Assembly (NCBI GenBank): GCA_963797855.1
Contig: CAWCQX010000009.1
Location: 52,162-116,161 of the forward strand
DNA: 64,000 nucleotides
Direction: 5' to 3'
DNA from: an uncultured Chloroflexia bacterium
Lineage (GTDB): Bacteria > Chloroflexota > Limnocylindria > QHBO01
Shown here: positions 1-64,000 of the stretch, piece by piece
Layout of the letters: every line of letters begins with the position of its first letter
Position numbering within the stretch: position 1 is the first letter of the stretch
The notes under the pieces: generated by a model
What the model was told of the DNA's origin: nothing
Databases searched by the model: none
The model's input: the letters and a program-made list of their open reading frames with translations, nothing else
Program-made: the position numbers and the translations under genes

Positions 1-963
1 CTAGTAGACGGGGGTGAGCCAGTCGCGGTAGGCGGGCAGGCGCCCGCGCACCGCGTCGAAGTAGGCGCGCGACAGCTCGCGGGTGATCGGGCCGGGCCGG
101 CCGGAGCCGATCGTCCGACGGTCGATCTCGATCACCGGACTGATCTGGGCGCCGGTGCCGCACAGGAACACCTCGTCGGCCCCGTACAGCTCGGTGCGAT
201 CGATGGAACGGATGTTGACCTCGACGCCGAGGTCGTCCCGGGCCATCTCCATCAGACGCCCCCGCGTGATGCCCTCCAGGATGTTGTCGGTCACCGGCGG
301 CGTGATCAGGACGCCGTCCTTGACGATGAACAGGTTCTCGGCGCTGCCCTCGCTCACGTGGCCGTCCGCGGTCAGCACGATCGCCTCGTCGAACCCGTTG
401 AGCTGCGCCTCGCTCTTGGCGAGCGCTCCGTTCACGTAGGCGCCGGTGATCTTGCCGCGCGCCGGGATCGCGTTGTCATCGGTCCGGCGCCAGGTGCTGA
501 CCTGGGCCCGGATGCCCCCCTCGGTGTCGATGTATTGCCCGAACGGGACGCCGAAGATCGTGATGTCGGCATCGAGGTTGTGGAGTCGCACGCCGATCGA
601 TTCGGAGCTCTTGTAGACGATCGGCCGGATGTAGACATCCTCCCGCAGCCCATCACGACGAAGGAGCTCGACGGTGATCTCGGCGAGCTCCTCGGGCGAC
701 TGGCGGACCTCCATCATCAGGAGGCCGGCGGACGCATGAATCCGCTTGTAGTGCGGTACGAGCTCGAGGCCGAAGAGCTGTTCCTCCTCCGCGTTCCAGT
801 ACGCGCGGACGCCCTCGAACACGGCGGTGCCGTAGTTGAAGCCGTGGGTCATCACGTTGATGTTCGCGTCGCGCAGCGGCACGAATTCGCCACGGAAGAA
901 CGCCCACAGCTCGGTGGTGGTCTCCACCGCCGCTGCCTGGGGTCTGCTCTCCTGCTTCAGCAC
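1..963 (-). CDS. ilvE: branched-chain amino acid aminotransferase
   Basis: Intact 320-aa ORF. Translation shows class-IV aminotransferase motifs typical of IlvE (MTHGFNYGTAVFEG... ILEGITR). Stop at window start. Confidence 0.88.
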   Translation of the reverse strand: MLKQESRPQAAAVETTTELWAFFRGEFVPLRDANINVMTHGFNYGTAVFEGVRAYWNAEEEQLFGLELVPHYKRIHASAGLLMMEVRQSPEELAEITVELLRRDGLREDVYIRPIVYKSSESIGVRLHNLDADITIFGVPFGQYIDTEGGIRAQVSTWRRTDDNAIPARGKITGAYVNGALAKSEAQLNGFDEAIVLTADGHVSEGSAENLFIVKDGVLITPPVTDNILEGITRGRLMEMARDDLGVEVNIRSIDRTELYGADEVFLCGTGAQISPVIEIDRRTIGSGRPGPITRELSRAYFDAVRGRLPAYRDWLTPVY

Positions 964-1088
964 GTTGCCTCCTCACCAGTTCGCCATTGAGCGGCCGTCG
1001 CCCGTGGGCCACGGCCGACTGCTCAAGCGCAAGAAGTATACCCACCGGACGGCTTCCGGACGCTCGCCGGCGCCGTCCGGTTGCGGAA

Positions 1089-2210
1089 TCAGTGGCCGGC
1101 AGCGCCCGCCCCGAGCGGCGTGAACAGGGCCAGGTAGACGTAGATGAGGTAGAGCGGCCCACCGATCAGGAGCGTCCACGCCGAGAGGCGGCCGGTGCGC
1201 AGCATGTTCCCGAAGATCAGGAGCGTGGCCAGGATGGCGACGCCGGCCGACGCGAAGCTGATCGCGCTCTCCTCGGTGAAGGTCCAGGTCGTGAACAGCA
1301 GCCCGAGCACGGTCGGAAGGCAGCTCTGGAAGACCATGGCGCCGGTGATGTTGCCCATCGCCAGGGTGTCCTTCGTATTGCGGACCCACAGCACGCTGTT
1401 GAACTTCTCGGGAAGCTCCGTCGCGATCGGCGCGATGATGAGCGCAAGGATCGTCGGGTCGAGGCCGATCGTGTTCGACAGGTGCTCGACGGCCCCGACG
1501 AAGACCTGCGCGCCGATGATGATCAGCGCCAGCGCCACGACGACCTGGCTGACGATGATCCGCATCCGCGGCGGCGCGCCCTCGACCTCCCAGCTGTCCT
1601 GCTCACCCGGCAGGATGTCGATGTCGAGCGTGTGCGGGCCGGCCATGCCGGGCAGCCGCGTGGCATGCAGCCGGTTCAGCGCCTCCGGATCGCCGGGCTC
1701 GGGCGCATCGGTGAAGTGCAGGCGCACGTAGACCGCGTAGATCACGATCAGCAGCGCGGCGGCAACCCACTTCAGCCAGCTCAGCTCGGCCGGGAGGAAG
1801 GCGGTGCCGATGGCGATCGAGTAGGCGACCACGAAGAAGCCAACGTCTCGCCCGAGCACGCGGACGTTGACGCGCATGCCCGTCCCCCGCCGCCCGCTGC
1901 GCGAGTAGAGGATGACGGCAACGCCGGTCACGAACATCGCCAGCGTCGAGAGCATGAATGGCGCGCCGAGGATCGCCCCGACGCCGATGGCGTGAGACGC
2001 CTCGGGATCCCCGCCGAAGATCAGCGGCCCGAGGATCGCGATGACCGGGATCAGCGTTTCGGGCATCGCGGTCGCGACGGCGGCCAGGACGCTGCCGACC
2101 GCCCCTTCCGCCAGGTTCAGCCGGTGGCCGAACCACTCGATGCTGTTCGTGAACAGCTCGGCGGCCACGAGGATGACCGCCAGCGATCCGATGAGGAGGA
2201 CGATGTCCAC
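1089..2210 (-). CDS. Ca2+/cation antiporter (CaCA, sodium/calcium exchanger family) membrane protein
   Basis: Polytopic hydrophobic ORF with two alpha-repeat-like segments (GAILGAPF..., GNITGAMVFQS). Start set at GTG 2210, preceded by an AGAGG-like SD and followed by a VDIVLLIGSLAV transmembrane segment. Confidence 0.7.
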   Translation of the reverse strand: MDIVLLIGSLAVILVAAELFTNSIEWFGHRLNLAEGAVGSVLAAVATAMPETLIPVIAILGPLIFGGDPEASHAIGVGAILGAPFMLSTLAMFVTGVAVILYSRSGRRGTGMRVNVRVLGRDVGFFVVAYSIAIGTAFLPAELSWLKWVAAALLIVIYAVYVRLHFTDAPEPGDPEALNRLHATRLPGMAGPHTLDIDILPGEQDSWEVEGAPPRMRIIVSQVVVALALIIIGAQVFVGAVEHLSNTIGLDPTILALIIAPIATELPEKFNSVLWVRNTKDTLAMGNITGAMVFQSCLPTVLGLLFTTWTFTEESAISFASAGVAILATLLIFGNMLRTGRLSAWTLLIGGPLYLIYVYLALFTPLGAGAAGH

Positions 2211-2440
2211 GGATTGACCTCTAGCCTTCGGCGTGCGCGGCTGGCGTCGGAACGCGCCGCGCTGATTGGCCGAAGGTCTCTCCAACCGACCTCGAGGGTC
2301 GGCCGACGCCACCGGGCGGAGCCAGGCTCCGCCGTCCTGACGATGAAGTCGATCAGGGGATACTCCCCCTCGGGCTGCGCGAGTGTCGCGGACGCACGAT
2401 CCGGGGTCAACTCGCCGCCGTCAGGTGCGCCCGGTCGCGC

Positions 2441-2710
2441 CTATGGGCGGAGGTGCTGTGGCGCGTACGGCAGCAGCGCCACGTGGCGCGCGCGCTTCAG
2501 CGCGGTGGTCAGCATCCGCTGGTGCCGGGCACAGGTGCCCGTCTTGCGGCGCGGCTCGATCTTCGCGCGCTCGCTCAGGTACCGGCGGAGGCGGTTGACC
2601 TCCTTGTAGTCGATGCTCTCGGCCTTGTCGACGCAGAAGTTGCAGACCTTGCGTCGACGCCGATCGCGGTAGTAGTCCGCCGCCTCGCGGCGGGATCGTG
2701 GGCTCGCCAT
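2441..2710 (-). CDS. rpsR: 30S ribosomal protein S18
   Basis: 89-aa ORF with S18 signature (KVCNFCVDK...IDYK...[11 protein letters not shown]). Confidence 0.9.
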
Positions 2711-2741
2711 GTGGGTATCGGTTCCTCTCGGTCAGTCGTTG

Positions 2742-3206
2742 TTAGAAGGGAATGTCGTCGACGTCCATCTCGGCGCCGGGTGCCGACGAGGTGGTCTCGG
2801 CGCCGCGCGGCTTCACCTGCGGCGGTGCGTCGCCGTAGGAGCCGCCCTCGCTGCCGGCGAACGAGCCCTCTTCGCGGTTCCGCCGCTCGAGGTTCACGAC
2901 GCGGGCGAAGCGCAGCTCGAGGGCCGTCCGCTTCTGGCCGTCACGTGCCTCGTACTCGCGCGCGCGAAGCTGGCCCTCGGCGTAGACCTTGTTGCCCTTG
3001 CGCAGCTGCTCGGCGAGGCGCTCCGCCTGCTGCTCCCAGACCTCGACGCCGATCCACATCGTCTCCTCGGTCCACTCGCCGTCCGCGCCGCGGCTGCGGT
3101 CGTTGACCGCCACCCGCAGGTTGGTGACCGCCTTCCCGCTGGGCGTGTAGCGCAGCTCGGGGTCGGCGCCGAGGTTGCCGATGATCATCATCTTGTTGAG
3201 TGTCAT
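2742..3206 (-). CDS. ssb: single-stranded DNA-binding protein
   Basis: 154-aa ORF. OB-fold N-terminus (MMIIGNLGADPELRYTPSGKAVTNLRVAVN), Gly-rich linker and acidic C-terminal tail DVDDIPF. Confidence 0.9.
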   Translation of the reverse strand: MTLNKMMIIGNLGADPELRYTPSGKAVTNLRVAVNDRSRGADGEWTEETMWIGVEVWEQQAERLAEQLRKGNKVYAEGQLRAREYEARDGQKRTALELRFARVVNLERRNREEGSFAGSEGGSYGDAPPQVKPRGAETTSSAPGAEMDVDDIPF

Positions 3207-3293
3207 CGCAAGCTCCTTCTCGCCGGGCCTCAGGCCTCGGCGCGCTCCTCGTCTGCCGGCTCACTGCTGGCCTCGGCGGCCACGAGCTCCGGC

Positions 3294-3746
3294 TCAGGCT
3301 GTGGCTCGGGCTCTGGCTCGGGCACCGCCTCGCCCTCGGCCTCTGCCGATGGCTCGGTCGGGAGGTCCTGGTCGTCGACCTGCATCGGCCTCGTCGCCAT
3401 CGTCCAGATCCGAGGTCGCGCGCTGCGCGACGGCGGGGGCGATCTCGTCCGCCGGGCCGCGGTCCTCGAGGACGGTCACGAGGTGGCGGAGGATCTCCTC
3501 GCTGATGAGGAGGCCGCGCTCGATCTCGCGCACCTGGGACGGCTCGATATCGAAGTGAATGAGGAAATAGCTCGCCTCGCGGTGCCGGCCGATGTCGTAC
3601 GCCAGGCGGCGCTTGCCCCACGGCGAGACCTTGCTGAGGCTGCCACCGCCGTTGACGATGGCGCGCGTGACCTTCTCGACCGCCGCCTGGAGCTTGTCGT
3701 CCTCCAGGTCCGGCCGAAGCAGGAGCATGAGTTCGTAACGGCGCAT
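3294..3746 (-). CDS. rpsF: 30S ribosomal protein S6
   Basis: N-terminus MRRYELMLLLRPDLEDD...FLIHFD is typical S6, with a long Arg/Gly/Asp-rich tail. First gene of the rpsF-ssb-rpsR operon. Confidence 0.85.
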   Translation of the reverse strand: MRRYELMLLLRPDLEDDKLQAAVEKVTRAIVNGGGSLSKVSPWGKRRLAYDIGRHREASYFLIHFDIEPSQVREIERGLLISEEILRHLVTVLEDRGPADEIAPAVAQRATSDLDDGDEADAGRRPGPPDRAIGRGRGRGGARARARATA

Positions 3747-3959
3747 CAGTTGCCGTCGACCTCCTCTCTATGGGTTTGCGACGCTCCGCGCTGGCGCGCT
3801 GGAACGCGGCAGAAAGGGGTTCTGCTGTGAACATGAACCACGCCTCCGCGACGGGGAGGCGCGCGCAGAGTATAGCCCGTCCCAGGTCGCACCGGCAACG
3901 CCAGGCCGACCCGCCCGTATACTGACGCCCGAATTCCCTCGACCGATCCGAGTACTCCG

Positions 3960-5170
3960 ATGCGCCCGAAAGCCAACACGATTCTCATCTGCGCCCGTGG
4001 CAAGGAGCTCCGCACGGAGCTCGAGGAGGCGCTCGTCGACGCCGGCCACAAGGTCGCCTCGGTGACGACCCCGGCCGATGCGGTTGCCACGATGCGCAAG
4101 GACCCGATCGACCTGATCGTGGCCGAAGGGCTTGCCGCGTCCGGCGCCATCGCCTCGCTGCGAACCGCCGCTGAAGGCCGGATCACGCCGATCCTCGTCG
4201 TCGCGCCGGCTCATGACGTCGAGGCCCGCATCGCGTTCCTGGAGGCGGGCGCCGATGACGTGATCTCCGGTGGCTTCGAGCCGACCGAGCTGTCCGGCCG
4301 GGTCACGGCGCTCCTCATCCGGACCGGTCGGATCGCCGCCGACCTCGGAGCCCATCCCGGAACCGGTGAGATCGTCGCGTTCTTCAGCCCGAAGGGCGGA
4401 GTCGGCACGACGACCCTCGCCGTCAACACCGCGGTGCTCCTGGCCGGGGGCGCCGGAGCGAAGGCGCGGGCGCCCGCCCAGCCGACGAACGGGGTGCTCC
4501 CGTCGTCTCGCGTCCTGCTGATCGACCTCGACCTCCAGTTCGGGCAGGTCGCCACCCACCTGAACCTCATGCCGCGCTACGACGTCGCCGGACTCGCCAG
4601 TGACGATGCCATCGCTGGCCGATCCCGAGCTGGCGCGAACCTACCTCACGACCCACAGCTCCGGGCTCAACGTGCTCGCGGCCCCCGCCCGTCCGGAGGC
4701 CGACTTCCGGGTCACCCTCGAGCACCTCCAGCGCATCATCGAGATCATGCAGCCGTCGTTCGACCACATCCTGGTCGACCTCGGCAGCCGCCTCGACCCG
4801 CGCAGCCTCTGGCTCCTCGAGCAGGCCAACGCGCACGTCGTTCGTCCTCTTCCCGGAGATCGCGGCGCTCCGCGCGATGAGCCTGCTCATGGCGTTCCTG
4901 GCCGACACGACCCCGCTCCGCGCGCGGACGCTCCTGGTCATCAACCACGTCTTCCCGAAGGAGCTGCTGAAGACCCGCGACGTCGAGAACCTCCTGCGCG
5001 CGAAGCCCGCAGCGGAGGTGCCCTACACCGAGGTCGAGATGATCCGATCGGTGAACGAGGGCGTGCCGCTCGTGATGAGCCGGCCATCGACGCCGGCGGC
5101 GCTCGCGATGCGCCGGCTCGCGCAGGCCGTCATCGGCATCGAGCAGCCCGAGGTCGGTGACCAAGCAGGA
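3960..5170 (+). CDS. response-regulator receiver domain fused to CpaE/ParA-family P-loop ATPase (Flp-pilus assembly CpaE-like); frameshifted
   Basis: N-terminal REC-like domain (ILICARGKEL...IDLIVAEG), then a deviant Walker A (FFSPKGGVGTTTLAVN) and ParA/MinD-like motifs. Reconstruction needs three reading frames (3960-4590, about 4590-4860, about 4860-5170), i.e. two frame changes. End is uncertain and the ORF runs into tRNA-Leu. Confidence 0.55.
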
Positions 5171-5208
5171 GCGGCGCCGGATCTTCGGTCGCCGCTAGCG
5201 CGAAGGAC

Positions 5209-5292
5209 TGGTGCCGGAGGAGGGATTCGAACCCCCACGCCTTGCGGCCGCCGGGTTTAAGCCGGCTGCGTCTGCCATTCCGCCACTCCGGC
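5209..5292 (-). tRNA. tRNA-Leu (anticodon TAA)
   Basis: Reverse complement folds as a class-II tRNA: acceptor GCCGGAG/CTCCGGC, anticodon loop CTTAAAC, long variable arm, T-loop TTCGAAT, encoded CCA. Confidence 0.85.
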
Positions 5293-5311
5293 CCGCCGGC
5301 GCTGGGAAAGG

Positions 5312-5398
5312 TGGAGGCGACGACGGCGAGTCGAACCCGCGTACGCGGTTCTGCGCAGTCGACCTCCGGAACGTGCGCCACTGTACGCGATCGTCCGC
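5312..5398 (-). pseudogene. degenerate tRNA-Cys-like copy (tRNA remnant / pseudo-tRNA)
   Basis: The first roughly 45 nt (tggaggcgacgacgg...tcgaacccg...gtacgcggtt) match the 3' half of tRNA-Cys at 5804-5878 with a few substitutions. The remainder has diverged with indels. I could not fold a canonical cloverleaf, and the T-stem does not pair. Confidence 0.4.
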
Positions 5399-5618
5399 GA
5401 TTCGTGCCTAATCCGGGCTCGTCTAGCCGTCGCGTCCGTCGGCGTTGCTTCCATTCCGTACGACTAGCAGCCACGGGCTCTGCTGCACCGTCGAGGTCGC
5501 AAGGCGTCGGAATTAAGTAATGCCCCAGGCTGAGAATAGGGCGCTGTCCCGATGTTCGGTCTGGAGCTTCGACGGATCCTTCCGCTATCGAACCTGGTAC
5601 ATCGGAAGGGAGACGAGA

Positions 5619-5792
5619 ATGACACGCCGGATGGAGCGAGCGGAGCTGCTGAATCAGCTTTGCGATCTCCGTGACGCCTACAAGCGACGAGGCCCCGAGG
5701 ATCGGGAGGCATCGGTCACGATGGAGAGCCTGCTCGATCATCTGGCGAAGATCTGGGATCACGCGCAGGTGGCGTCCGAGCTGAGCGCGTGA
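5619..5792 (+). CDS. hypothetical small protein (57 aa) lying between the tRNA-Cys remnant and tRNA-Cys
   Basis: ATG preceded by GGAAGGGAGA SD-like sequence. Lies in a locally lower-GC roughly 400-bp segment. No recognisable domain. Confidence 0.3.
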   Translation: MTRRMERAELLNQLCDLRDAYKRRGPEDREASVTMESLLDHLAKIWDHAQVASELSA

Positions 5793-5803
5793 CCCTGAAA
5801 GTG

Positions 5804-5878
5804 TGGAGGCGACGACGGGAATCGAACCCGTGTACGCGGTTTTGCAGACCGCTCCCTGAACCACTCGGGCACGTCGCC
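5804..5878 (-). tRNA. tRNA-Cys (anticodon GCA)
   Basis: Reverse complement: acceptor GGCGACG, anticodon stem GCGGT/ACCGC with loop CTGCAAA, T-arm ACGGG-TTCGATT-CCCGT, CCA encoded. Confidence 0.88.
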
Positions 5879-5893
5879 ACCGGTCGAATCTGC

Positions 5894-5967
5894 TGGCTGC
5901 CCCGCGAGGATTCGAACCTCGGTTAACGGATCCAAAGTCCGCTGTCCTACCACTAGACGACGGGGCA
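5894..5967 (-). tRNA. tRNA-Gln (anticodon TTG)
   Basis: Reverse complement TGCCCCGTCGTCTAGTGGTAGGACAGCGGACTTTGGATCCG...GGTTCGAATCC...CCA. Anticodon loop CTTTGGA. Confidence 0.85.
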
Positions 5968-6025
5968 CCGATCCGGGCCTCACGCTAGCAGGTCATGCCT
6001 TGGCGCAACCAGCCGGACAAGAAAA

Positions 6026-6101
6026 TGGAGCGGAAGACGGGACTCGAACCCGCGACCCTCACCTTGGCAAGGTGATGCTCTACCAACTGAGCCACTTCCG
6101 C
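6026..6101 (-). tRNA. tRNA-Gly (anticodon GCC)
   Basis: Reverse complement GCGGAAGTGGCTCAGTTGGTAGAGC...TCACC-TTGCCAA-GGTGA...GGGTTCGAGTCCC...CCA. Confidence 0.9.
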
Positions 6102-6138
6102 CCGCTTGTCCGCCCGATTCTACCCGGACCGCGTGAGG

Positions 6139-6214
6139 TGGTGCCGAGGGCCAGGATCGAACTGGCGACACCTGGATTTTCAGTCCAGTGCTCTACCGAC
6201 TGAGCTACCTCGGC
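6139..6214 (-). tRNA. tRNA-Phe (anticodon GAA)
   Basis: Reverse complement GCCGAGGTAGCTCAGTCGGTAGAGC...CTGGA-CTGAAAA-TCCAG...GTTCGATCC...CCA. Confidence 0.9.
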
Positions 6215-6270
6215 TCACGGGTCCGTCGGGCGGTGCGAAGGATACCGACGGCGCTCGGCGGTCGCAACTT

Positions 6271-6754
6271 TCAGGGCGCCAGCGGCAGCTCGAGGTCCAG
6301 CTCGTCCCGCATCGGGATGTCGTAGGCGCCGGTCGCCGGCAGGTCGGGCTTCATGGTGCGTCGCGCCTCGACGACGGCGCCGGCGCGGAGCGCGACTGAG
6401 CTGGAAACCGCGCCGCTGGTAGAACCGCAGAGCATCGAGGTTGTCGTTCGTCGTCGTCAGCCAGACCCGCCGGCTGCCGGCATCGCGAGCGACCTCGATC
6501 ACCCGCTCGAGCAGGCGGGAGCCGATCCCGATGCGCCGCGGCTCCGCGGCGATGGCCACGAGCTCGCAGCCATCTGGACCGATCCGATACGCCGCATGGC
6601 CGGCGATCCGGTCTCCGTCCATCGCCACGAACCCCGGCAGCTCGGCCGGTCGGATCCGCTCCCCGTGCGCGACGACGAAGTCCGCGTGCCACGTGTCGAT
6701 CACATGGATGCGCAGCCGATCCGCCGGCACGTCCGCGGCGGGCAGGATCTCCAT
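6271..6754 (-). CDS. GNAT family N-acetyltransferase (probable frameshift near the C-terminus)
   Basis: Acetyl-CoA binding motif (RRIGIGSRLLERVIEVARDAG...LTTTNDNLDALRFYQRRGFQ). In the annotated frame the ORF runs on through tRNA-Phe, which is implausible. A shift of 1 nt near 6390 gives a natural stop at 6271. Confidence 0.55.
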
Positions 6755-6759
6755 CGGCC

Positions 6760-7732
6760 CTAGCGGGTCGTGCCCATCTGGCCGGCGATCGCCTCGAGGG
6801 CGCGGATCCGCTCACCGATCGGCGGATGGGTGTCCCACAGCGACTTCGCCCGCTCCTCGAACGACTTGATCGGGTTGACGATGTAGAGGTGCTGCGTCGC
6901 GCGGTTGGCGACCTCGAGCACCTCCTGGTCGTCGCTGATCGTGCGGAGGGCGCGCGCGAGGCCGACGGGGTTGCGCGTCATCTCGACGGCGGTCGCATCG
7001 GCCAGTGACTCGCGCGACCGGCTGACGGCGGCCTGGATGAGGCGCCCGATCAGCGGGGCGACGATCGCGAGGATCAGGGCGAGGGCGAAGATCAGCGCCG
7101 CGGCTCCCCCGCCACCGCGGTCCGAGTCGCTGCTCGACGAGCGGCGGCCGCCGCCCCAGTACGTGAATCGCAGGAACCAGTCGGCCAGCAGCGCGATCGC
7201 TCCGACCAGCACGCCGACGAGGAGCGTGAAGCGGATGTCGAGGTTGCCGATGTGGCTCATCTCGTGCCCGATGACGCCCTGGAGCTCCTCGCGATCGAGC
7301 TTGTCGAGCAGGCCGCTCGTGACCGCCACGCTCGCGTGCTCCGGGTCCCTCCCGGTGGCGAAGGCGTTCGGCGCCGAGTCGTCGATGAGCCACAGCCGCG
7401 GGGGCGGCAGGCCGCCCGCCAGGCGCATCTCCTCGACGACGTTGACGAGCTGCCCGAAGCGCTCCGGTGGATTCGCGCGGTCGATCTCGCGCGCCCCGCT
7501 GGTCGCCATCACGAGCGCGTCGCCCGCGAACCAGGAACCGATGCTCATCACGACCGCGATGACCACGCGCCAGCACGAGCCCGCCCCAGCCGAAGCCGGT
7601 CGCATACCCGACCGCGCCCCCGAGCAGTCCGAGAACGACGATCACCACCGCCACGAGCAGCCAGCTCCGGCGGCGGTTGCGGTCGATCTCGCGATAGAAG
7701 GTGGTCGGCGTCAGGCGCGCCGAGGCGCTCAT
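6760..7732 (-). CDS. htpX: zinc metalloprotease HtpX (peptidase M48); one frameshift about 7560
   Basis: HEMSH zinc motif (GVIGHEMSHIGNLD), two N-terminal TM helices, C-terminal ...THPPIGERIRAL. N-terminal 55 aa are in the frame of ORF 6812-7732 and the rest in frame 6760-7605. Confidence 0.75.
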
Positions 7733-7742
7733 CGGCGGCCGA

Positions 7743-8321
7743 TCACGTCGTGCGCAGGTTCACCTCGGGAACCGCCGTGTCCGCCTCCTCGATCTGGAAG
7801 TAGTCGCGCTCGCGGAAGCCGAACATCGCGGCGATGAGCACGGTCGGGAAGGTCTGGACCGAGGTGTTGAACTCGCGGACCGAGGCGTTGTAGTGCTGCC
7901 GGCTGAAGCCGATCTGGTTCTCCGTCGTCGTCAGCTCCTCCTGCAGCTCGAGGACGTTCTGGTTCGCCTTGAGCTCGGGGTAGTTCTCGACGAGGGCGAA
8001 CAGCTGACGCAGCGCGCCGGTGAGGAAGTTCTCGGCCTGGGCCGCCTGTCCCGCGTTGGCCGGCCCGGCCTGCTGGGCGGTGACGGCGGCGCTCCGAGCC
8101 TCGATGACCCGCGTCAGGGTCTCCTGCTCGAAGTCCATGTAGCCCTTGACCGCGTTGACGAGGTTCGGGATCAGGTCATGCCGGCGCTTGAGCTGGACGC
8201 TGATCTGGTTCCACGCCTCGTCGACCATGTTCCGCAGCCGGACGAGGCCGTTGTACGTGAAGATCAGGAAGACGACGATGACCGCGACGGCGATCAGCAG
8301 GATGATCAGCCAGAGGGGCAT
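7743..8321 (-). CDS. lemA: LemA family protein
   Basis: N-terminal TM (MPLWLIILLIAVAVIVVFLIF) followed by the LemA fold (YNGLVRLRNMVDEAWNQISVQLKRR...). Start chosen at the ATG preceded by GAGGAG. Classic lemA-htpX pairing. Confidence 0.8.
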   Translation of the reverse strand: MPLWLIILLIAVAVIVVFLIFTYNGLVRLRNMVDEAWNQISVQLKRRHDLIPNLVNAVKGYMDFEQETLTRVIEARSAAVTAQQAGPANAGQAAQAENFLTGALRQLFALVENYPELKANQNVLELQEELTTTENQIGFSRQHYNASVREFNTSVQTFPTVLIAAMFGFRERDYFQIEEADTAVPEVNLRTT

Positions 8322-8374
8322 GTGGGGTGCTCCTCGCTCGGTGATTGACGCGGGCATCGTACCAGCCGACCGAG

Positions 8375-8451
8375 TGGTGGGCGGTGAGGGGCTCGAACCC
8401 CCGACCTCCTCGGTGTAAACGAGGTGCTCTGACCAGCTGAGCTAACCGCCC
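8375..8451 (-). tRNA. tRNA-Val (anticodon TAC)
   Basis: Reverse complement GGGCGGTTAGCTCAGCTGGTCAGAGC...CCTCG-TTTACAC-CGAGG...GGTTCGAGCCC...CCA. Confidence 0.88.
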
Positions 8452-8532
8452 GCGGCATGGTAGTCGATGGTCGCCGGACGCAGAAACGCCGCTCGCGTGC
8501 GGCGAGCGGCGCATCGGTCAGTCGAAGTGAAG

Positions 8533-8617
8533 TGGTGCCCAGGCCGGGACTTGAACCCGGATGGGTTTCCCCATACGCCCCTCAAACGTACGCGTATACC
8601 AATTCCGCCACCTGGGC
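8533..8617 (-). tRNA. tRNA-Leu (anticodon GAG)
   Basis: Class-II tRNA: acceptor GCCCAGG, D-arm GCG-GAATTGGTATA-CGC, anticodon stem TACGT/GCGTA with loop TTGAGGG, long variable arm, T-loop TTCAAGT, CCA. Confidence 0.82.
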
Positions 8618-8628
8618 CCGAACGAGCG

Positions 8629-8715
8629 TGGTACCGAGGGAGGGACTTGAACCCACACGACCTAAGGATCACTAGGTCCTGAACCTAGCGCGTCTGCCTA
8701 TTCCGCCACCTCGGC
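8629..8715 (-). tRNA. tRNA-Leu (anticodon CAG)
   Basis: Class-II tRNA: anticodon stem CTAGG/CCTAG with loop TTCAGGA, long variable arm, T-loop TTCAAGT, CCA. Confidence 0.82.
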
Positions 8716-8777
8716 ACGCACGCACCCGGAGAGACTCCGAGTTGCGCGCGATCGATGATAGCACGGCCGGCCCCGCG

Positions 8778-9000
8778 TCAGCCCTGGGGCAGCAGGTTGA
8801 GCAGGCTGAAGGCGACGAACAGGATCGGCGAGGACGATCGTCAGGCGGAAGAGCGTGCGCTCGATTCCGCGCCGGCTGCGATAGGCGGTCACCTCGCCGC
8901 CGAACGCGCCACCGAGGCCGGTGCCGCGCTGCTGGAGCAGGATCGATGCGATGAGCGCGATGGCCAGGATGATCTGCGCGATGAGGATGGCGGTTTCCAT
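8778..9000 (-). CDS. secG: preprotein translocase subunit SecG (one frameshift)
   Basis: N-terminus METAILIAQIILAIALIASILLQQRGTGLGGAFGG is canonical SecG. After ...LTIVL a 1-nt indel is required to reach the expected ILFVAFSLLNLLPQG-stop at 8778. The unshifted ORF runs into tRNA-Leu(CAG). Confidence 0.7.
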
Positions 9001-9009
9001 GGCCGGCGA

Positions 9010-10538
9010 AGTTTAGCGCGATCGAGCCGAATCGGCCGGTCATCTCCGGGCCCGGCGGGATGCCGAGGAGCTCGCAGAGGGTCGGCGCCACGTCGGCCAG
9101 CTCGCCGTCGCGAAGCCGTGAGCCGCGGCATGCTCCTCGGACACGAGGACGAGCGGGACCGGCGAGGTCGTGTGCTTCGTCTGCGGGTCGCCGGCTCGCG
9201 TCGCGCATCTCCTCGATGTTGCCGTGGTCCGCGGTGATGACGAGCGCCGCGCCCTCGCCGAGCGCCGCGCGCGACAGGCGCCCGAGGCACCCGTCGAGGA
9301 CGTTCGCGGCCTCGACCGCGGCCGACCACACGCCGGTGTGGCCGACCATGTCGGCGTTCGCGTAGTTGGCGACGATGAAGTCGTGCTCGTGCCGGCCGAG
9401 GGCCTCGACGAGCGCATCGGTGATCGGTCCGGCGCTCATCTCCGGCGCGAGGTCGTAGGTCGGCACCTCGCGGTTCGACGGCACGAGGATGCGGTCCTCG
9501 CCGGGAAACGGCTCCTCGACACCGCCGTTGAAGAAGTACGTGACGTGCGCGTACTTCTCGGTCTCGGCGACGTGGAGCTGGCGCTTTCCGAGGCGCGACA
9601 GGTGCGCCGCCAGCGAGTCGATCACGAGCGGCGGGAAGGCGACCGCCACCGGCAGCTCGTCGGGAGCCTGGTACTCGGTCAGGGTCGTGACGTCGAAGGC
9701 GCCGGCGCCGCCACGGTCGAACCGATCGAAGTCCGGCTGCGCCAGCGCGTGGGTCAGCTGCCGCGCCCGGTCGGCGCGGAAGTTCAGGTGCACGACGCCG
9801 TCGCCGGGCTCGCATCGGCGCGGCGTCGGCGATCAGGGTCGGCTGGATGAACTCGTCGCCCTCGTCACGCTCGTACGCGTCGGCGATGGCCGCTGCCGCG
9901 GTCGGGCGCGCGGAGGCCGGTCCCGTGGACGATCGCGTCGTACGCGCGCTTCGTCCGATCCCAGCGGCGGTCGCGGTCCATGGCCCAGTAGCGGCCGGTG
10001 ACCGTCGCGACGCCGCGCGCGCCCGTCGAATCGCGTCTCGAGCTCGGGGAGGAACGCGTCGGCCGAGCGCGGCGGCGTGTCGCGCCCATCGGTGAAGGCG
10101 TGGAAGCGGACGCGCTCCGGCGGCAGGCCCGACCGATGGGCCAGCTCGACCATGGCGACGAGGTGCTCGTCGACGGCGTGGACCCCGCCGGGGCCGACGA
10201 GGCCCATGAGGTGGAGGCTGGCCGCCGCGCTCCGCGACCCGCAGGCAGGCCGCGTTCAGCGCCGCGTTGTCGAAGAACGAGCCGTCGGCGATGGCCGCGC
10301 TGATCCGCGGCAGGTCCTGGAGGACGCGGAACCCCGCGCCGAGGTTGAGGTGGCCGACCTCGCTGTTGCCCATCTGCCCGGCGGGCAGGCCGACGGCCTC
10401 GCCGGACGCCTCCAGCCGGCTGTGCGGCCACTCGGCGAGCAGCCGGTTCCAGTTCCACATCGGCGCCGCGAGCAGCGCGTTGCGCGACGGGTCGTCGTTC
10501 AGCCCGAACCCGTCGAGCACGACGAGGACGACGGTCAC
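9010..10538 (-). CDS. gpmI: 2,3-bisphosphoglycerate-independent phosphoglycerate mutase (multiply frameshifted)
   Basis: iPGM segments found across three frames: [13 protein letters not shown]...[13 protein letters not shown]; [18 protein letters not shown]...[14 protein letters not shown]; [22 protein letters not shown]; [11 protein letters not shown]...[21 protein letters not shown]. At least four frame changes needed. Confidence 0.7.
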
Positions 10539-11290
10539 GCGGCGGACGCGGCCGATGCGGCGCGGACGATCGCCGCGAAGACGTCCGGCTTCAGCGACGC
10601 GCCGCCGACCAGGGCGCCGTCGATGTCCGGCTGGGTGAAGAACTCGGCGGCGTTCGCGTCGGTCACGCTGCCGCCGTACTGGATCGGGACCTCGTCGGCG
10701 GCCGACGGGTCGAGCTCGCGCAGGAGGCCGCGGATCAGGGCCGCGACCGCCTGGGCGTCGTCGCCGGTGGCGGCGTCGCCCGTGCCGATCGCCCAGACCG
10801 GCTCGTACGCGATCACCAGGCCGGTCCCGCCGAGCCGGTCGAGCCCGGCCAGCGCGGCGCGAACCTGGCGCTCGACGACCGCCTCGGTCTGGCCCGCACG
10901 CCGCTCCTCGGCCCGCTCCCCCACCGCGGCGATCGGATCGAGGCCGTGGGCGACGGCGCTGGCGACCTTCCGGCCGACCGCGCTCGTCGGTCTCGCCGTC
11001 GTACTGGCGGCGCTCCGAGTGGCCGAGGATGACGTACGTGCGCGATCGCCGGCGAGCATCAGCGGGCTCGTCTCGCCGGTGAACGCGCCGCGCTCCTCGT
11101 CGTGCATCGTCTGCGCACCGATGTGGACCCCCGGCGACGGCGCGCGCGACGTCGCGCAGCCAGATCGTCGGGCGGGCAGATCACCGTGGTGACCAGCGGT
11201 GACTCGGCTGCGGCGACCTCGACCGCCTCGGCGAGGGCGATCGCCTCGTCCGACCGTTGGCGGGTTCATCTTCCAGTTGCCGGCGACGAC
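10535..11290 (-). CDS. tpiA: triosephosphate isomerase (internal frameshifts)
   Basis: [13 protein letters not shown]..., ...AFTGETSP..., ...[12 protein letters not shown]... and ...IQYGGSV... motifs present. Two internal stretches are out of frame. Confidence 0.75.
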
Positions 11291-11301
11291 CGGTCGGCGC
11301 A

Positions 11302-12175
11302 TCAGTGCTCCTCGGGGCTGGCCAGCTCGACGAGCCGGCGCAGGCGATGGTTCACGGCCGATCGGCTCACGCCGAGCGCCGCGCCAAGCGTATCGAGGTC
11401 GGCGTCCGGCATGCGGCGCCGCATCGCGGCCGTCTCCCGCAGGGCCGGCGCCAGGGCGGCAAGCCCGCCATCGGCCTCGAGCCGATCGATCGCCGAGAGC
11501 TGGCGGTCGGCCGCGCGGACGGTGCGCCCGAGGTTCGCCTCCTCCGCGTTGAGCAGCCGGTTCAGGCGGGCGCGCACGTCGCGCCCGACGCGGTGGGTCT
11601 CGAGCTCGAGCACGCCGCGGTTCGCGCCGACCAGGCGCAGGAGCGCGACGATCTCCTCCTGGCCCTTCAGGTAGACGACGTGGCGGCCGCGCCGCTCCGT
11701 TCGGAGGGCCCGCACCTCCAGCGAGGCGAGCGCGGCCTGGAGCTCCTGCGGCCGCCGTGCGGTCGGCGCAGGACGAACTCGACGTGCGGGCCGGTGGCGC
11801 CGAACGAGATCGAGCCGGAGCCGAGCAGCACGCCGCGGAGGAAGGCGCGACGGTCGCAGGCCGGCGCCGCGTCCCACGACCACGCGCCGAGTGCCGTCGC
11901 GGTCGAGCTCGACGACGAGGTGGTGGCGCGCCCCGACCCGCGCCCGGTCCGGCGCGACCGCCCGCGGCGACGCGACCGGCAGCCCGAGCGAGCTCGCCAG
12001 GTGGACCGCGGTCCGGGCGGTGGCGTGGTCGAGCGTGCGCAGACGAGCCTCGCGAGGAGCCGTGCAGCAGGCCGATCAGCTCCGCGCGCCGATCGCAGGC
12101 TCGCGCCGGCTGGATGCGAGCCAGCTCGCCCTTGACCTCGCCGGCCAGGAGCACCGCGACGGTCAGGAGGCGGTG
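11302..12175 (-). CDS. whiA: probable cell division protein WhiA (frameshifted)
   Basis: C-terminal HTH region intact (HVVYLKGQEEIVALLRLVGA...SAVNHRLRRLVELA). N-terminal AEVKDEL-like segment (LLAGEVKGELARI) lies in another frame. Confidence 0.68.
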
Positions 12176-12179
12176 GCCG

Positions 12180-13488
12180 CCTGGCGGCCGATGCGGCGCT
12201 GAGCGCGGCCGCGCGATCCGGTCCTCCTGCTGGAGGCGCATGAGCGCCGCCGCGAGCTTGGCGGGGTCGTGGCGGTGGGCGTTGGCGGGGTCGATGACGT
12301 CCTCCTCGACGATGACGACCGGCAGCTCCTCGAGCCGGCGGACGTCGACCTCGACCGGCTCGGCGCGCCAGCCCTCGGGGCGGCGCGCATCGGTGTTGCG
12401 GTTGAGGATGACGTAGTCGATCAGGTCCTCGCCGACGTGGTCGAAGAGCGCCTCGAGGTGCTCCGATGCGGTCATCGACTCGGTCTCGCCCGGGCTGGGT
12501 CGCGACGTTGCAGACGTAGGCCTTGAGCCCGGGCGCGGCGGCGAGCGCGTCGCGGACGTCGCGAGATCAGCAGGTTCGGCAGCACGCTGCTGAACAGCGA
12601 CCCGGGCCGAGGACGATCATCTCCGCCTCGAGGATCCGCTCGAGCGCCTCGCCGTTGGCCCGCACGTCGGCCGGCTCGATGAAGACCTGCTCGATCGGCT
12701 CGTCGGCCGTCGCGATCCCGACCTGGCCGTAGAGCGTGCCGCCCCGAGGCGAGCCGCGCCGACAGGTTGAGCGGGACGCTCGTGGCGGGCAGCACCTGGC
12801 CGCGCACGGCGAGCACGCGGTTCGACTCGCGCACCGCCTCCTCGAAGTCGCCGGTCACGGCGGTCATGGCGGCGATGAACAGGTTGCCGAAGGCGTGGTC
12901 GTCGAGGCCGGAGCCCGGCGGGAAGCGGTACTGCATGAGCTGGGTCATCAGCGGCTCGGCGTCGGCGAGCGCGGCGATGCAGTTGCGGATGTCGCCGGGC
13001 GGGACGATCCCGAGCTGCTGGCGCAGCCGGCCGCTGCTGCCGCCGTCGTCGGCGACGGTCACGACCGCCGTGATGTTGGCGCTGTACCCCTTGAGCCCGC
13101 GCAGCAGCGTCGAGAGGCCGGTGCCGCCGCCGATCGCGACGATCCTCGGCCCGCGCGCCAGGTAGCGCTTCGTGTACAGCACCTCGAGGACGCTGTCGTT
13201 GCGGCCGACGAAGGGCGACACGACCGAGCGCATCAGGCCCCACATGCCGATGCCGGTCAGCGCGAGCCCGAGCGCGGCCACCAGCGCGGCCCGGACCTCC
13301 GGCTCGAGCCAGGCGCCGGTGAGCCAGTACACGATCGCGATCTCGTCCGCCGCGTTCGTCCGGTACAGGTCGCGGATGAAGATCGCGGCGCCGAGCCCGA
13401 GGATGACGATCCCGACCAGGAGCAGGACCAGCCAGCGCTTGATGTGCATCCCCGGGTAGAGCCAGCGCGGGAGCCGTCGACCCTTCAT
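12180..13488 (-). CDS. gluconeogenesis factor / YvcK (UPF0052, CofD-like) family protein with N-terminal membrane extension (frameshifted)
   Basis: IVAIGGGTGLSTLLRGLK...VVTVADDGGSSGRLRQQLGIVPPGDIRNC... in frame 12472-13488. C-terminal DLIDYVILNR...DPANAHRHDPAKLAAAL in another frame. Confidence 0.65.
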
Positions 13489-13533
13489 CGCTCGAGCTCC
13501 CGGTGGAAGACCGTGACGGACACGTCCGGCAGC

Positions 13534-14400
13534 TCACCGAGGCGCTCGCGCGAGCTCCTCGGCCAGGGCGATCGAGCGGTGGAAGCCGCCGGTGCAGCCG
13601 AGCGCGATCCGCAGCTGCTCCTTGCCCTCGGCGCGGTACGCCGGCGCGGTGAGGGTCAGGAGCTCGGTGACGAGCTCGAGGAACCGATTCGCCGTCGGCT
13701 GCTGGAGGACGAAGTCGCGGACCTTCGTCTCCTTGCCGGAGAGCGGCTTCAGCTCCGGGTCCCAGTACGGGTTCGTCAGGAAGCGGACGTCGAAGACGAG
13801 GTCGGCCTCGAGCGGGATCCCGTACTTGTAGCCGAAGGTGACGATGTCGACCCGAAGCTCGTTCCTCGTCGCGGTGTGCGGGCACGAGCGACCAGAGCCG
13901 GTCCTTGAGCTGGCCGATCGAGAGGCCCGAGGTGTCGACGACGTGATCGGCCAGCTCGCGGGTCCGCGCCAGGCGCCGGCGCTCCTCGGCGATCGACGCC
14001 TCCACCCCGCTCCGTGCCTCGAGCGGATGGCGGTGCCGCGTCTCGCTGAAGCGGTTGACGAGGTCTCGTCGCTGGCCTCGAGGAAGATCACCTCGAAGAC
14101 GGGCCGGTCGCCGTCGAGCGCCGCCGCCGCGCGCTCGATCGCCGGCGCCGGGTCACCGGCGCGGATGTCGAGGACGAGGGCGGAGCGCCGGTATCGGTCG
14201 CGGTCCTCGCGACGGAGGGCCAGGAAGTCCTCGAGCAGCGCTGGCGGCAGGTTGTCGACGACCGAGTAGCCGAGGTCCTCGAACAGCTTGCTGGCCTGGC
14301 TCTTGCCGGCGCCGGAGAGGCCGCTGATGACCAGCAGGTGGTCGAGCTCGGCGTCGGAGCGCAGCGCGGCAGGGTCCCCGTCGCTGCTCGCCCGCGGATC
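13534..14400 (-). CDS. rapZ: RNase adapter protein RapZ (YvcJ family P-loop NTPase; frameshifted)
   Basis: P-loop LVISGLSGAGKSQASKLFEDLGYSVVDNLPP. C-terminal domain ...LRVDIVTFGYKYGIPLEADLVFDVRFLTNPYWDPELKP...ALGCTGGFHRSIALAEEL. Middle segment in a third frame. Confidence 0.7.
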   Translation of the reverse strand, partial: DPRASSDGDPAALRSDAELDHLLVISGLSGAGKSQASKLFEDLGYSVVDNLPPALLEDFLALRREDRDRYRRSALVLDIRAGDPAPAIERAAAALDGDRPVFEVIFLEASDETSSTASARRGTAIRSRHGAGWRRRSPRSAGAWRGPASWPITSSTPRASRSASSRTGSGRSCPHTATRNELRVDIVTFGYKYGIPLEADLVFDVRFLTNPYWDPELKPLSGKETKVRDFVLQQPTANRFLELVTELLTLTAPAYRAEGKEQLRIALGCTGGFHRSIALAEELARAPR

Positions 14401-15261
14401 GGGCGTGGTCTCGGTGGGCGTGGTGCTCGCCACGATCCCCTCCATGCTCGAACGCGCTCCGAGTATAGCCGCGGTCACGCTCGATCCCGGCCGTCGAGGA
14501 GGCCGCGAACCGTCGCGGCGACCGAGCGCGCGGAGCGCATCGAGGTCGTAGCCGCCCTCGAGCGTCAGCGCGACGCCGCGGCAGCCCGAGCCGGGACGGC
14601 GGTCGCGCCGAGAGCCGCGCGACCTCCTCGAATCCCGCCTCGGTGACCGCGAGCTGCGCGAGCGGGTCGGCCGCGTGCGCGTCGTATCCCGCCGAAACGA
14701 GGATCGCCTCCGGGCCGAACGCCTCGATCGCCGGGAGCAGCTCGTCCCTCCAGGCCGCGACGAAGGCCTCGTCCCCCTCGCCGGCGGCGAGCGGACGGTT
14801 GTGCGCGATGCCGCCCGGCGTCGTCGGCCGCGGCGCCGGTGCCCGGATAGAACGGGTACTGGTGGGTCGAGGCGTAGATGAGGTCGGGATCGCCGTCGAA
14901 GATCGCCTGCGGTTCCGTTGCCGTGGTGGACGTCCCAGTCGACGATCGCGACCCGCCGAGCGGCGCCGTCGGCGCGCAGCGCCGCGACCGCGATCGCGAC
15001 GTGGTTGAGCAGGCAGAATCCGCTCCCGCGATCGCGACGGGCGTGGTGGCCCGGCGGGCGGACGGCGGCGAACGCGACCTCGGCCTCCCCGGCGACCGCC
15101 GCGCGCGCCGCATGGATCGTCGCCCCGGCAGCGAGCCGCGCCGCCTCCATGGATCCGGGCACGAGGTACGTGTCCGGGTCGAGCCACCCGCCGCCGCGCG
15201 CCTCGGCATCGGCGAGCGCGGCGACGTAGTCCGGGTCGTGGACGCGCGTCAGCGTCCGCAT
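14400..15261 (-). CDS. histone deacetylase / acetoin-utilisation AcuC-like family protein (multiply frameshifted)
   Basis: HDAC motifs spread over three frames: RPPGHHA...GFCLLNHVAIA...IVDWDVHHGNGT; ...YASTHQYPFYPGTG...; ...ILVSAGYDAHAADPLAQLAVTEAGF. Confidence 0.55.
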
Positions 15262-15423
15262 CGGTGGCCGGCTCGGCGATCTCCTCGACGAGGCGGCCGC
15301 CGGCGGCATCGCGAACGCCGGCCGCCGCCGCCTCGCGCCGCGCGGGGCGCTCGGGATGGCCCGGCGACGGCGTGCGCATCGATGCGCGCATCGGTCAGGA
15401 GCAGGACGGAGCCGGGCACCGGC

Positions 15424-16140
15424 GAGCGCTATCGGCCCATCATCCGGATCAGCTGCAGCGTGATCTCGAAGAGCCCGTACATGACGATCGCGAGCGTGAA
15501 CGAGCTGATCACGAGGTCGCCCGGGGTGATGACGATCGCGAACAGCACGATCAGCAGGACCACGCAGCGCCGGCGGCTCGACGAGGAAGGCGTAGCTGAG
15601 GATGCCGACGCGCGCCAGCAGGTAGAGGATGACCGGGAACTGGAGGGCGATGCCGAAGGCGAGCAGGAAGGTCGTCACGAAGCCGATGTAGTCGGCGAGG
15701 CCCAGCAGCGGCTGGACGCCCTGCAGCGAGAAGTCGAGGAGGAAGCCGACCGCCAGCGGGATGAGGAGGTAGCCGAGCGCCACGCCCGCGGCGAACAGGA
15801 TGACCGCCGCGATCAGCAGCGGCCACACCAGGCGGCGCTCCGGACGCGTCAGGCCCGGCGTCACGAAGGCCCAGATCTCGTAGAGGATCACCGGCATCGC
15901 GAACGCGACGCCGCACATGAGCGCGAGCTGCAGCCGGACGCTGAACGCCTCGCCGACGTTCGTCTGGATGAGCTCGGCGCCGCTGTCCTCGAGCGGGGCC
16001 CGCAGCAGCGTGATGATCGGGTCGGCGAGGAAGAAGCCGGCGATCGCCGCGACGAGCACGGCGATGGCGATGACGATGATGCGGCTTCGCAGCTCCTCGA
16101 GGTGCTCGAGGAGGCTCATCGTGGCGTCGTCGCGGGTCAT
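15424..16140 (-). CDS. tatC: Sec-independent protein translocase TatC (one frameshift)
   Basis: MSLLEHLEELRSRIIV... with six TM helices. C-terminal ...LLIVLFAIVITPGDLVISSFTLAIVMYGLFEITLQLIRMMGR-stop recovered in a second frame. Confidence 0.75.
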
Positions 16141-16192
16141 CGCGACCGACGCATCACGTCACGCGGGCGCCGAGGCCCGGCCGTCACCCCCG

Positions 16193-16420
16193 TCAGTGAG
16201 TGCGGTCCGAACCGTCGCCCGGAGGCGGCTCCTCCGCTGGCGCTGTCGCGGGCGTCTTCGGCTCGCCGCGCACCGACTCTTCCAGATCGCTGGAGGCCTT
16301 GCGGAACTCGCGGATCCCCTTCCCGACGGCGTTGCCGATATCGGGCAGCTTGCCGGGGCCGAAGATGATCAGGACGATCACCAGCAGCAGGATGAGCTCC
16401 CTCGGTCCGGGAACCGGCAT
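16193..16420 (-). CDS. tatA: Sec-independent protein translocase TatA/E
   Basis: [42 protein letters not shown]... preceded by GGAGGT SD. Upstream of tatC. Confidence 0.82.
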
Positions 16421-16429
16421 CTCTTCAGA

Positions 16430-17283
16430 TACCTCCGATCTTTGCCGTTCGAACGGGGCTGGCCGTCGAGTGTAGCACCGCCTCCGCCAGCGAGCGACGA
16501 ATGGACCGATGCGGCCGCCGCCGCGGCCGCCCGCCAGTCCGCGCCGCGCGACGCCAGCGCGATGCCCGCGACACGTTGACGAGGCCCGGCGCCCACGCTC
16601 CCGTCGGCCGCGCGCGCGGCCGCGCCAGGTCGCCGCCCTGCGCGCCGACGCCCGGGACCAGGAAGCCGGGCCCGGGACCGCCTCGCGCAGTCGCGCCAGC
16701 TCGTCGGGAGCGGTCGCGCCAACGACGAGGCCGACGCGGCCATCCGTCCAGCGCTCCGCGGCCCAGCGCGCGACCTGCAGGTGGACCGGCTCGCCGTCGG
16801 CCACGAGCGCCTGGAAGCGGCCGGCCGACGGGTTGCTCGTGCGGGCCAGGACGTAGACGAGCCGGTCCCGCGTCGCGAGGAACGGCTCGATCGGCGTCCT
16901 CGCCGAGGTACGGCGAGAGGGTGACGGCGTCGGCGTCGAGGTGGCCGAAGAGCGCGGCGGCGTACCGCTCGGCGGTCGTCCGATGTCGCCGCGCTTCGCG
17001 TCGAGGATGCAGGGGACGTCGCGCGGGCACGTCGGCGCGGGTCCGCTCGAGCGCCGCCCAGCCGGCCGACCCGAAGGCCTCGAAGAAGGCGACGTTGATC
17101 TTCACCGCGCACGCGTGCGGCGCGGCCGCCTCGATCAGGCCGCGCGCGAACGTCTCGATGCCCTCGACCGTCGGCGGCAGGCCCTCCGGCAGCGCGTCGG
17201 GATGCGGGTCGATGCCGAGGCAGAGCGGCGAGCCGACCGCCGCGCGACGTGCCCGCAGCCGCTCGAGGGCGGTGCCGCTCATC
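16430..17283 (-). CDS. pyrF: orotidine 5'-phosphate decarboxylase, type 2 (frameshifted)
   Basis: ...LCLGIDPHP...[13 protein letters not shown]...[11 protein letters not shown]...[11 protein letters not shown]... in frame 16425-18044. C-terminal segment in frame 16193-16804. Confidence 0.6.
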
Positions 17284-17289
17284 CCGCCC

Positions 17290-19037
17290 GGGCCAGCGAC
17301 GGGCGGCAGGCGGCGCGCCACCAGCGGGCTCGACGACCGGTGGGCGAAGTCGACGACCCGGAGCCGCAGCCGGGGCATCCCGCCGAAGTCGTCGCGCTCG
17401 AGCGTGCCGACGAGGTCGACCTCGTCTCCCGGCTCCGGCAGCGGCCGCTCCGGCTCGAGGCCGAAGGCGATGGCGTCGAAGGTCTCGAGGCCCTCGGCGC
17501 ATCCGGAGGGCGACGTGCTGCTCCGTCGGCGCCGACGCGGCGCGCCTCGGTGAGCACCATGCCGGTGACCGCCAGGACCGGCTCGACGTGGCCCGGCCCG
17601 TACGGCGCGAGGCGGGCGAGCTCGTCGGCGAGCGTCCAGTCGAGGTAGGCGTGCCGGCAGCACGAGATCGACGACGCTCGGCCCGGGTCGTTCCGCCTCG
17701 GCCGCGGCATCCGCGGGAAACGGTCGCGGCAGTGCGGCGAAGGCGGCCGAGAACTCCGCCCACGACTCGGGCAGGAGGCTGAAGCCGCCTGCCGCCGCAT
17801 GCCCGCCGCGCTTGGTCAGGAGCGCGGCGCAGGCCTCGAGCGCCGCGGCGACGTGGAAGTCGGTGGGCGCCCGCACCGAGCCGCGGACCTCGTCGCCGAC
17901 GAGCGTCGCCGCCGCGACCGGGCGAGCGAGGCTGTCGGCGAGGCGACCGGCGACGAGGCCGACGAGCCCCGGCGCCCAGGCGTCGTCGCGCACGAGCAGC
18001 GGGCCCGATCCCGCGCTCCGCCGCGACGAGCGCCGGCGCCGCATCGACGGCCTGCTTCGTCAGCTCGCGGCGGCGCTCGTGGACCTCCTCGAGCTCGGCG
18101 GCCAGCTCCTCGGCGCGGATCGGGATCCTCCTCGAGCAGCAGCGTGATGGCCAGCTCGGCGTCGGCGATGCGACCGGCGGCGTTGATGCGGGGCACGACC
18201 CCGAAGGCGAGGTCGCGGGCCGTCGGCTGCGCCGGCACGTCGCAGCCGCGCGAGCAGGAGCGCGCGGAGGCCCGGCGTGCGTCGTCGTGCGCGAGCTCCT
18301 CGAGGCCGAGCCGGACGATCGCCCGGCTCTCGCCGGTCATCGGTGCCAGGTCGGCGACCGTGCCGATGGCCGCGATGGCCGCCAGCCCGTCGGCCGCGAC
18401 GCCGTGCCGGTCGAGCAGCGCCGCGGCGAGCTTGTACGACAGACCGGCGCCGGTGAGGTCGGGATCGGGATAGGCGCAGTCGGGGCGATGCGGGTCGACG
18501 ACCGCGACCGCCCGCGGCAGGACGGCGGGCGGCAGGTGGTGGTCGGTGATGACGACGTCGAGCCCGATCGCTCGCGCGACGTCGACCTCGGCCACGTTCG
18601 TGACCCCGCAGTCGCAGGTGATCGACGAGGGTCACGCCGCGCGACGCGAGGTCGCGCAGCCCCGACTCGGACAGGCCGTAGCCCTCGGCCAGGCGCGAGG
18701 GAACGTAGCGGACCGGATCGGCGCCGAGCGCGCCGCAGCGCGGTGACCCACACGACGATCGCGGTCATGCCGTCGGCGTCGTAGTCGCCCCAGATGGCGA
18801 TCCGCTCCCCCGCCTGCGAGCGCCGCATCGATGCGGTCGAGCGCCACGCTCCGCATCGGCCATGCGCGAGAGGTCGTGGAGCGCGCCGGCGCCGGCCTGG
18901 AGGAAGCGCTGGAGCTGGTCATCGGTCCGGAAGCCGCGGCGAGCGAGGAGCGTGGCGACCGGGGCCCCGAATCCGGTGAAGGCCGGCGGCTCCGGCACGG
19001 GCTCCGGCAGCAGCCACTCGAGGCTCGGGACGATCAC
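17290..19037 (-). CDS. recJ: single-stranded-DNA-specific exonuclease RecJ (multiply frameshifted)
   Basis: DHH motif (ERIAIWGDYDADGMTA; VITDHHLPP), DHHA1 (GGHAAAGGFSL) and C-terminal OB region found in four different frames. Confidence 0.65.
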
Positions 19038-20208
19038 CGCGCCATCGTAGCCGCGGCGGCTTCCCCGCCGCTTACGCGTTCCGTTATCGGCGCGTCAGGT
19101 GCGGGCCGGCGTCCTTCGCGCGTGCCTTCCGCCGCGTCCCAGTCGTCCCAGGCCACGAGGATCTGGCTGGCGTTGAAGATCGAGGAGTACGTGCCGCTGA
19201 CGACGCCGAGCAGCAGGGCCAGCGTGAAGGTGCGGATCGTCGGCGGGCCGAGCAGCAGCAGCGCGCCGAGCGTCACGGCGACGGTGAGCGAGGTGATGAT
19301 CGAGCGGCCGATCGTCTGGAGGATCGAGTGGTTGACGATCGCGCCGAACGGCTCCCCGGCGTGCCGGACCCGGTTCTCGCGGATGCGGTCGAAGACCACG
19401 ATCGTGTCGTGGACGCTGAAGCCGATGATCGTCAGCAGCGCGGTCACGAACAGCGCGTCGAACTCGAGGTTGAAGAAGTACCCGAGGATCGCGAACGTGC
19501 CGACCACCAGGATGACGTCGTGCAGCAGCGCCACGATCGCCGCGGTGCCGTAGCGGAACCCGAACCGCATCCACAGGTAGGCGAGGATGAAGAGCTCGCC
19601 GATGATGATCAGGATCGCCGAGCTGCGGATGAGCTCGGCGCCGATGATCGGGCCGACCGTCCGCACGATCCGCGGCTCGCCCGGCCCGAACTCGATCCTC
19701 GAGCTGCTCCTCGACGTCGGCGAACTCGGTGCCCGCGGCGATCGGCCGGGCGTCGCTCGGGCTCGGCGGGTTCGGCCGACGGGGATGCGGACGCCGCCGG
19801 GCTCGCCGAGGCCGCCGCGCTGCGAGCTCGGCCGCTCGCGTCGCGCTCGGGCGACGGGCTCGGCGCTGCCGACGCAGGCGATGGGCTCGCACTGCCGCTG
19901 GCGCGACCGATCCGGACGGCGACGGCTGCGGCGGCGACGGCGGCAGCGAGGTCGATCGGCTCGGTCCGGATGCGCAGGTACCCGCCCGGCAGCTCGGTGA
20001 CGACGACGTCCTCGTATCCGAGCTCGGCCAGGGCGGCCGTCATCTCGGCGGCGGTCGGCTCCTCGGCGTAGCGGACCTCCCACTCGGTCCCACCGGTGAA
20101 GTCGATCGACGGCTTCAGGCCGCCGAGGAAGATGAAGATCAGCCCGGGAATGGTGAGGAGCGCGCTGATGGCGAAGTACCAGTTGCGCTTGCCGACGATG
20201 TCGTACAT
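19034..20208 (-). CDS. secF: protein-export membrane protein SecF (one frameshift; Ala/Ser/Pro-rich insert)
   Basis: MYDIVGKRNWYFAISALLTIPGLIFIF...; ...VGPIIGAELIRSSAILIIIGELFILAYLWMRF...FSVHDTIVVFDRIREN.... Confidence 0.75.
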
Positions 20209-20211
20209 CGG

Positions 20212-21615
20212 TCTAGCGCTCCACGTGGTAGAGCTCGATGCCGGCGGCCCCAGCTCGTGCGGGTGACGCAGCGCAGCATCGTGCGGGTGACCGTGACGGC
20301 GCTGAACATGCTGACCAGCACGCCGACGATCAGGACGAGCGCGAAGCCGCTGCACGACCGTCGTCCCCTGCCAGTACAGCCAGCCGGCGACGAGGAGGCG
20401 AGCTGACGTTCGAGTCGAGGATGCTCGACCAGGCGCGGTTGAAGCCGGCCTCGATCGCCGGGCCGAGCGTCTTGCCGGCGCGGATCTCCTCCTTCATCCG
20501 CTCGAAGATGAGGATGTTGGCGTCGACCGCCATGCCGATGGAGAGGATGAACGCGGCGACGCCGGCGAGCGTCAGCGTGACGTCGATGATGCGGAAGACC
20601 GCGTAGACGACGAGCGTGTAGAAGATCAGCGCGATCGCCGCCAGCACGCCCGGCAGCCGGTAGTAGGCGATCATGAAGAGCAGGACCAGGAACAGGCCGA
20701 CCGCGCCGGCGACGAGCGCCTGGGCCAGGAAGTCGGCGCCGAGCGTGGGAGCGACAGTCTCGACGCCCTGCTCGCTCAGCGAGATCGGCAGCGCGCCGAA
20801 GCGCAGCGTGTTGTAGAGGTTCGTGCGCTCGGCCTCGTTCGCCGGGTCTGCGGGCCCGACGGTGATGATCGTCTTGCCGCCGCAGATCGGCGTCGTTGAT
20901 GGTCGGGGTCGTGATGACCTCGCCGTCGAGGGCGATCGGCCCGGGCCGGTCGACGTTCGCCGTCGTGAACTGGCACCAGATGTCGCTCGCCTCGTCGCTG
21001 AGGCTGAACTGGACGCCGATGAGGTTGCCCGTCGACGGCCGGCGCGACGCTCGCCGGCGTCGATCTCGCCGCCGTTGAAGAGCACGCGCGACCGTCCCGC
21101 CTCGAGCAGGTCGCTGATGTCCTGGCCCTCGGTGCAGCTGCTGGCCCTGCGGGATCGATGAACTGGAGCTGGCCGGTCGAGCCGACGAGGTCGCGGACCT
21201 GGTCTGGTCGTCGACGCCCGGCACCTCGACGACGATGCGCCGCGACCCGTCGCCGGCGGTCTCGGTGCGCACCTGCGGCTCGGTGACGCCGATGCCGGCG
21301 ACGCGGCGCTCGATGATGTTGCGGGCCGTCTCGAGGTCGGTCGGCGGTGACCGCCTCGCGCTCTGCGGGCTCAGCCTCGAGGGTCACCCGGATGCCGCCC
21401 TGGAGGTCGAGGCCGAGCACGGTGCGGAACTCGGCGCCGGCGACCTCGTCGGGCAGCCAGCCGAGGCCGAGCGTGGTGCGCGGCAGGTCGATGAAGATCG
21501 CCACGAGGGCGATCACCCCGATGACCCACGGGGCGATGCGGCGCCAGGTCATGCTCGGCCGCAGGTCCTCGATCTGCTCGGGGATGTCGTGCTGGCGGCT
21601 GAGCGCCTCGGACAC
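20212..21615 (-). CDS. secD: protein-export membrane protein SecD (multiply frameshifted)
   Basis: N-terminal TM, P1 head (GNLIGVQFSLSDEASDIWCQFTTANVDRPGPIALDGEVITTPTIND) and C-terminal TM bundle (...ILSIGMAVDANILIFERMKEEIRAGK...) in three frames. Confidence 0.7.
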
Positions 21616-21693
21616 GAAACACGCCGCTTCCTAGCGGCGGGCGGCGCAGAGTATAGCGAGTTTCCGGACGCGATGCCGGAGCGGGCCTCCGGT

Positions 21694-23699
21694 CTAGGCG
21701 AGCATCCCCTCGCGCGCGAGGTGCGCCTTCAGCCGCTCGGCGAGGTCGCGGCTGATCCCCGGCGTCGCCGCCACCTCCTCGACCGATGCCTCCCGGATGC
21801 GCCGCACCGAGCCGAAGCGCTTGAGGAGCGCCTTCTTCCGACCCGGCCCGATGCCCGCGATGTCGTCGAGCTCGCTGCGCAGCGCCCGCTTGCCGCGGAC
21901 GTCGCGGTGGTAGGTGATCGCGAACCGATGCGCCTCGTCCCGGATGCGCTGGACGAGGTAGAGCGCCTGCGACCGGCGCGGCAGCACGACCGGCGCGGAC
22001 CGGCCGGGCAGGTAGAGCTCCTCGAAGCGCTTCGCCAGGCCGGCGAGCGGGACGTCGGTGATCCCCAGCTCCGCGAGCACGCCGACCGCCGCCGAGAGCT
22101 GGCCCTTGCCGCCGTCGACGATGACGAGGTCGGGCACGGCCCAGCCGGCCTCGCGCGGGCGCGCTCGGCGGTTCGCCTCGATCGGTCCGGCGTCCGGCTC
22201 GAGGTCGAGCGGCTCGTCGTGCTCGCGGTCGCCCTCCGGCGCCTCGTCGGCGCCGACCGCGGCCAGCGACAGGGCGCCGGTCTCGGCCCGCAGCTTCGCG
22301 ACGCGGCTGAATCGGCGGCGAAGGACCTCGGCCATCATCCGGAAGTCGTCGGGCGTGTCGCCGGAGCGGATCCGGAAGCGGCGGTACTCCTGCGGCTCCG
22401 GCCTGCCGTCGATGAAGACGACCATGGAGCCGACCGCCGACGTGCCCTGGATGTTGCTCATGTCGTAGCACTCGATCCGCTCCGGCGCGCGTGGCAGCCC
22501 GAGCGCGGAGGCGAGCTCGGTCAGCGCCTCGTCGCGCTTGCGCGGCATCGGCCATCCACTCGGCCCGCTCGCGCTCGAGCGCCTCGACCGCGTTCTGGGT
22601 GGCGAGCGCCACCAGCCGCCGCTTCTCGCCGCGCTCCGGGACGGTGATCGTGACGCGCACGCCGCGCCGATCGGCGAGGTAGGCGGCCAGGTCGTCGGCA
22701 TCGGCCGGCATGAGCGGGCACGAGCAGCGCGCGCGGGAGCGCATCGGTGGTGGCGTAGTACTGCTGCAGGAAGGAGCCGAGCACCTCGGCCTCGGTCACG
22801 TCGCGCGCGCCCTCGACGATGAAGTGCTCGCGGCCGATGAGCTTGCCGTTGCGGACCTGCATGACCTGGACGCAGGCCTCGTCCTCCTCGCGCGCCATGC
22901 CGATCGACGTCGTGCTCGGCGCGGCTGAAGGCGGCCATCTTCTGCTGCTCCATCGTCCGCTCGACGGCGCGCAGCTTGTCGCGCGCCACGGCTGCCTGCT
23001 CGTAGCGGAGCGCCTCGGCGTGCGCCTCCATCTCGCGGCGCAGCTCGGCGGCGATCGGCTCCTGCTTGCCCTCGAGGAAGTCGACGATCTGGCCGATCGT
23101 CTCGCGGTAGGGCGCCTTCTCGATGGCCTGGATGCACGGCCCCTGGCATCGGTTGATGTAGTACAGCAGGCAGGGGCGCTCGAGGACGCGCTTGCCCTCC
23201 GGGATGTCGAGGTTGCAGGTCCGGAACGGGAAGATCTTGCGCAGCAGCTTCAGCGTCTCGTCGACGCTCGAGGCCGATGCGTACGGGCCGAAGTAGCGGC
23301 TCCCGTCCCGGACCAGCCGCCGGGTCCGCACGATCCGCGGGAAGTCCTCGCCGAGCGTGATCTTCACGAACGGGTAGCTCTTGTCGTCGCGCAGCCGGAT
23401 GTTGAAGCGGGGCCGGTGCTCCTTGATGAGGTTGCGACTCGAGGAGGTAGGCCTCGCTGCACCGTGTCGGTGACGATGTAGTCGACGTCGGCGACCTCGG
23501 TCACCATGCGGCCGATGCGGGCGTCCTCGGGCGGCCGCGCCCCGAAGTACGAGCGGACGCGGCCGCGCAGCGAGTCCGCCTTGCCGACGTACAGCACCCG
23601 GCCGCGCGGCGTTCTTCATCAGGTACACGCCCGGGCCTCGTCGGCAGCCGGCGCAGCACGGCGCGCAGCTGGTCGGGCAGGGCGCGCTGGGGGCTCATG
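21694..23699 (-). CDS. uvrC: excinuclease ABC subunit C (frameshifted near the N-terminus)
   Basis: GIY-YIG ([28 protein letters not shown]), UvrBC interaction region, RNase H-like domain and C-terminal (HhH)2 ([19 protein letters not shown]). Confidence 0.8.
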
Positions 23700-24111
23700 G
23701 GATCGATTCTAGGCGTGGCCGGGCCGCGATCGAGGCCGCAGGTAGCGTCGATCAGCCCCGCATCGGCCTCGCCGTCGATGAGCCCGAGCAGCCGATCCAG
23801 GCCGCGGGACGTCGCCGCGATCTCGTCGCGGTCAGCCAGCCGACCTCGGCGATCTCGCCGAACTGCGGCTCGAGCTCGCCGCCGATCACGGGGCCGCCGA
23901 ACACGAAGCTCACGTGTCGCGCGCTCGGCGAGCGTCGACGAGCGCAGCCGCTCGACGCCGACCTCGAGCCCGGTCTCCTCCCGCGTCTCGCGGACCGCGG
24001 CCACGTGCGGCGTCTCGCCGCGCTCGACGCGGCCGCCGGGGAGCATCCAGCCCGGCCGAGGTACGTGGTGCGCACGACGAGGATCCGGCCCTCGTCATCG
24101 GTGGCCAGCAC
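23700..24111 (-). CDS. NUDIX hydrolase (frameshifted)
   Basis: Nudix box [28 protein letters not shown] plus N-terminal [17 protein letters not shown], in two frames. Confidence 0.55.
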
Positions 24112-24119
24112 GTGGGCGC

Positions 24120-25390
24120 CCTCGATGCGGCGGTATCGGCCGCCGAACAGCCCGGCGAGCTCGATGACGCCGCCGATGAGGAGCCGCGGGAGATCGGCGG
24201 CCGGAGGCGCCGCCTACGGCGCATCGGTCGCGGACGGGGCCGGTTCGGGCGGCTGCGCCAGCTCGTCGGCGAGGTACTGCTGGATGCCGCCGTAGTCGCC
24301 CGGCCCGGTCCAGCCGGTCGGGATGAGGATGTACTGGCCGATCGGTGTTCGTCGTCGCCGTCAGGACCGGGCCCTCGGTGAGCTCGACGCGGCGGTCGCT
24401 CGACAGGTGCGACGAGAGGAGGAACAGGTCGATCACGGACAGGTCGGTGCGGACCCGGCCCTCCATCGCGTCCATGAGCCCCAGGCCCGGGACCGATCGA
24501 GCCGACGCCGCCGTCGCCGAGCTTCGCGCGCAGCGCCGCGAGGATCCGCGCCTGGCGCACCGACCGCGCGAAGTCGGTCGACTCCGACACGACGCTCGTG
24601 TAGCGCGCCCGGGAGTAGGCGAGCGCCTGCTCGCCGTCGAGGTGGAGCTCGCCCTGCTCGAAGCGGCCCATGTCCCAGTTGCCGGCGAGGTGCGATACTC
24701 CTCGATCGTCGTGTAGCTGAAGGCGACCGGGTTGTCGACCGTCACGCCGCCGACGGCGTCGACCATCTCCTGGAAGCCCGGTGAAGTCGATCGAGAGCCA
24801 GTGGTCGATCTCGAGCCCGGTGACCGTCGAGAGCGACGTCGGCCAGCGCGCGCCGGCGCGTCGTCGAGGGACTCTCGCCGTTGATGTAGCCGAGCGCGAA
24901 CACCTCGTTGATCTTGCCGTTCTGCGGAACGCCGGCGACGCCCTCGATCCACAGGTCGCGCGGGATCGGGATCGTGGTGTCGTGTCGGTCGCCGGATCGA
25001 TCGAGAGGATCTGGATCGAGTCGGCCAGGTAGGCGCCGTCGTGGTCCGCCGCCGCCGTAGCCGACCATCAGCACGTTGACCCGGTCGCTGCCGTTCAGCG
25101 GGCCGAGGAGCGGGGTCGAGGGGAATGGGGCGCTCGAGACGGTGGCGTTGAAGGCGGCCGCCCGCATCCCGAGCAGGACGCCGCCGACGATCGACGGCCA
25201 GCGAGCACGAGGAGCAGGACGTTGCGCACCGTTCGCCGGAACGAGCGTCCGCGCGCGGCGCGCGTGCGCGCGGCGCGCCGCGGCTGCGCGGAGGCTGGCC
25301 TGCTGCCGGCGGTCGCCGCTCGCTGCGAGGCGCCGCCGGAGCGGATCAGCTCGCGGTCGTAGGGACGGGTCGTCGTCGCGTCGCGCGGTG
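24120..25390 (-). CDS. LytR-CpsA-Psr (LCP) family cell-envelope protein (multiply frameshifted; boundaries approximate)
   Basis: DRVNVLMVGYGGGG...IPRDLWIEGVAG...GKINEVFALGYING; ...GELHLDGEQALAYSRARY...; N-terminal Arg-rich segment plus TM. Confidence 0.55.
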
Positions 25391-27113
25391 TCTCGGCGTC
25401 ACACGGATCTCATGCTGCGGCTGGGATGGTCGTCGCTGGGCGGCGACAGGATAGGGCTTGCCCTCTGACGGCCGGCACGCCGCGCTGTCACCGATAAGCC
25501 GCCGGTGATCCGCCGGTAAGCGGCCGCCGCCACACGATCGGCCGATGGACCGCCGTCGCCGACACCGACCCGGCTCGACCTCGGCCCGATCCTCGACGCG
25601 CTCGACCCGGAGCAGCGGGCCGCCGCGACGCTGCCGGACGGGCCGGCCCAGATCATCGCGCCGGCCGGCAGCGGCAAGACGACGACGATGGTCGCCCGCC
25701 TCGCCGTGCTCCTCGCGCGCGGCGTCGCGCCGGCGCGGATCTGCGTCGTGACCTTCAACCGCGATGCCGCGCAGGACCTCGCGCGCGCGGGTCGCGAAGC
25801 GCCTCGGCCCGTCGGTGCCGGCCGCCACGTCGATCGAGATCCGCACGCTCCACGCGCTCGCGCGCCAGGTGCTGCTCGACGCCGGCGAGGGCTCGAACCT
25901 CGTCGCCGACCGGCTTCCGCTGCTGCGCGCCGCCCGGCGACGGCATGCCGCGGCGGATCCATCGGTCCCGCTGCCGGAGGCGTCGCCAGCTCGACACCTG
26001 GCTCTCGGCCTGGAAGGTCGAGGGCCGCGCGCCGCCGGCCGAGGCCGACGCCCGTGCTGCGGACCTACGAGGATCTGCTGCGCGCGCGCGGCGCGATCGA
26101 CTTCGACGACCTCGTCGTCCGCGCCTGCCGACCTGCTCGAGACGCGATCCGGCGCTCCGCCTGCGCTGGCAGTCGCGCTTCAGCACGTCTGCGTCGACGA
26201 GTTCCAGGACGTCGATGCCGCGCAGCTGCGCCTCGTCCGGCTCCTCGCCGCGCCCGAGGACAACCTCTTCGTGGTCGGCGACGACGACCAGACGATCTAC
26301 GCCTGGCGCCTCGCCGATGTCCGGCGCATCCTGCGCTTCGTCGAGCGACTACCCGGCCGCGCGGCGCGTGATGCTGGCGACGAACTACCGATGCCCGGCG
26401 GCCGTCATCGAGGCGTCCGCGCGGATGGTCGCCGTCAACCGCGAGCGCTTCGCGAAGCCGATTCGGGCGCCCGCACGGCGCCGCGGCACGAGCCCGGCGG
26501 CGATCTCGGCGGTGAGCACGGCCGACCCGCGCTGGCCGCGACGCATGGCGCAGCTCGCGGCGGCCGAGGACCGCGCCGGCCGAACGCTGCTGCTTCCTGT
26601 CGCGCACGCGCGGCGAGCTGACGCCGGTCCTCCTCGCGCTCGTCGCGCGCCGGCGTCCGGCACACGGCCGCCGTCCCGCCGCTCGTCGAGGCCGAACCCG
26701 TGCTCGAGCTCGTCGTGGCCGCGCGCGCCTCAGACGATGGCGGCCATCCGTTCCACGTCCTGCGACGGCTCCGCGCCGCGCGCGGCTGGGATCGCGGCAG
26801 CCCGTCCGGCGACCTGCTCTCCGACGAGGATCATGCGGCGCTCGACGCGCTCCTCGGCTGGACCGCCGCGTTCCGCACGGTCGACGCATTCGTCGACGCC
26901 TTCGCCGGCGCGCGAGCGCGGATCGCCGCGCTGCGGGATCCCGGATGCCCGCGTCGAGCTCGCGACGGTCCACGCCTCGAAGGGGCGGGAGTGGGAGACC
27001 GTGGTGCTCGTCGGGTTCGAGGCCGATCGGATCCCGAACCGGCGGACGCTGCGTGGACGCCGATGACCCGGACCGCGCGATGGAGGAGGAGCGGCGGCTG
27101 GCGTACGTCGCCG

Positions 27114-30139
<3,026 letters not shown>

Positions 30140-30299
30140 TAATCCTAACAGGATCTGGACCGATGCGAACGCCTGTTCGGTTTGGATCGAGCTCGCGGAT
30201 CGCCAAGGCGAGGCCAGTCTCCCGCCGATTCATGCCAACTGATGACGGGTATCCGCTGATCGCTTCACCGCGGCCCACGCGACGCGGCAGAATGGACAG

Positions 30300-31160
30300 A
30301 TGACCGCGCGCGCCGTGCCCGCCGACGGCGATGGGAGATCCGGGTCATTGGTCGTCGCCGCGGTCCTCGCCGTCGGCATCGGCACGGTCGCCAACGGCTT
30401 CTTCGGTCAGCGAGTGGTACTTCAACGCCGACAACGTCGTCGACGCCCTCCCGCTGGCGCTGCCGTTCCTCGTCTCGGCCGGGGTGATCGCCGGGCAGGA
30501 TCGATGGCCTGCGGGGCGAACGTGGCTGACCGCCGGGGCATGGCTCCTCGCCATCGGCTGGGGCGCTCGCGGTCGTCCTGCGAGGTCCAGATCGCGTTCA
30601 TCGAGAACGATGACGCCGGCATTTCTTGATGCGCAGCCCTGGTTCTTCATGCGCGCAGTGGTCAGCGCGCTTCGCCGAGCTGCTGGGGTTCGCGAGCCTC
30701 GCGGCCGGCCTCTGGCTTGCGCGCCCGGCCGAATGGGCGCGTCCGTCCGGCGGTGATGATCGGAATCGCGGCCGTCATCGCGATCGCGGCGGCTGGTCCA
30801 ATCGCCGCGCTTGGTGTCAGCGCGATCGTTCTGACTGATCCGATCGTGATCCTGGGCCAGGTACCGATCTCGCTCGGCCTCTTTGCATCGGGTGCGCTTG
30901 CCGTTGCCGCCATCCGCGCCGTTCCGCGCGGTCCGACCGATTCCCGAGCTGCTCATCGCGTCAGGCGCCGCCTGCGCCACGATCGCACATGGGCGTTTCG
31001 TGGTGGCTGTTCTACCTTGAGCCCTCATTCGAGACCTTCGCGTGGCTGTCGGCCGCCTCCAGCGCCGGCCTGCTCGTGCTGGGCGCCGGGTTCTGGAGCG
31101 GCGACCCTGTTCTGGCCCGCGGACGACCGATCAGTCGGCGAGGCTCAGCCCTCAGCCTGA
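30300..31160 (+). CDS. hypothetical polytopic membrane protein (frameshifted)
   Basis: Strongly hydrophobic segments in three plus-strand frames (VVAAVLAVGIGTVANGFF; ALPLALPFLVSAGVIAG; VMIGIAAVIAIAAAGPIAALGVSAIVL; FAWLSAASSAGLLVLGAGFW). No recognisable family. Confidence 0.35.
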
Positions 31161-32522
31161 CGCGGCGATCAGGTCCCGATACCACGCCCCGCTGGCCTTG
31201 ATCGTCCGGCGCTGCGTCTCGAAGTCGACGTGGACGATGCCGAACCGCTTCGTGTAGCCGAAGCCCCACTCGAAGTTGTCCATCAGAGACCAGGCGAAAT
31301 AGGCCTCGACCGGCACGCCGGCCTCGATCGCCTCGGCCATCGCCGTGACGTGGTCGCGGTAATAGGCAAGGCGCTCGTCGTCCTGGACCGATCCATCTGC
31401 CGCCACTTCGTCGACGAACGCCGCACCGTTCTCGGTGATCGCGATCGACGGCGGTGCGTACTCGCGATGGATCCGCTCGAGCAGCTGCCGCAGCCCGTCG
31501 GGATGGACCTCCCAACCCATCTCGGTCTCCGGCAGCCCTCCACGGGTCATGACGGTCGCGACGGGTGCGCTCGCCTCTCCGGCGCGCGGCGCGCGGATGA
31601 CGTTCCGGGTGTAGTAGTTCACTCCGAGGATGTCGACCGGCAGGGTGCCCGTGTCGAGCTCGCCGACATCGATCCCTTCAAGGATCGGCCCGTATGCCTC
31701 CACGACGTCACGCGGGTAGCCGCGGCCCATCACCGGGTCGAGGAACCAGCGGTTCGCGGTCCCGTCATGGAGCCTCGCGGCCGCGCGGTCCGCATCGGTC
31801 TCGGTCGCCGGCTCGACGTGGTGGAGGTTCAGCGCGATGCCGATGCGCGCGCCCGGCACCGCGGCGCGAATCGCCTCGACCGCCGCGCGATGCGCGAGAT
31901 GCGTGTGGTGGGCGGCCCGCAGCGCGGCCGACCAGTCCTGGATCTCCGGGCGCGTGCCGGCCGATGCCGTAGCCGAGCATCGCGATGCACCACGGCTCGT
32001 TGAGCGTCAGCCAGTTGCGGACCCGATCGCCGAACCGATCGACCAGGATCGCCGTGTACTCGGCGAAGCGGGCAACGACGTCCCGGTCCGGCCAGCCGCC
32101 GGCATCCTCGAGCGGCTGCGGAAGGTCCCAGTGGAAGAGGGTGAGCCAGGGATCGATCCCCCGCTCGAGCAGCCCGTCGACGAGCCGGTCGTAGAACTCC
32201 AGGCCCTTGAGGTTCGCCGGGCCGCTGCCGGTGGGCTGGACGCGCGGCCAGGCCACGCTGAACCGATACGCGCCGAGGCCCATCGAGGCCATCAGGTCGA
32301 GATCCTCGTCGAGTCGGTGGAAGTGGTCGCAGGCGACGTCGCCAGTGCCACCGTCCTCGGTCATGCCCGGCGTGTGCGAGTACGTGTCCCAGATGCTCGG
32401 GCCTCGGCCGTCGGCATCGACGGCGCCCTCGATCTGGTACGCGGAGGTTGCAGCTCCCCAGGCGAAGCCCGGAGGGAATCGATCGATCAGCCGCCGTGGG
32501 GCGACGGAGGGGGTGGTGGACA
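31152..32522 (-). CDS. GH1 family beta-glucosidase (one or more frameshifts)
   Basis: N-terminal [15 protein letters not shown]...LTLNEPW (acid/base) and C-terminal ...YITENGAAF (nucleophile; here [10 protein letters not shown])...[18 protein letters not shown]. Confidence 0.8.
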
Positions 32523-32828
32523 TCGGGCGAGGCCTACGAGGATCCGGAGCCGGCGATGGCCACCAGCGCCCGCGATTCCCCCGCCTCACGAGCGGTGATC
32601 GTGACGCCGTCGCAACAGGCGAACCAGGCGTGGATGGCGTCGAGCGCCACGCGATCGGCCGCGGATGCGCGTCGCGAGCAGATCCTCTCCCCGCGCGACG
32701 GCGATGGCATGGTCGACCCAGACGCCGTCCTCGACGTAGCCCAGCCCGAAGCTCATCTCGCCGAACCTTCGCATGATCAATGTCCGTCGATGCATGCCGC
32801 TCCTTCCTCCGTCTGACACTGCGATTGC

Positions 32829-33875
32829 CTAGGTCGACCTGGAACTCGAACCGCGCACGACGAGCTGTGTATCGAGGATCACGCGGCGCGGAGCGCGATC
32901 CGGGAGCCTGATCTCCTGCATGAGCAGCCGGGCCATCTCCCGGCCCATCTCCTCGATCGGCTGTCGCACGCTGGACAGCCTCGGCTCCGTCGTCAGGCAC
33001 AGCTGCGAGTCGTCGAAGCCGACGACGGCGACGTCATCGGGGATGGAACGGCCGGCCCCGCGAAGCGCGGCAAGGGCTCCGATGGCCATGAGGTCCGAGG
33101 CGGCGAAGACGGCATCGAGGTTGGGGTGCCGTTCGAGCAGTCGTTCCATCGCGGCGCGCCCGCCCTCGTGGGTGAAGTCGGCGATCTCGACCATGCCGTG
33201 GTCGGGACCGATGCCGGCCTCCGCAAGTCGATCGTGATAGCCGAGCAGGCGATCGACGCCCGCCGCCATGTCCTGCGGCCCGGCGATCGTCGCGATCCGA
33301 CGACGGCCGGTGTCGGCCAGATGCTGGACCGCGTGCCCGGCTCCGGCGCGGTTGTCGACGTCGACGTAGCTGACGCCCTCGGCCGGGGGCCGGCCACCGA
33401 CGACGATCGGGATCCCGGACCGTCGAAGCCCGGCGGGCAGCGGGTCGGCTCCGTGGAGCGAGATGAGCATGGCCCCGTCGCTGTGGCCGGCGCCGAGGTA
33501 CCGCTCGACGCGCTCCTCATCGGTTCGAGAGTGCGGCATGAGGAGGATGAGCTGCATCGACTCCTCGGCCAGCGCGTCGCTGATCCCGCGCAGGATCCGC
33601 GGGAAGAACGGGTCGCCGAACAGCTGGGCGCCCGGTTCGGGGATGACGACGGCGATGGAGTCGCTCCGCCGCGTCACGAGGCTCCTGGCCGCCTGATTCG
33701 GCACGTACCCGAGGCTGCGAACGGCGGCCTGGACGGCCTCGCGCGCCGGCTGGCTCACGCGCCGATCGCCATTGACGACCCGCGACGCGGTCGCACGCGA
33801 GACCCGCGCCTCACGGGCGACTTGCTCGAGGGTCACGGTGCCATCCGGCGGGTGTGAGAGCGCTCTCACGGTCAC
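32829..33875 (-). CDS. LacI family transcriptional regulator
   Basis: Intact 348-aa ORF. N-terminal HTH ([22 protein letters not shown]) and periplasmic-binding-protein-like sugar-binding core. Confidence 0.85.
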
Positions 33876-34043
33876 TCGGCATTCTAGGCGGGTCCGTCAA
33901 GAGAGCGCTTCCATCCCCGGACCTGCCCATGCAGATTGATCGGTCAAGTGCGATCTGGGGCGGATCCGCACAGTTGGCAGCCGGTGCCGGCCGCGTCATC
34001 CTGAGGGCAGTACCAGACCAGTACTTTAGGGGCGACCAGTCCG

Positions 34044-34304
34044 ATGTTCTCGGTGGCAGTCAAGGGCTATGGCATCGTCATCTGGGACGACGACGGGATG
34101 TGGCGCACGTACAGTGCGAACGAGTCGATGAGCGCCACCCTCTCGGCCCGCGTCGAGATGGCCCTGGAAGGGCTCGAGCTCGGCCACTGCAGCCAGGATG
34201 CCGTCTGTTCGGCGCTCCTCTCGATCGCCGGGGCACATCTCTTTTCGGTCGACTGCAACCACGGTCCCGATGAGCCCTGCGGGGGCGAAGACGCCCTGAA
34301 CTGA
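34044..34304 (+). CDS. hypothetical small protein (86 aa, 4 Cys) upstream of the ABC-2 operon
   Basis: ORF in a locally lower-GC spacer between the LacI and ABC genes. Weak SD. No recognisable domain. Confidence 0.3.
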   Translation: MFSVAVKGYGIVIWDDDGMWRTYSANESMSATLSARVEMALEGLELGHCSQDAVCSALLSIAGAHLFSVDCNHGPDEPCGGEDALN

Positions 34305-34395
34305 CCCGCCACGGCGGCCGCGTGCGAGGTTCCCGCCACGGGCCGCCGGTGCTACCATCGCGCTCCCGCCCATCTCTGCCGTTCGGCCATGCGCC

Positions 34396-35441
34396 GTGGG
34401 GACCATGCCCGACCTCCCAGACGATCTCGCCATTCACGCGCGTGCGGTCACGCGCGTGTACAAGGCCAAGCCCGATCCGGTGACCGCCCTCGGCGGCGTC
34501 GACCTCGACGTCCAGCCGGGCGAGTACTTCGGCCTGCTCGGGCCCAACGGCGCGGGAAAGACGACCCTGATCAAGATCCTCACCACGCTCCTGCTCCCGA
34601 CGAGCGGGACGGCTCGCGTGGCCGGGTTCGATGTCGAGACCGAGACCGCCAAGATCCGGCGCGTCATCAACATGGTCGCCGGCGGCGAGCAGTCGGGGTA
34701 TGGCCTCCTGACGCTGCGCGAGCAGCTCTGGATGTTCAGCCAGTTCTACGGCCTTTCCTATCGCGATGGCTGGCGCAAGGTCGACGAGCTCATCGAGATC
34801 ACCGGGCTGGTCGAGCAGAAGGACCAGAAGGTCCGCACGCTCTCGACCGGCCAGCGCCAGAAGCTGAACTTCGCTCGGGGCCTCCTCAACGATCCGTGGG
34901 TGCTCTTCCTCGACGAGCCAACGCTCGGCCTGGACGTCGCCGCGGCGCGCGACCTTCGCGAGCACACCCTCGCCTGGAAGGCCGCCGCGCCCGGACGAAC
35001 CCTGCTCCTCACCACGCACTACATGGTGGAAGCCGAGCAGCTGTGTGACCGGATCGCGATCGTCGATCGCGGGCGAATCCTCGCGCTCGGCACCCCGGAG
35101 GAGCTCCGGCGTCGCGTCCAGGGGGAGTCGATCTTCCGGATCGAGCTCGACCAGATGCCGGGCGGCGGCGGGCTTGCCGCGATCGGTGCCTTGCCCGGCG
35201 TCCTGTCGGCCGTCATGGCCGATGAAGACGGCGCCGATGGGGCCGGTGTCGACCGCGTGGCGCTGAAGGTTGCTCTCACCGACGACTCCGCACTGACGAG
35301 CGTCGTGACGGCGGTCGCGGAGAGAGGCTCGCAGCTCGTCGGACTGGCAAAGTCCGAGCCAAGCCTGGAGGACGTCTTCGTCGAGCTGGTCGGCCGTGGA
35401 TTCGGCGATGCGATGGCGATGGCGAGGACAAGGCGTCATGA
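34396..35441 (+). CDS. ABC transporter ATP-binding protein (ABC-2/DrrA-like); C-terminal frameshift likely
   Basis: Walker A GPNGAGKTT, Q-loop, signature LSTGQRQKL, Walker B LLFLDEPTLGLD, H-loop. In its own frame there is no stop for a further 1.7 kb. A TGA overlapping the permease ATG (GTCATGACG) is reached only after a 1-nt shift. Confidence 0.72.
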
Positions 35442-36313
35442 CGACGTACGACTCGACGCTCGCGACCAACCCGCGCGACGCGGCCGAATGGTCCCGTGGC
35501 CGGGTGGTCCGGGTGAACCTGCGTGCCGTCTTCGGACGTGCCTACCCGCGCATCATCGGCCTCACGCGCGAGCCCTCGTGGCTCTTCTTCGAGATCTTCC
35601 TGCCGTTCCTCGCGGTGAGCGCGTTCGTCTTCGTGTACCGGGCGCTCGACGCGCCGGAGGAGTACATCGGGTTCGTCGTGGTCGGTGGCGCGATGACCGC
35701 CTTCTGGCTCAACGTGGTCTGGATGATGGCCGCCCAGTTCTACTGGGAGAAGGACCAGGGCAATCTCGAGCTGTACTTCTCCGCGCCGATGCACCTGATG
35801 AGCATCCTGGCCGGAATGGCCATCGGCGGCCTGGTGATGACGAGCTCCCGAGCGCTGGCCGTGATCGCGATCGGTTCGCTCCTCTACGGCGTCACCTACG
35901 ACATCCAGCAGCCGTGGCTCCTGGTGGCGGTCTTCTTCATGACGATGATCCCGCTCTATGGTCTCGGCATGCTCTTCGCGTCGCTGTTCCTCATGTGGGG
36001 CCGCGAGGCCAATCACTTCGCCGAGCTGCTCCAGGAGCCGATCTACTTCCTGGGCGGAGTGAACTTTCCGTTGGCCGCCATCGGGCCGATCGCCGGCCTG
36101 ATGATCGCGACCCTTCCACTCGCCGTCGGCCTCGACGCGATGCGCCAGCTCGTCTTCGCCGGCAGCGACGTCGCCGGCGTGCTGCCGGTCGGGACCGAGA
36201 TCGCGATCCTGGCAGTGATGGGCGTCGTCTTCCTCGTCGGCGCTCGGATCGCGCTGAAGCACCTCGAATACCTCGCCCGGCGCGAGGGCCGGCTGACGCT
36301 GAGATGGCAGTGA
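35438..36313 (+). CDS. ABC-2 type transporter permease
   Basis: Intact. Six TM helices, ABC-2 membrane domain. Start MTTYDSTL overlaps upstream stop (ATGA). Confidence 0.75.
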   Translation: MTTYDSTLATNPRDAAEWSRGRVVRVNLRAVFGRAYPRIIGLTREPSWLFFEIFLPFLAVSAFVFVYRALDAPEEYIGFVVVGGAMTAFWLNVVWMMAAQFYWEKDQGNLELYFSAPMHLMSILAGMAIGGLVMTSSRALAVIAIGSLLYGVTYDIQQPWLLVAVFFMTMIPLYGLGMLFASLFLMWGREANHFAELLQEPIYFLGGVNFPLAAIGPIAGLMIATLPLAVGLDAMRQLVFAGSDVAGVLPVGTEIAILAVMGVVFLVGARIALKHLEYLARREGRLTLRWQ

Positions 36314-37176
36314 CCTATCGCGCCGCGGACGTTCGCGGCATGACGCTGGCGGACGCGTGGCGCAGCTTCCGAACCGCGATCGGGCTGGGCTGGGCGATCG
36401 AGTCCAACTGGTCGGACCCGTTCCTGTTCGCGGTCTACACCATCGCCAAGCCGCTCGCCGCGGCGTTGATCCTGGTCGTGATGTTCCAGGTCATCACCGG
36501 CGGCCAGGGAACCGACTTCCTCCAGTTCATGATCGTCGGCAGCGCGCTGTGGAACGTCGTCTTCGGCGTCATCGGCGGCATGGTGCAGTCGATCCTCGAG
36601 GATCGCGAGCGGTACCGGATGATGAAGTACGTCGTCGTCACACCGACCTCGCTCTTCCCGTTCCTCATCGGGCGCTCGCTGGCTCGCGTGCTCATCTCGA
36701 TGGTCGCCGTGGCGCTGACGCTCCTCGTGGGCGTCGTCTTCCTCGGCGTCGTGCTGCAGCCGAACCTGCCCTACCTCGTGGTGGCCAGCGTGCTCGGCCT
36801 CATCGCGGTGATGTCGCTCGGCATCGGCATGGCCGGCTGGTGCCTCCAGCTGCGCCAGGAGGCGTGGCACTACCCGGAGGCGATCGCCGGCGCGCTCTAC
36901 CTCGTCTCGGGCGCCATCTTCCCGGTCGACATCCTGCCCGCGGTCCTGAAGCCGATCGCCTACGTGATGCCCACCACCTGGTGGCTCGAGGCATCCCGAC
37001 GCGGCCTTCTCGGCCACGGGTCTCCGGGCTCGATCGGCGAGCTGTCGGACGGGACCGTCATGCTCTACCTGTTCGTGAGCACGGCCATTGCCCTCCCGAT
37101 TGCGCTGGCGCTCTTCGCGTGGTTCATGCGCCGCGCCCGCCAGGCGGGCCTCCTCGACATGGTGACCGGGAGCTGA
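36304..37176 (+). CDS. ABC-2 type transporter permease (second subunit)
   Basis: Intact. ATG overlaps stop of previous permease (ATGGCAGTGA). Six TM helices. Confidence 0.75.
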   Translation: MAVTYRAADVRGMTLADAWRSFRTAIGLGWAIESNWSDPFLFAVYTIAKPLAAALILVVMFQVITGGQGTDFLQFMIVGSALWNVVFGVIGGMVQSILEDRERYRMMKYVVVTPTSLFPFLIGRSLARVLISMVAVALTLLVGVVFLGVVLQPNLPYLVVASVLGLIAVMSLGIGMAGWCLQLRQEAWHYPEAIAGALYLVSGAIFPVDILPAVLKPIAYVMPTTWWLEASRRGLLGHGSPGSIGELSDGTVMLYLFVSTAIALPIALALFAWFMRRARQAGLLDMVTGS

Positions 37177-37206
37177 GTCCGAGCCCGCTGTGCAGCGCGC
37201 GGAGCG

Positions 37207-37725
37207 TCAGTGGATGAGCTCGTCGTAGTCGCTGACGACCAGCGTGTTCCGGCAGCGGTCCGCCCGGTCCGGCACGCAGTCCTCGGCCGTCGGGTCGTCG
37301 AAGTGGCCGACGAAGACGAGCTCCTGACCGCGCAGGTTCGGGCCGCCGGGCTCGGCGCGCGAGGGAAACGGCCGGCCGATCGGAGCCGCGAGCCGGATCC
37401 CGTCGCGGATCAGCTCCTCCTGCGTCACGTCGAGCGTCGGCTGCTCGGGCATCAGCACGCGCAGCGGGCAGTCGCGCTGGAGCCATGCCACGGCCGGATC
37501 GGCGCCGCCGCTGTCACCGACGCAGTCACCGTCGAGCTCCGCGTACCAGCCCGAGACGTGGAGCTCATCGCTCCCCCACTGGTCGGCGCCCGCCGCGTGC
37601 CTCCTCGACGCTGAGCGGGTCGACCTCCGGCCGCGGCTCGCCGATGGAGCCCACGACGATCAACAGGGCCGTGACGGCACCGAGGGCGACCAGCAGCGCG
37701 ATGCCGATGCGCAGCTCGCGCGTCA
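37207..37725 (-). CDS. hypothetical membrane-anchored / secreted protein (one frameshift)
   Basis: N-terminal signal anchor (MTRELRIGIALLVALGAVTALLIVVG). C-terminal about 100 aa with Cys pairs. Two frames. Confidence 0.35.
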
Positions 37726-38283
37726 CGCCCCGAGCTCCGCCCACCGCTCCCGCAGGAGGCCGATCGCCCGGCGCCACAGCTCGACGCGCGACGGGTCGTT
37801 CAGCCAGGTGGAGGCGCCCGACGGATGCGGCAGCGCCAGGACCGATGCGGCCGGCGCGGCATCCCAGGTCAGCTCACGACCGACGAGGTCGTCGAGCCGC
37901 GCGTTCGGCCCGAACGCGAACCGATGCGCCGTGCCGCCGACGAGCAGGATCAGCCGCGGCTCGACGAGGCGCACCTCCTCGAGCAGGATCGGTCCCCATC
38001 GAGCGATCTCGGCGCGAGACGGCGGGCGGTCGACCGAGGAACCCGGAGCGCGGCCCGGATAGCACTTCGCGACGGACGTCACGTACCAGCGCTCGCGAAA
38101 GTCGTCCACGCCGATCCCGGCCGCGGACAGCCACCCGCTCAGCCGCTTGCCGGCGTCCCAGGCGAAGGGCACGCCGGTCTCGATCTCGCGCCAGCCGGGC
38201 GCCTGGCCGATGAGCATCGCCGCCTCGGATCCATCGCCGGAGAGGACCGGCGCGGCGTCATCGTCGCACCGCGGCATCGCGTC
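37723..38283 (-). CDS. uracil-DNA glycosylase superfamily protein (family 4/5-like)
   Basis: GQAPG-type motif A (MLIGQAPGWREIETGVPFAWDAGKRL) and motif B region (LALPHPSGAS). Start taken at MPRCDDD. Confidence 0.6.
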   Translation of the reverse strand, partial: DAMPRCDDDAAPVLSGDGSEAAMLIGQAPGWREIETGVPFAWDAGKRLSGWLSAAGIGVDDFRERWYVTSVAKCYPGRAPGSSVDRPPSRAEIARWGPILLEEVRLVEPRLILLVGGTAHRFAFGPNARLDDLVGRELTWDAAPAASVLALPHPSGASTWLNDPSRVELWRRAIGLLRERWAELGA

Positions 38284-38387
38284 CTGGAGCGCCCGAAGCT
38301 CGCTGTCCGGCGGAGCGCGCCGCGGCGTGGGAATCGGCCAGTCGCCGACGTGACGCAGCCGTTTCGGCTCCAGGGTCGCGAGGTCGA

Positions 38388-38993
38388 TCACGCGCTCGCG
38401 CGGAGGGCCTCGGCGGCCCGCAGGTCGTCGGCGATCGCCAGGCGAAGGATCCGCCGCACGCCGTCGTGGTACGGGCCCGCCGCCTCGAGCGCATCGGTCA
38501 GCGCGTCGCGCGCCGCGTAGAGCCGGTCGATCGGGTCGCTCGAGAGCTCCGGGGCGGCGTGGTCGAGCTCGCGGACGGAGGCGACGTCCTGGCGCTCGAT
38601 CGCGTCGAGCACCGCGGCCGCGGTCGACGGGTCCGCCTCGTCGAGGGCGGCCGCCAGCTCCTCGCGGGCGAGCTCGAGCCAGCGCAGCCACGTCGCGAAC
38701 TCGTCATCGGTGGGCGGCAGATCGTCGAGCGTGAAGGCCGCCCGGCGCTCCGCGGTCGCCGCCGCGCGCTCCACCTCGTACCAGTTGTCGCCGACGAACG
38801 ACGGGGCCGGCTCGCCGTTCTCCTTCAGCCACGCGGTGAAGCGGCTGACCCGCATCGGCATCGCGCCGGCGGCCTCGTCATCGGTGGCGGCGAAGACGGC
38901 GCAGCCCGGCAGCTCGGCCGCGTAGGCGCCGACCAGGCCGTGCCCGTCGACATCGGTCTCGATGAAGATGGCGTGCGGCATGGTGCCCGCCAT
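38388..38993 (-). CDS. hypothetical protein (201 aa)
   Basis: Intact ORF immediately downstream of uvrB. No confident family assignment. Confidence 0.45.
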   Translation of the reverse strand: MAGTMPHAIFIETDVDGHGLVGAYAAELPGCAVFAATDDEAAGAMPMRVSRFTAWLKENGEPAPSFVGDNWYEVERAAATAERRAAFTLDDLPPTDDEFATWLRWLELAREELAAALDEADPSTAAAVLDAIERQDVASVRELDHAAPELSSDPIDRLYAARDALTDALEAAGPYHDGVRRILRLAIADDLRAAEALRASA

Positions 38994-41138
38994 CTATGGG
39001 CGTCTCCGTCGGGGCGGGCGCCGGCGCGACCCGGCCGCGATGACGTTCGGGCGGGTCTGGACGCTGAACACCTGGGATGCCTCCGTGCCGCGGCCCTGGC
39101 GCTCTCCGTCCCCATCCACGGCGGCCGCGGCGTAGACGTCCGCGGGGATCGAGCCCGGAGCGGCGGCCAGCTCCTCGCGCAGGCGTCGCAGCTGGAGGAC
39201 CTCGTCGCGCAGTGCGGCCGCGCGCTCGAACTCGAGGTTGCGCGCCGCCTCCTTCATCTGGGCCTCGAGGCGGCCCATCATCGCCGCGATCTCCTCCGGC
39301 TCCTTGCCCTCGAGCTCGAGCTCGACGCGCGCCTCGGCGACGCGCCGCAGCCCTTCGTGGATGTCGCGGATCTCCTTCATGACCGTCTCCGGCGTGATGC
39401 CGCGCTCGAGGTTGTACGCGGTCTGCTTCTCGCGTCGCCGGTTCGTCTCGTCGATCGCCGCCTTCATCGAATCGGTCACGCGGTCGGCGTACATGACGAC
39501 GTGGCCGCCGATGTTGCGCGCCGCCCGCCCGATCACCTGGATCAGCGACCCGCCGCTGCGCAGGAACCCTTCCTTGTCCGCGTCGAGGATCGCGACGAGC
39601 GTCACCTCGGGCAGGTCGAGGCCCTCGCGCAGCAGGTTGATGCCGACGAGGACGTCGTAGACCCCGAGGCGAAGGTCGCGGAGGATCTCGACCCGCTCGA
39701 GCGTGTCGACCTCGGAGTGGAGCCACTGGACCTTGATCCCGAGCTCGGCCAGGTAGTCGGCGAGGTCCTCGGCCATCTTCTTCGTCAGGGTCGTGACGAG
39801 GGCGCGCTCGCCGCGCTCGACGGTCGCGCGGATCTCGGCCAGCAGGTCGTCGATCTGCCCGGCGGTCGGGCGAACCGCGATCGTCGGGTCGACGACGCCG
39901 GTCGGTCGGATGAACTGCTCGGCGACGTGCTCCGCGCGCTCGGTCTCGTACGGACCCGGCGTCGCGCTCATGTAGACGACCTGGCTCATGTGGTCCTCGA
40001 ACTCGTCGAACCTCAGCGGCCGGTTGTCGAGGGCCGATGGCAGCCGGAAGCCGAAGTCGACGAGGATCTCCTTGCGGGTCCGGTCGTTCTTGTACATCCC
40101 GTGGACCTGCGGGATCGTGATGTGGCTCTCGTCGACGACCAGCAGGAAGTCGGTCGGGAAGTAGTCGATCAGCGTCCAGGGCCGCTCGCCCTCCTCGCGG
40201 CCGGCGAGATGGCGCGAGTAGTTCTCGATGCCGGAGCAGTACCCGACCTCGCGCATCATCTCGAGGTCGAACTGCGTCCGCTGCTTCAGCCGCGCCGCCT
40301 CGAGGTCGCGGCCCTGGTCGTTCAGCCAGCGGACGCGCTCCCCCATCTCGTCCTCGATCTTGTCGATCGCGACGAGCAGCTTCTCCCGAGGCGTCACGTA
40401 GTGGGTCGCCGGGTAGAGGTTGACCTCGGTCCGCTCGGCGAGGACCTCGCCCGTCAGCTCGTCGATCTCGACGATCCGCTCGACCTCGTCGCCGAAGAAG
40501 TCGATCCGCACGACGTACTCGCCGTGCGGCGGCTGGACCTCGAGGACGTCGCCGCGGACCCGGAACTTCGCGCGGCCGAGCGCGGCGTCGTTGCGCTGGT
40601 ACTGGAGGTCGACGAGGTGGCGGAGGATCCCGTCGCGCCGGTAGTGCCCGCCGCGCTTGAGCTGGATCACGGTCGCGCCGTAGTCGACCGGTGCGCCGAG
40701 GCCGTAGATCGCGGAGACGCTCGCGACGATGACCACGTCCCGCCGCTCGAACAGCGCCCGCGTGGCGTTGTGCCGCAGCCGGTCGATCTCCTCGTTGCGG
40801 GACGAGTCCTTCTCGATGTACGTATCGGTCCGGGGCAGGTAGGCCTCCGGCTGGAAGTAGTCGTAGTAGCTGACGAAGTACTCGACCGCGTTCTCCGGGA
40901 AGAACTCCTTGAACTCCTGGTAGAGCTGCGCGGCGAGCGTCTTGTTGTGCGCCATGACCAGCGTCGGCTTCTGGACGGCCTCGATGACCTTGGCCGCGGT
41001 GAACGTCTTTCCCGTGCCCGTCGCGCCGAGCAGCACCTGGTGGCGAAGGCCGCGCTCGATGCCGTCGGTCAGCTCGGCGATCGCCGTCGGCTGGTCGCCG
41101 GTCGGCTCGTAGGGGGCGTTGACCTTCAGGTCGGGCAT
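38994..41138 (-). CDS. uvrB: excinuclease ABC subunit B
   Basis: Intact 714-aa ORF. Helicase motifs (GATGTGKTF; DESH), beta-hairpin region, UvrB/UvrC interaction domain at the C-terminus. Confidence 0.92.
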
Positions 41139-41336
41139 GGGATGACGATTCTAGCCGTCGTCCATCCGTCCCACCCCAACCGCTCCCAACGGCCTATATC
41201 GGCGCCATCGGGCCGTCCATAGGATCGGTGCCGCTGCCTGTCCCGAACCTCGCTCGAGTGCCCGCAACCCCGATGGTCAATCCGATTCGACAGGTCTCTC
41301 GCCGATGGACGCTCGGCGAACGGCCCCCGCCGCGCC

Positions 41337-41888
41337 GTGGACGGCCAGGCGATGGTCGAGTTCGCCGCCGTCCTGCTGCCCATGCTCCTGATCGTGGTCG
41401 GCATCGTCCAGTTCGGGCTCCTGTTCGGCGCGAACGTGACCCTCACGAACGCGGCCCGCGAGGCGGCACGGGCGGCGACGATCACCCGGTTCGACGTCGC
41501 CTCCACGCGGGCGACGAACGACGTCACCCGCTGCACGGCCGCGCTCGACGCCGCCCTCCAGTCGTTCGGGATCCTGGCCGCCGGCTCGCCGCACTTCGTC
41601 GTGACCGATCCGTGCCCCGCCGGAACCGACCTGAACGGCGACGGCTACCACGACCGGTGGGTGAACGGCGACATGACCGTGACCCTGTGCTCCTCGATGG
41701 CGACGCCGACGAGCCCGTGCCCGACGACCGGCACGTACTGCGCGACCGACGACCCGGTCGGGTGCCTCGTCCAGGTCCGGCTGACGTACCGATCCGACAT
41801 CGTCGTGCCGTTCATGGGCGCGCTCCTGCCCCACGACGCGAACGGGCGCTTCGTCCAGCACGCGACGACGACGATGGTGGTCAACTGA
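41337..41888 (+). CDS. TadE-like pilus-assembly protein
   Basis: N-terminal TadE signature MVEFAAVLLPMLLIVVGIVQFGLLF. Intact. Stop overlaps start of next gene. Confidence 0.75.
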   Translation: MDGQAMVEFAAVLLPMLLIVVGIVQFGLLFGANVTLTNAAREAARAATITRFDVASTRATNDVTRCTAALDAALQSFGILAAGSPHFVVTDPCPAGTDLNGDGYHDRWVNGDMTVTLCSSMATPTSPCPTTGTYCATDDPVGCLVQVRLTYRSDIVVPFMGALLPHDANGRFVQHATTTMVVN

Positions 41889-43905
41889 TGCGCCGCGCCG
41901 CGCCGCGCGGGCAGATGCTCGTCATCTTCGCCGTCCTCCTCGTCGTGCTGCTCGGCATTCGCGGGCGTGGCGATCGACGTCGGGCGCGTCACGGCCGAGC
42001 GGCGGCACGCCCAGGCCGCGGCCGATGCCGGGGCCCTCGCCGCCTGCCGCGCGCTGATCGCCGGCGAGACCGATACGGCCGCCGCCACCGCGGCGCAGCA
42101 GGTGACGCTCACGAACCTCCAGAACTCGCCGGCCGGCGCGACCGCCACGATCGCCTCGCCGCCGACGCTACGAGGACCTCGACGGCAGCGGCGCGATCGA
42201 CGCGCGACGAGCTCGTCAGCGGGATCGTCGTCGCCGGCACGACGGTCCGCGTCGCCGTCGACTCGACGGTCGACACGATGCTCGCCCAGGTCGTCGGCAT
42301 CCACGACGCTCGACACCGGCGCCCGCGCGCGCTGCGACCTCCAGGGCGGCCCGGCCGTCCCGATCGTCGCCCGTCGCTACGCGAACCCGCCGGGCCCGGG
42401 GAGCGGCTTCGTCGACCACCTCGCCACGGCCGCGTCGAGCGGGTCGGGCGTCGTCGACACGATCGAACCCGCGCGGCTACGACGTCCGCACGCCGGCCAG
42501 CGAGGCGGCCCCTGGCCCGCAGTTCACGATCTACGGTCCGAACAGCAAGGCCCACAACGACTCGAGCTTCCGCGGCTTCGTCGCGCTCGACGTCCGGAAC
42601 TTCGAGAGCGCCGACAGCCGCGTCTACTACAACGGCGTCACGGCCGGCATGAACCCGAACACCCTCAAGGACAACGAGGGCGCCTACCTCGTCACCGGGT
42701 ATCCCGGGCCCGGCGTTCCCGCCGGTCGCGACGCCGCCGACCGGCGCCGACCCAGGTCGCGGTCCTCTCCGGCAACAGCACCTCGTTCGTCGCCGGCGCA
42801 GTTCGACGACACGTTCCGCGTCGGCGACCGCCTGATGCTCGCCGTCTACGACGGCACGGTGATGGAGATCCCCGACTTCACGATCAGCCCGCCGGTCGAG
42901 ATCGCGCTCCCGTCGACCACGGTGACTCCGTACGACGGCCCGACGACGACGATCTCGCGCAACGACGACTTCCACAGCACGGTCACGCTCTCGATGCGCG
43001 GCGACGCGCGGCGCGGCCGCGGTCGGGCCATCCGGAGTACGACATCCTCCCGGACCCGTCGGTCACGCCGCCCGCAGCCGGCGACATGACCGAGCCGATC
43101 TGGTCGACGAACGTCTTCGAGCCGGCGAAGAACGGCACGACCGTGCCGCCTCAACGACATGCAGACGAACGCGATCCCGCCGGGCATCTACACCGTCTGG
43201 ATCGAGGGCGAGTCGGGCAACCCGTACTACCAGCGCCGCCAGGTGCCGGTGCCGGTCCGGGTGCAGACCGACGGCAACAACGACGGCGACTACAACGACG
43301 CCGTCGACGTGAAGGTCACCCGCGACTTCAGCCTCGCACAACTCGGTCCTCGACGGCTCGACCGCGACCCTGGGCGGCACGATCACCCTGCCGCTGCGCG
43401 TCTCGACCGGCAACGGCACGACCAACTGGGGCAGCGGCCCGGCCGCCGAGACGAACGTCAGCCCTCAGCTGGGACACCGACTACGCTCACGACCTGCAGC
43501 CTCGCAGCCGCACGTCGCTCGGCATGGGCACGATCGGGTTCAGCTCGCCGTCCGTCACGCCGACGACCGGGACCGGGACCGCGGTGACGCTCACGATCAA
43601 CACCGCCGGCCTGACCCAGGGCTGCTACCTGTTCACGATCCGCGGCCACGGCGTCAACAGCAACGGCCAGCCGGTGACGCCACCTCGCGACCGTCCGCTT
43701 CACCGTGGCGACCACGTCGAGCAGCGGCCAGTACGTGGACATCATCGGCTTCGCCGTCTTCCAGATCGATGCCGTCGGCACGAACGACATCGTCGGTCAC
43801 GCCGTGACCGGCATCGCCGCCGACCCCAACGACCCGACCCTGCGACGCGCGCAGCGCGCCGCGCCTGGTCCCGTGGTCATGACCCAGCCCGCAGCCCGCT
43901 AGGAG
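41888..43905 (+). CDS. large TadG-like (putative Flp-pilus tip/assembly) secreted protein, multiply frameshifted
   Basis: N-terminus MRRAAPRGQMLVIFAVLLVVLLG plus AIDVGRVTAERRHAQAAADAGALAACRAL (TadG N-terminal motif). Remaining about 550 aa spread over all three frames with beta-rich Thr/Gly/Asn-rich repeats. Ends ...IAADPNDPTLRRAQRAAPGPVVMTQPAAR. Confidence 0.5.
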
Positions 43906-43914
43906 CGCAGTCCC

Positions 43915-44752
43915 GTGGAACTCGAATATTCGGACAAGAACAGCCGCAGATCGAAGGTCTACATCGCGGTCGGCCTCATCGTCGCCCTGGTCGTCGGGGC
44001 GACGGTCTTCGTGGCCCTCCAGGCGAGCGGCCTGACCGCCGACGGCGACGTCGAGATGCGTTCGGTCGTCGTCGCCGTCCGCGACATCCCCGCCCGCAAG
44101 GCGATCGAGGAGGGCGACGTCGCCGTCCGCGAGGTCGTCGCGGACCAGACGAACGAAACCGCCTTCGCGCGGCTCGACGAGGTGCTCGGGCGCGTCGCCG
44201 GCATCCCGGTCTCGACCGGGCAGCTCGTGACCCGCAACGTCCTCGCCTCGACGACCGAGGGCCAGGCGTTCTCGATCCTCGATCTCGGCGACGAGTTCGA
44301 CCCGAGCGGACCCGACTGGCGCGCGGTCAGCCTCACGGTCGTCGCCGCGAACGCGGTCGGCGGCACGCTCGTGCCGGGCCAGGTCGTCGACCTGATCGTC
44401 ACGATGCCGCTGAACCCCGAGGTCGGGCAGACCGAGGAGGGCGTCGCCGAGCAGGCGACGACCGTCGTGCCCGGGCCCGTCGACGAAGGTGACGCTCCAG
44501 TCGGTGACCGTCCTCGCGCGGGCCGGTGACGTCTACATCGTGCGCGCCGACCTCGCGACCGCGGAGAAGATCGCGGAGCTGCTCGCCGTCGGCGGCACGT
44601 TCACGATGGCCCTCCGTCCCGCGGAGGACGATCGGACGGCGGACACCGAGGGATCGACGATCGATCGCCTGGTCGAGGAGTTCGGCTTCCCGGTTCCCGC
44701 CCCGCTCGAGGTCGCGCCGTCGCAGTCGGCGGACGCCGACAGCGGAGGCTAG
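43915..44752 (+). CDS. cpaB: Flp pilus assembly protein CpaB/RcpC (one frameshift about 44490)
   Basis: N-terminal TM, SAF domain (RSVVVAVRDIPARKAIEEGDVAVREV), C-terminal beta domain (VTVLARAGDVYIVRADLATAEKIAELL). Confidence 0.7.
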
Positions 44753-45323
44753 CCGGAGGTCAGCGTCGCCAGGGCGCGCTCCACCTGGCGACGCGTCTCC
44801 TCCATCGGCGCCGAGCCGTCGATCACGACGTCGGCGGCGGCGACCTTCTCCTCCTGCGACGACTGGCTGTCGAGCCGGGCGCGCGCCGTCGCCTCGTCCA
44901 TGCCGCGCGACGCGGCCAGGCGGGAGATCGCATCGGCCTCGTCGCAGCGGACGACCCAGATCTCGTCGCAGCCGTCGGCCAGCGGCGACTCGAGAAGCTT
45001 GATGACCTCGACCGCGGCAACCTCGACGCCGCCCTGGGCGAGCTCGGCCAGGCGCGCCCGGATCGCGCCGCGCACGCGCGGGTGGAGGATCCGCTCGAGG
45101 TCTCGCAGCGCGTCGGGATCGGTGAAGACGACCTCGGCCAGCTCGGCGGCCTCGTAGGTCCCGAAGCGGCGCTGGATCTCGGCGCGCGCCTCCGCATCGT
45201 TGTGGCGGATCTCGCGCGCGACGGCGTCGGCGTCCACGGTCGCCGCCCCGAGGTCGCGCAGCATCCCGGCCACGGTGCTCTTTCCGCAGCCGATGTTGCC
45301 GGTCAGGCCGATCACCTTCATGG
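44749..45323 (-). CDS. coaE: dephospho-CoA kinase
   Basis: [21 protein letters not shown]... P-loop kinase. Appears fused to mutM in the ORF track only because of the upstream frameshift. Confidence 0.75.
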
Positions 45324-45329
45324 CCCGCC

Positions 45330-46233
45330 CGATCCTACCGGCTCCGGCTGGCAGTGCGGGCAGAAGTGGGTGCTGCGCTGGGCGACGACGATGCGCCGGA
45401 TCGGCCGTCCGCATCGGTAGCAGGGCTGGTCGGTGCGCTGGTAGACCATCAGCCGCTCCGCGTTCTCGCCCGGCTCGTCCATCGGTGCTCACGTAGTCGC
45501 TGAAGCTGCTGCCGCGGTTCGCGATCCCCTGCCGCAGGACCGTGCGGATGGACCGATGCAGCCGCCGCACCTCGGCCTCGTCGAGCGTGTCCGCCGCCCG
45601 CAGCGGGTGCAGCCGCGCCCGCCACAGCGCCTCGTCGGCATAGATGTTCCCGACGCCGGCGATGAAGGACTGGTCGAGGAGCAGCGTCTTCAGCTTCGCG
45701 CTCCGTCGCGCGAGCCGCTCCTTCAGCCGCTCGACCGTGAAGCCGCGGCTGAGCGGCTCGGGACCATGGCCGCTGAAGACCTCGCCGATCCGGTACCGGC
45801 GGCTCTCCTCCGCGACGCGCTTCGACCGCGCGCCGCGTCCGGCGCCGACGGTCCGAAGCCCGCCACCGGGCCACAGCCCGATCCGCCCGAACTTCCGCAC
45901 GTCGCGGTACCGCAGCTCGCGGCCGTCGGTGAGCGCGAAGGCGACCCGCACGTACGGATCCGGGGGCGTTCCCTCGGGCACGACGAGCAGCGCGCCGGTC
46001 ATCCGCAGCGCGACCGTCATCACGCGTCCGTCGTCGAGGTGGAGGAGGACCGTCTTCGCTCGCCGGTCCACGCGGCGGATCGTCGCGCCGGCGACCTCGG
46101 CGACGAATCGCTCGGGCGGCTGCGGATGGCGGATCGTGCGATCCCAGCTGACGGTCGCGTCGCGGACCGTCGCGCCGGCGACGACGCGCTGGAGGTCGCG
46201 CGCGACGGTCTCGACTTCGGGGAGCTCCGGCAT
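45330..46233 (-). CDS. mutM: formamidopyrimidine-DNA glycosylase (C-terminal zinc finger frameshifted)
   Basis: [14 protein letters not shown] (catalytic Pro2/Glu3), H2TH ([27 protein letters not shown]). The Cys4 zinc finger is out of frame. Confidence 0.75.
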
Positions 46234-46305
46234 GACCGAAGTGTGTCCGATTCACGCGGATCGGGTACATTGCCCGCCACAAACCCCGCCCGTACCCGAG
46301 CATCG

Positions 46306-49300
46306 ATGTCCTGTCCGAACTGTGGAACGGCCAATGACGGCCAGCCGAAAGTTCTGCTCGCACTGTGGCACCCGCCTGGCGTTGAGCTGCGCCGCGTGCG
46401 GCACGCCGGCCGCCGCCGGCGACCTGTTCTGCGGCGAATGCGGAGCCGCGCTCGCCGAGCCATCGGCCACGTCCACGTCGACCGATGCGGCGCCGGACGA
46501 CACGCCCCTCCGCGTGTCGGAGCGGCGGCTGGTCTCGGTCCTGTTCGCCGACCTCGTGGGCTTCACGAGCCTGTCCGAGACCCGCGATGCCGAGGACGTC
46601 CGCGAGCTGCTGACGCGCTACTTCGAGGTGGCGCGCGAGATCATCGAGCGATACGGCGGCGTCGTCGAGAAGTTCATCGGTGACGCCGTCATGGCGGCGT
46701 TCGGCACGCCGACCGCTCACGAGGATGATGCCGAGCGCGCCGTTCGCGCCGGACTCGAGCTGATCCTCGCGGTCCGCGAGCTGGGCACCCAGGTCGATTC
46801 GCCGGACCTCCAGCTGCGCGCCGGCGTCACGTCCGGCGAGGCCGCCGTGACGATCGGCGCGACCGGCCAGGGCATGGTCGCCGGCGACATGGTCAACACC
46901 GCCTCGCGACTCCAGTCCGCGGCGCCGCCCGGCAGCCTGCTCGTCGACGAGGGGACGATGCGCGCCGCGTCGGTGGCGATCACCTTCGAGCCGGCCGGCG
47001 AGAAGGTCCTCAAGGGGAAGGAGCTGCCGGTCAGCGCGTGGCGCGCGGATCGCGTCGTCGCCATGCGCGGCGGCGCGAACCGCAGCGAGGCGCTCGAGCC
47101 GCCGTTCGTCGGACGCGACGCCGAGATGCGGATCCTCAAGGAGCTGCTGCACGCGACCGCGCGCGAGCGCAGAGCGCGGCTGGTGTCGTTCGTCGGGGTG
47201 GCCGGGATCGGCAAGACCCGCCTTGGCTGGGAGTTCCACAAGTACATCGACGGCGTCGTCGAGGACATCTACTGGCACCAGGGACGCTCGCCCGCCTACG
47301 GCGAGGGCATCACGTTCTGGGCGCTCGGCGAGATGGTCAGGAAGCGGGCCGGGCTGGCCGAGTCCGACGACGCGGCGACGACGCGCGAGCGGATCGCGGC
47401 CACCGTCGCGGAGTACGTCCCGGATGCGGAGGAGCGACGCTGGATCGAGCCGCGCCTCCTCCAGCTGCTCGGCGTCGAGGAGGGCCGCGCCGGCGAGCGC
47501 GAGGAGCTGTTCGCGGCGTGGCGGACGTTCTTCGAGCGCGTCGCGGACCTGGGCCTGACGATCCTGCTCTTCGAGGACCTCCAATGGGCCGATCCGGGCC
47601 TTCTCGACTTCATCGACCACATGCTCGAGTGGAGCCGCGCCCATCCGATCCTCATCGTGACGCTGGCGCGGCCGGACCTGCTCGAGCGGCGGCCGGACTG
47701 GGGAGCCGGACGCCGCAACTCGGTCTCCCTCTCGCTCGAGCCGCTCAGTGACGAGGTGATGTCCGAGGGCCTCGATGGCCTCGTTCCCGGCCTGCCGGAT
47801 GCCGCCGTGCGGCTCATCCTCGAACGCGCCGACGGCGTGCCGCTCTACGCCGTCGAGACCGTCCGGATGCTGCTCCACGAGGGTCGACTCGCGGCCGAGG
47901 ATGGTGCCTACCGGCCGGTCGGCGACCTGTCCCATCTCGAGATCCCCGAGTCCCTCCAGGCGCTGATCGCCGCTCGCCTGGACAGCCTCGATCCGGCCGA
48001 CCGTGCGCTGGTCCAGGAGGCGGCCGTGCTCGGTCTCAGCTTCACGCTCACCGGCGCCGCCGCCGTGTCGGGGCAGGATCCGGAGACGCTCGAGGCCCGG
48101 CTTCGCGACCTCGTCCGACGCGAGTTCCTCGAGCTCAACGTGGACCCGCGGTCGCCGGAGCGCGGGCAGTACAGCTTCGTCCATCGGCTCATCCGAGAGG
48201 TCGCGTACGGGACCCTCTCGCGCCGGGACCGCCGAACGCGGCACCTGGCCGCGGCGCGCTACTTCGAGAGCCTCGACGACGACGAGATCGCCGGCGTCCT
48301 GGCGACCCACTACCTGGACGCGTACCGGGCCAGCCCCGAGGGCGACGAAGGCGCCGCGGTCGCAACCCAGGCGCGCATCGCACTCAGGGCCGCCGCCGAT
48401 CGTGCGGCCGCGCTCCACTCGCATGACCAGGCGCTCGCCTTCCTGGACCAGGCGCTCGAGGTCACGCCCGACGCGGCCGATCGCGTGGAGCTGCTGGACC
48501 GGGCCGGCATCGCGGCCCAGGCCGCCGGGCGCTACGAAGCCAGCCAGGCACATCTCCGCGAGGCGGTCGAGCTCGCGCGAGGCATCGGCGACCAGGCTGC
48601 CGCCGCGCGCGCAACGGCCAGGATCGGCGAGCTCCTGCTGCGCGGCGGGATGATCGACCAGGGCCTGGCCGAGATCCGAGAGGCGCTCGAGATCCTCGGC
48701 GACGTCGACTCGGATCCGGCCGTCGTCGAGCTCCGGGCGCGGCTGGCCCAGGGCTACATGCGCGCCGAAGAGAACGCGCTCGCGATCGAATGGGCGGATC
48801 GAGCCCTCGAGGGGGCGGAGCGACTCGACATGGTGCCGGTGATCGCCGAGGGCATGATCACGAAGGCCACCGCGATGGGGAGCATGGGCAGGATGCGCGA
48901 GTCCGAGGCCCTGCTGGCGGGCGCCCTCAGCTTCGCCGACGAGAACGACCTCGCGGCATCGCAGATGCGAGCGCACCTCAACCTCAGCAACTCGATGTGG
49001 ATCACCGATCCGCGCCGCGGCCTCGAGGTCGCCCGGGCAGGGATCGACATCGCGCGCCGCCTCGGCGATCGCCCCTGGTACGTCCTGCTGACGAACAACG
49101 CGATCGCCTGCGCCACTCGCACGGGCGACTGGGATTGGGCCCTCGAGCGCGAGGCCGAGCTGCGGGCGCTCGATCTCGAGCCGGAGGACCTCCTGAGCCT
49201 GACCGATACGCCGATCATTCGCGCCTGCCGCGGGATCGATGTGTCCTCGACCCTGGCGGAGCTCGACGAGCTCGCCCGCGCCGCTGTCCGACCCGTCGCA

Positions 49301-49860
49301 GGTCGGCGTGTTCGGCGATCGTGCAGGGCATGCAGGACCTCGTCGCCGGGCGGGACGCCGACGCGTTCGCGCGTGGCATGCACGCCGCGGAGGCGAGCGT
49401 CACGGTCATCGGCGTGGCGACGTCGCTCGCCGGGCATGCGGCGGCCTGGCGCGGCGACCTCGACGACGCCCGCCGTGCGCACGAGGCGCTCGAAGCGGGC
49501 GGCGTCCATGGCCCGGCGCTCGAGGCGAGCCGGCGCACGATGCTCGCGGTCATCGCCGCGCTCGAGGGGCGGACCGGCGAGGCGGCGGGCGGATTCCGCG
49601 ATGCGGCTCGGCAGTGGCGCGACCTCGGCCTCTCATTCGACCTCGCCCTCTGTCACCTCGACCTGCTGGCAACCCTCGGCACCACGGGCAACGGGGCGAC
49701 CGCGGCCGCCGACGAGGCGAGGATGATCCTGCTGGAGCTCCAGGCCGAGCCGTTCCTGCGACGCCTCGAGGCGCTCGAGCAGCGAACCTCGCCCGCTCCC
49801 GACTGCGCTCGCGAAGGAGACCGTGCCGGCCGGACCGTCGGAGCAGCGCTCCTAGCGCGG
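46306..49860 (+). CDS. multidomain signalling protein: tandem zinc ribbons, class III adenylate/guanylate cyclase, AAA/STAND ATPase and TPR-like repeats (frameshifted at both ends)
   Basis: MSCPNCG...FCSHCGTRL...CAACG...FCGECG ribbons. Cyclase LVSVLFADLVGFTSL...KFIGDAVMAAFG. P-loop VSFVGVAGIGKTRL. Long alpha-helical repeat C-terminus. Confidence 0.7.
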
Positions 49861-49865
49861 ATCCC

Positions 49866-52746
49866 CTACGAGGCGAGGGCCGCGGCGACCTCTTCCTCCG
49901 CCTCCTCGCGCGCGACGTCGCCCGCCGACTTCGGCACGCGGCGCCACGTCCCGTCGTCGCGGAGGTATCGGTCCATCTGCTCCCAGTCCGCTCCGACCTT
50001 GAGGTCGACCTCCAGCGGCACGTCGAGCGGAAGCGCGCCCTCCATGACCTCCACGGCCAGGTCGGCCAGGGCGGGCAGCTCGGACTCATCGGTCTCGAAG
50101 ACGAGCTCGTCGTGGACCTGGAGGAGCATCCGCGACCGCATGCCTCGATCGCGGAGCGCGGCGTCCATCCGGACCATCGCGATCTTCATGCCGTCGGCTG
50201 CCGTTCCCTGGATCGGCATGTTGATCGCCATCCGCTCGCCGGCCGAGCGCAGCGCCCCGTTGCGAGCGGTGAGCTCCGGCAGATACCGGCGCCGTCCGAG
50301 GAGCGTCGTGACGAAGCCCTGGTCGCGGGCGAGGATCTTCATCTCGGTCGTGTAGCGGCGGATGCCCGGGTAGGCGGCGTAGTAGTCCTCGATGTAGCCG
50401 CGCGCCTCTTCGCGCGGGATCCGCAGCCGATCGGCGAGGCCGAAGTCGCTCAGCCCGTAGGCGATCCCGTAGTTGATCATCTTCGCCACGCTCCGCTCCT
50501 TCGGGCCGACCTGATCGGCCTCCAGGTGCAGGACGCGCGCGGCGGCGGCGAGATGGATGTCCGAGTGCGCCTCGAAGTCCGCCTTCAGGCCGGGATCGCC
50601 GGAGACGTGGGCGAGGATGCGCAGCTCCTGCTGCGAGTAGTCGGCGCCGAGCAGCAGCTTCCCCTCGGGAGCCACGAACGCGCGCCGGATGCGGCGGCCG
50701 AGCGCCGTGCGGATCGGGATGTTCTGGAGGTTCGGATCGGTGCTCGAGAGGCGCCCGGTCGCGGCGATCGCCTGCTGGTAGGTCGTGTGCAGCCGGCCCT
50801 CGCCATCCACCAGCGTCGGCAGCGCGTCGACGTAGGTCGACTTCAGCTTCGACACCTGGCGGTGCTCGAGGATCAGGTCGATCACCTCGTGCCGCTCGCG
50901 CAGCTCCTCCAGGACCGATGCGTCCGTCGAGCGGCTCGTCCGCGTGCGCTTCGTCGACGGAAGCTCGAGCTCGTCGAAGAGGACCGTCTCGAGCTGGCGA
51001 GGTGAGCCGATGTTGAACTCGTGCCCGACGAGCTCGTAGATCCGGGCCTCGAGTCCGGCGAGCGTCGCGGCGAACTCCTCGCGCATCGCCTCGAGCGCCT
51101 CGAGGTCGATCCGGATGCCGGCGAGCTCCATCCGCGCCAGGACCGGCAGGAGCGGCATCTCGACCTCGTCGAACAGGTTCGCGAGGCCGCCCTCGGTGAG
51201 CTCCCGCTCGAGGGCCGAGACCATGAACACCGACGTCACCGCTTCGGCTGCGGCCCGTCGGGCCATCGCGTTCTCCTCGGCACCGGTGTCGGCGCTCAAG
51301 CGGCCGATCCGGCAGCGTCGCCCCGAAGCGCGTGGCCGCCATGTCGTCGATCGTCTGCGACCGGAGCGCCGGGTTGACCATGTAGCCGGCGACGAGCGTG
51401 TCGAAGAACCGGCCCCGGAGCTCGATGCCACGGTCCGCCGCCAGCGTCACCACCAGCTGCTTCAGGTCGTGGCCGATGCGCCGCGGCTCCGGGCGGGCGA
51501 ACCACTCCGGCAGCCGCTCGATGGCGATGCTCGACGGGTCGCACGGCACGTACCAGCTCGACCCGTCCGCGCCCGCGAGCGCGATCCCGAAGAGGCGGCG
51601 TCCGAGCGGCCGGCCGGTGCCCACCGCCCAGCCAAGGCCGATCGCGTCGCCGTGCGCCTCGAGCCACGCCGACAGCTCGTCCATCTCCTCGGGGCTGCGG
51701 ACGATCCGCGGGTCCACGTGCTCGATCGCGCCGGCCGGATCCGAGAGCGGGTCGGGGCGAGGTCCGACCTCGGCGGTGGCATCCGGTGGCGCCTTGCCGC
51801 CGAGCAGGTCGAGGCTGAGCTGGAGGCCGCCCTTCGTGTCCTGCTCCGGCGAGTCGTAGCCGGTCGGGGCGATGCTCGACGCCGGCAGCCGGTCGATCAG
51901 CGACCGGAACTCGAGCTCGCGGAAGCGCTGCGCGACCGCCCGCCGGTCGTATCGGCCCGTGCGCGCCTCCTCCAGGCCGAGCTCGACGGGCAGGTCGATC
52001 ACGATGCGGCCGACCTCGCGCGACATGAACGCCGACTCGCGATGCTCGGTCAGCCGGTCGCGGAGCTTGCCCTTCACCTCGTCGAGATGCTCGTAGATGC
52101 CGTCGAGGGTGCCGAACTGCTGGAGGAGGCTGCTCGCGGTCTTCTCCCCCACCCCCGGCACCCCGGGGATGTTGTCCGAGGTGTCGCCCTTGAGCGCCTT
52201 GTAGTCGAGCATCTGGTCGGGGCGGAGGCCGTAGCGCTCCGTGACCCGCGCCTCGTCGTAGATCACCGTCGCCGCGACGCCCATCCGGGTCGTCAGCAGC
52301 CGCACGTGGTCGTCGACGAGCTGGAGCCCGTCGAGGTCGCCGGAGACGATCATCGTGTCGACGCCCGCGGCGGTGGCCTGCTTCGTGAGCGTGCCGATGA
52401 CGTCATCGGCCTCGTAGCCCGCGAGCTCGCGGATCGGGATGTTCATCATCGCCGCGATCTCGCGGACGATCGGGAACTGCGAGCGCAGGTCGTCCGGCAT
52501 GCTCGGCCGGCCGCGCTTGTAGTCGGGATACGCGTCGAACCGAAACTGCGGCTTGCCGACGTCGAACGACACGATCGCGTAGTCCGGCTTCACGTCCTGC
52601 ATGCCGCGCAGGACGATCTGGAGGAAGCCGAAGACGGCGTTCACGAGCGTGCCGTCGGAGAGCGTCAGCGGCGGCAGCGCGAAGTAGCCGCGGTACACCA
52701 GGCTCGGCCCGTCGATGAGCATGAGGAGAGGTCTTCGGTCGGGCAT
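49866..52746 (-). CDS. polA: DNA polymerase I (frameshifted)
   Basis: 5'-3' exonuclease N-terminus (MLIDGPSLVYRGYFAL), 3'-5' exo-like domain, polymerase motifs A/B/C in the C-terminal frame (...DYSQQELRILAH..., ...RRRAKMINYGIAYG... here RSVAKMINYGIAYG, ...QVHDELVFE...). Confidence 0.85.
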
Positions 52747-52802
52747 CGGAGCCTTCAGTCTAGACCGATGCCGGCCCCCGGGCCGCCGTAGAATCTGCCC
52801 GA

Positions 52803-53344
52803 TGCAGGTCCGTCGAACCGTCGATCCGTACGCGATCCTGGGCGTCTCCCGCGACGCGACGCCGCTCCAGGTGGCGCGCGCGCATCGGCAGCTCGCGAAG
52901 CGCCACCACCCCGATCTCCAGGGCGCCGATGCGGCCATCGCGGCCGCGGAGCAGATGCGCCTGATCAACGAGGCCTGGGCGATCCTCTCGAATCCCCACC
53001 GCCGCCGCGAGTTCGACCACGACTACCCGGTCGCCGGGACGCCGGCCGCGGCGACCTCGTCGAGCCACTGGGCGCCGAACCGCGCGCCGATCCGGCCGAT
53101 GCCCTCGGCCGCGACGACCCGGACGTGGGCATCGTGGCGCGCCACCGCCGCCGACACGCGCGCGGCGCCTCGCACCGTCCGTCAGCCCGGTGAGGTCCTG
53201 ATCCCGCGCACGCGACGTCCGCCACGGCCGGATCCCCTGCCGTCGACGTTCCGCGATTCGGGATGGGCCGCGCTGCTGGCCGGCGCGCTGATCGTGCTGC
53301 TGCTGCTCGGCGCCGTGGTGGCCGGGAGGGTGGCCGGGCTCTAG
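52803..53344 (+). CDS. J-domain (DnaJ-like) membrane protein
   Basis: J domain with HPD (DPYAILGVSRDATPLQVARAHRQLAKRHHPD). C-terminal TM helix (WAALLAGALIVLLLLGAVVAG). Confidence 0.6.
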
Positions 53345-53389
53345 AGGCTCAGCCGGCGCGAGGGGCGAGGATCCAGCGAAGGAGCGCGG

Positions 53390-54014
53390 CCGCGATCATG
53401 ATCGCGACGCCGGCGAAGAGGAGCATCGGCCAGAGCGGCCGATCGTCGGTGAGGCCGAATGCGCCGGCATCGCTGCCGCTGTTCGCCTCGGGCGCCGCGT
53501 CCTCATCGGACTGAAGCGGCTGCAACTCCGCGGGCTCCTCGGTCGCGCGCGGCGCCGCCCGCTGCGGCCTCGGGCGCGGCTAGTCGCTCGCCTTCCGTGG
53601 CGCTCGGCGTCGTCTCGCTGCGGCCGCGTCTGACGTCGCGGACTCGGAGCTCGACGGCGCGCCCGACGATGCACTCCGCCGAGGAGCGGGACCGTCGTCC
53701 CCACCAGTCCGACGAGCGCCAGCGCGGCTCCGGCGGTCAGCATCGGGGCGAAGAACCGGCGTGCCCAACCACCGACGCGATCGGCGCGCGCCGGCGCGTC
53801 GGCAACCGGCGGGAGCAGCTGGAGCGGGCGATGCGGCTGGAGGTCCGGCAGCTCGGCCAGCGAGGCGCGGAGCGCGCCGAGCTCGGCGACGGTATCGGTG
53901 CAGCGAATGCAGGAGGCGACGTGCTCGGACAGCGACGGCATCGGCGGCCGCCTCGGGGTCGCCCGAGGCCAGCGCCGAGAGTCGCTCGTCGTCGGGGTGG
54001 TTCGGAATCAGCAT
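53390..54014 (-). CDS. anti-sigma factor (membrane-spanning; frameshifted)
   Basis: Located immediately downstream of the ECF sigma gene. N-terminal HxxxCxxC-like segment (EHVASCIRCTDTVAELGALR) and a TM helix (MLTAGAALALVGLVG). Two frames. Confidence 0.5.
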
Positions 54015-54033
54015 GCCTTCGGTCCAGACGTGC

Positions 54034-54645
54034 TCATCGGATGAAGAGTTCCCGGTGCTCGGCGAGGAGCTCGCGGAGGCGAAGCCGCCCGCGGTGGATC
54101 CGCGACTTCACCGTGCCGAGGGCCGACTGGGTCATGGCGGCCACCTCGTTGTAGTCCATCCCGTAGACGTCGCACAGCACGATCGCGGTTCGCTGATCTT
54201 CCGGCAGCCGCGCAAGCGCCTGCTCGAGGTATCGGTACATCTCGGCCTTCGTCGCCTCGACGTCCGGGTTGACGGCGGCATGGTCCGGGAGCTCCGGCGC
54301 TCCCTCCTCGGGGTCCGGGAGCGGCCCCGCCGGTCGTCGCTGCTGGCGCCGCAGGATGTCGTAGCTCGCGTTGGCGGTGATGCGCAGCAGCCACGATCGG
54401 AAGATCCCGCCGCGATAGGAGCCGATGGCCCGATAGGCGTGGATGAACGCGTCCTGCGTCGCATCGGCCGCCTGGTCGGGGTCTCCGAGGAGGCGCCACG
54501 CGAGGCCGTAGCACGCGCTCTGGTAGTGCTCCATCAGCTGCGCGAACGACGTTCGGTCACCGTCCGCGGCCCGTGCGATGACAGCCGCTTCGTCGGGAAG
54601 CGGCTGCGTACGGGTGCCAGTGGTCGGCGCCGGGAGGTCGGCCAT
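54034..54645 (-). CDS. ECF (sigma-70 family) RNA polymerase sigma factor
   Basis: Intact. Region 2 (FAQLMEHYQSACYGLAWRLLGDPDQAADATQDAFIHAY) and region 4 HTH (YNEVAAMTQSALGTVKSRIHRGRLRL). Confidence 0.85.
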   Translation of the reverse strand: MADLPAPTTGTRTQPLPDEAAVIARAADGDRTSFAQLMEHYQSACYGLAWRLLGDPDQAADATQDAFIHAYRAIGSYRGGIFRSWLLRITANASYDILRRQQRRPAGPLPDPEEGAPELPDHAAVNPDVEATKAEMYRYLEQALARLPEDQRTAIVLCDVYGMDYNEVAAMTQSALGTVKSRIHRGRLRLRELLAEHRELFIR

Positions 54646-54661
54646 CGGCTTCCTATAATGA

Positions 54662-54748
54662 CGGCTGCCCTCGCCGGGGTGGCGGAATCGGTAGACGCTT
54701 CGGTCTCAAACACCGATGAGCGCAAGCTCGTGTGGGTTCGAGTCCCAC
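54662..54748 (+). tRNA. tRNA-Leu (anticodon CAA)
   Basis: Class-II tRNA GCCGGGGTGGCGGAATCGGTAGACGC...TCGGT-CTCAAAC-ACCGA... long variable arm ...GGGTTCGAGTCCC...CCA. Confidence 0.85.
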
Positions 54749-54851
54749 CCCCGGCACCAGCTCAATAGCTCAGCCTGAGCACGAATCTGCCCCCTCATGG
54801 TGGGAATTCTTCCGACAACATGCGTTCGATAGTTACAAATGACAGCCGGGC

Positions 54852-54909
54852 GGCCATTACCCGCCTCCTGGGCTAGCAGGGAGGATCGGTGCGTCGGGAC
54901 AGCGGCGGC
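54852..54909 (+). repeat. repeat element copy 1 (long form: GGCCATTACCCGCCTC...GCTAGCAGGGAGGATCGGTGCGTCGGGACAGCGGCGGC)
   Basis: About 90% identical over about 50 nt to the copy at 56851-56896. Core shared with four further copies. Contains SD-like AGGGAGGA plus GTG. Confidence 0.7.
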
Positions 54910-54928
54910 TTCAGTATCCTCAGGGATC

Positions 54929-55387
54929 ATGGGCGTCGACCACCGCCGGCTGATTGACCGGCTGACCGCGGCACTTAGCCGAAGCGACTGGCCAATTCTT
55001 TCCGAGGTCTTCGCACCGGATGCGCTGATGGAGTTCCCTCAGTCCGGCGAGGCGTTCGAGGGCATCGACAACATCCGAGGCCAGTTCGCCGACTACCCGG
55101 ACATGTTCGACAACCCCGTCAGCACGCTTGACATCGCGGCCGAGGAACAGACATTTGCGCTCTCCCCGAACTACACGGTGATCTCCGTCGGTGGCAGCGG
55201 CAAGAGTGCGACCGCCACCATGCGCACGCGCTACCCGGATGGGTCGCTGTGGTGGGTGCTCGTCGTCTATGACACGGACGGCGAACTCATGAGCCGAGCC
55301 AAGGTCTATTTCGCGCCCGAGTTCGAGCCGGCGGAGTGGCGATCGAAGTATCGGGCTCCGTCCAACAGGGACGGTGCGTCGGGATAG
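54929..55387 (+). CDS. SnoaL-like / NTF2-fold protein
   Basis: MGVDHRRLIDRLTAALSRSDWPILSEVFAPDALMEFPQSGEAFEGIDNIRGQF... about 150 aa, typical SnoaL_2-like polyketide-cyclase fold proteins. Stop TAG lies inside repeat copy 2. Confidence 0.55.
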   Translation: MGVDHRRLIDRLTAALSRSDWPILSEVFAPDALMEFPQSGEAFEGIDNIRGQFADYPDMFDNPVSTLDIAAEEQTFALSPNYTVISVGGSGKSATATMRTRYPDGSLWWVLVVYDTDGELMSRAKVYFAPEFEPAEWRSKYRAPSNRDGASG

Positions 55388-55394
55388 CGGCGGC
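55370..55394 (+). repeat. repeat element copy 2 (core only: GACGGTGCGTCGGGATAGCGGCGGC)
   Basis: Core motif without the SD-like part. Sits in the convergent gap between 54929-55387 and 55402-55581. Confidence 0.65.
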
Positions 55395-55401
55395 CCGCTG
55401 C

Positions 55402-55581
55402 CTAGCTCTCGCTGATCACCGTGATGACGGACTCATCACGGCGCCACTCGTGGTCGGCTCCACAGCCGGCACAGCCGTTCAGGACGTTGACCGCGGGCAG
55501 CTCGTCCAGCACATCCGCTGTGACCCCGGTTGGCACCAAGTCACCGGTCTGCGGGCACGTGATCAACACTACCGACCTCAC
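55402..55581 (-). CDS. small CPxCG-type zinc-ribbon-like protein (59 aa)
   Basis: GTG start preceded by AGGGGAGG SD at 8-nt spacing. MRSVVLITCPQTGDLVPTG...NGCAGCGADHEW. Low GC3 codons (gta, ttg, aca, cca) atypical for this genome. Confidence 0.45.
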   Translation of the reverse strand: MRSVVLITCPQTGDLVPTGVTADVLDELPAVNVLNGCAGCGADHEWRRDESVITVISES

Positions 55582-55924
55582 CTTGCGGCCCTCCCCTATC
55601 CCCGGTATCGGCGGCGCAGTCGATGTATCGGAGAAGCCTCGGGCCGACATCTCTCCGGGCAGGGAGTCATCCGACCGAGGCCCCCGCCCATGCTGTATGC
55701 AACCGCCATGCCGATGGCACGCTCGGTGCACTGGTACAGCAGAGCCGCCGGACAGACTGCGGGGGAACGCAGTTGAACCGGCGGCTCTTCCCTAACTCTA
55801 CTGCTGCGGTCCACGAAGACAGGAGACCCGTGGCGTGAGGCTGCCCTCGAGCGGAAGCTCGAACTCACGGCACGGGTCTGCGAGTAACAACGCAAGGGCT
55901 TGCTCGGCGTTAGGCACGGAGCTG

Positions 55925-55958
55925 GCAGGGAGGATCGGTGCGTCGGGATAGCGGCGGC
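55925..55958 (+). repeat. repeat element copy 3 (GCAGGGAGGATCGGTGCGTCGGGATAGCGGCGGC)
   Basis: SD-like plus GTG plus core. A 19-codon uORF (VRRDSGGLCVAALAGKRNL) follows it. Confidence 0.7.
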
Positions 55959-56070
55959 TTGTGTGTGGCTGCTCTTGCTGGCAAGCGTAACCTTTGAAGG
56001 CCGCCAGACATTCCGGCGGTGCCACCCGCTGTCGTGGCTAACGGGTCCCCGAGCAAGGAGGGATGTCCCC

Positions 56071-56244
56071 GTGCGTCCACTTCATTTGAGAGCGGCGATG
56101 GTGGTCGCCATCCTCTCCATTCTGGCCCTCGCCACGCCCGCGCTGGCGCAGAAGGGCTTCTCATTCAAGTTCACGCAAACTGGAACAGCGGCATCCGCCT
56201 CGTTTGGTTCGTGCATCCCCGACACGCCCGAAGAGGGCTCTTGA
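56071..56244 (+). CDS. small secreted protein with Sec signal peptide (57 aa), possibly the 5' part of a larger frameshifted secreted protein
   Basis: GTG preceded by AAGGAGGG SD. Signal peptide MRPLHLRAAMVVAILSILALATPALA then QKGFSFKFTQTGTAASASFGSCIPDTPEEGS. Confidence 0.5.
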   Translation: MRPLHLRAAMVVAILSILALATPALAQKGFSFKFTQTGTAASASFGSCIPDTPEEGS

Positions 56245-56372
56245 GACCTGCGACTTCACCTTTGTCAGTGTGGTCGATGGTTCCACGCGCTTCTCCTCCT
56301 CTGACGAGGGGGTCACCCGGGCAGCGGTTCCCAGGCGTGTGTCGACCATCAGGTCTCGATCCAGAGTGATGA

Positions 56373-56822
56373 TTCTTCGAGTTGGTGAGCCTGCAGAGCG
56401 GATGCACCGACACGTTCACCTTGGCGACTGCAGCCGACCTGTCGAGCGCCCATCTGGTGGCCACGGTGCCGGTGTTCGACCTTGAGTGCGATGAGTTCAC
56501 CTGCGAGCCAGTGGGCGACCCGACCGACACGGCGGTGGACATCACCTGGTCAGCGGATGAAGTCCAGACCGTGCGCGAGCACGGGGTCTTCCACTCTCTT
56601 CAGGGCGACCTGTGGTGCACCAGCAATCAAACCCGTCGCGGGCTGGGTGCGTTCGGCACAGCGACTGGCACTGTCGGCGGTGTTGATGTCGGAACCGCCG
56701 AGTTCGCCGAGATCTTCTCCGGTGTCATGAAGTTCAATGACAATCTGCCACTAAGCGGGGTGCCATCTGGCGGCTTGGAGGCGCTAAGGACGCGCAAGCC
56801 GCCAGTAATCGACCCGGAGTAG
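56373..56822 (+). CDS. hypothetical Cys-containing protein (no own SD/signal peptide; probable continuation of 56071-56244 through two frameshifts)
   Basis: Open frame from the stop at 56370 to 56822. Repeated C-x-(D/T)-F-T motifs shared with the signal-peptide ORF and the intervening frame (CDFTFVSVVDGSTRF). Confidence 0.4.
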   Translation, partial: FFELVSLQSGCTDTFTLATAADLSSAHLVATVPVFDLECDEFTCEPVGDPTDTAVDITWSADEVQTVREHGVFHSLQGDLWCTSNQTRRGLGAFGTATGTVGGVDVGTAEFAEIFSGVMKFNDNLPLSGVPSGGLEALRTRKPPVIDPE

Positions 56823-56850
56823 CCTCTGGCATCGAGCCGCCGCGAATCCC

Positions 56851-56896
56851 GGCCATTACCCGCCTCAGCTAGCAGGGAGGATCGGTGCGTCGGGAC
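56851..56896 (+). repeat. repeat element copy 4 (long form, 3' part diverged)
   Basis: GGCCATTACCCGCCTCAGCTAGCAGGGAGGATCGGTGCGTCGGGA then diverges (CGCTGCGCC). Confidence 0.65.
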
Positions 56897-56975
56897 GCTG
56901 CGCCGGGTACGAACCGAAGTTCATACCCGGCGCGAGACTGGAAGGGCTGCAGCAGCCATGCCATGTGCAGCGTTC

Positions 56976-57001
56976 GATCGGTGCGTCGGGATAGCGGCGG
57001 C
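56976..57001 (+). repeat. repeat element copy 5 (core GATCGGTGCGTCGGGATAGCGGCGGC)
   Basis: Exact core. 95 nt downstream of copy 4 and in the same reading frame. A 43-codon uORF spans both. Confidence 0.7.
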
Positions 57002-57240
57002 TCTCTGTGACCCGCTCGGTTGGAGTCCGGCCGATGAGAGTTCTCTGGCACGAACGTTTGTCCGGTGTCAACGGATGTGGCGCTCCGGGCTTGACCTCTC
57101 CCAGTGCCCAGGAGTAGTACTCACCGCACCCGAGTGCCCTTCTCCGCTGCCCGCGTTCACGGCGACCCGGGTTCAGCGCGCGCCGCGAACGGTGCGCACA
57201 GCGCCGTCGCTGTCACGACGGCAGAACGAAGGAGCACTAC

Positions 57241-57594
57241 GTGCCTCGATCCCATTCCTGGAAGTCGCGGTTCGGCTTTGCCGTCGCGACCGCCGCTCTT
57301 GTGGCAAGCCTCACCGCGGGAGCTGCGCTGGCCGGCGAGGTCACGGGGCCGCCCGGCAAGGGTGGCCTTACGCCGATCGGCGCTGCGCCTGATACCGATC
57401 CGCATGCGCACTCGATCTGCTCGTTCTCTGGTCTTGGTGACGGAGAGGATGCGCCCGGCCGGACGGCCGCCCACGTCCAGAACTGGGGACAGATCCCGAA
57501 GGTGCAGCGAGACGCGATGAGCCTTATCGGCTTCCATCCCGGCGACTCGTGCAACGGCCATTCCGGATTCTTCTCCGGGGCCGGCGGGGAGTAG
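57241..57594 (+). CDS. hypothetical secreted protein (117 aa) with Sec signal peptide
   Basis: GTG preceded by GAAGGAG SD. Signal peptide MPRSHSWKSRFGFAVATAALVASLTAGAALA. Mature part Gly/Pro-rich with two Cys. Confidence 0.5.
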   Translation: MPRSHSWKSRFGFAVATAALVASLTAGAALAGEVTGPPGKGGLTPIGAAPDTDPHAHSICSFSGLGDGEDAPGRTAAHVQNWGQIPKVQRDAMSLIGFHPGDSCNGHSGFFSGAGGE

Positions 57595-57656
57595 TCCCCG
57601 GCGCACTGTCCCGGATTCCCGGGCGCAGTCGAGAGCCGCCGCGAAACCCGTCAGCC

Positions 57657-57681
57657 ATCGATGCGTCGGGCTAGCGGCGGC
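57657..57681 (+). repeat. repeat element copy 6 (variant core ATCGATGCGTCGGGCTAGCGGCGGC)
   Basis: ATG instead of GTG, GCT instead of GAT. Starts a 77-codon ORF (57661-57894) of doubtful coding value. Confidence 0.6.
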
Positions 57682-57887
57682 TTCTCAACCTTCGAAGACC
57701 CGGGGCACGCTCGAGCTGGTTCGCCAGCGGTCAGGACCCCTGAGCGGCGTCGACGTTTTCGGTCTGGGGCTCCAGGCGCCGGACCACGATCGTTTCGTGG
57801 CGCTCACGCTCGGCTGGATCGGGAATCCATCGGCGCTCGAACGGCTTCACTCGCAGCGCCAGCCAGGCGCGAATTCGACGGCGCATG

Positions 57888-58686
57888 TCAGTGATCCTCG
57901 CCCGATCCCTCGGGATTCTCGTGGTCACCGCCGTTGCCCATGATCGAACCGATGCCGGGATGCACCCCCAGCTCCTTCGCGATCTGGCCCCAGCCCATCC
58001 CGCTTCCTTCCGAGCCGTCACCGTCGCGCATGACGCGAAGATCGGCCATCCGGTCAGGATCCGCCTGAGACCAGGCGACGATGCGGACCGCGCCACCGAC
58101 TCCGTACTTCGTGGCGAGCTCGGTCAGCACCTCGTCCGAGACCTCGAAGCCGTTCGCGGCGAGCCGCTCGCCGGCATGGGCGATCTCATCCGCGGTCGGA
58201 GGGCTGTCGCCTTCGTCCTCTGTCGGGCTCCGCAGACTCTTCGGGCTCCGCAGACTGTTCGGGCTCCGCAGACTCTTCGGGCTCCGCAGACTGTTCGGGC
58301 TCCGCCGACTGGCTCGCCTCACCCGGTGTCTCAAGCGCGCGTGTCACGACGACTGCCGCGCTCGCGACCAGGATGAGGGCGAGGAGGATCGCCAACCCGA
58401 AGCTGTTCGTTCGCGTCATCAGGGCCGAAGCGTACCCGATGCACCTTGCCGTGAGCCTTGCCGCACGGGCTTTCGCGGTGCCCAATGGCACCGTCCCAGG
58501 CTGCCGAGGATCAGCCCGCGGCGGCCTGCGTGCGGAGCGTGACCGGGCGACCGGGCGGGAGATCCAGGCGGCGGACGTGTCGTGCCGGCGTCGCGCCTCG
58601 GCCACCGCCTCGGCAAGGGTTGCCGAGGGAGCGGCCATGACCGCGAGCTGCACGGAGCGGACCTGGCCGTGTGTCGTTCCGTTCAT
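57888..58686 (-). CDS. membrane-anchored protein with acidic hexapeptide repeats (SAEPE[QE] x5), frameshifted inside or next to the repeat tract
   Basis: ATG preceded by CCAGGAGG SD. Cytoplasmic N-terminal about 90 aa, TM helix (FGLAILLALILVASAAVVV), SAEPEQ/SAEPEE repeats. C-terminal domain (...GWGQIAKELGVHPGIGSIMGNGG...) in a second frame. Confidence 0.45.
58222..58311. repeat. tandem repeat, 18-nt unit x5 (TTCGGGCTCCGCAGACTC/G)
   Basis: Five near-perfect head-to-tail copies with the last base alternating C/G. Encodes SAEPE[QE] on the minus strand. Confidence 0.9.
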
Positions 58687-58974
58687 CTCGTGGGACCTCC
58701 TGGACCGTGTCATTCGGCGGCGCAATCAAGGCGCCGTCGTGGTGCCACGGTACGGGCGAGGGCCGGTGGCGCCCATCGGGCGCCCGACGGTATCGGTCCT
58801 GGGAGAAGCGTCCGGGGTGCCTCGGGCGGGATGACGTACGAGCGGTAGACTCTCCGACGGTCGGCCCGTTGCGGGGCAGACCAACCGGCCGTCGGCGTTC
58901 TCACCGCCGGCGGCCACCTGCGTGCTAGGCTTCGTCGCCACCCGGAACCAATCGAGGAGCTCCGTCGCCTCTCC

Positions 58975-59668
58975 ATGACGACCGACGAGACCGTCGACTG
59001 CTACAACTGCGGCCGATCGAATCCCGAGTGGGCGCAGGTGTGCCGATCCTGTGGCGTTCCCCTCCGACATGGCCAGGCGCGCGTCGTGCCGACCGGTCGC
59101 ATTCCCACCGACATGAACTCCCTGATCTCGATCGCCGCGGTGATCGGGGTCATTCTTGGCGCCGTCGTGCTGGGCATCTTCCTCTCGAGCCTCAACCCGA
59201 CCGATCCGCTCGTGGGCGAGGGCGCGCCGACGCCGACGGCGACCCCGTCGCCGTCAGCCGAACCCACCGCCGCGCCACCGAGCGAGACGCCCGAGCCGAC
59301 GCCGTCCCCCACTCCGGCCCTTCCGGGCACGATCGCGTTCGGTGACTCGCTCGACGCGAACCGAATGGTCGCCAATCCGGTCGAGACGTTCACGCCGTCG
59401 ATCGCCTTTGCGTACTCCGTCTCACTGCCGGGCGGATTCGGCACCGACACGATCGAGAACGAGATCGCGAAGATCGACGACGGGGCCGAGACGATCGTCC
59501 TTCCCCGCGAGGGCGTCGCCGTCGATCCGGCCGCGACGGCGTTCGGCTACGTCGTCGGCACCGCCGGGGACTTCCTCGGAGCCTGGGGCCCGGGCGAGTT
59601 CGAGTGGCGCGTCTACGTCGACGGAACCGTCGCCGCGCGCGGCCGGCTTCCGCTACTCCGAGGGCTAG
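58975..59668 (+). CDS. zinc-ribbon membrane protein with Pro/Thr/Ala-rich linker and extracellular domain (C-terminal frameshift)
   Basis: CYNCGRSNPEWAQVCRSCG ribbon, TM (LISIAAVIGVILGAVVLGIF), PTPTATPSPSAEPTAAPPSETPEPTPSPTP linker. The in-frame ORF would overlap the convergent hydrolase gene. A stop at 59668 is reached in the +1 frame. Confidence 0.5.
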
Positions 59669-60508
59669 CTAGCCGTCGGTCCCGGCGACATCGGCCCAGG
59701 CATCGGCATAGAGGCGAGCGCGGACGGGCAGGTAGCCGGGGTACTTGCGCCGGGCATCGGTCACGGTGGTGGCATCGAGGGTGACGAGCGCCATCCGATC
59801 CGTCGTCTCGACGAGGGCGAAGCCACTCGGATCGATGGCGACACTCGGGCCGCCGATCAGCACCCCATCCTCGGGGTCCGGCCGGTTGACGCTCAGGACG
59901 TAGACGCATCCGGTCAGCGCGTTCGAGCGGAAGACGGTCTTCCAGCGCTGGTACGTCTTCTCCTCGCTGGCCCTCGGGACGAGGACGGCCATCGCACCCT
60001 GGGCGCCGAGGAGGTGGGTCCCCTCCGGCCGGTTGTTGTCGGAGCAGATCTGGACGCCGATCGGGACGCCGAACGCGTCGATCCGGCGAGGGGCCTCGGT
60101 GCCCGGCTCGTAGTGGCTCGTCTCCCAGAACCCGGGCTCCTCGGGCAGGTGGAGCTTCTCGTACGTCGCGCGGACCTCGCCGGCCCCATCGATGACCAGG
60201 GCGCGGCTCGTCCGGCGACCGTCCTCGGCCCGGTGGATGATGCCGCCGACCAAGCCGATGCCGGCTTCCTTCGCGGCCTCCCGCTGGGCCATCGCCCGGG
60301 GCCCGTCCATCGGCTCGGCGTCCTCGTCGTGCGCGTCCTTCGTCGCCGGGCGCCACGGGTGGAGCGGGATCTCGGGCAGGACCGCCAGGTCCGCTCCGCG
60401 GTCGGCGGCTTCGGCCAGCCGCTCGCGGAGGCGCTGGGTGCCATCGGCCTGCCAGAAGACCTCGCTGATCAGGGCGACCGTCAGCTTGCCGTCGGCTCGA
60501 GGCGTCAT
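59669..60508 (-). CDS. carbon-nitrogen hydrolase (nitrilase/amidase superfamily)
   Basis: Intact 279 aa. Catalytic triad context (LPEIPL...; KLHLPE; VQICSDNNRPE with Cys). Confidence 0.8.
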   Translation of the reverse strand: MTPRADGKLTVALISEVFWQADGTQRLRERLAEAADRGADLAVLPEIPLHPWRPATKDAHDEDAEPMDGPRAMAQREAAKEAGIGLVGGIIHRAEDGRRTSRALVIDGAGEVRATYEKLHLPEEPGFWETSHYEPGTEAPRRIDAFGVPIGVQICSDNNRPEGTHLLGAQGAMAVLVPRASEEKTYQRWKTVFRSNALTGCVYVLSVNRPDPEDGVLIGGPSVAIDPSGFALVETTDRMALVTLDATTVTDARRKYPGYLPVRARLYADAWADVAGTDG

Positions 60509-60512
60509 CGGC

Positions 60513-60785
60513 TCAGCGTACGCCGTTGACGATGAGGCCGATGAAGTACGAGGCGTTGCGCGTCACGTCCGCGTAGTCCCCGGGCATGAGGCTCCCGGTC
60601 TCGTTGTAGCGCCGGAGGAAATTCTCGGCGGCCTTGCGCCCGTCGCTGTGGCCATACCCGCTCGACGCGGGCGTGAAGAACGGGCAGTCGCGGTAGATGC
60701 CGACCGTGAACGGCTTGCCGGTCACGGTCTCGAGGGTCTTCCCTTGATTGCGGCGCGCAAGGTCGAGGAGCTCCTCGTACGTCAT
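60513..60785 (-). CDS. hypothetical protein (90 aa)
   Basis: Intact ORF 4 nt downstream of the hydrolase gene. No recognisable domain. Confidence 0.45.
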   Translation of the reverse strand: MTYEELLDLARRNQGKTLETVTGKPFTVGIYRDCPFFTPASSGYGHSDGRKAAENFLRRYNETGSLMPGDYADVTRNASYFIGLIVNGVR

Positions 60786-60982
60786 GTCCGGAGAGTAACT
60801 GGCCGATAACCCCTAGGTAATCGGCGCACCGGATCATCGGTTCCGTGTTCACAAACGCTCCTCGCGATTCGAGCGGTTCAGCGTTCGCGGTCGCTTGGCG
60901 GTGGCCTGGCTGCGCCGGCCGGCGAATCCAGTGCCATCGGGACTCCTGTGGTTCGCCAAGCCGTCAGATTCACATCATGTGG

Positions 60983-62242
60983 TCATAAATCGCGGTCGGC
61001 GCGCATCCAACGGCCCCGATGCTCACCGGGCGTGAATCGGGCGGCTTCGAGGACGAAAACCAGCCTTTTCGGAGTGCCGGGGACGACTATGCCCACGTCA
61101 GTGAATTCAGCCCGTTCGCGGCCCCAACCGCGATAACGACGGATATCGCCGAGGAACTCGCGGACGAGGTTCTGGAAGTGGTAGACGCCGTTCTCGCGCT
61201 TGGCGGAGAAACGGCCGGCCTCGTACGAGCGAGAGCGGAGGCCACGCTGGACCTGCTCGCAGATGACGATGTCCTCCTGCTGGATCTCGTCGGAGAAGGC
61301 GATCGTCTGCTGCATCGACTCCCAGCCGGGGCCGGAGCCGGGCTCCGCGAAGAACCACTCGAAGATCGTCAGCGTGCGGTCCGCGCCGAGCGGCAGGATG
61401 ACGTTCGAGGACATGTTGTCCTGGTAGATGTTGAACATCGTGTTCGGGAAGAGCCAGTAGTAGAGGGCCGAATCCTCCGCGCCGGGCTGGCGGAGGTAGC
61501 GCCGATCGACCCCGAGCTCCTCGCCCGGCTTCAGCTCCCGAATCGGTGCGTGCTGCTTCGAGTAGTAGCGGAACTCCTCGACGCGGTAGGAGTCGTAGTC
61601 GAGCTCCTTGAACAGCTGCGGATGCGCGATCGGCAGGTGATAGCCCTCGAGGTAGTTGTCGACGTAGACCTTCCAGTTGCACTCGATGACGTAGTCGCGC
61701 CGCTCGACGAGCCGCATGCGCTCGACGTCGTAGCCGGCCGAAGCCACCTCGGAAGGGATCGCGCCGAGCACCTCGGAGAGGGGCGGCGCGGAGTCGGAGA
61801 GGTTGACGAAGACGAACGGGCCCCACGTGTCGACGCGCACGGGCATCAGCCCGAAGTCGTCCTTCGAGAATCCCTCGGTGTCCTCCATCTCGGGCGCGGC
61901 TCGCAGGCAGCCGTCGAGCCCGTAGGTCCAGCCGTGGTAGCGGCACTGGAGCGACTTGCGGTTGCCCTTCGTGAGCGCGACCTGGCCGGCCCGGTGGCGG
62001 CACACGTTGTAGAAGGCGCGCAGCTCGCGTTCGAGCCCGCGGGTGATCACGACCGGCTCATCGAGCACCGTCACCGGCACGAAGTCACCGATGCGCTGGA
62101 GGTCATCGGTCCGTGCCACCAGCTGCCAGGTGCTGCCGAAGATCCGATCCTTCTCGAGCTCGAGCACATCGGGGTCGAGGTAGTAGCGCTTCGGAATCGT
62201 CGAGGCGCGGCTGAGCGGCGTCGTCGGCACGGTCGAGGTCAT
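60983..62242 (-). CDS. Rieske [2Fe-2S] non-haem iron oxygenase alpha subunit (CntA/choline-monooxygenase-like)
   Basis: Rieske motif CRHRAG...CRYHGWTY. Catalytic domain with ...NWKVYVDNYLEGYHLPIAHP... (His ligands). Last about 40 aa may be read-through past a frameshift. Confidence 0.78.
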   Translation of the reverse strand: MTSTVPTTPLSRASTIPKRYYLDPDVLELEKDRIFGSTWQLVARTDDLQRIGDFVPVTVLDEPVVITRGLERELRAFYNVCRHRAGQVALTKGNRKSLQCRYHGWTYGLDGCLRAAPEMEDTEGFSKDDFGLMPVRVDTWGPFVFVNLSDSAPPLSEVLGAIPSEVASAGYDVERMRLVERRDYVIECNWKVYVDNYLEGYHLPIAHPQLFKELDYDSYRVEEFRYYSKQHAPIRELKPGEELGVDRRYLRQPGAEDSALYYWLFPNTMFNIYQDNMSSNVILPLGADRTLTIFEWFFAEPGSGPGWESMQQTIAFSDEIQQEDIVICEQVQRGLRSRSYEAGRFSAKRENGVYHFQNLVREFLGDIRRYRGWGRERAEFTDVGIVVPGTPKRLVFVLEAARFTPGEHRGRWMRADRDL

Positions 62243-62368
62243 GCGCGGAGTGTACCGATGGGTCCCAACTTCCTTGCCGTGCAGTGCGGCGAAGTGCTAC
62301 AACGTGCCGACCGAGAGCACAATTTGCCGTCGCGGAGTGGCGGCGCTACTGCATTGAGGAGACGCTTC

Positions 62369-63316
62369 GTGAACAAGTACCGACGCTTCGCGATCCTTCC
62401 GGTCGCGATGCTCGTCCTGGCCGCGTGCCAGTCCGGCTCGGGAGAGAGCCCCTCCGAGAGCCAGGCCGCCTCCCAGGGTGCCACCGAATCGTCGGCGCCG
62501 AGCGAGAGCGCCGCGGCTGAAGGACCGGTGTGCGAGTCCTACTCAGGCGATGACCAGCTGGGTCGAATCTGCGATGCGGGCAAGATCATCGTCTCGACAG
62601 ACCCGGCGTATCCGCCTCAGTCGTCCCTCAACGCCGAGACCGGAGAGTACGAGGGCTTCGATATCGACGTCGCCAACGAGATCGGTGCGCGACTCGGCGT
62701 AACCGTCGAGTTCACCGACCCACCCTTCGACGCAGTCCAGGGCGGCAACTGGGGGGGCCGCTGGGACATGAGCGTCGGCTCGGTGACGATCACCGAAACC
62801 CGCCAGGAGCACCTTGACTTCACGCAGCCGTACTACTTCACGCCTGCCCAGATGGCGACGACCGACGGCACCGGGATCGAGTCGCTCGACGACTTCTCCG
62901 GGACTACGGTCTGCGCCGGTGAGGGAACGACCTACTTTGACTGGATGGAAGGCACCCTCACCCTGACCGAGGACGCCGGTGAGGTCACCCCGCCGCCGGC
63001 GGACATGACGGCTACGACTCTTCCGACCGACATCAACTGCGCCGAGGCGTGGCAGGCCGGTCGGTCCGAGTTCGAAGGCTGGCTGAGCTCGAGCACGACC
63101 GTCCAGGGCGCGATCGACGCGGACTATCCCGGTCGTCGCGGTTGGCGACCCGGTCTTCTTCGAGCCCCTGGCGGTTTGCTTCGACATCCTCGTCGAGGAC
63201 AACGACTCGCTCGTGGAGGCCGTCGACCAGATCATCACGGACATGCACGACGACGGGACGCTGGCAGGCTTCTCCGAGGAGTGGTTCGGTGGGCTCGACC
63301 TGACCACCCAGGAGTA
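62369..63316 (+). CDS. ABC transporter substrate-binding lipoprotein (family 3, polar amino acid/quaternary amine type; one frameshift about 63130)
   Basis: GTG after GAGGAG SD. Lipobox LVLAAC. SBP_bac_3-like body. C-terminal ...VVAVGDPVFFEPLAVCF...GFSEEWFGGLDLTTQE in second frame. Confidence 0.7.
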
Positions 63317-63402
63317 GCCGCATTCGCCGGACACAGATCGACGGGGATGGCCGCGCTGGCCTCCCCGTCGATGCATCTCTGGCAAGCTGAGGACGGTCTC
63401 GG

Positions 63403-64000
63403 ATGAGCTTCGGAAGCGGCGGCGGCGCCCACGCGCACAGCGCGGCGCTAGTCGAGCCGCCGCTGCCAGATGCGCCCATCGTCGAGGAGATCGCCTCAGC
63501 CCGTCGGGCCGATCGATGGCGACGCCGGCTGATCTTCGCGGCCGTCTGGATCGTCCTGGTCGGTGGGCTGGGGGTGTTTCTCTGGAACGCCGGCCGCGTG
63601 GACGCGGAGTTCATCGTCCGGAGTGGGCCGTACATCCTCGGTGGGATCTGGATCACGATCGTCGTATCGGTCCTGTCGATCATGCTCGCGACCGTCCTGG
63701 CGATCGTCGGCGCGCTCGGGCGCCTCAGCACGAACCCGGTGATCTACGCGGTCGCCACGCTGTACGTCTCGCTCGTGCGAGGGACGCCGCTGCTGGTCCA
63801 GATCTTCTTCGTCTACTACGCCCTGCCCCAGGCCGGCATCGTCCTGCCCCCGATCCCGACGGGGATCCTCGCGCTCGGCTTCAACTACGGCGCGTACATG
63901 ACCGAGATCTTCCGTGCCGGGATCCAGGCCGTTCCGCGTGGCCAGAGCGAGGCGGCGCAGGCGCTCGGCATGCGCGAGCCGCACACGTTCCGCCGCATCG
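63403..64000 (+). CDS. amino-acid ABC transporter permease (partial, continues beyond window)
   Basis: TM helices and the EAA-like region (...GTPLLVQIFFVYYALPQ...). Truncated by the window end. Confidence 0.75.
   Translation, partial: MSFGSGGGAHAHSAALVEPPLPDAPIVEEIASARRADRWRRRLIFAAVWIVLVGGLGVFLWNAGRVDAEFIVRSGPYILGGIWITIVVSVLSIMLATVLAIVGALGRLSTNPVIYAVATLYVSLVRGTPLLVQIFFVYYALPQAGIVLPPIPTGILALGFNYGAYMTEIFRAGIQAVPRGQSEAAQALGMREPHTFRRI

Follow-up and report, generated by a model that had tools for sequence, protein, structure and literature searches.

A modular hairpin element and its candidate role as a gene-cassette site in variable islands of Limnocylindria

Why should one short sequence recur six times, on a single strand, among the small genes beside a tRNA-Leu gene? 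The locus lies in a 64-kb stretch of DNA from an uncultured Chloroflexia bacterium of a soil lineage, called the window below. Between 54852 and 57684, on the + strand, a 26-nt core occurs as five near-exact copies and one truncated copy. Matches to the core, GATCGGTGCGTCGGGATAGCGGCGGC, start at 54884, 55369, 55933, 56976 and 57656 with 0-3 mismatches; none appeared in 100 dinucleotide-preserving shuffles and 0 are expected by chance. The sixth copy (56851-56896) has 47-50 nt in common with copy 1 and is truncated within the core at ...GTCGGGAC. The six-copy repeat of the original prediction is therefore real. Other details given there hold as well: copies 1, 3 and 4 extend upstream with AGGGAGGA, the GTG is present and the short ORFs can be read from it, the TAG stop of a SnoaL-like gene falls inside copy 2 and the core contains a small hairpin.

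The repeat was thought to be confined to this islet. That holds within the 64-kb window, the rest of which contains no core match, but the element is also found at many other Limnocylindria loci. A 21-22-nt core, identical across many species, is present at ~20 Limnocylindria/'Chloroflexia' MAG loci and on at least 120 soil-metagenome contigs. A generic REP-like element occurring hundreds of times genome-wide does not match the core search, which finds a few to a few tens of copies per genome, clustered; one MAG (MFD02840.bin.2.336) has 6 exact cores and ~18 model matches in 5 loci. The core forms the invariant 3' arm of a larger, modular element of ~100-140 nt, which is conserved throughout the class Limnocylindria (Chloroflexota). 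The original prediction missed the 5' arm (GAGCCGCCGCGAAnCCCG at 56834 and 57633), the organisation into arrays and cassettes, and the link to tRNA genes.

The islet beside tRNA-Leu

The features of the islet are as follows.

54034-54645: ECF sigma gene, beside the tRNA here and likewise in locus L023
54673-54759, + strand: tRNA-Leu(CAA) (ARAGORN and Rfam); the array begins 76 nt downstream, in the same direction
54835-54918, + strand: element copy 1; model R1 51.8 bits, E 3e-8; core 54889-54909, 1 mismatch
54929-55387, + strand: cassette gene 1, SnoaL-like (Pfam SnoaL_2, 4.9e-8)
55328-55394, + strand: element copy 2; core 55374-55394; folds with z = -1.9
55395-55820, no strand assigned: block with a reverse gene and hairpin repeat H2, from comparison with L115
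55402-55731, - strand: reverse-oriented gene in that block
55741-55788: second hairpin repeat, H2; homologues in L029 (5905-5950), L118 and L147
55821-55919, + strand: ORF-less unit before copy 3, also upstream of elements in L115 and L156
55920-55960, + strand: element copy 3, 3' half only (apical hairpin tip and perfect core)
55949-56866, + strand: repeat-to-repeat cassette block, ~918 nt, absent from the close relative L162
56785-56833, + strand: stop-codon module on the 5' side of copy 4, with the 5' strand of its outer stem (TAA 56806, TAG 56820, GCATCG)
56829-56913, + strand: element copy 4; R1 48.5 bits; core truncated at ...GTCGGGAC (56896)
56897-56975, + strand: H3 unit, hairpin GCGCCGGGTA...TACCCGGCGC, between copies 4 and 5
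56976-57004, + strand: element copy 5, 3' half only, perfect core; R1 26 bits over 56939-57010
57241-57594, + strand: cassette gene for a 117-aa protein with a signal-peptide-like N-terminus; no Pfam match
57628-57690, + strand: element copy 6, last in the array; R1 34.7 bits
57888-58334, - strand: conserved flanking gene, marking the distal end of the array

As a whole, the islet is an array of six elements that has partly decayed; its GC content is 0.62-0.66 against 0.70-0.76 in its flanks. Homology of the window with L023 and L113 stops exactly at 54759, the end of tRNA-Leu, and relatives carry integrase remnants and a duplicated tRNA 3' end at this site. At the other end, DNA of the flanking gene has homologues beside the last element in L022, L061 and L162.

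The copies differ in how much of the element they retain. Copy 1 has an intact apical hairpin and 3' core, but its 5' arm is degenerate and it folds poorly (z = +1.0), while the diverged 5' half of copy 2 lies within the 3' end of the SnoaL ORF. Copy 3 is a deletion derivative, since its counterpart at the homologous place in L156 is a full element. Copy 4 has a complete 5' arm (56834-56851) and apical hairpin, the TAG at 56820 in its stop module doubles as the stop of the upstream ORF, and ~100 nt from 56796 are common to dozens of copies. The cassette block that ends in copy 4 contains a disrupted gene for a small secreted protein (56073-56244, 56382-56822), with no Pfam match. H3 is contiguous with H2 in L118 and L147 and has therefore been split from it in the window by a 1093-nt insertion (55805-56897), which is flanked by CTGC.

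Architecture and fold of the element

Read 5' to 3', the element consists of three stop codons and a long imperfect hairpin whose 3' strand is the core originally noted. The outer stem pairs GCATCGG with CCGTATGC. Stem P1 pairs GAGCCGCCGC with GCGGCGGCTT over 10-11 bp and is separated by an asymmetric internal loop, GAAG/ATA, from P2, which pairs CCCGGC with GTCGGG over 6 bp. The two arms are versions of one another: reverse-complemented, the 3' arm reads GAAGCCGCCGC-TAT-CCCGAC, a match to the 5' arm, GAGCCGCCGC-GAAG-CCCGGC. The apical hairpin is variable and its tip is a CTAG-centred palindrome, with a palindromic hexamer (TCTAGA, GCTAGC, CCTAGG, TCGCGA or TCCGGA) at 58 of 86 unique apices. 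Copy 6 is a short form that has both arms (5' arm 57633-57650) without the apical hairpin, and folds as a P1/P2 hairpin (z = -1.5). More than half of all cores have no recognisable 5' arm, and such half sites could not fold.

Covariation supports the fold. Across 98 distinct copies, 91% of cells are paired, compared with 31-52% when partners are slid; changes on both sides affect 89 cells compared with 22.8 in shuffles, none of 500 shuffles reaches the observed values, and double compensations are present in P1, P2 and P3. Because G.U pairs are conserved and C-to-U wobble changes occur, the fold is strand-specific, and z-scores are -3.7/-4.0 on the element's strand versus -1.75/-1.6 for the reverse strand. 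The original suggestion of a structured nucleic acid holds, but the small 5-bp hairpin within the core is not the relevant fold, the core being instead the 3' strand of a ~90-nt hairpin. Rfam gave only tRNAs above the gathering threshold in the window and, in L029, L008 and L007, nothing that overlaps an element with the E limit raised to 10.

The stop codons upstream of the hairpin peak at about -40, -29 and -15 from P1, one per reading frame, and close at least two frames in 62 of 89 copies versus 11 of 89 controls. After the full hairpin comes CTTCCGTATGC, which contains no run of T like the U-tract of an intrinsic terminator, and the sole intrinsic-terminator match is the small intra-core hairpin of copy 3; the hairpin could still belong to the U-less terminators. 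Two main hairpin variants exist, one with an SD-GTG arrangement and the other reading GGGAAGGTG, without the spacing, and the SD-like purine runs are located in the 3' strand of the apical hairpin.

Arrays, junctions and the exchangeable unit

Loci hold 2-8 cores each, and the arrays are often found in integrated islands, on the downstream side of a tRNA gene. In L012, L023, L034, L162 and at the window's tRNA-Cys site, the islands are delimited by direct repeats of the tRNA 3' end and by integrase remnants. The element is restricted to variable islands and is not spread over operons genome-wide. Its cargo consists of small accessory genes of diverse kinds, most of which have no Pfam match; their GC3 is below that of core genes.

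An array in the CALIN sense consists of two or more sites within 4 kb that share one direction and each follow a cassette ORF. Here 111 of 116 neighbouring cores (96%) are co-oriented, their median spacing of 635 nt is about one small gene, and the elements are positioned 5-100 nt past stop codons. Co-orientation of adjacent genes, at ~63%, is far below this polarity; about 25-30% of neighbouring genes lie on the opposite strand, and some cassettes contain only a reversed gene (L009, L005, L034 and window 55402-55731). The upstream gene is co-oriented with the element in 67 cases versus 20, and 26 of 77 downstream genes (~34%) lie on the opposite strand.

Homology blocks between loci have their right ends most often at 0 to +19 nt from the core end, where such ends are enriched ten-fold relative to random positions. 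In junction views, identity runs through GCGGCGGC(TT[C]) and the sequences are unrelated past that point. Cassettes recur in different arrays and genomes (L029/L006, L017/L029, L071/L050, L006/L034 and window/L079). The SnoaL-like cassette is 92% identical in L079, where homology stops at 55394, a junction also seen against L115, and its protein is identical in L162; the gene for the 117-aa protein has a 72% DNA homologue in L061 and L056. The block at 55395-55820 is missing from L115, its flanks there being joined by 12 nt. L162 is without exactly the copy 3-to-copy 4 block, the junction reading GGCAGGGAGGATCGGTGCGTCGGGA joined to CACTGCGCC (BLAST layout), and if circularised the missing block would be one gene and one intact element. 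Indels between collinear loci are cassette-sized, and none of ~90-140 nt that comprised the element only was found. Because blocks end between ...GCGGCGGC and TT and L162 lacks one block, a gene with its downstream element is the exchangeable unit; judged from these comparisons, the cassette (ORF plus site) appears to be what is gained, lost and exchanged.

About one third of the right-hand block ends fall within the element, and apical hairpins differ between cassettes that are otherwise 90-99% identical, a pattern more suggestive of conversion or homologous exchange. The junctions described above would also result from homologous recombination between the invariant 21-30-nt cores. In some copies the palindromic tip is interrupted, as it would be by an insertion.

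Candidate functions and known counterparts

The reading favoured here, which has about an even chance of being right, is an integron- or CALIN-like cassette system with a non-canonical site, in which the element is the cassette's recombination site. It draws on the observed structure, stop module, array polarity, precise junctions and cassette-sized difference between close strains. One element would close each small gene cassette, with cassettes head to tail and elements on one strand. Acting like an integron attC site, the strand would fold and a recombinase would act near the stem base, with the junction at the base of the 3' arm, between ...GCGGCGGC and TT.... Circular 'gene + element' intermediates, whose junction would read ...GTCGGGA joined to TAGCGGCGGC..., would be excised and then re-inserted at resident elements. 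We infer that the recombination is site-specific rather than homologous, that single-stranded DNA folds and that the intermediate is circular. A tblastn search of 0.8 Mb of loci gave no IntI-like match, and most array loci have no recombinase of any kind. Some arrays do have a tyrosine recombinase nearby, either an integrase of the ordinary island type or a Xer-like enzyme; the two intact recombinases score 52 and 57.6 bits against TIGR02249, which has a 265-bit cutoff.

attC sites form imperfect hairpins from the paired boxes R and L, with an unpaired central spacer and a variable terminal structure (PMC4889954), and are marked by a conserved AAC/GTT triplet (Cury et al. 2016, PMC4889954). 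The succession of P1, the GAAG/ATA loop, P2 and the variable apical hairpin recalls the R box, spacer (UCS), L box and terminal structure (VTS) of attC, as a structural analogy only. As in CALINs, a unit comprises a single accessory gene, mostly small, and after it an imperfect hairpin site that folds strand-specifically; sites within an array share a direction and are spaced ~0.3-1.5 kb apart, the junction falls at the 3' arm base just before a conserved TT, cassettes are common to several arrays and genomes, and most arrays have no nearby integrase. Unlike attC, the element has no AAC/GTT at its stem base, its consensus ending GAGCCGCCGC... and ...GCGGCGGCTTC, on either strand; its stems are longer, GC-rich and near-invariant in sequence across species; and the site is preceded on its 5' side by a three-frame stop module. 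Unlike integrons, several arrays occur per genome, in tRNA-integrated islands and not beside intI/attI, IntI was not detected in the 0.8 Mb, and half sites are frequent. Islands that target tRNA genes, such as those of the tycheposon type, carry as their repeated sequence the tRNA fragment itself. In outline they are similar in that arrays adjoin tRNA genes with tRNA 3'-end repeats and integrase remnants, but here a second, unrelated hairpin repeat divides the island into single-gene units.

The regulatory roles originally proposed are the least probable. Leader peptides starting (V/M)RRDSGG, each with its own SD and regulating the downstream gene, are very improbable. Although one hairpin variant has an SD-like GGGAGGA 4 nt before GTG, GTG and a conserved downstream ATG share one frame in 53 of 65 cases and a few real genes open from GTG (L027, L006, L008), the commonest variant has no usable SD-start spacing, uORF lengths are arbitrary with neither length nor sequence conserved, the ATG after the core opens a coding-like ORF in just 9 of 65 cases, and the opposite-strand share of downstream neighbours is hard to reconcile with such control. 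Substitutions in 277 unique cores, read in the GTG frame, fall 123/131/124 on codon positions 1/2/3, without bias, which agrees with the original view that conservation acts on nucleic acid and not on protein. Mycobacterial interspersed repetitive units (MIRUs) occur in operons as tandem repeats that carry in-frame mini-ORFs, and the uORF idea may be likened to them. The element is broadly like MIRUs in being a short intergenic repeat, oriented as its flanking genes are, with stop and start signals overlapping neighbouring ORFs, but it has no coding constraint, its unit is a hairpin and its copies bound exchangeable genes. A promoter or operator shared by the neighbouring ECF sigma factor or another regulator is more improbable still: an ECF sigma gene adjoins the tRNA in the window and in L023, but most arrays elsewhere have no sigma factor nearby. 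GGAAC-N14-19-CGT has 17 matches in the window versus 12.9 expected, not an enrichment, and none upstream of a copy; no copy has an ECF-type -35/-10 motif or a sigma-70 consensus, and the covariation reflects selection for intramolecular pairing of one strand, not for a duplex protein site.

Two further explanations are less improbable than these. REPINs are defined as two inverted units with a spacer that form a hairpin (PMC3337134), and the element, with arms that are inverted copies of one unit and a variable spacer, fits that definition (PMC3337134). It might thus be a REP/REPIN- or MITE-like selfish repeat of two inverted ~20-nt units, copied as a hairpin by a trans-acting transposase (e.g. 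RAYT) and accumulating in permissive intergenic DNA, single arms being decayed remnants. Half copies are indeed common, one being a deletion derivative (window copy 3 compared with L156), and the long hairpins are extragenic, just after genes, some broken at the tip. This is nevertheless unlikely: the element is not seen to move by itself between collinear sequences, homology units take in the adjacent gene, the same core is found in many species, and copies are clustered in a few polar arrays per genome and not dispersed. REP clusters typically alternate in orientation, whereas 96% of elements here share one. The apical hairpin, too, covaries, unlike in REPs, and IS200 TnpA and E. coli RAYT queries, used as a coarse screen only, gave no match in 0.8 Mb.

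A possible, if rather doubtful, alternative is that the element works in the transcript as a portable 3'-end module, its stops releasing ribosomes in three frames and its hairpin ending or stabilising the mRNA and insulating the next gene, with shuffling a by-product of homologous recombination. Such a role would suit the stop module immediately 5' of the hairpin, the position after mostly co-oriented genes, the stronger sense-strand fold with its conserved G.U pairs and the SD-like runs in the apical hairpin; breakpoints partly inside the element, apical hairpins swapped between near-identical cassettes and the failure to find a dedicated recombinase in the examined loci also favour it. It sits poorly with an element polarity that so exceeds gene co-orientation, with reversed genes, with the absent U-tract and with the limitation to variable islands, and a role in RNA offers no obvious reason for a tip that is a palindrome right to its centre. 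Since three-frame stops and the bias towards co-oriented upstream genes are features of the translation or transcript level, the element is likely to act at least partly as RNA. In the cassette system favoured here, the stop module and hairpin would also insulate each cassette from read-through translation.

The repeated core and its hairpin

Six copies of a 26-nt core had been predicted in the window, and all six are present. Five match on the + strand with 0-3 mismatches, against a chance expectation of none, and the sixth has 47-50 nt in common with copy 1 before ending abruptly inside the core. No further core occurs in the 64-kb window, so the copies are confined to the islet as proposed, a 3-kb stretch with a GC content of 0.62-0.66 (0.70-0.76 in its flanks) that starts 76 nt past a tRNA gene. 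The SD-like AGGGAGGA, the GTG, and a small intra-core hairpin are likewise found as described.

Features of the islet and its border
54673-54759, tRNA-Leu(CAA)
54884, + strand, core of copy 1
55369, + strand, core of copy 2, with the TAG of the SnoaL-like gene within it
55933, + strand, core of copy 3, a half copy
56834, 5' arm of copy 4
56851-56896, copy 4, ending inside the core
56976, + strand, core of copy 5
57633, 5' arm of copy 6
57656, + strand, core of copy 6

Window copies are truncated or degenerate (fold z +1.0 to -1.9), and only copies 4 and 6 retain a 5' arm. In Limnocylindria and metagenome sequences, the core forms the 3' side of a hairpin ~90 nt long, in which a 5' arm (GAGCCGCCGC-GAAG-CCCGGC) and a variable apical hairpin are followed by GGTGCGTCGGGATAGCGGCGGCTTC. 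A covariance model, R1, built from 11 full-length copies (89 positions, 23 pairs), recovers 105 further copies (E<1e-3) in 80 metagenome loci and 55 (E<0.01) in another 40. Pairing holds in 91.1% of cells across 98 distinct sequences, versus 31-52% with the partners slid, and both sides have changed in 89 cells versus 22.8 in shuffles; the observed values are reached in 0 of 500 shuffles. Every helix contains double compensations, such as GCCGCCGC...CCCGGC...GTCGGG...GCGGCGGC to GCCGCCGG...CCTCGC...GTGAGG...CCGGCGGC. Because G.U pairs are kept and most one-sided changes replace C with U, the fold belongs to the element's strand, as RNA or single-stranded DNA. Full copies have fold z values of -3.7/-4.0 on this strand versus -1.75/-1.6 on the reverse. 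The apical tip is palindromic to its centre in 58 of 86 unique copies (TCTAGA, GCTAGC, CCTAGG, TCGCGA, TCCGGA).

The element extends beyond this hairpin. Homology among copies begins ~40 nt 5' of the P1 helix (window 56796), with the consensus (A)GTAAGCCGCCAGTAAGCGACCCGGAGTAGCATCGGCATCGG-[P1], and an outer stem pairs GCATCGG with CCGTATGC, 3' of P1. Three positions relative to P1 (-40, -29, and -15), each in a different frame, show peaks of stop codons; of 89 unique copies, 62 have at least two frames closed, versus 11 of 89 control segments, and 21 have all three closed, versus 1. The leader peptides or upstream ORFs of the original prediction fail their tests: the ATG in CTTCCGTATGC rarely opens an ORF that looks coding (9 of 65 cases), and this candidate start codon is better explained as a strand of the outer stem. 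The proposed ECF promoter fails its test too. As for a known structured RNA, a gathering-threshold Rfam scan of the window reports only tRNAs, and neither it nor permissive scans of three loci place a family at the element.

When one genome per species was scanned for exact matches, the core appeared in 41 loci; ~20 of these belong to MAGs of Candidatus Limnocylindria or "uncultured Chloroflexia" (class Limnocylindria, Chloroflexota). The others carry variant cores (GGGCCAGC) in unrelated phyla, score <20 bits with R1, and look like chance or coding matches. At least 120 metagenome contigs carry the core, all soil-type among the matches listed. A scan of viral contigs returned no match, so nothing points to a phage att or cos site.

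Several observations lie to the side of this description. A weak R1 match well outside the islet, at window 24132-24210 (21.6 bits, E 0.08), has no recognisable core and is probably chance. The GC-skew profile over 48-64 kb of the window fluctuates around zero, with no clear signal on the replication strand. GGTGCGT...ATAGC may resemble the oriT of R388. Some comparison loci, drawn from relatives' genomes and MAGs and from soil metagenome contigs, hold only the 5' half of an element, broken at or beside the palindromic CTAG tip (...GGTCTA/; L059 2312, L063 2073, L077 1609), and the tip may be an insertion target. CTAG/TA is a known target of some IS families, and CTAG is a candidate target of IS630/IS5.

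Arrays of small genes beside tRNA genes

Elements are clustered, with up to 8 cores per locus at a median spacing of 635 nt (interquartile range 460-980 nt), and 111 of 116 neighbouring cores (96%) share a strand. The genes between them are small and diverse (cupins, SnoaL-like and SRPBCC proteins, DUF2243, sigma factors, receiver domains); Pfam matches are lacking for most of them, and neither a recombinase nor a transposase turns up repeatedly. An element lies ~5-100 nt from the gene end. Upstream neighbours are co-oriented with it in 67 cases versus 20, downstream neighbours in 51 versus 26, and a reversed gene is the sole content of some cassettes, the units of one small gene and its downstream element.

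tRNA genes often precede the arrays in the same orientation: tRNA-Leu(CAA) in the window and L023, tRNA-Val in L012 (first element at +73 nt), and a Phe-Gly-Gln-Cys tRNA cluster in L017, L007, and L035. The islands that hold arrays have direct repeats of the tRNA 3' end at their borders (L023, L012, L034), and integrase remnants lie beside tRNA-Leu(CAA) in L023, L113, and L162, with a similar remnant in L129. The tRNA-fragment repeats bounding these larger islands are a different repeat from the core. A tRNA-derived att repeat was rejected as the source of the core, since the core and the 3' end of tRNA-Leu share no similarity and the window islet does not end in a tRNA-Leu fragment.

Elsewhere in the window, the 3' end of tRNA-Cys (5804-5878, - strand) has a second copy at 5311-5350, 40 nt long and 92.5% identical. 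This copy borders a mini-island of ~460 nt that has one small ORF (5620-5792), and it resembles an attL/attR scar left by a tRNA-targeting element. In the relatives L017, L007, and L035, 3.6-5.5 kb occupy this site and include the hairpin element, as a multi-element array in L017 and as single elements in L007 and L035. The motif CTGAGCRYGAAT, which follows tRNA-Leu(CAA) or tRNA-Cys genes and precedes the first element (window 54775-54786; L023, L017, L007, L035), could belong to an island att site or to the tRNA trailer.

Individual genes in and beside the arrays have features of their own. A c-di-GMP-II-GAG Rfam match (58.7 bits, gathering score 40) lies inside a cassette at L029 4189-4274, duplicated at L006 ~2650-2740, directly 5' of a 184-aa secreted protein without a Pfam match. 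It is a leader distinct from the element and a candidate orphan riboswitch carried by a mobile cassette. In the third window cassette, a small-secreted-protein gene (56073-56822) appears disrupted and is probably a pseudogene; its signal-peptide ORF (56073-56244) hits a stop, and the remainder lies in another frame (56382-56822). Five tandem 18-nt repeats (TCGGGCTCCGCAGACTST) at 58223-58312 encode, on the - strand, SAEPE[EQ] in ORF 58186-58725 and, in another frame, SLRSP[KN] in the overlapping ORF 57888-58334, a conserved gene adjoining the array.

Cassette boundaries and strain differences

An all-against-all comparison of ~140 loci places the edge of homology at the core. Blocks stop sharply 0-19 nt past its last base, where 30 right-hand ends fall, and 15% of all block ends are no more than 30 nt away from a core end, versus 1.6% for random positions. 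Identity runs up to ...GCGGCGGC(TT[C]) and gives way to unrelated sequence. Single cassettes are common to two arrays of one genome (L029/L006, 95%; L017/L029) and to different genomes (L071/L050, L006/L034, window SnoaL/L079). The indels seen are cassette-sized, and no element-only indel was found.

L162, a 316-kb contig of a close relative with flanks 94-98% identical to the window and an identical SnoaL protein, differs by two discrete events. One is a 1175-nt island (L162 8611-9785) flanked by ~81-nt direct repeats of the tRNA-Leu(CAA) 3' end and containing a C-terminal integrase remnant (...LGHSTIALTMNVYSHVIPELQREAAEKMEAVLG) and one 167-aa membrane protein; at its spot, window 54760-54785 reads GCTCAATAGCTCAGC, which looks like a joined attL/attR scar. 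The other is a block, window ~55949-56866, absent from L162, where the junction GGCAGGGAGGATCGGTGCGTCGGGA/CACTGCGCC fuses the left-hand portion of copy 3 with the right-hand portion of copy 4. If circularised, this block would contain a single gene and a single intact element. The reverse-gene block 55395-55820, which starts directly past core 2, is missing from L115. L156 has a full element at the position of half-copy 3, showing that half copies arise by deletion. Comparison with L118 and L147 places window 55805-56897 as an insertion into another hairpin unit.

That unit includes H2, a second conserved hairpin repeat (GAGCCGCCGGAC...GAACCGGCGGCTC) found at window 55741-55788, at L029 5905-5950, and in L118 and L147, with a stem resembling P1. 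In L118 and L147, H2 runs directly into a third hairpin, H3 (window 56901-56932), and a core; H2 and H3 are possibly a related, ORF-less cassette type. In L093 (~690-740, - strand), compared with L119 (~700; contigs 98% identical), the core end is tandemly duplicated (GGGATAGCGGCGGCTTTCTGT/GGGATAGCGGCGGCTTCTGT), either by slippage or as a recombination footprint at the junction. A 990-nt indel between L161 and L145 was rejected as a cassette event; it is a deletion within an integrase gene, not bounded by elements.

An integron-like reading and its rivals

Integrons, the model for bacterial stockpiling and reshuffling of single genes, are defined by the integrase IntI and attC sites with an AAC/GTT triplet. 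Like integron arrays and CALINs (cassette arrays without a nearby integrase), the arrays described here repeat a unit of ORF plus hairpin site, are polar, have their junction at the base of the 3' arm, and carry small, mostly unknown cargo. The R-UCS-L-VTS architecture of attC (PMC4889954) has a clear analogue in the element. By this analogy, the chances are about even that the element works like an attC site. Unlike attC, it has no AAC/GTT triplet, and IntI was not found near the arrays. An island-type integrase and a Xer-like enzyme, the recombinases that do occur there, score far short of the cutoff for integron integrases. With neither the triplet nor IntI, the element is not classed as attC. 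Canonical attC (no AAC/GTT) and a dif/Xer site (no XerD-arm-like ATGT..AA motif) were also rejected by eye against consensus sequences, as leads only. Neither tblastn with IntI1, XerD, two local integrases, IS200 TnpA, and RAYT nor a Pfam batch of 150 neighbouring genes revealed a consistently linked dedicated recombinase.

The stop module, the bias of upstream genes towards co-orientation, and the breakpoints within elements would also suit an RNA 3'-end module of stops and hairpin, shuffled by homologous recombination between invariant cores. We consider this main rival unlikely, since the arrays keep 96% polarity though ~30% of neighbouring genes are reversed, the tip is palindromic, and the element is confined to islands. 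REPIN-like mobility shares the inverted-arm design (PMC3337134), but the clustering of elements, the polarity of arrays, and the lack of element-only indels make it quite improbable; nor did a coarse tblastn screen of 0.8 Mb with IS200 TnpA and RAYT queries find a Y1 transposase.

Under the integron-like reading, single genes would be capped by a ~100-140-nt module of three-frame stops and a folded hairpin site, and a putative recombinase acting at ...GCGGCGGC/TT would capture, excise, and shuffle cassettes at tRNA-linked arrays, several to a genome. A circular molecule of gene and element would carry the junction ...GTGCGTCGGGA-TAGCGGCGGCTT... The larger proposal, that Limnocylindria carry an unrecognised, IntI-independent cassette system with such a recombinase, an integron functional analogue whose site and enzyme evolved separately, is tentative and rather doubtful; its novelty could be greater if the enzyme proves unrelated to IntI. 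Integrons are known from Chloroflexi generally, and full-text literature searches turned up neither an account of such an element nor a report of integrons from Limnocylindria.

The covariance model and invariant core provide a sharp sequence tag, usable for retrieving cassettes from soil metagenomes, for circular intermediates, and for the enzyme via phylogenetic profiling. Even as an RNA 3'-end module, three-frame stops with a hairpin would be an unusual, testable portable gene-end unit. Limnocylindria are an abundant uncultured Chloroflexota class of soil and freshwater. If the integron-like reading is true, cassette capture arose more than once or is far more divergent than detectors assume, and IntegronFinder-type tools might miss a pool of mobile accessory genes in a major soil lineage.

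Follow-up and report, generated by a model that had tools for sequence, protein, structure and literature searches.

A likely in-frame coding minisatellite in the linker of a small Chloroflexota protein, beside a probable single-base consensus error

Introduction

In-frame repeat expansions are common in the disordered linkers of exported proteins. Low-complexity spacers are also part of TonB, which consists of an N-terminal membrane anchor, a Pro/Glu-rich spacer spanning the periplasm, and a folded C-terminal domain. Contingency loci have repeat units of 1–8 nt, and their copy changes shift the reading frame or alter promoter spacing; such simple-sequence loci were reportedly described by Moxon et al. 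1994 for phase-variable genes of Haemophilus, Neisseria, and Campylobacter. The R-domain of the staphylococcal proteins ClfA and Fbl is made of 18-bp units encoding acidic hexapeptides, with copy numbers that vary among strains (9–52 in Fbl), and serves as a flexible stalk by which the binding domain is kept away from the surface (PMC6533592).

Here, we analyse a tandem array of five head-to-tail 18-nt units at positions 58222–58311 of a 64-kb stretch of DNA (64,000 nt, hereafter the window) from an uncultured member of the Chloroflexota of the Limnocylindria type. By analogy, the R-domain of ClfA and Fbl may be regarded as the closest functional counterpart of this array: both have an 18-bp in-frame unit, encode an acidic hexapeptide, are positioned between an anchor and a domain, and show copy-number differences. 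They differ in that the array holds 5 units versus 9–52 in Fbl, in that its hexapeptide is SAEPE[Q/E] versus SD/SDSDSA, and in that a hydrophobic helix is present at the N-terminus here, while the staphylococcal proteins carry an LPXTG sortase signal at the C-terminus. The array-bearing protein of ~176 amino acids also has an unrelated domain and no homology to ClfA or Fbl. The LPXTG motif is absent from it (the C-terminus reads GNGGDHENPEGSGEDH before the stop codon), as are Ser-Asp repeats, and the match to an LPXTG family of NCBIfam reached only E=0.1 and 13 bits against a cutoff of 47. Membership of the MSCRAMM/Sdr family was rejected because of the missing LPXTG motif and Ser-Asp dipeptide repeats.

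With TonB, the array protein shares an N-terminal anchor, a Glu-Pro-rich low-complexity spacer, and a folded C-terminal domain. This resemblance is compositional only, and the C-terminal domain of the array protein is all-helical and unrelated to that of TonB. Membership of the TonB family was rejected, since the NCBIfam match (E=0.02, 14.7 bits against a cutoff of 265) covered the helix and the spacer only; no ExbBD context was seen in the neighbouring genes examined. With contingency loci, the array has in common that it is an intragenic tandem repeat in a probably surface-exposed protein, with a repeat number that differs between relatives. Unlike in these loci, its unit is 18 nt long, frame-neutral, and located inside the open reading frame (ORF), and the nearby frame break lies outside the repeat and is best explained as an error.

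Repeat array and gene model

TRF placed the array at 58223–58311 (period 18, 4.9 copies, 94% matches, zero indels) with a score of 157, the maximum among the 98 TRF rows for the window, the runner-up scoring 64. When up to two mismatches were allowed, the unit TTCGGGCTCCGCAGACTS was matched five times in the window, always head-to-tail within 58222–58311, against a chance expectation of 0.02 matches estimated by dinucleotide-preserving shuffles. All five units are in register, and their last base alternates between G and C, giving a super-period of 36 nt. The initial annotation had described a perfect 18-nt repeat in five copies. Five head-to-tail units with an alternating last base are present, while "perfect" slightly overstates the case: the three units in the middle are the only exact ones, with one mismatch in each of units 1 and 5 (i.e., G instead of T as the first base of unit 1, and C for A at position 13 of unit 5, CGCCGAC versus CGCAGAC).

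On the minus strand, the array encodes SAEPEQ-SAEPEE-SAEPEQ-SAEPEE-SAEP(E/D), corresponding approximately to residues 39–68 of the repaired protein and located just after the N-terminal hydrophobic helix, and its plus-strand translation is GLRRLF repeated five times; both translations agree with those given at the outset. The coding frame is fixed by the two closest homologues, P0001 and P0002, both of which contain SAEPEx repeats. Two other readings were considered and rejected: plus-strand coding of GLRRLF, because the homologues and the GC3 phase fix the minus strand, and the neighbouring minus-strand frame (A+1, giving SLRSPK/SLRSPN), which has a slightly higher GC3 in the array, because P0001 and P0002 read SAEPEx. 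The earlier description of the array as an acidic spacer after an N-terminal hydrophobic helix therefore holds, with coding on the minus strand and in frame.

In the window, the gene is split between two frames. Frame A runs on the minus strand from 58419 to 58186 and encodes 77 amino acids, i.e., MTRTNSFGLAILLALILVASAAVVVTRALETPGEASQ-SAEPEQ-SAEPEE-SAEPEQ-SAEPEE-SAEP followed by a terminal DRGRRRQPSDRG and a stop codon. Past the array, this frame runs into SAEPDRGRRRQPSDRG and the stop, and the conserved C-terminal domain continues one base on, in frame A+1, from ~58221 through TEDEGDSPPTADEIAHAGERLAANGFEVSDEVL and GMGWGQIAKELGVHPGIGSIMGNGGDHENPEGSGEDH to its stop at 57888. Both the translations and the alignment confirm that the frame changes from A to A+1 immediately 3' of the tract in the coding sense, as had been noted initially. 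The high-GC third codon position was found in phase 1 (frame A) at 58350–58440 and in phase 0 (frame A+1) from ~58320 down to 57900, the phase changing near 58320–58350.

The two frames were joined where the array ends, and with the resulting 176-aa product as a query, 450 proteins were retrieved at E≤0.01, many of them single ORFs of ~150 aa with 100% query cover. The closest were P0001 (175 aa, 91% identity) and P0002 (164 aa, 84% identity), both with 100% query cover. As homologues span both halves as single ORFs, the two ORFs of the window are halves of one gene. Once the net +1 nt is removed, this gene encodes 176 aa and occupies 57888–58419 on the minus strand, in agreement with the 450 homologues, the alignments, and the GC3 phase switch. 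The start M-[TS]-R- of the homologues corresponds to the ATG at 58419 (MTRTNSF), in front of which no Shine-Dalgarno sequence was found. The gene limits proposed previously (57888–58686, preceded by a Shine-Dalgarno sequence) merge two genes, and a longer gene beginning at 58686 was rejected because the Shine-Dalgarno-preceded ATG at that position opens a separate conserved small ORF.

Protein architecture and family

The first 28 residues (MTRTNSFGLAILLALILVASAAVVVTRA; 58336–58419, minus strand) make up a segment resembling a signal anchor or a signal peptide, for which an AlphaFold2 model, built on the family alignment and with a mean pLDDT of 73.8, predicts a helix at residues 6–28. R3 and R27 are invariant in the homologue alignment, and an ASA motif at residues 19–21 makes it possible that the segment is a cleavable signal peptide instead of an anchor. 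The pLDDT falls to 44–55 over residues 31–70, a segment that holds the whole repeat, and amounts to 88–96 over residues 71–150, where helices were predicted at 76–88, 95–117, 121–132, and 143–150. Based on pLDDT and invariant columns, a conserved all-helical C-terminal domain was delimited at residues ~76–160 plus the tail (57906–58194, minus strand), with the motifs YGVGGAVR..AWS, MRDGDG, and GMGWGQIAKELGVHPGIGSIMG.

Searches with the repaired protein and with its C-terminal domain gave nothing above cutoff in Pfam-A, TonB_C included, or in NCBIfam. A profile of 27 family members searched against the PDB had its best match at E=0.044, on the N-terminal helix region, and the best Foldseek match of the AlphaFold2 model in the PDB had E=2.4. 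A scan of genome contigs with the single protein confirmed no relatives, whereas an alignment-based scan of species-representative genomes did find them and assigned the family to MAGs carrying the label Candidatus Limnocylindria, Chloroflexota, or Chloroflexia.

The most conserved motif of the family, GMGWGQIAK(E/D)LG, recurs in proteobacterial proteins with signal-peptide-like N-termini and Gly-rich tails. The proteobacterial regions L020 2488–3294, L027 2545–3384, and L033 2527–3297 have MGYGN(I/V) and GMGWGQIAK(D/E/G)(L/M)G in common with the Limnocylindria family, and their tails are Gly/Asn-rich or Pro/Glu/Lys-rich; no Pfam match was obtained for L020, the sole proteobacterial member scanned. 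The proteobacterial and Limnocylindria proteins may thus represent a wider, uncatalogued exported domain. Considering the signal-peptide-like N-termini of the proteobacterial motif carriers, together with the N-terminal hydrophobic helix of the array protein, the C-terminal domain is probably extracytoplasmic, i.e., facing outward.

Upstream region

A small ORF preceded by AGGAGG is located upstream at 58511–58686 on the minus strand, as supported by the translations, the indel list, and tblastn. It has 58 aa in L001, the locus that encodes P0001, where it runs from MNGTTH (MNGTTH.QVRSVQLAVMAAPSATLAEAVAEARRRHDTSAAW) to a terminal RAQAAAG, and is about the same size in L002, the locus of P0002, ending in AQAAAAG. 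According to tblastn, the small ORF adjoins the gene in L001, L002, L008, L011, and L012. In the window only, a 1-nt deletion near 58539–58542 breaks this ORF and fuses it in frame with the downstream gene, creating a misleading ORF of 179 aa.

Directly 5' of the start codon, alignment A3 revealed conserved non-coding DNA at 58420–58490 (minus strand), which is kept even at ~50% protein identity. It comprises two GCAAGG motifs ~13 nt apart, followed by TAnGCT. In the clade of the window, the ATG comes ~9 nt after TAnGCT and lacks a Shine-Dalgarno sequence, and L004, L005, and L008 have an extra 20–28 nt with a GGAGG-like sequence ahead of the start codon. The conserved stretch may act as a promoter or an operator, with a transcript that is leaderless or has a very short leader. 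A simple scan for sigma-70 promoters and intrinsic terminators found none, and Rfam, searched over 57000–59500, gave nothing in 58420–58490. The single sub-threshold Rfam match, to CcsR1 at 57567–57647 on the minus strand (21.1 bits against a gathering score of 65.3, E=0.04), is probably due to chance. The 3.6 kb at 55337–58951 were labelled non-coding by the hidden Markov model (HMM) of reading frames described below, with a lower GC content (0.656) and a weak codon-position GC signal; at least three genes conserved in relatives are located within it, i.e., the array gene, a 117-aa protein with a hydrophobic N-terminus (57241–57594), and the small ORF.

Frame break and consensus quality of the contig

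Pairwise gap lists and the multiple alignment place the frame break at 58216–58224, within the minus-strand sequence GAGCCCGACAGAGGAC. The loci L001, L002, and L003 each stay in one frame through this site, and relative to them the window has a net surplus of 1 nt (+4 nt versus L001 and L002, at 58222–58209, and +1 nt versus L003, at ~58218). The simplest repair is to take one base out of GAGCCCGACAGAGGAC, which results in SAEPEE-DEGDSPP, SAEPD-EDEGD, or SAEPT-EDEGD. The extra base maps to GACAGAGGAC, i.e., the edge of the array and just past it, where neither a homopolymer nor a short simple-sequence repeat is present; homopolymers are the classic place of indel errors in long reads.

Three other gene-breaking 1-nt indels were found in the window only, over the ~7 kb for which L002 offers a comparison, one of them being the deletion near 58540 in the small upstream ORF. 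In all overlapping parts, L001 and L003 show the state of L002 and not that of the window. At 63131, a window-specific 1-nt insertion (C to CC on the minus strand) frameshifts the last ~60 residues of an SBP_bac_3 protein, which reads AIDADYP/GRRGWRPGLL in the window versus AIDEGYPVVAVGDPVFFEPL (DEGYPVVAVGDP in L002), with L001 and L002 agreeing against the window. At 59645, another window-specific 1-nt insertion falls in the gene of a zinc-ribbon/transmembrane protein that starts at 58975. In the window, this ORF extends over 269 aa and into the convergent CN_hydrolase gene, while in L002 it ends at 230 aa with AARGRFRYSEG. The density of frameshifts near the array (~4 in 7 kb) is nevertheless much below that of the region at 8.8–27 kb.

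To survey reading frames over the window, we used a seven-state HMM on codon-position GC with switch probabilities of 1e-4, 1e-6, and 1e-8, which returned 87, 56, and 37 same-strand frame changes, respectively, without a nearby in-frame stop. The frame changes cluster at 4–28 kb and 40–44 kb and are dense, one per 50–600 nt, at 8825–27252 and also at 4000–8300 and 41300–45500. The HMM independently recovered a change at 63127 and is not simply noisy, given that it holds single frames over 1.4–2.8 kb elsewhere. Translation along the HMM path from 15358 to 8825 yielded a stop-free sequence of 2161 aa with recognisable housekeeping proteins, three pieces of which were scanned against Pfam: a histone-deacetylase-family gene at 14576–15358 (Hist_deacetyl, Pfam positions 36–288 of 298, E=1e-73, 2–3 frame changes), triosephosphate isomerase, tpiA, at 10558–11304 (TIM, 1–243 of 245, E=1e-77, 4 frame changes), and phosphoglycerate mutase at 9000–10557 (iPGM_N plus Metalloenzyme, full length, E=1e-67, 7 frame changes). 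Each of these stitched pieces gives one full-length Pfam match in a single stretch with no stop codons. Genes for tpiA and phosphoglycerate mutase that are multiply frameshifted but stop-free and well conserved are incompatible with a living genome, and several frameshifts per glycolytic gene in an otherwise intact protein point to indel errors in the consensus and not to gene decay.

The same defect of broken frames was observed in close relatives from assemblies with 'contig_N' names. In L001, the Ring_hydroxyl_A gene is split, and CN_hydrolase is called at only 146 aa versus 283 aa in L002. L001 also has 42 gaps of one or two bases relative to the window within ~170 nt (3069–3240), an extreme local cluster of deletions of the kind typically seen when a long-read consensus is of low quality. 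Among the relatives, the MFD-named MAGs were assembled from Nanopore data only, with Flye and one Medaka round, and their catalogue has been inspected for Nanopore-associated errors by its authors (PMC12313526). The many single-base breaks in well-conserved genes make the window similar to long-read-only metagenome assemblies with indel-split genes, from which the break at the array edge differs in lying outside a homopolymer. With tens of single-base frame errors in the contig, its ORF-level oddities (i.e., split, overlapping, and fused ORFs, and apparent pseudogenes) are to be treated as suspect until compared with relatives.

Given that three neighbouring genes are likewise disrupted by 1-nt indels found in the window only, the break at the array edge is most likely an error of one base in the consensus or the assembly (net +1 nt) and not phase variation. 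A sequencing slip had already been named as one option in the initial annotation, and the tens of frame breaks in the same contig make it the favoured one.

Copy number and origin of the array

TRF counted 4.9 copies in the window, 5.1 in L001, where the sixth codon differs among the units (E, G, R, G), 3.1 in L002, a k141-named contig from a short-read-type assembly, and 0 in L003. This copy-number variation concerns only three repeat-bearing sequences, of which L001 is itself error-prone. The array was found only in the closest relatives, and L003 and all other homologues inspected have none; in homologues without the array, the linker is a short acidic stretch, e.g., EASPQAADGDEDESPPTADE. 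An exact 18-mer scan of metagenome contigs gave 43 single-copy chance matches, none encoding a relative, and no extra alleles. As had been reasoned from a unit that is a multiple of 3, copy changes spare the frame, the counts among relatives being 5, 5, 3, and 0.

The window and L001 share 93.2% DNA identity over the stretch (i.e., ~7% of positions differ), yet each has five units. With an equal count at this level of divergence, the array is variable but not demonstrably hypervariable. Its confinement to the closest relatives points to a young, lineage-specific, in-frame coding minisatellite, and the near-identical units and the 36-nt super-period suggest recent duplication, which would have taken place by slippage or unequal recombination. 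Three features of an in-frame coding minisatellite were found here, i.e., a translated unit that is a multiple of 3, a non-globular site between anchor and domain, and copy variation among relatives. As far as the compared sequences tell, the array is a recent expansion within one shallow clade, in the sole part of the protein that tolerates changes in length.

Discussion

Considering these results, we regard it as likely that the array represents a coding minisatellite, in frame, by which a disordered acidic tether is lengthened, that the frame break next to it is artefactual, and that the true ORF encodes 176 aa (58419 to 57888). We propose that an 18-nt unit, duplicated most recently as a 36-nt pair, would have expanded by slippage or unequal recombination within the linker of a small protein, either exported or anchored in the membrane, that belongs to an uncharacterised family of the Chloroflexota/Candidatus Limnocylindria. 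The expansion would add ~30 acidic, proline-containing, and predicted disordered residues, (SAEPE[Q/E])n, between the N-terminal helix and the helical C-terminal domain. A change in copy number would then alter the length of the presumed tether and leave the frame unaffected, and the break at the 3' edge of the array in the coding sense would be a single-base error outside the biology of the organism.

The alternative that survives best, although we consider it unlikely, is that the break is a genuine mutation at the edge of the repeat, so that the gene would be a pseudogene or would encode a 77-aa stub consisting of the anchor and the repeat. In its favour, the given sequence does contain the break, which is located at the boundary of a repeat, a plausible site of replication errors, and not in a homopolymer. 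Against this, the contig needs tens of frame corrections, including 4 in tpiA and 7 in the phosphoglycerate mutase gene, and three neighbouring genes contain 1-nt indels specific to the window. The frame downstream of the break is also undecayed, with high GC3 and 91% identity to P0001.

An artefact of assembly could be suspected for the array itself or for its length, in the form of a collapsed, expanded, or chimeric repeat, given that the consensus of the contig is poor and that repeats are error-prone in assembly. This reading appears quite improbable, as independent assemblies contain the same unit in the same place (5.1 copies in L001 and 3.1 in L002), the 90-nt array is shorter than typical reads, and no internal indel disturbs the register of its five units. 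We assign a low probability, lower still, to the combined proposal that a fast-evolving, length-variable tether sets the reach of a previously undescribed extracytoplasmic helical domain, of a family occurring mainly in Limnocylindria, and that the extra nucleotide is a real, inactivating strain-level allele. If this were true, soil Chloroflexota would vary a surface protein both in length and in presence.

The locus had also been described as contingency-locus-like, i.e., as a phase-variable locus in which slippage in or next to the repeat switches the protein, or in which an exposed stalk varies under selection. The copy numbers of 5, 5, 3, and 0 among relatives and a protein that is probably surface-exposed would be in line with such a role. 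This description was not supported by the analysis, and we judge it very improbable, as copy changes of an 18-nt unit, a multiple of 3, cannot shift the frame, the break lies outside any short simple-sequence repeat or slippery tract, and the same contig has tens of similar breaks. Moreover, hypervariability is not visible between the window and L001, both having five units despite a DNA difference of ~7%. Programmed +1 ribosomal frameshifting that joins the two frames has a negligible probability, supported only by the fact that the full protein can be read from two overlapping frames, whereas all relatives use one frame, no conserved slippery or stall motif is present, and identical-looking breaks are scattered through housekeeping genes.

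The in-frame minisatellite favoured here is of small biological weight, the array being short, represented by three sequences, and of an ordinary kind of expansion. The protein that carries it belongs to an unannotated family with ~450 matches, mainly in MAGs of the Chloroflexota/Limnocylindria, which is a candidate for cataloguing.
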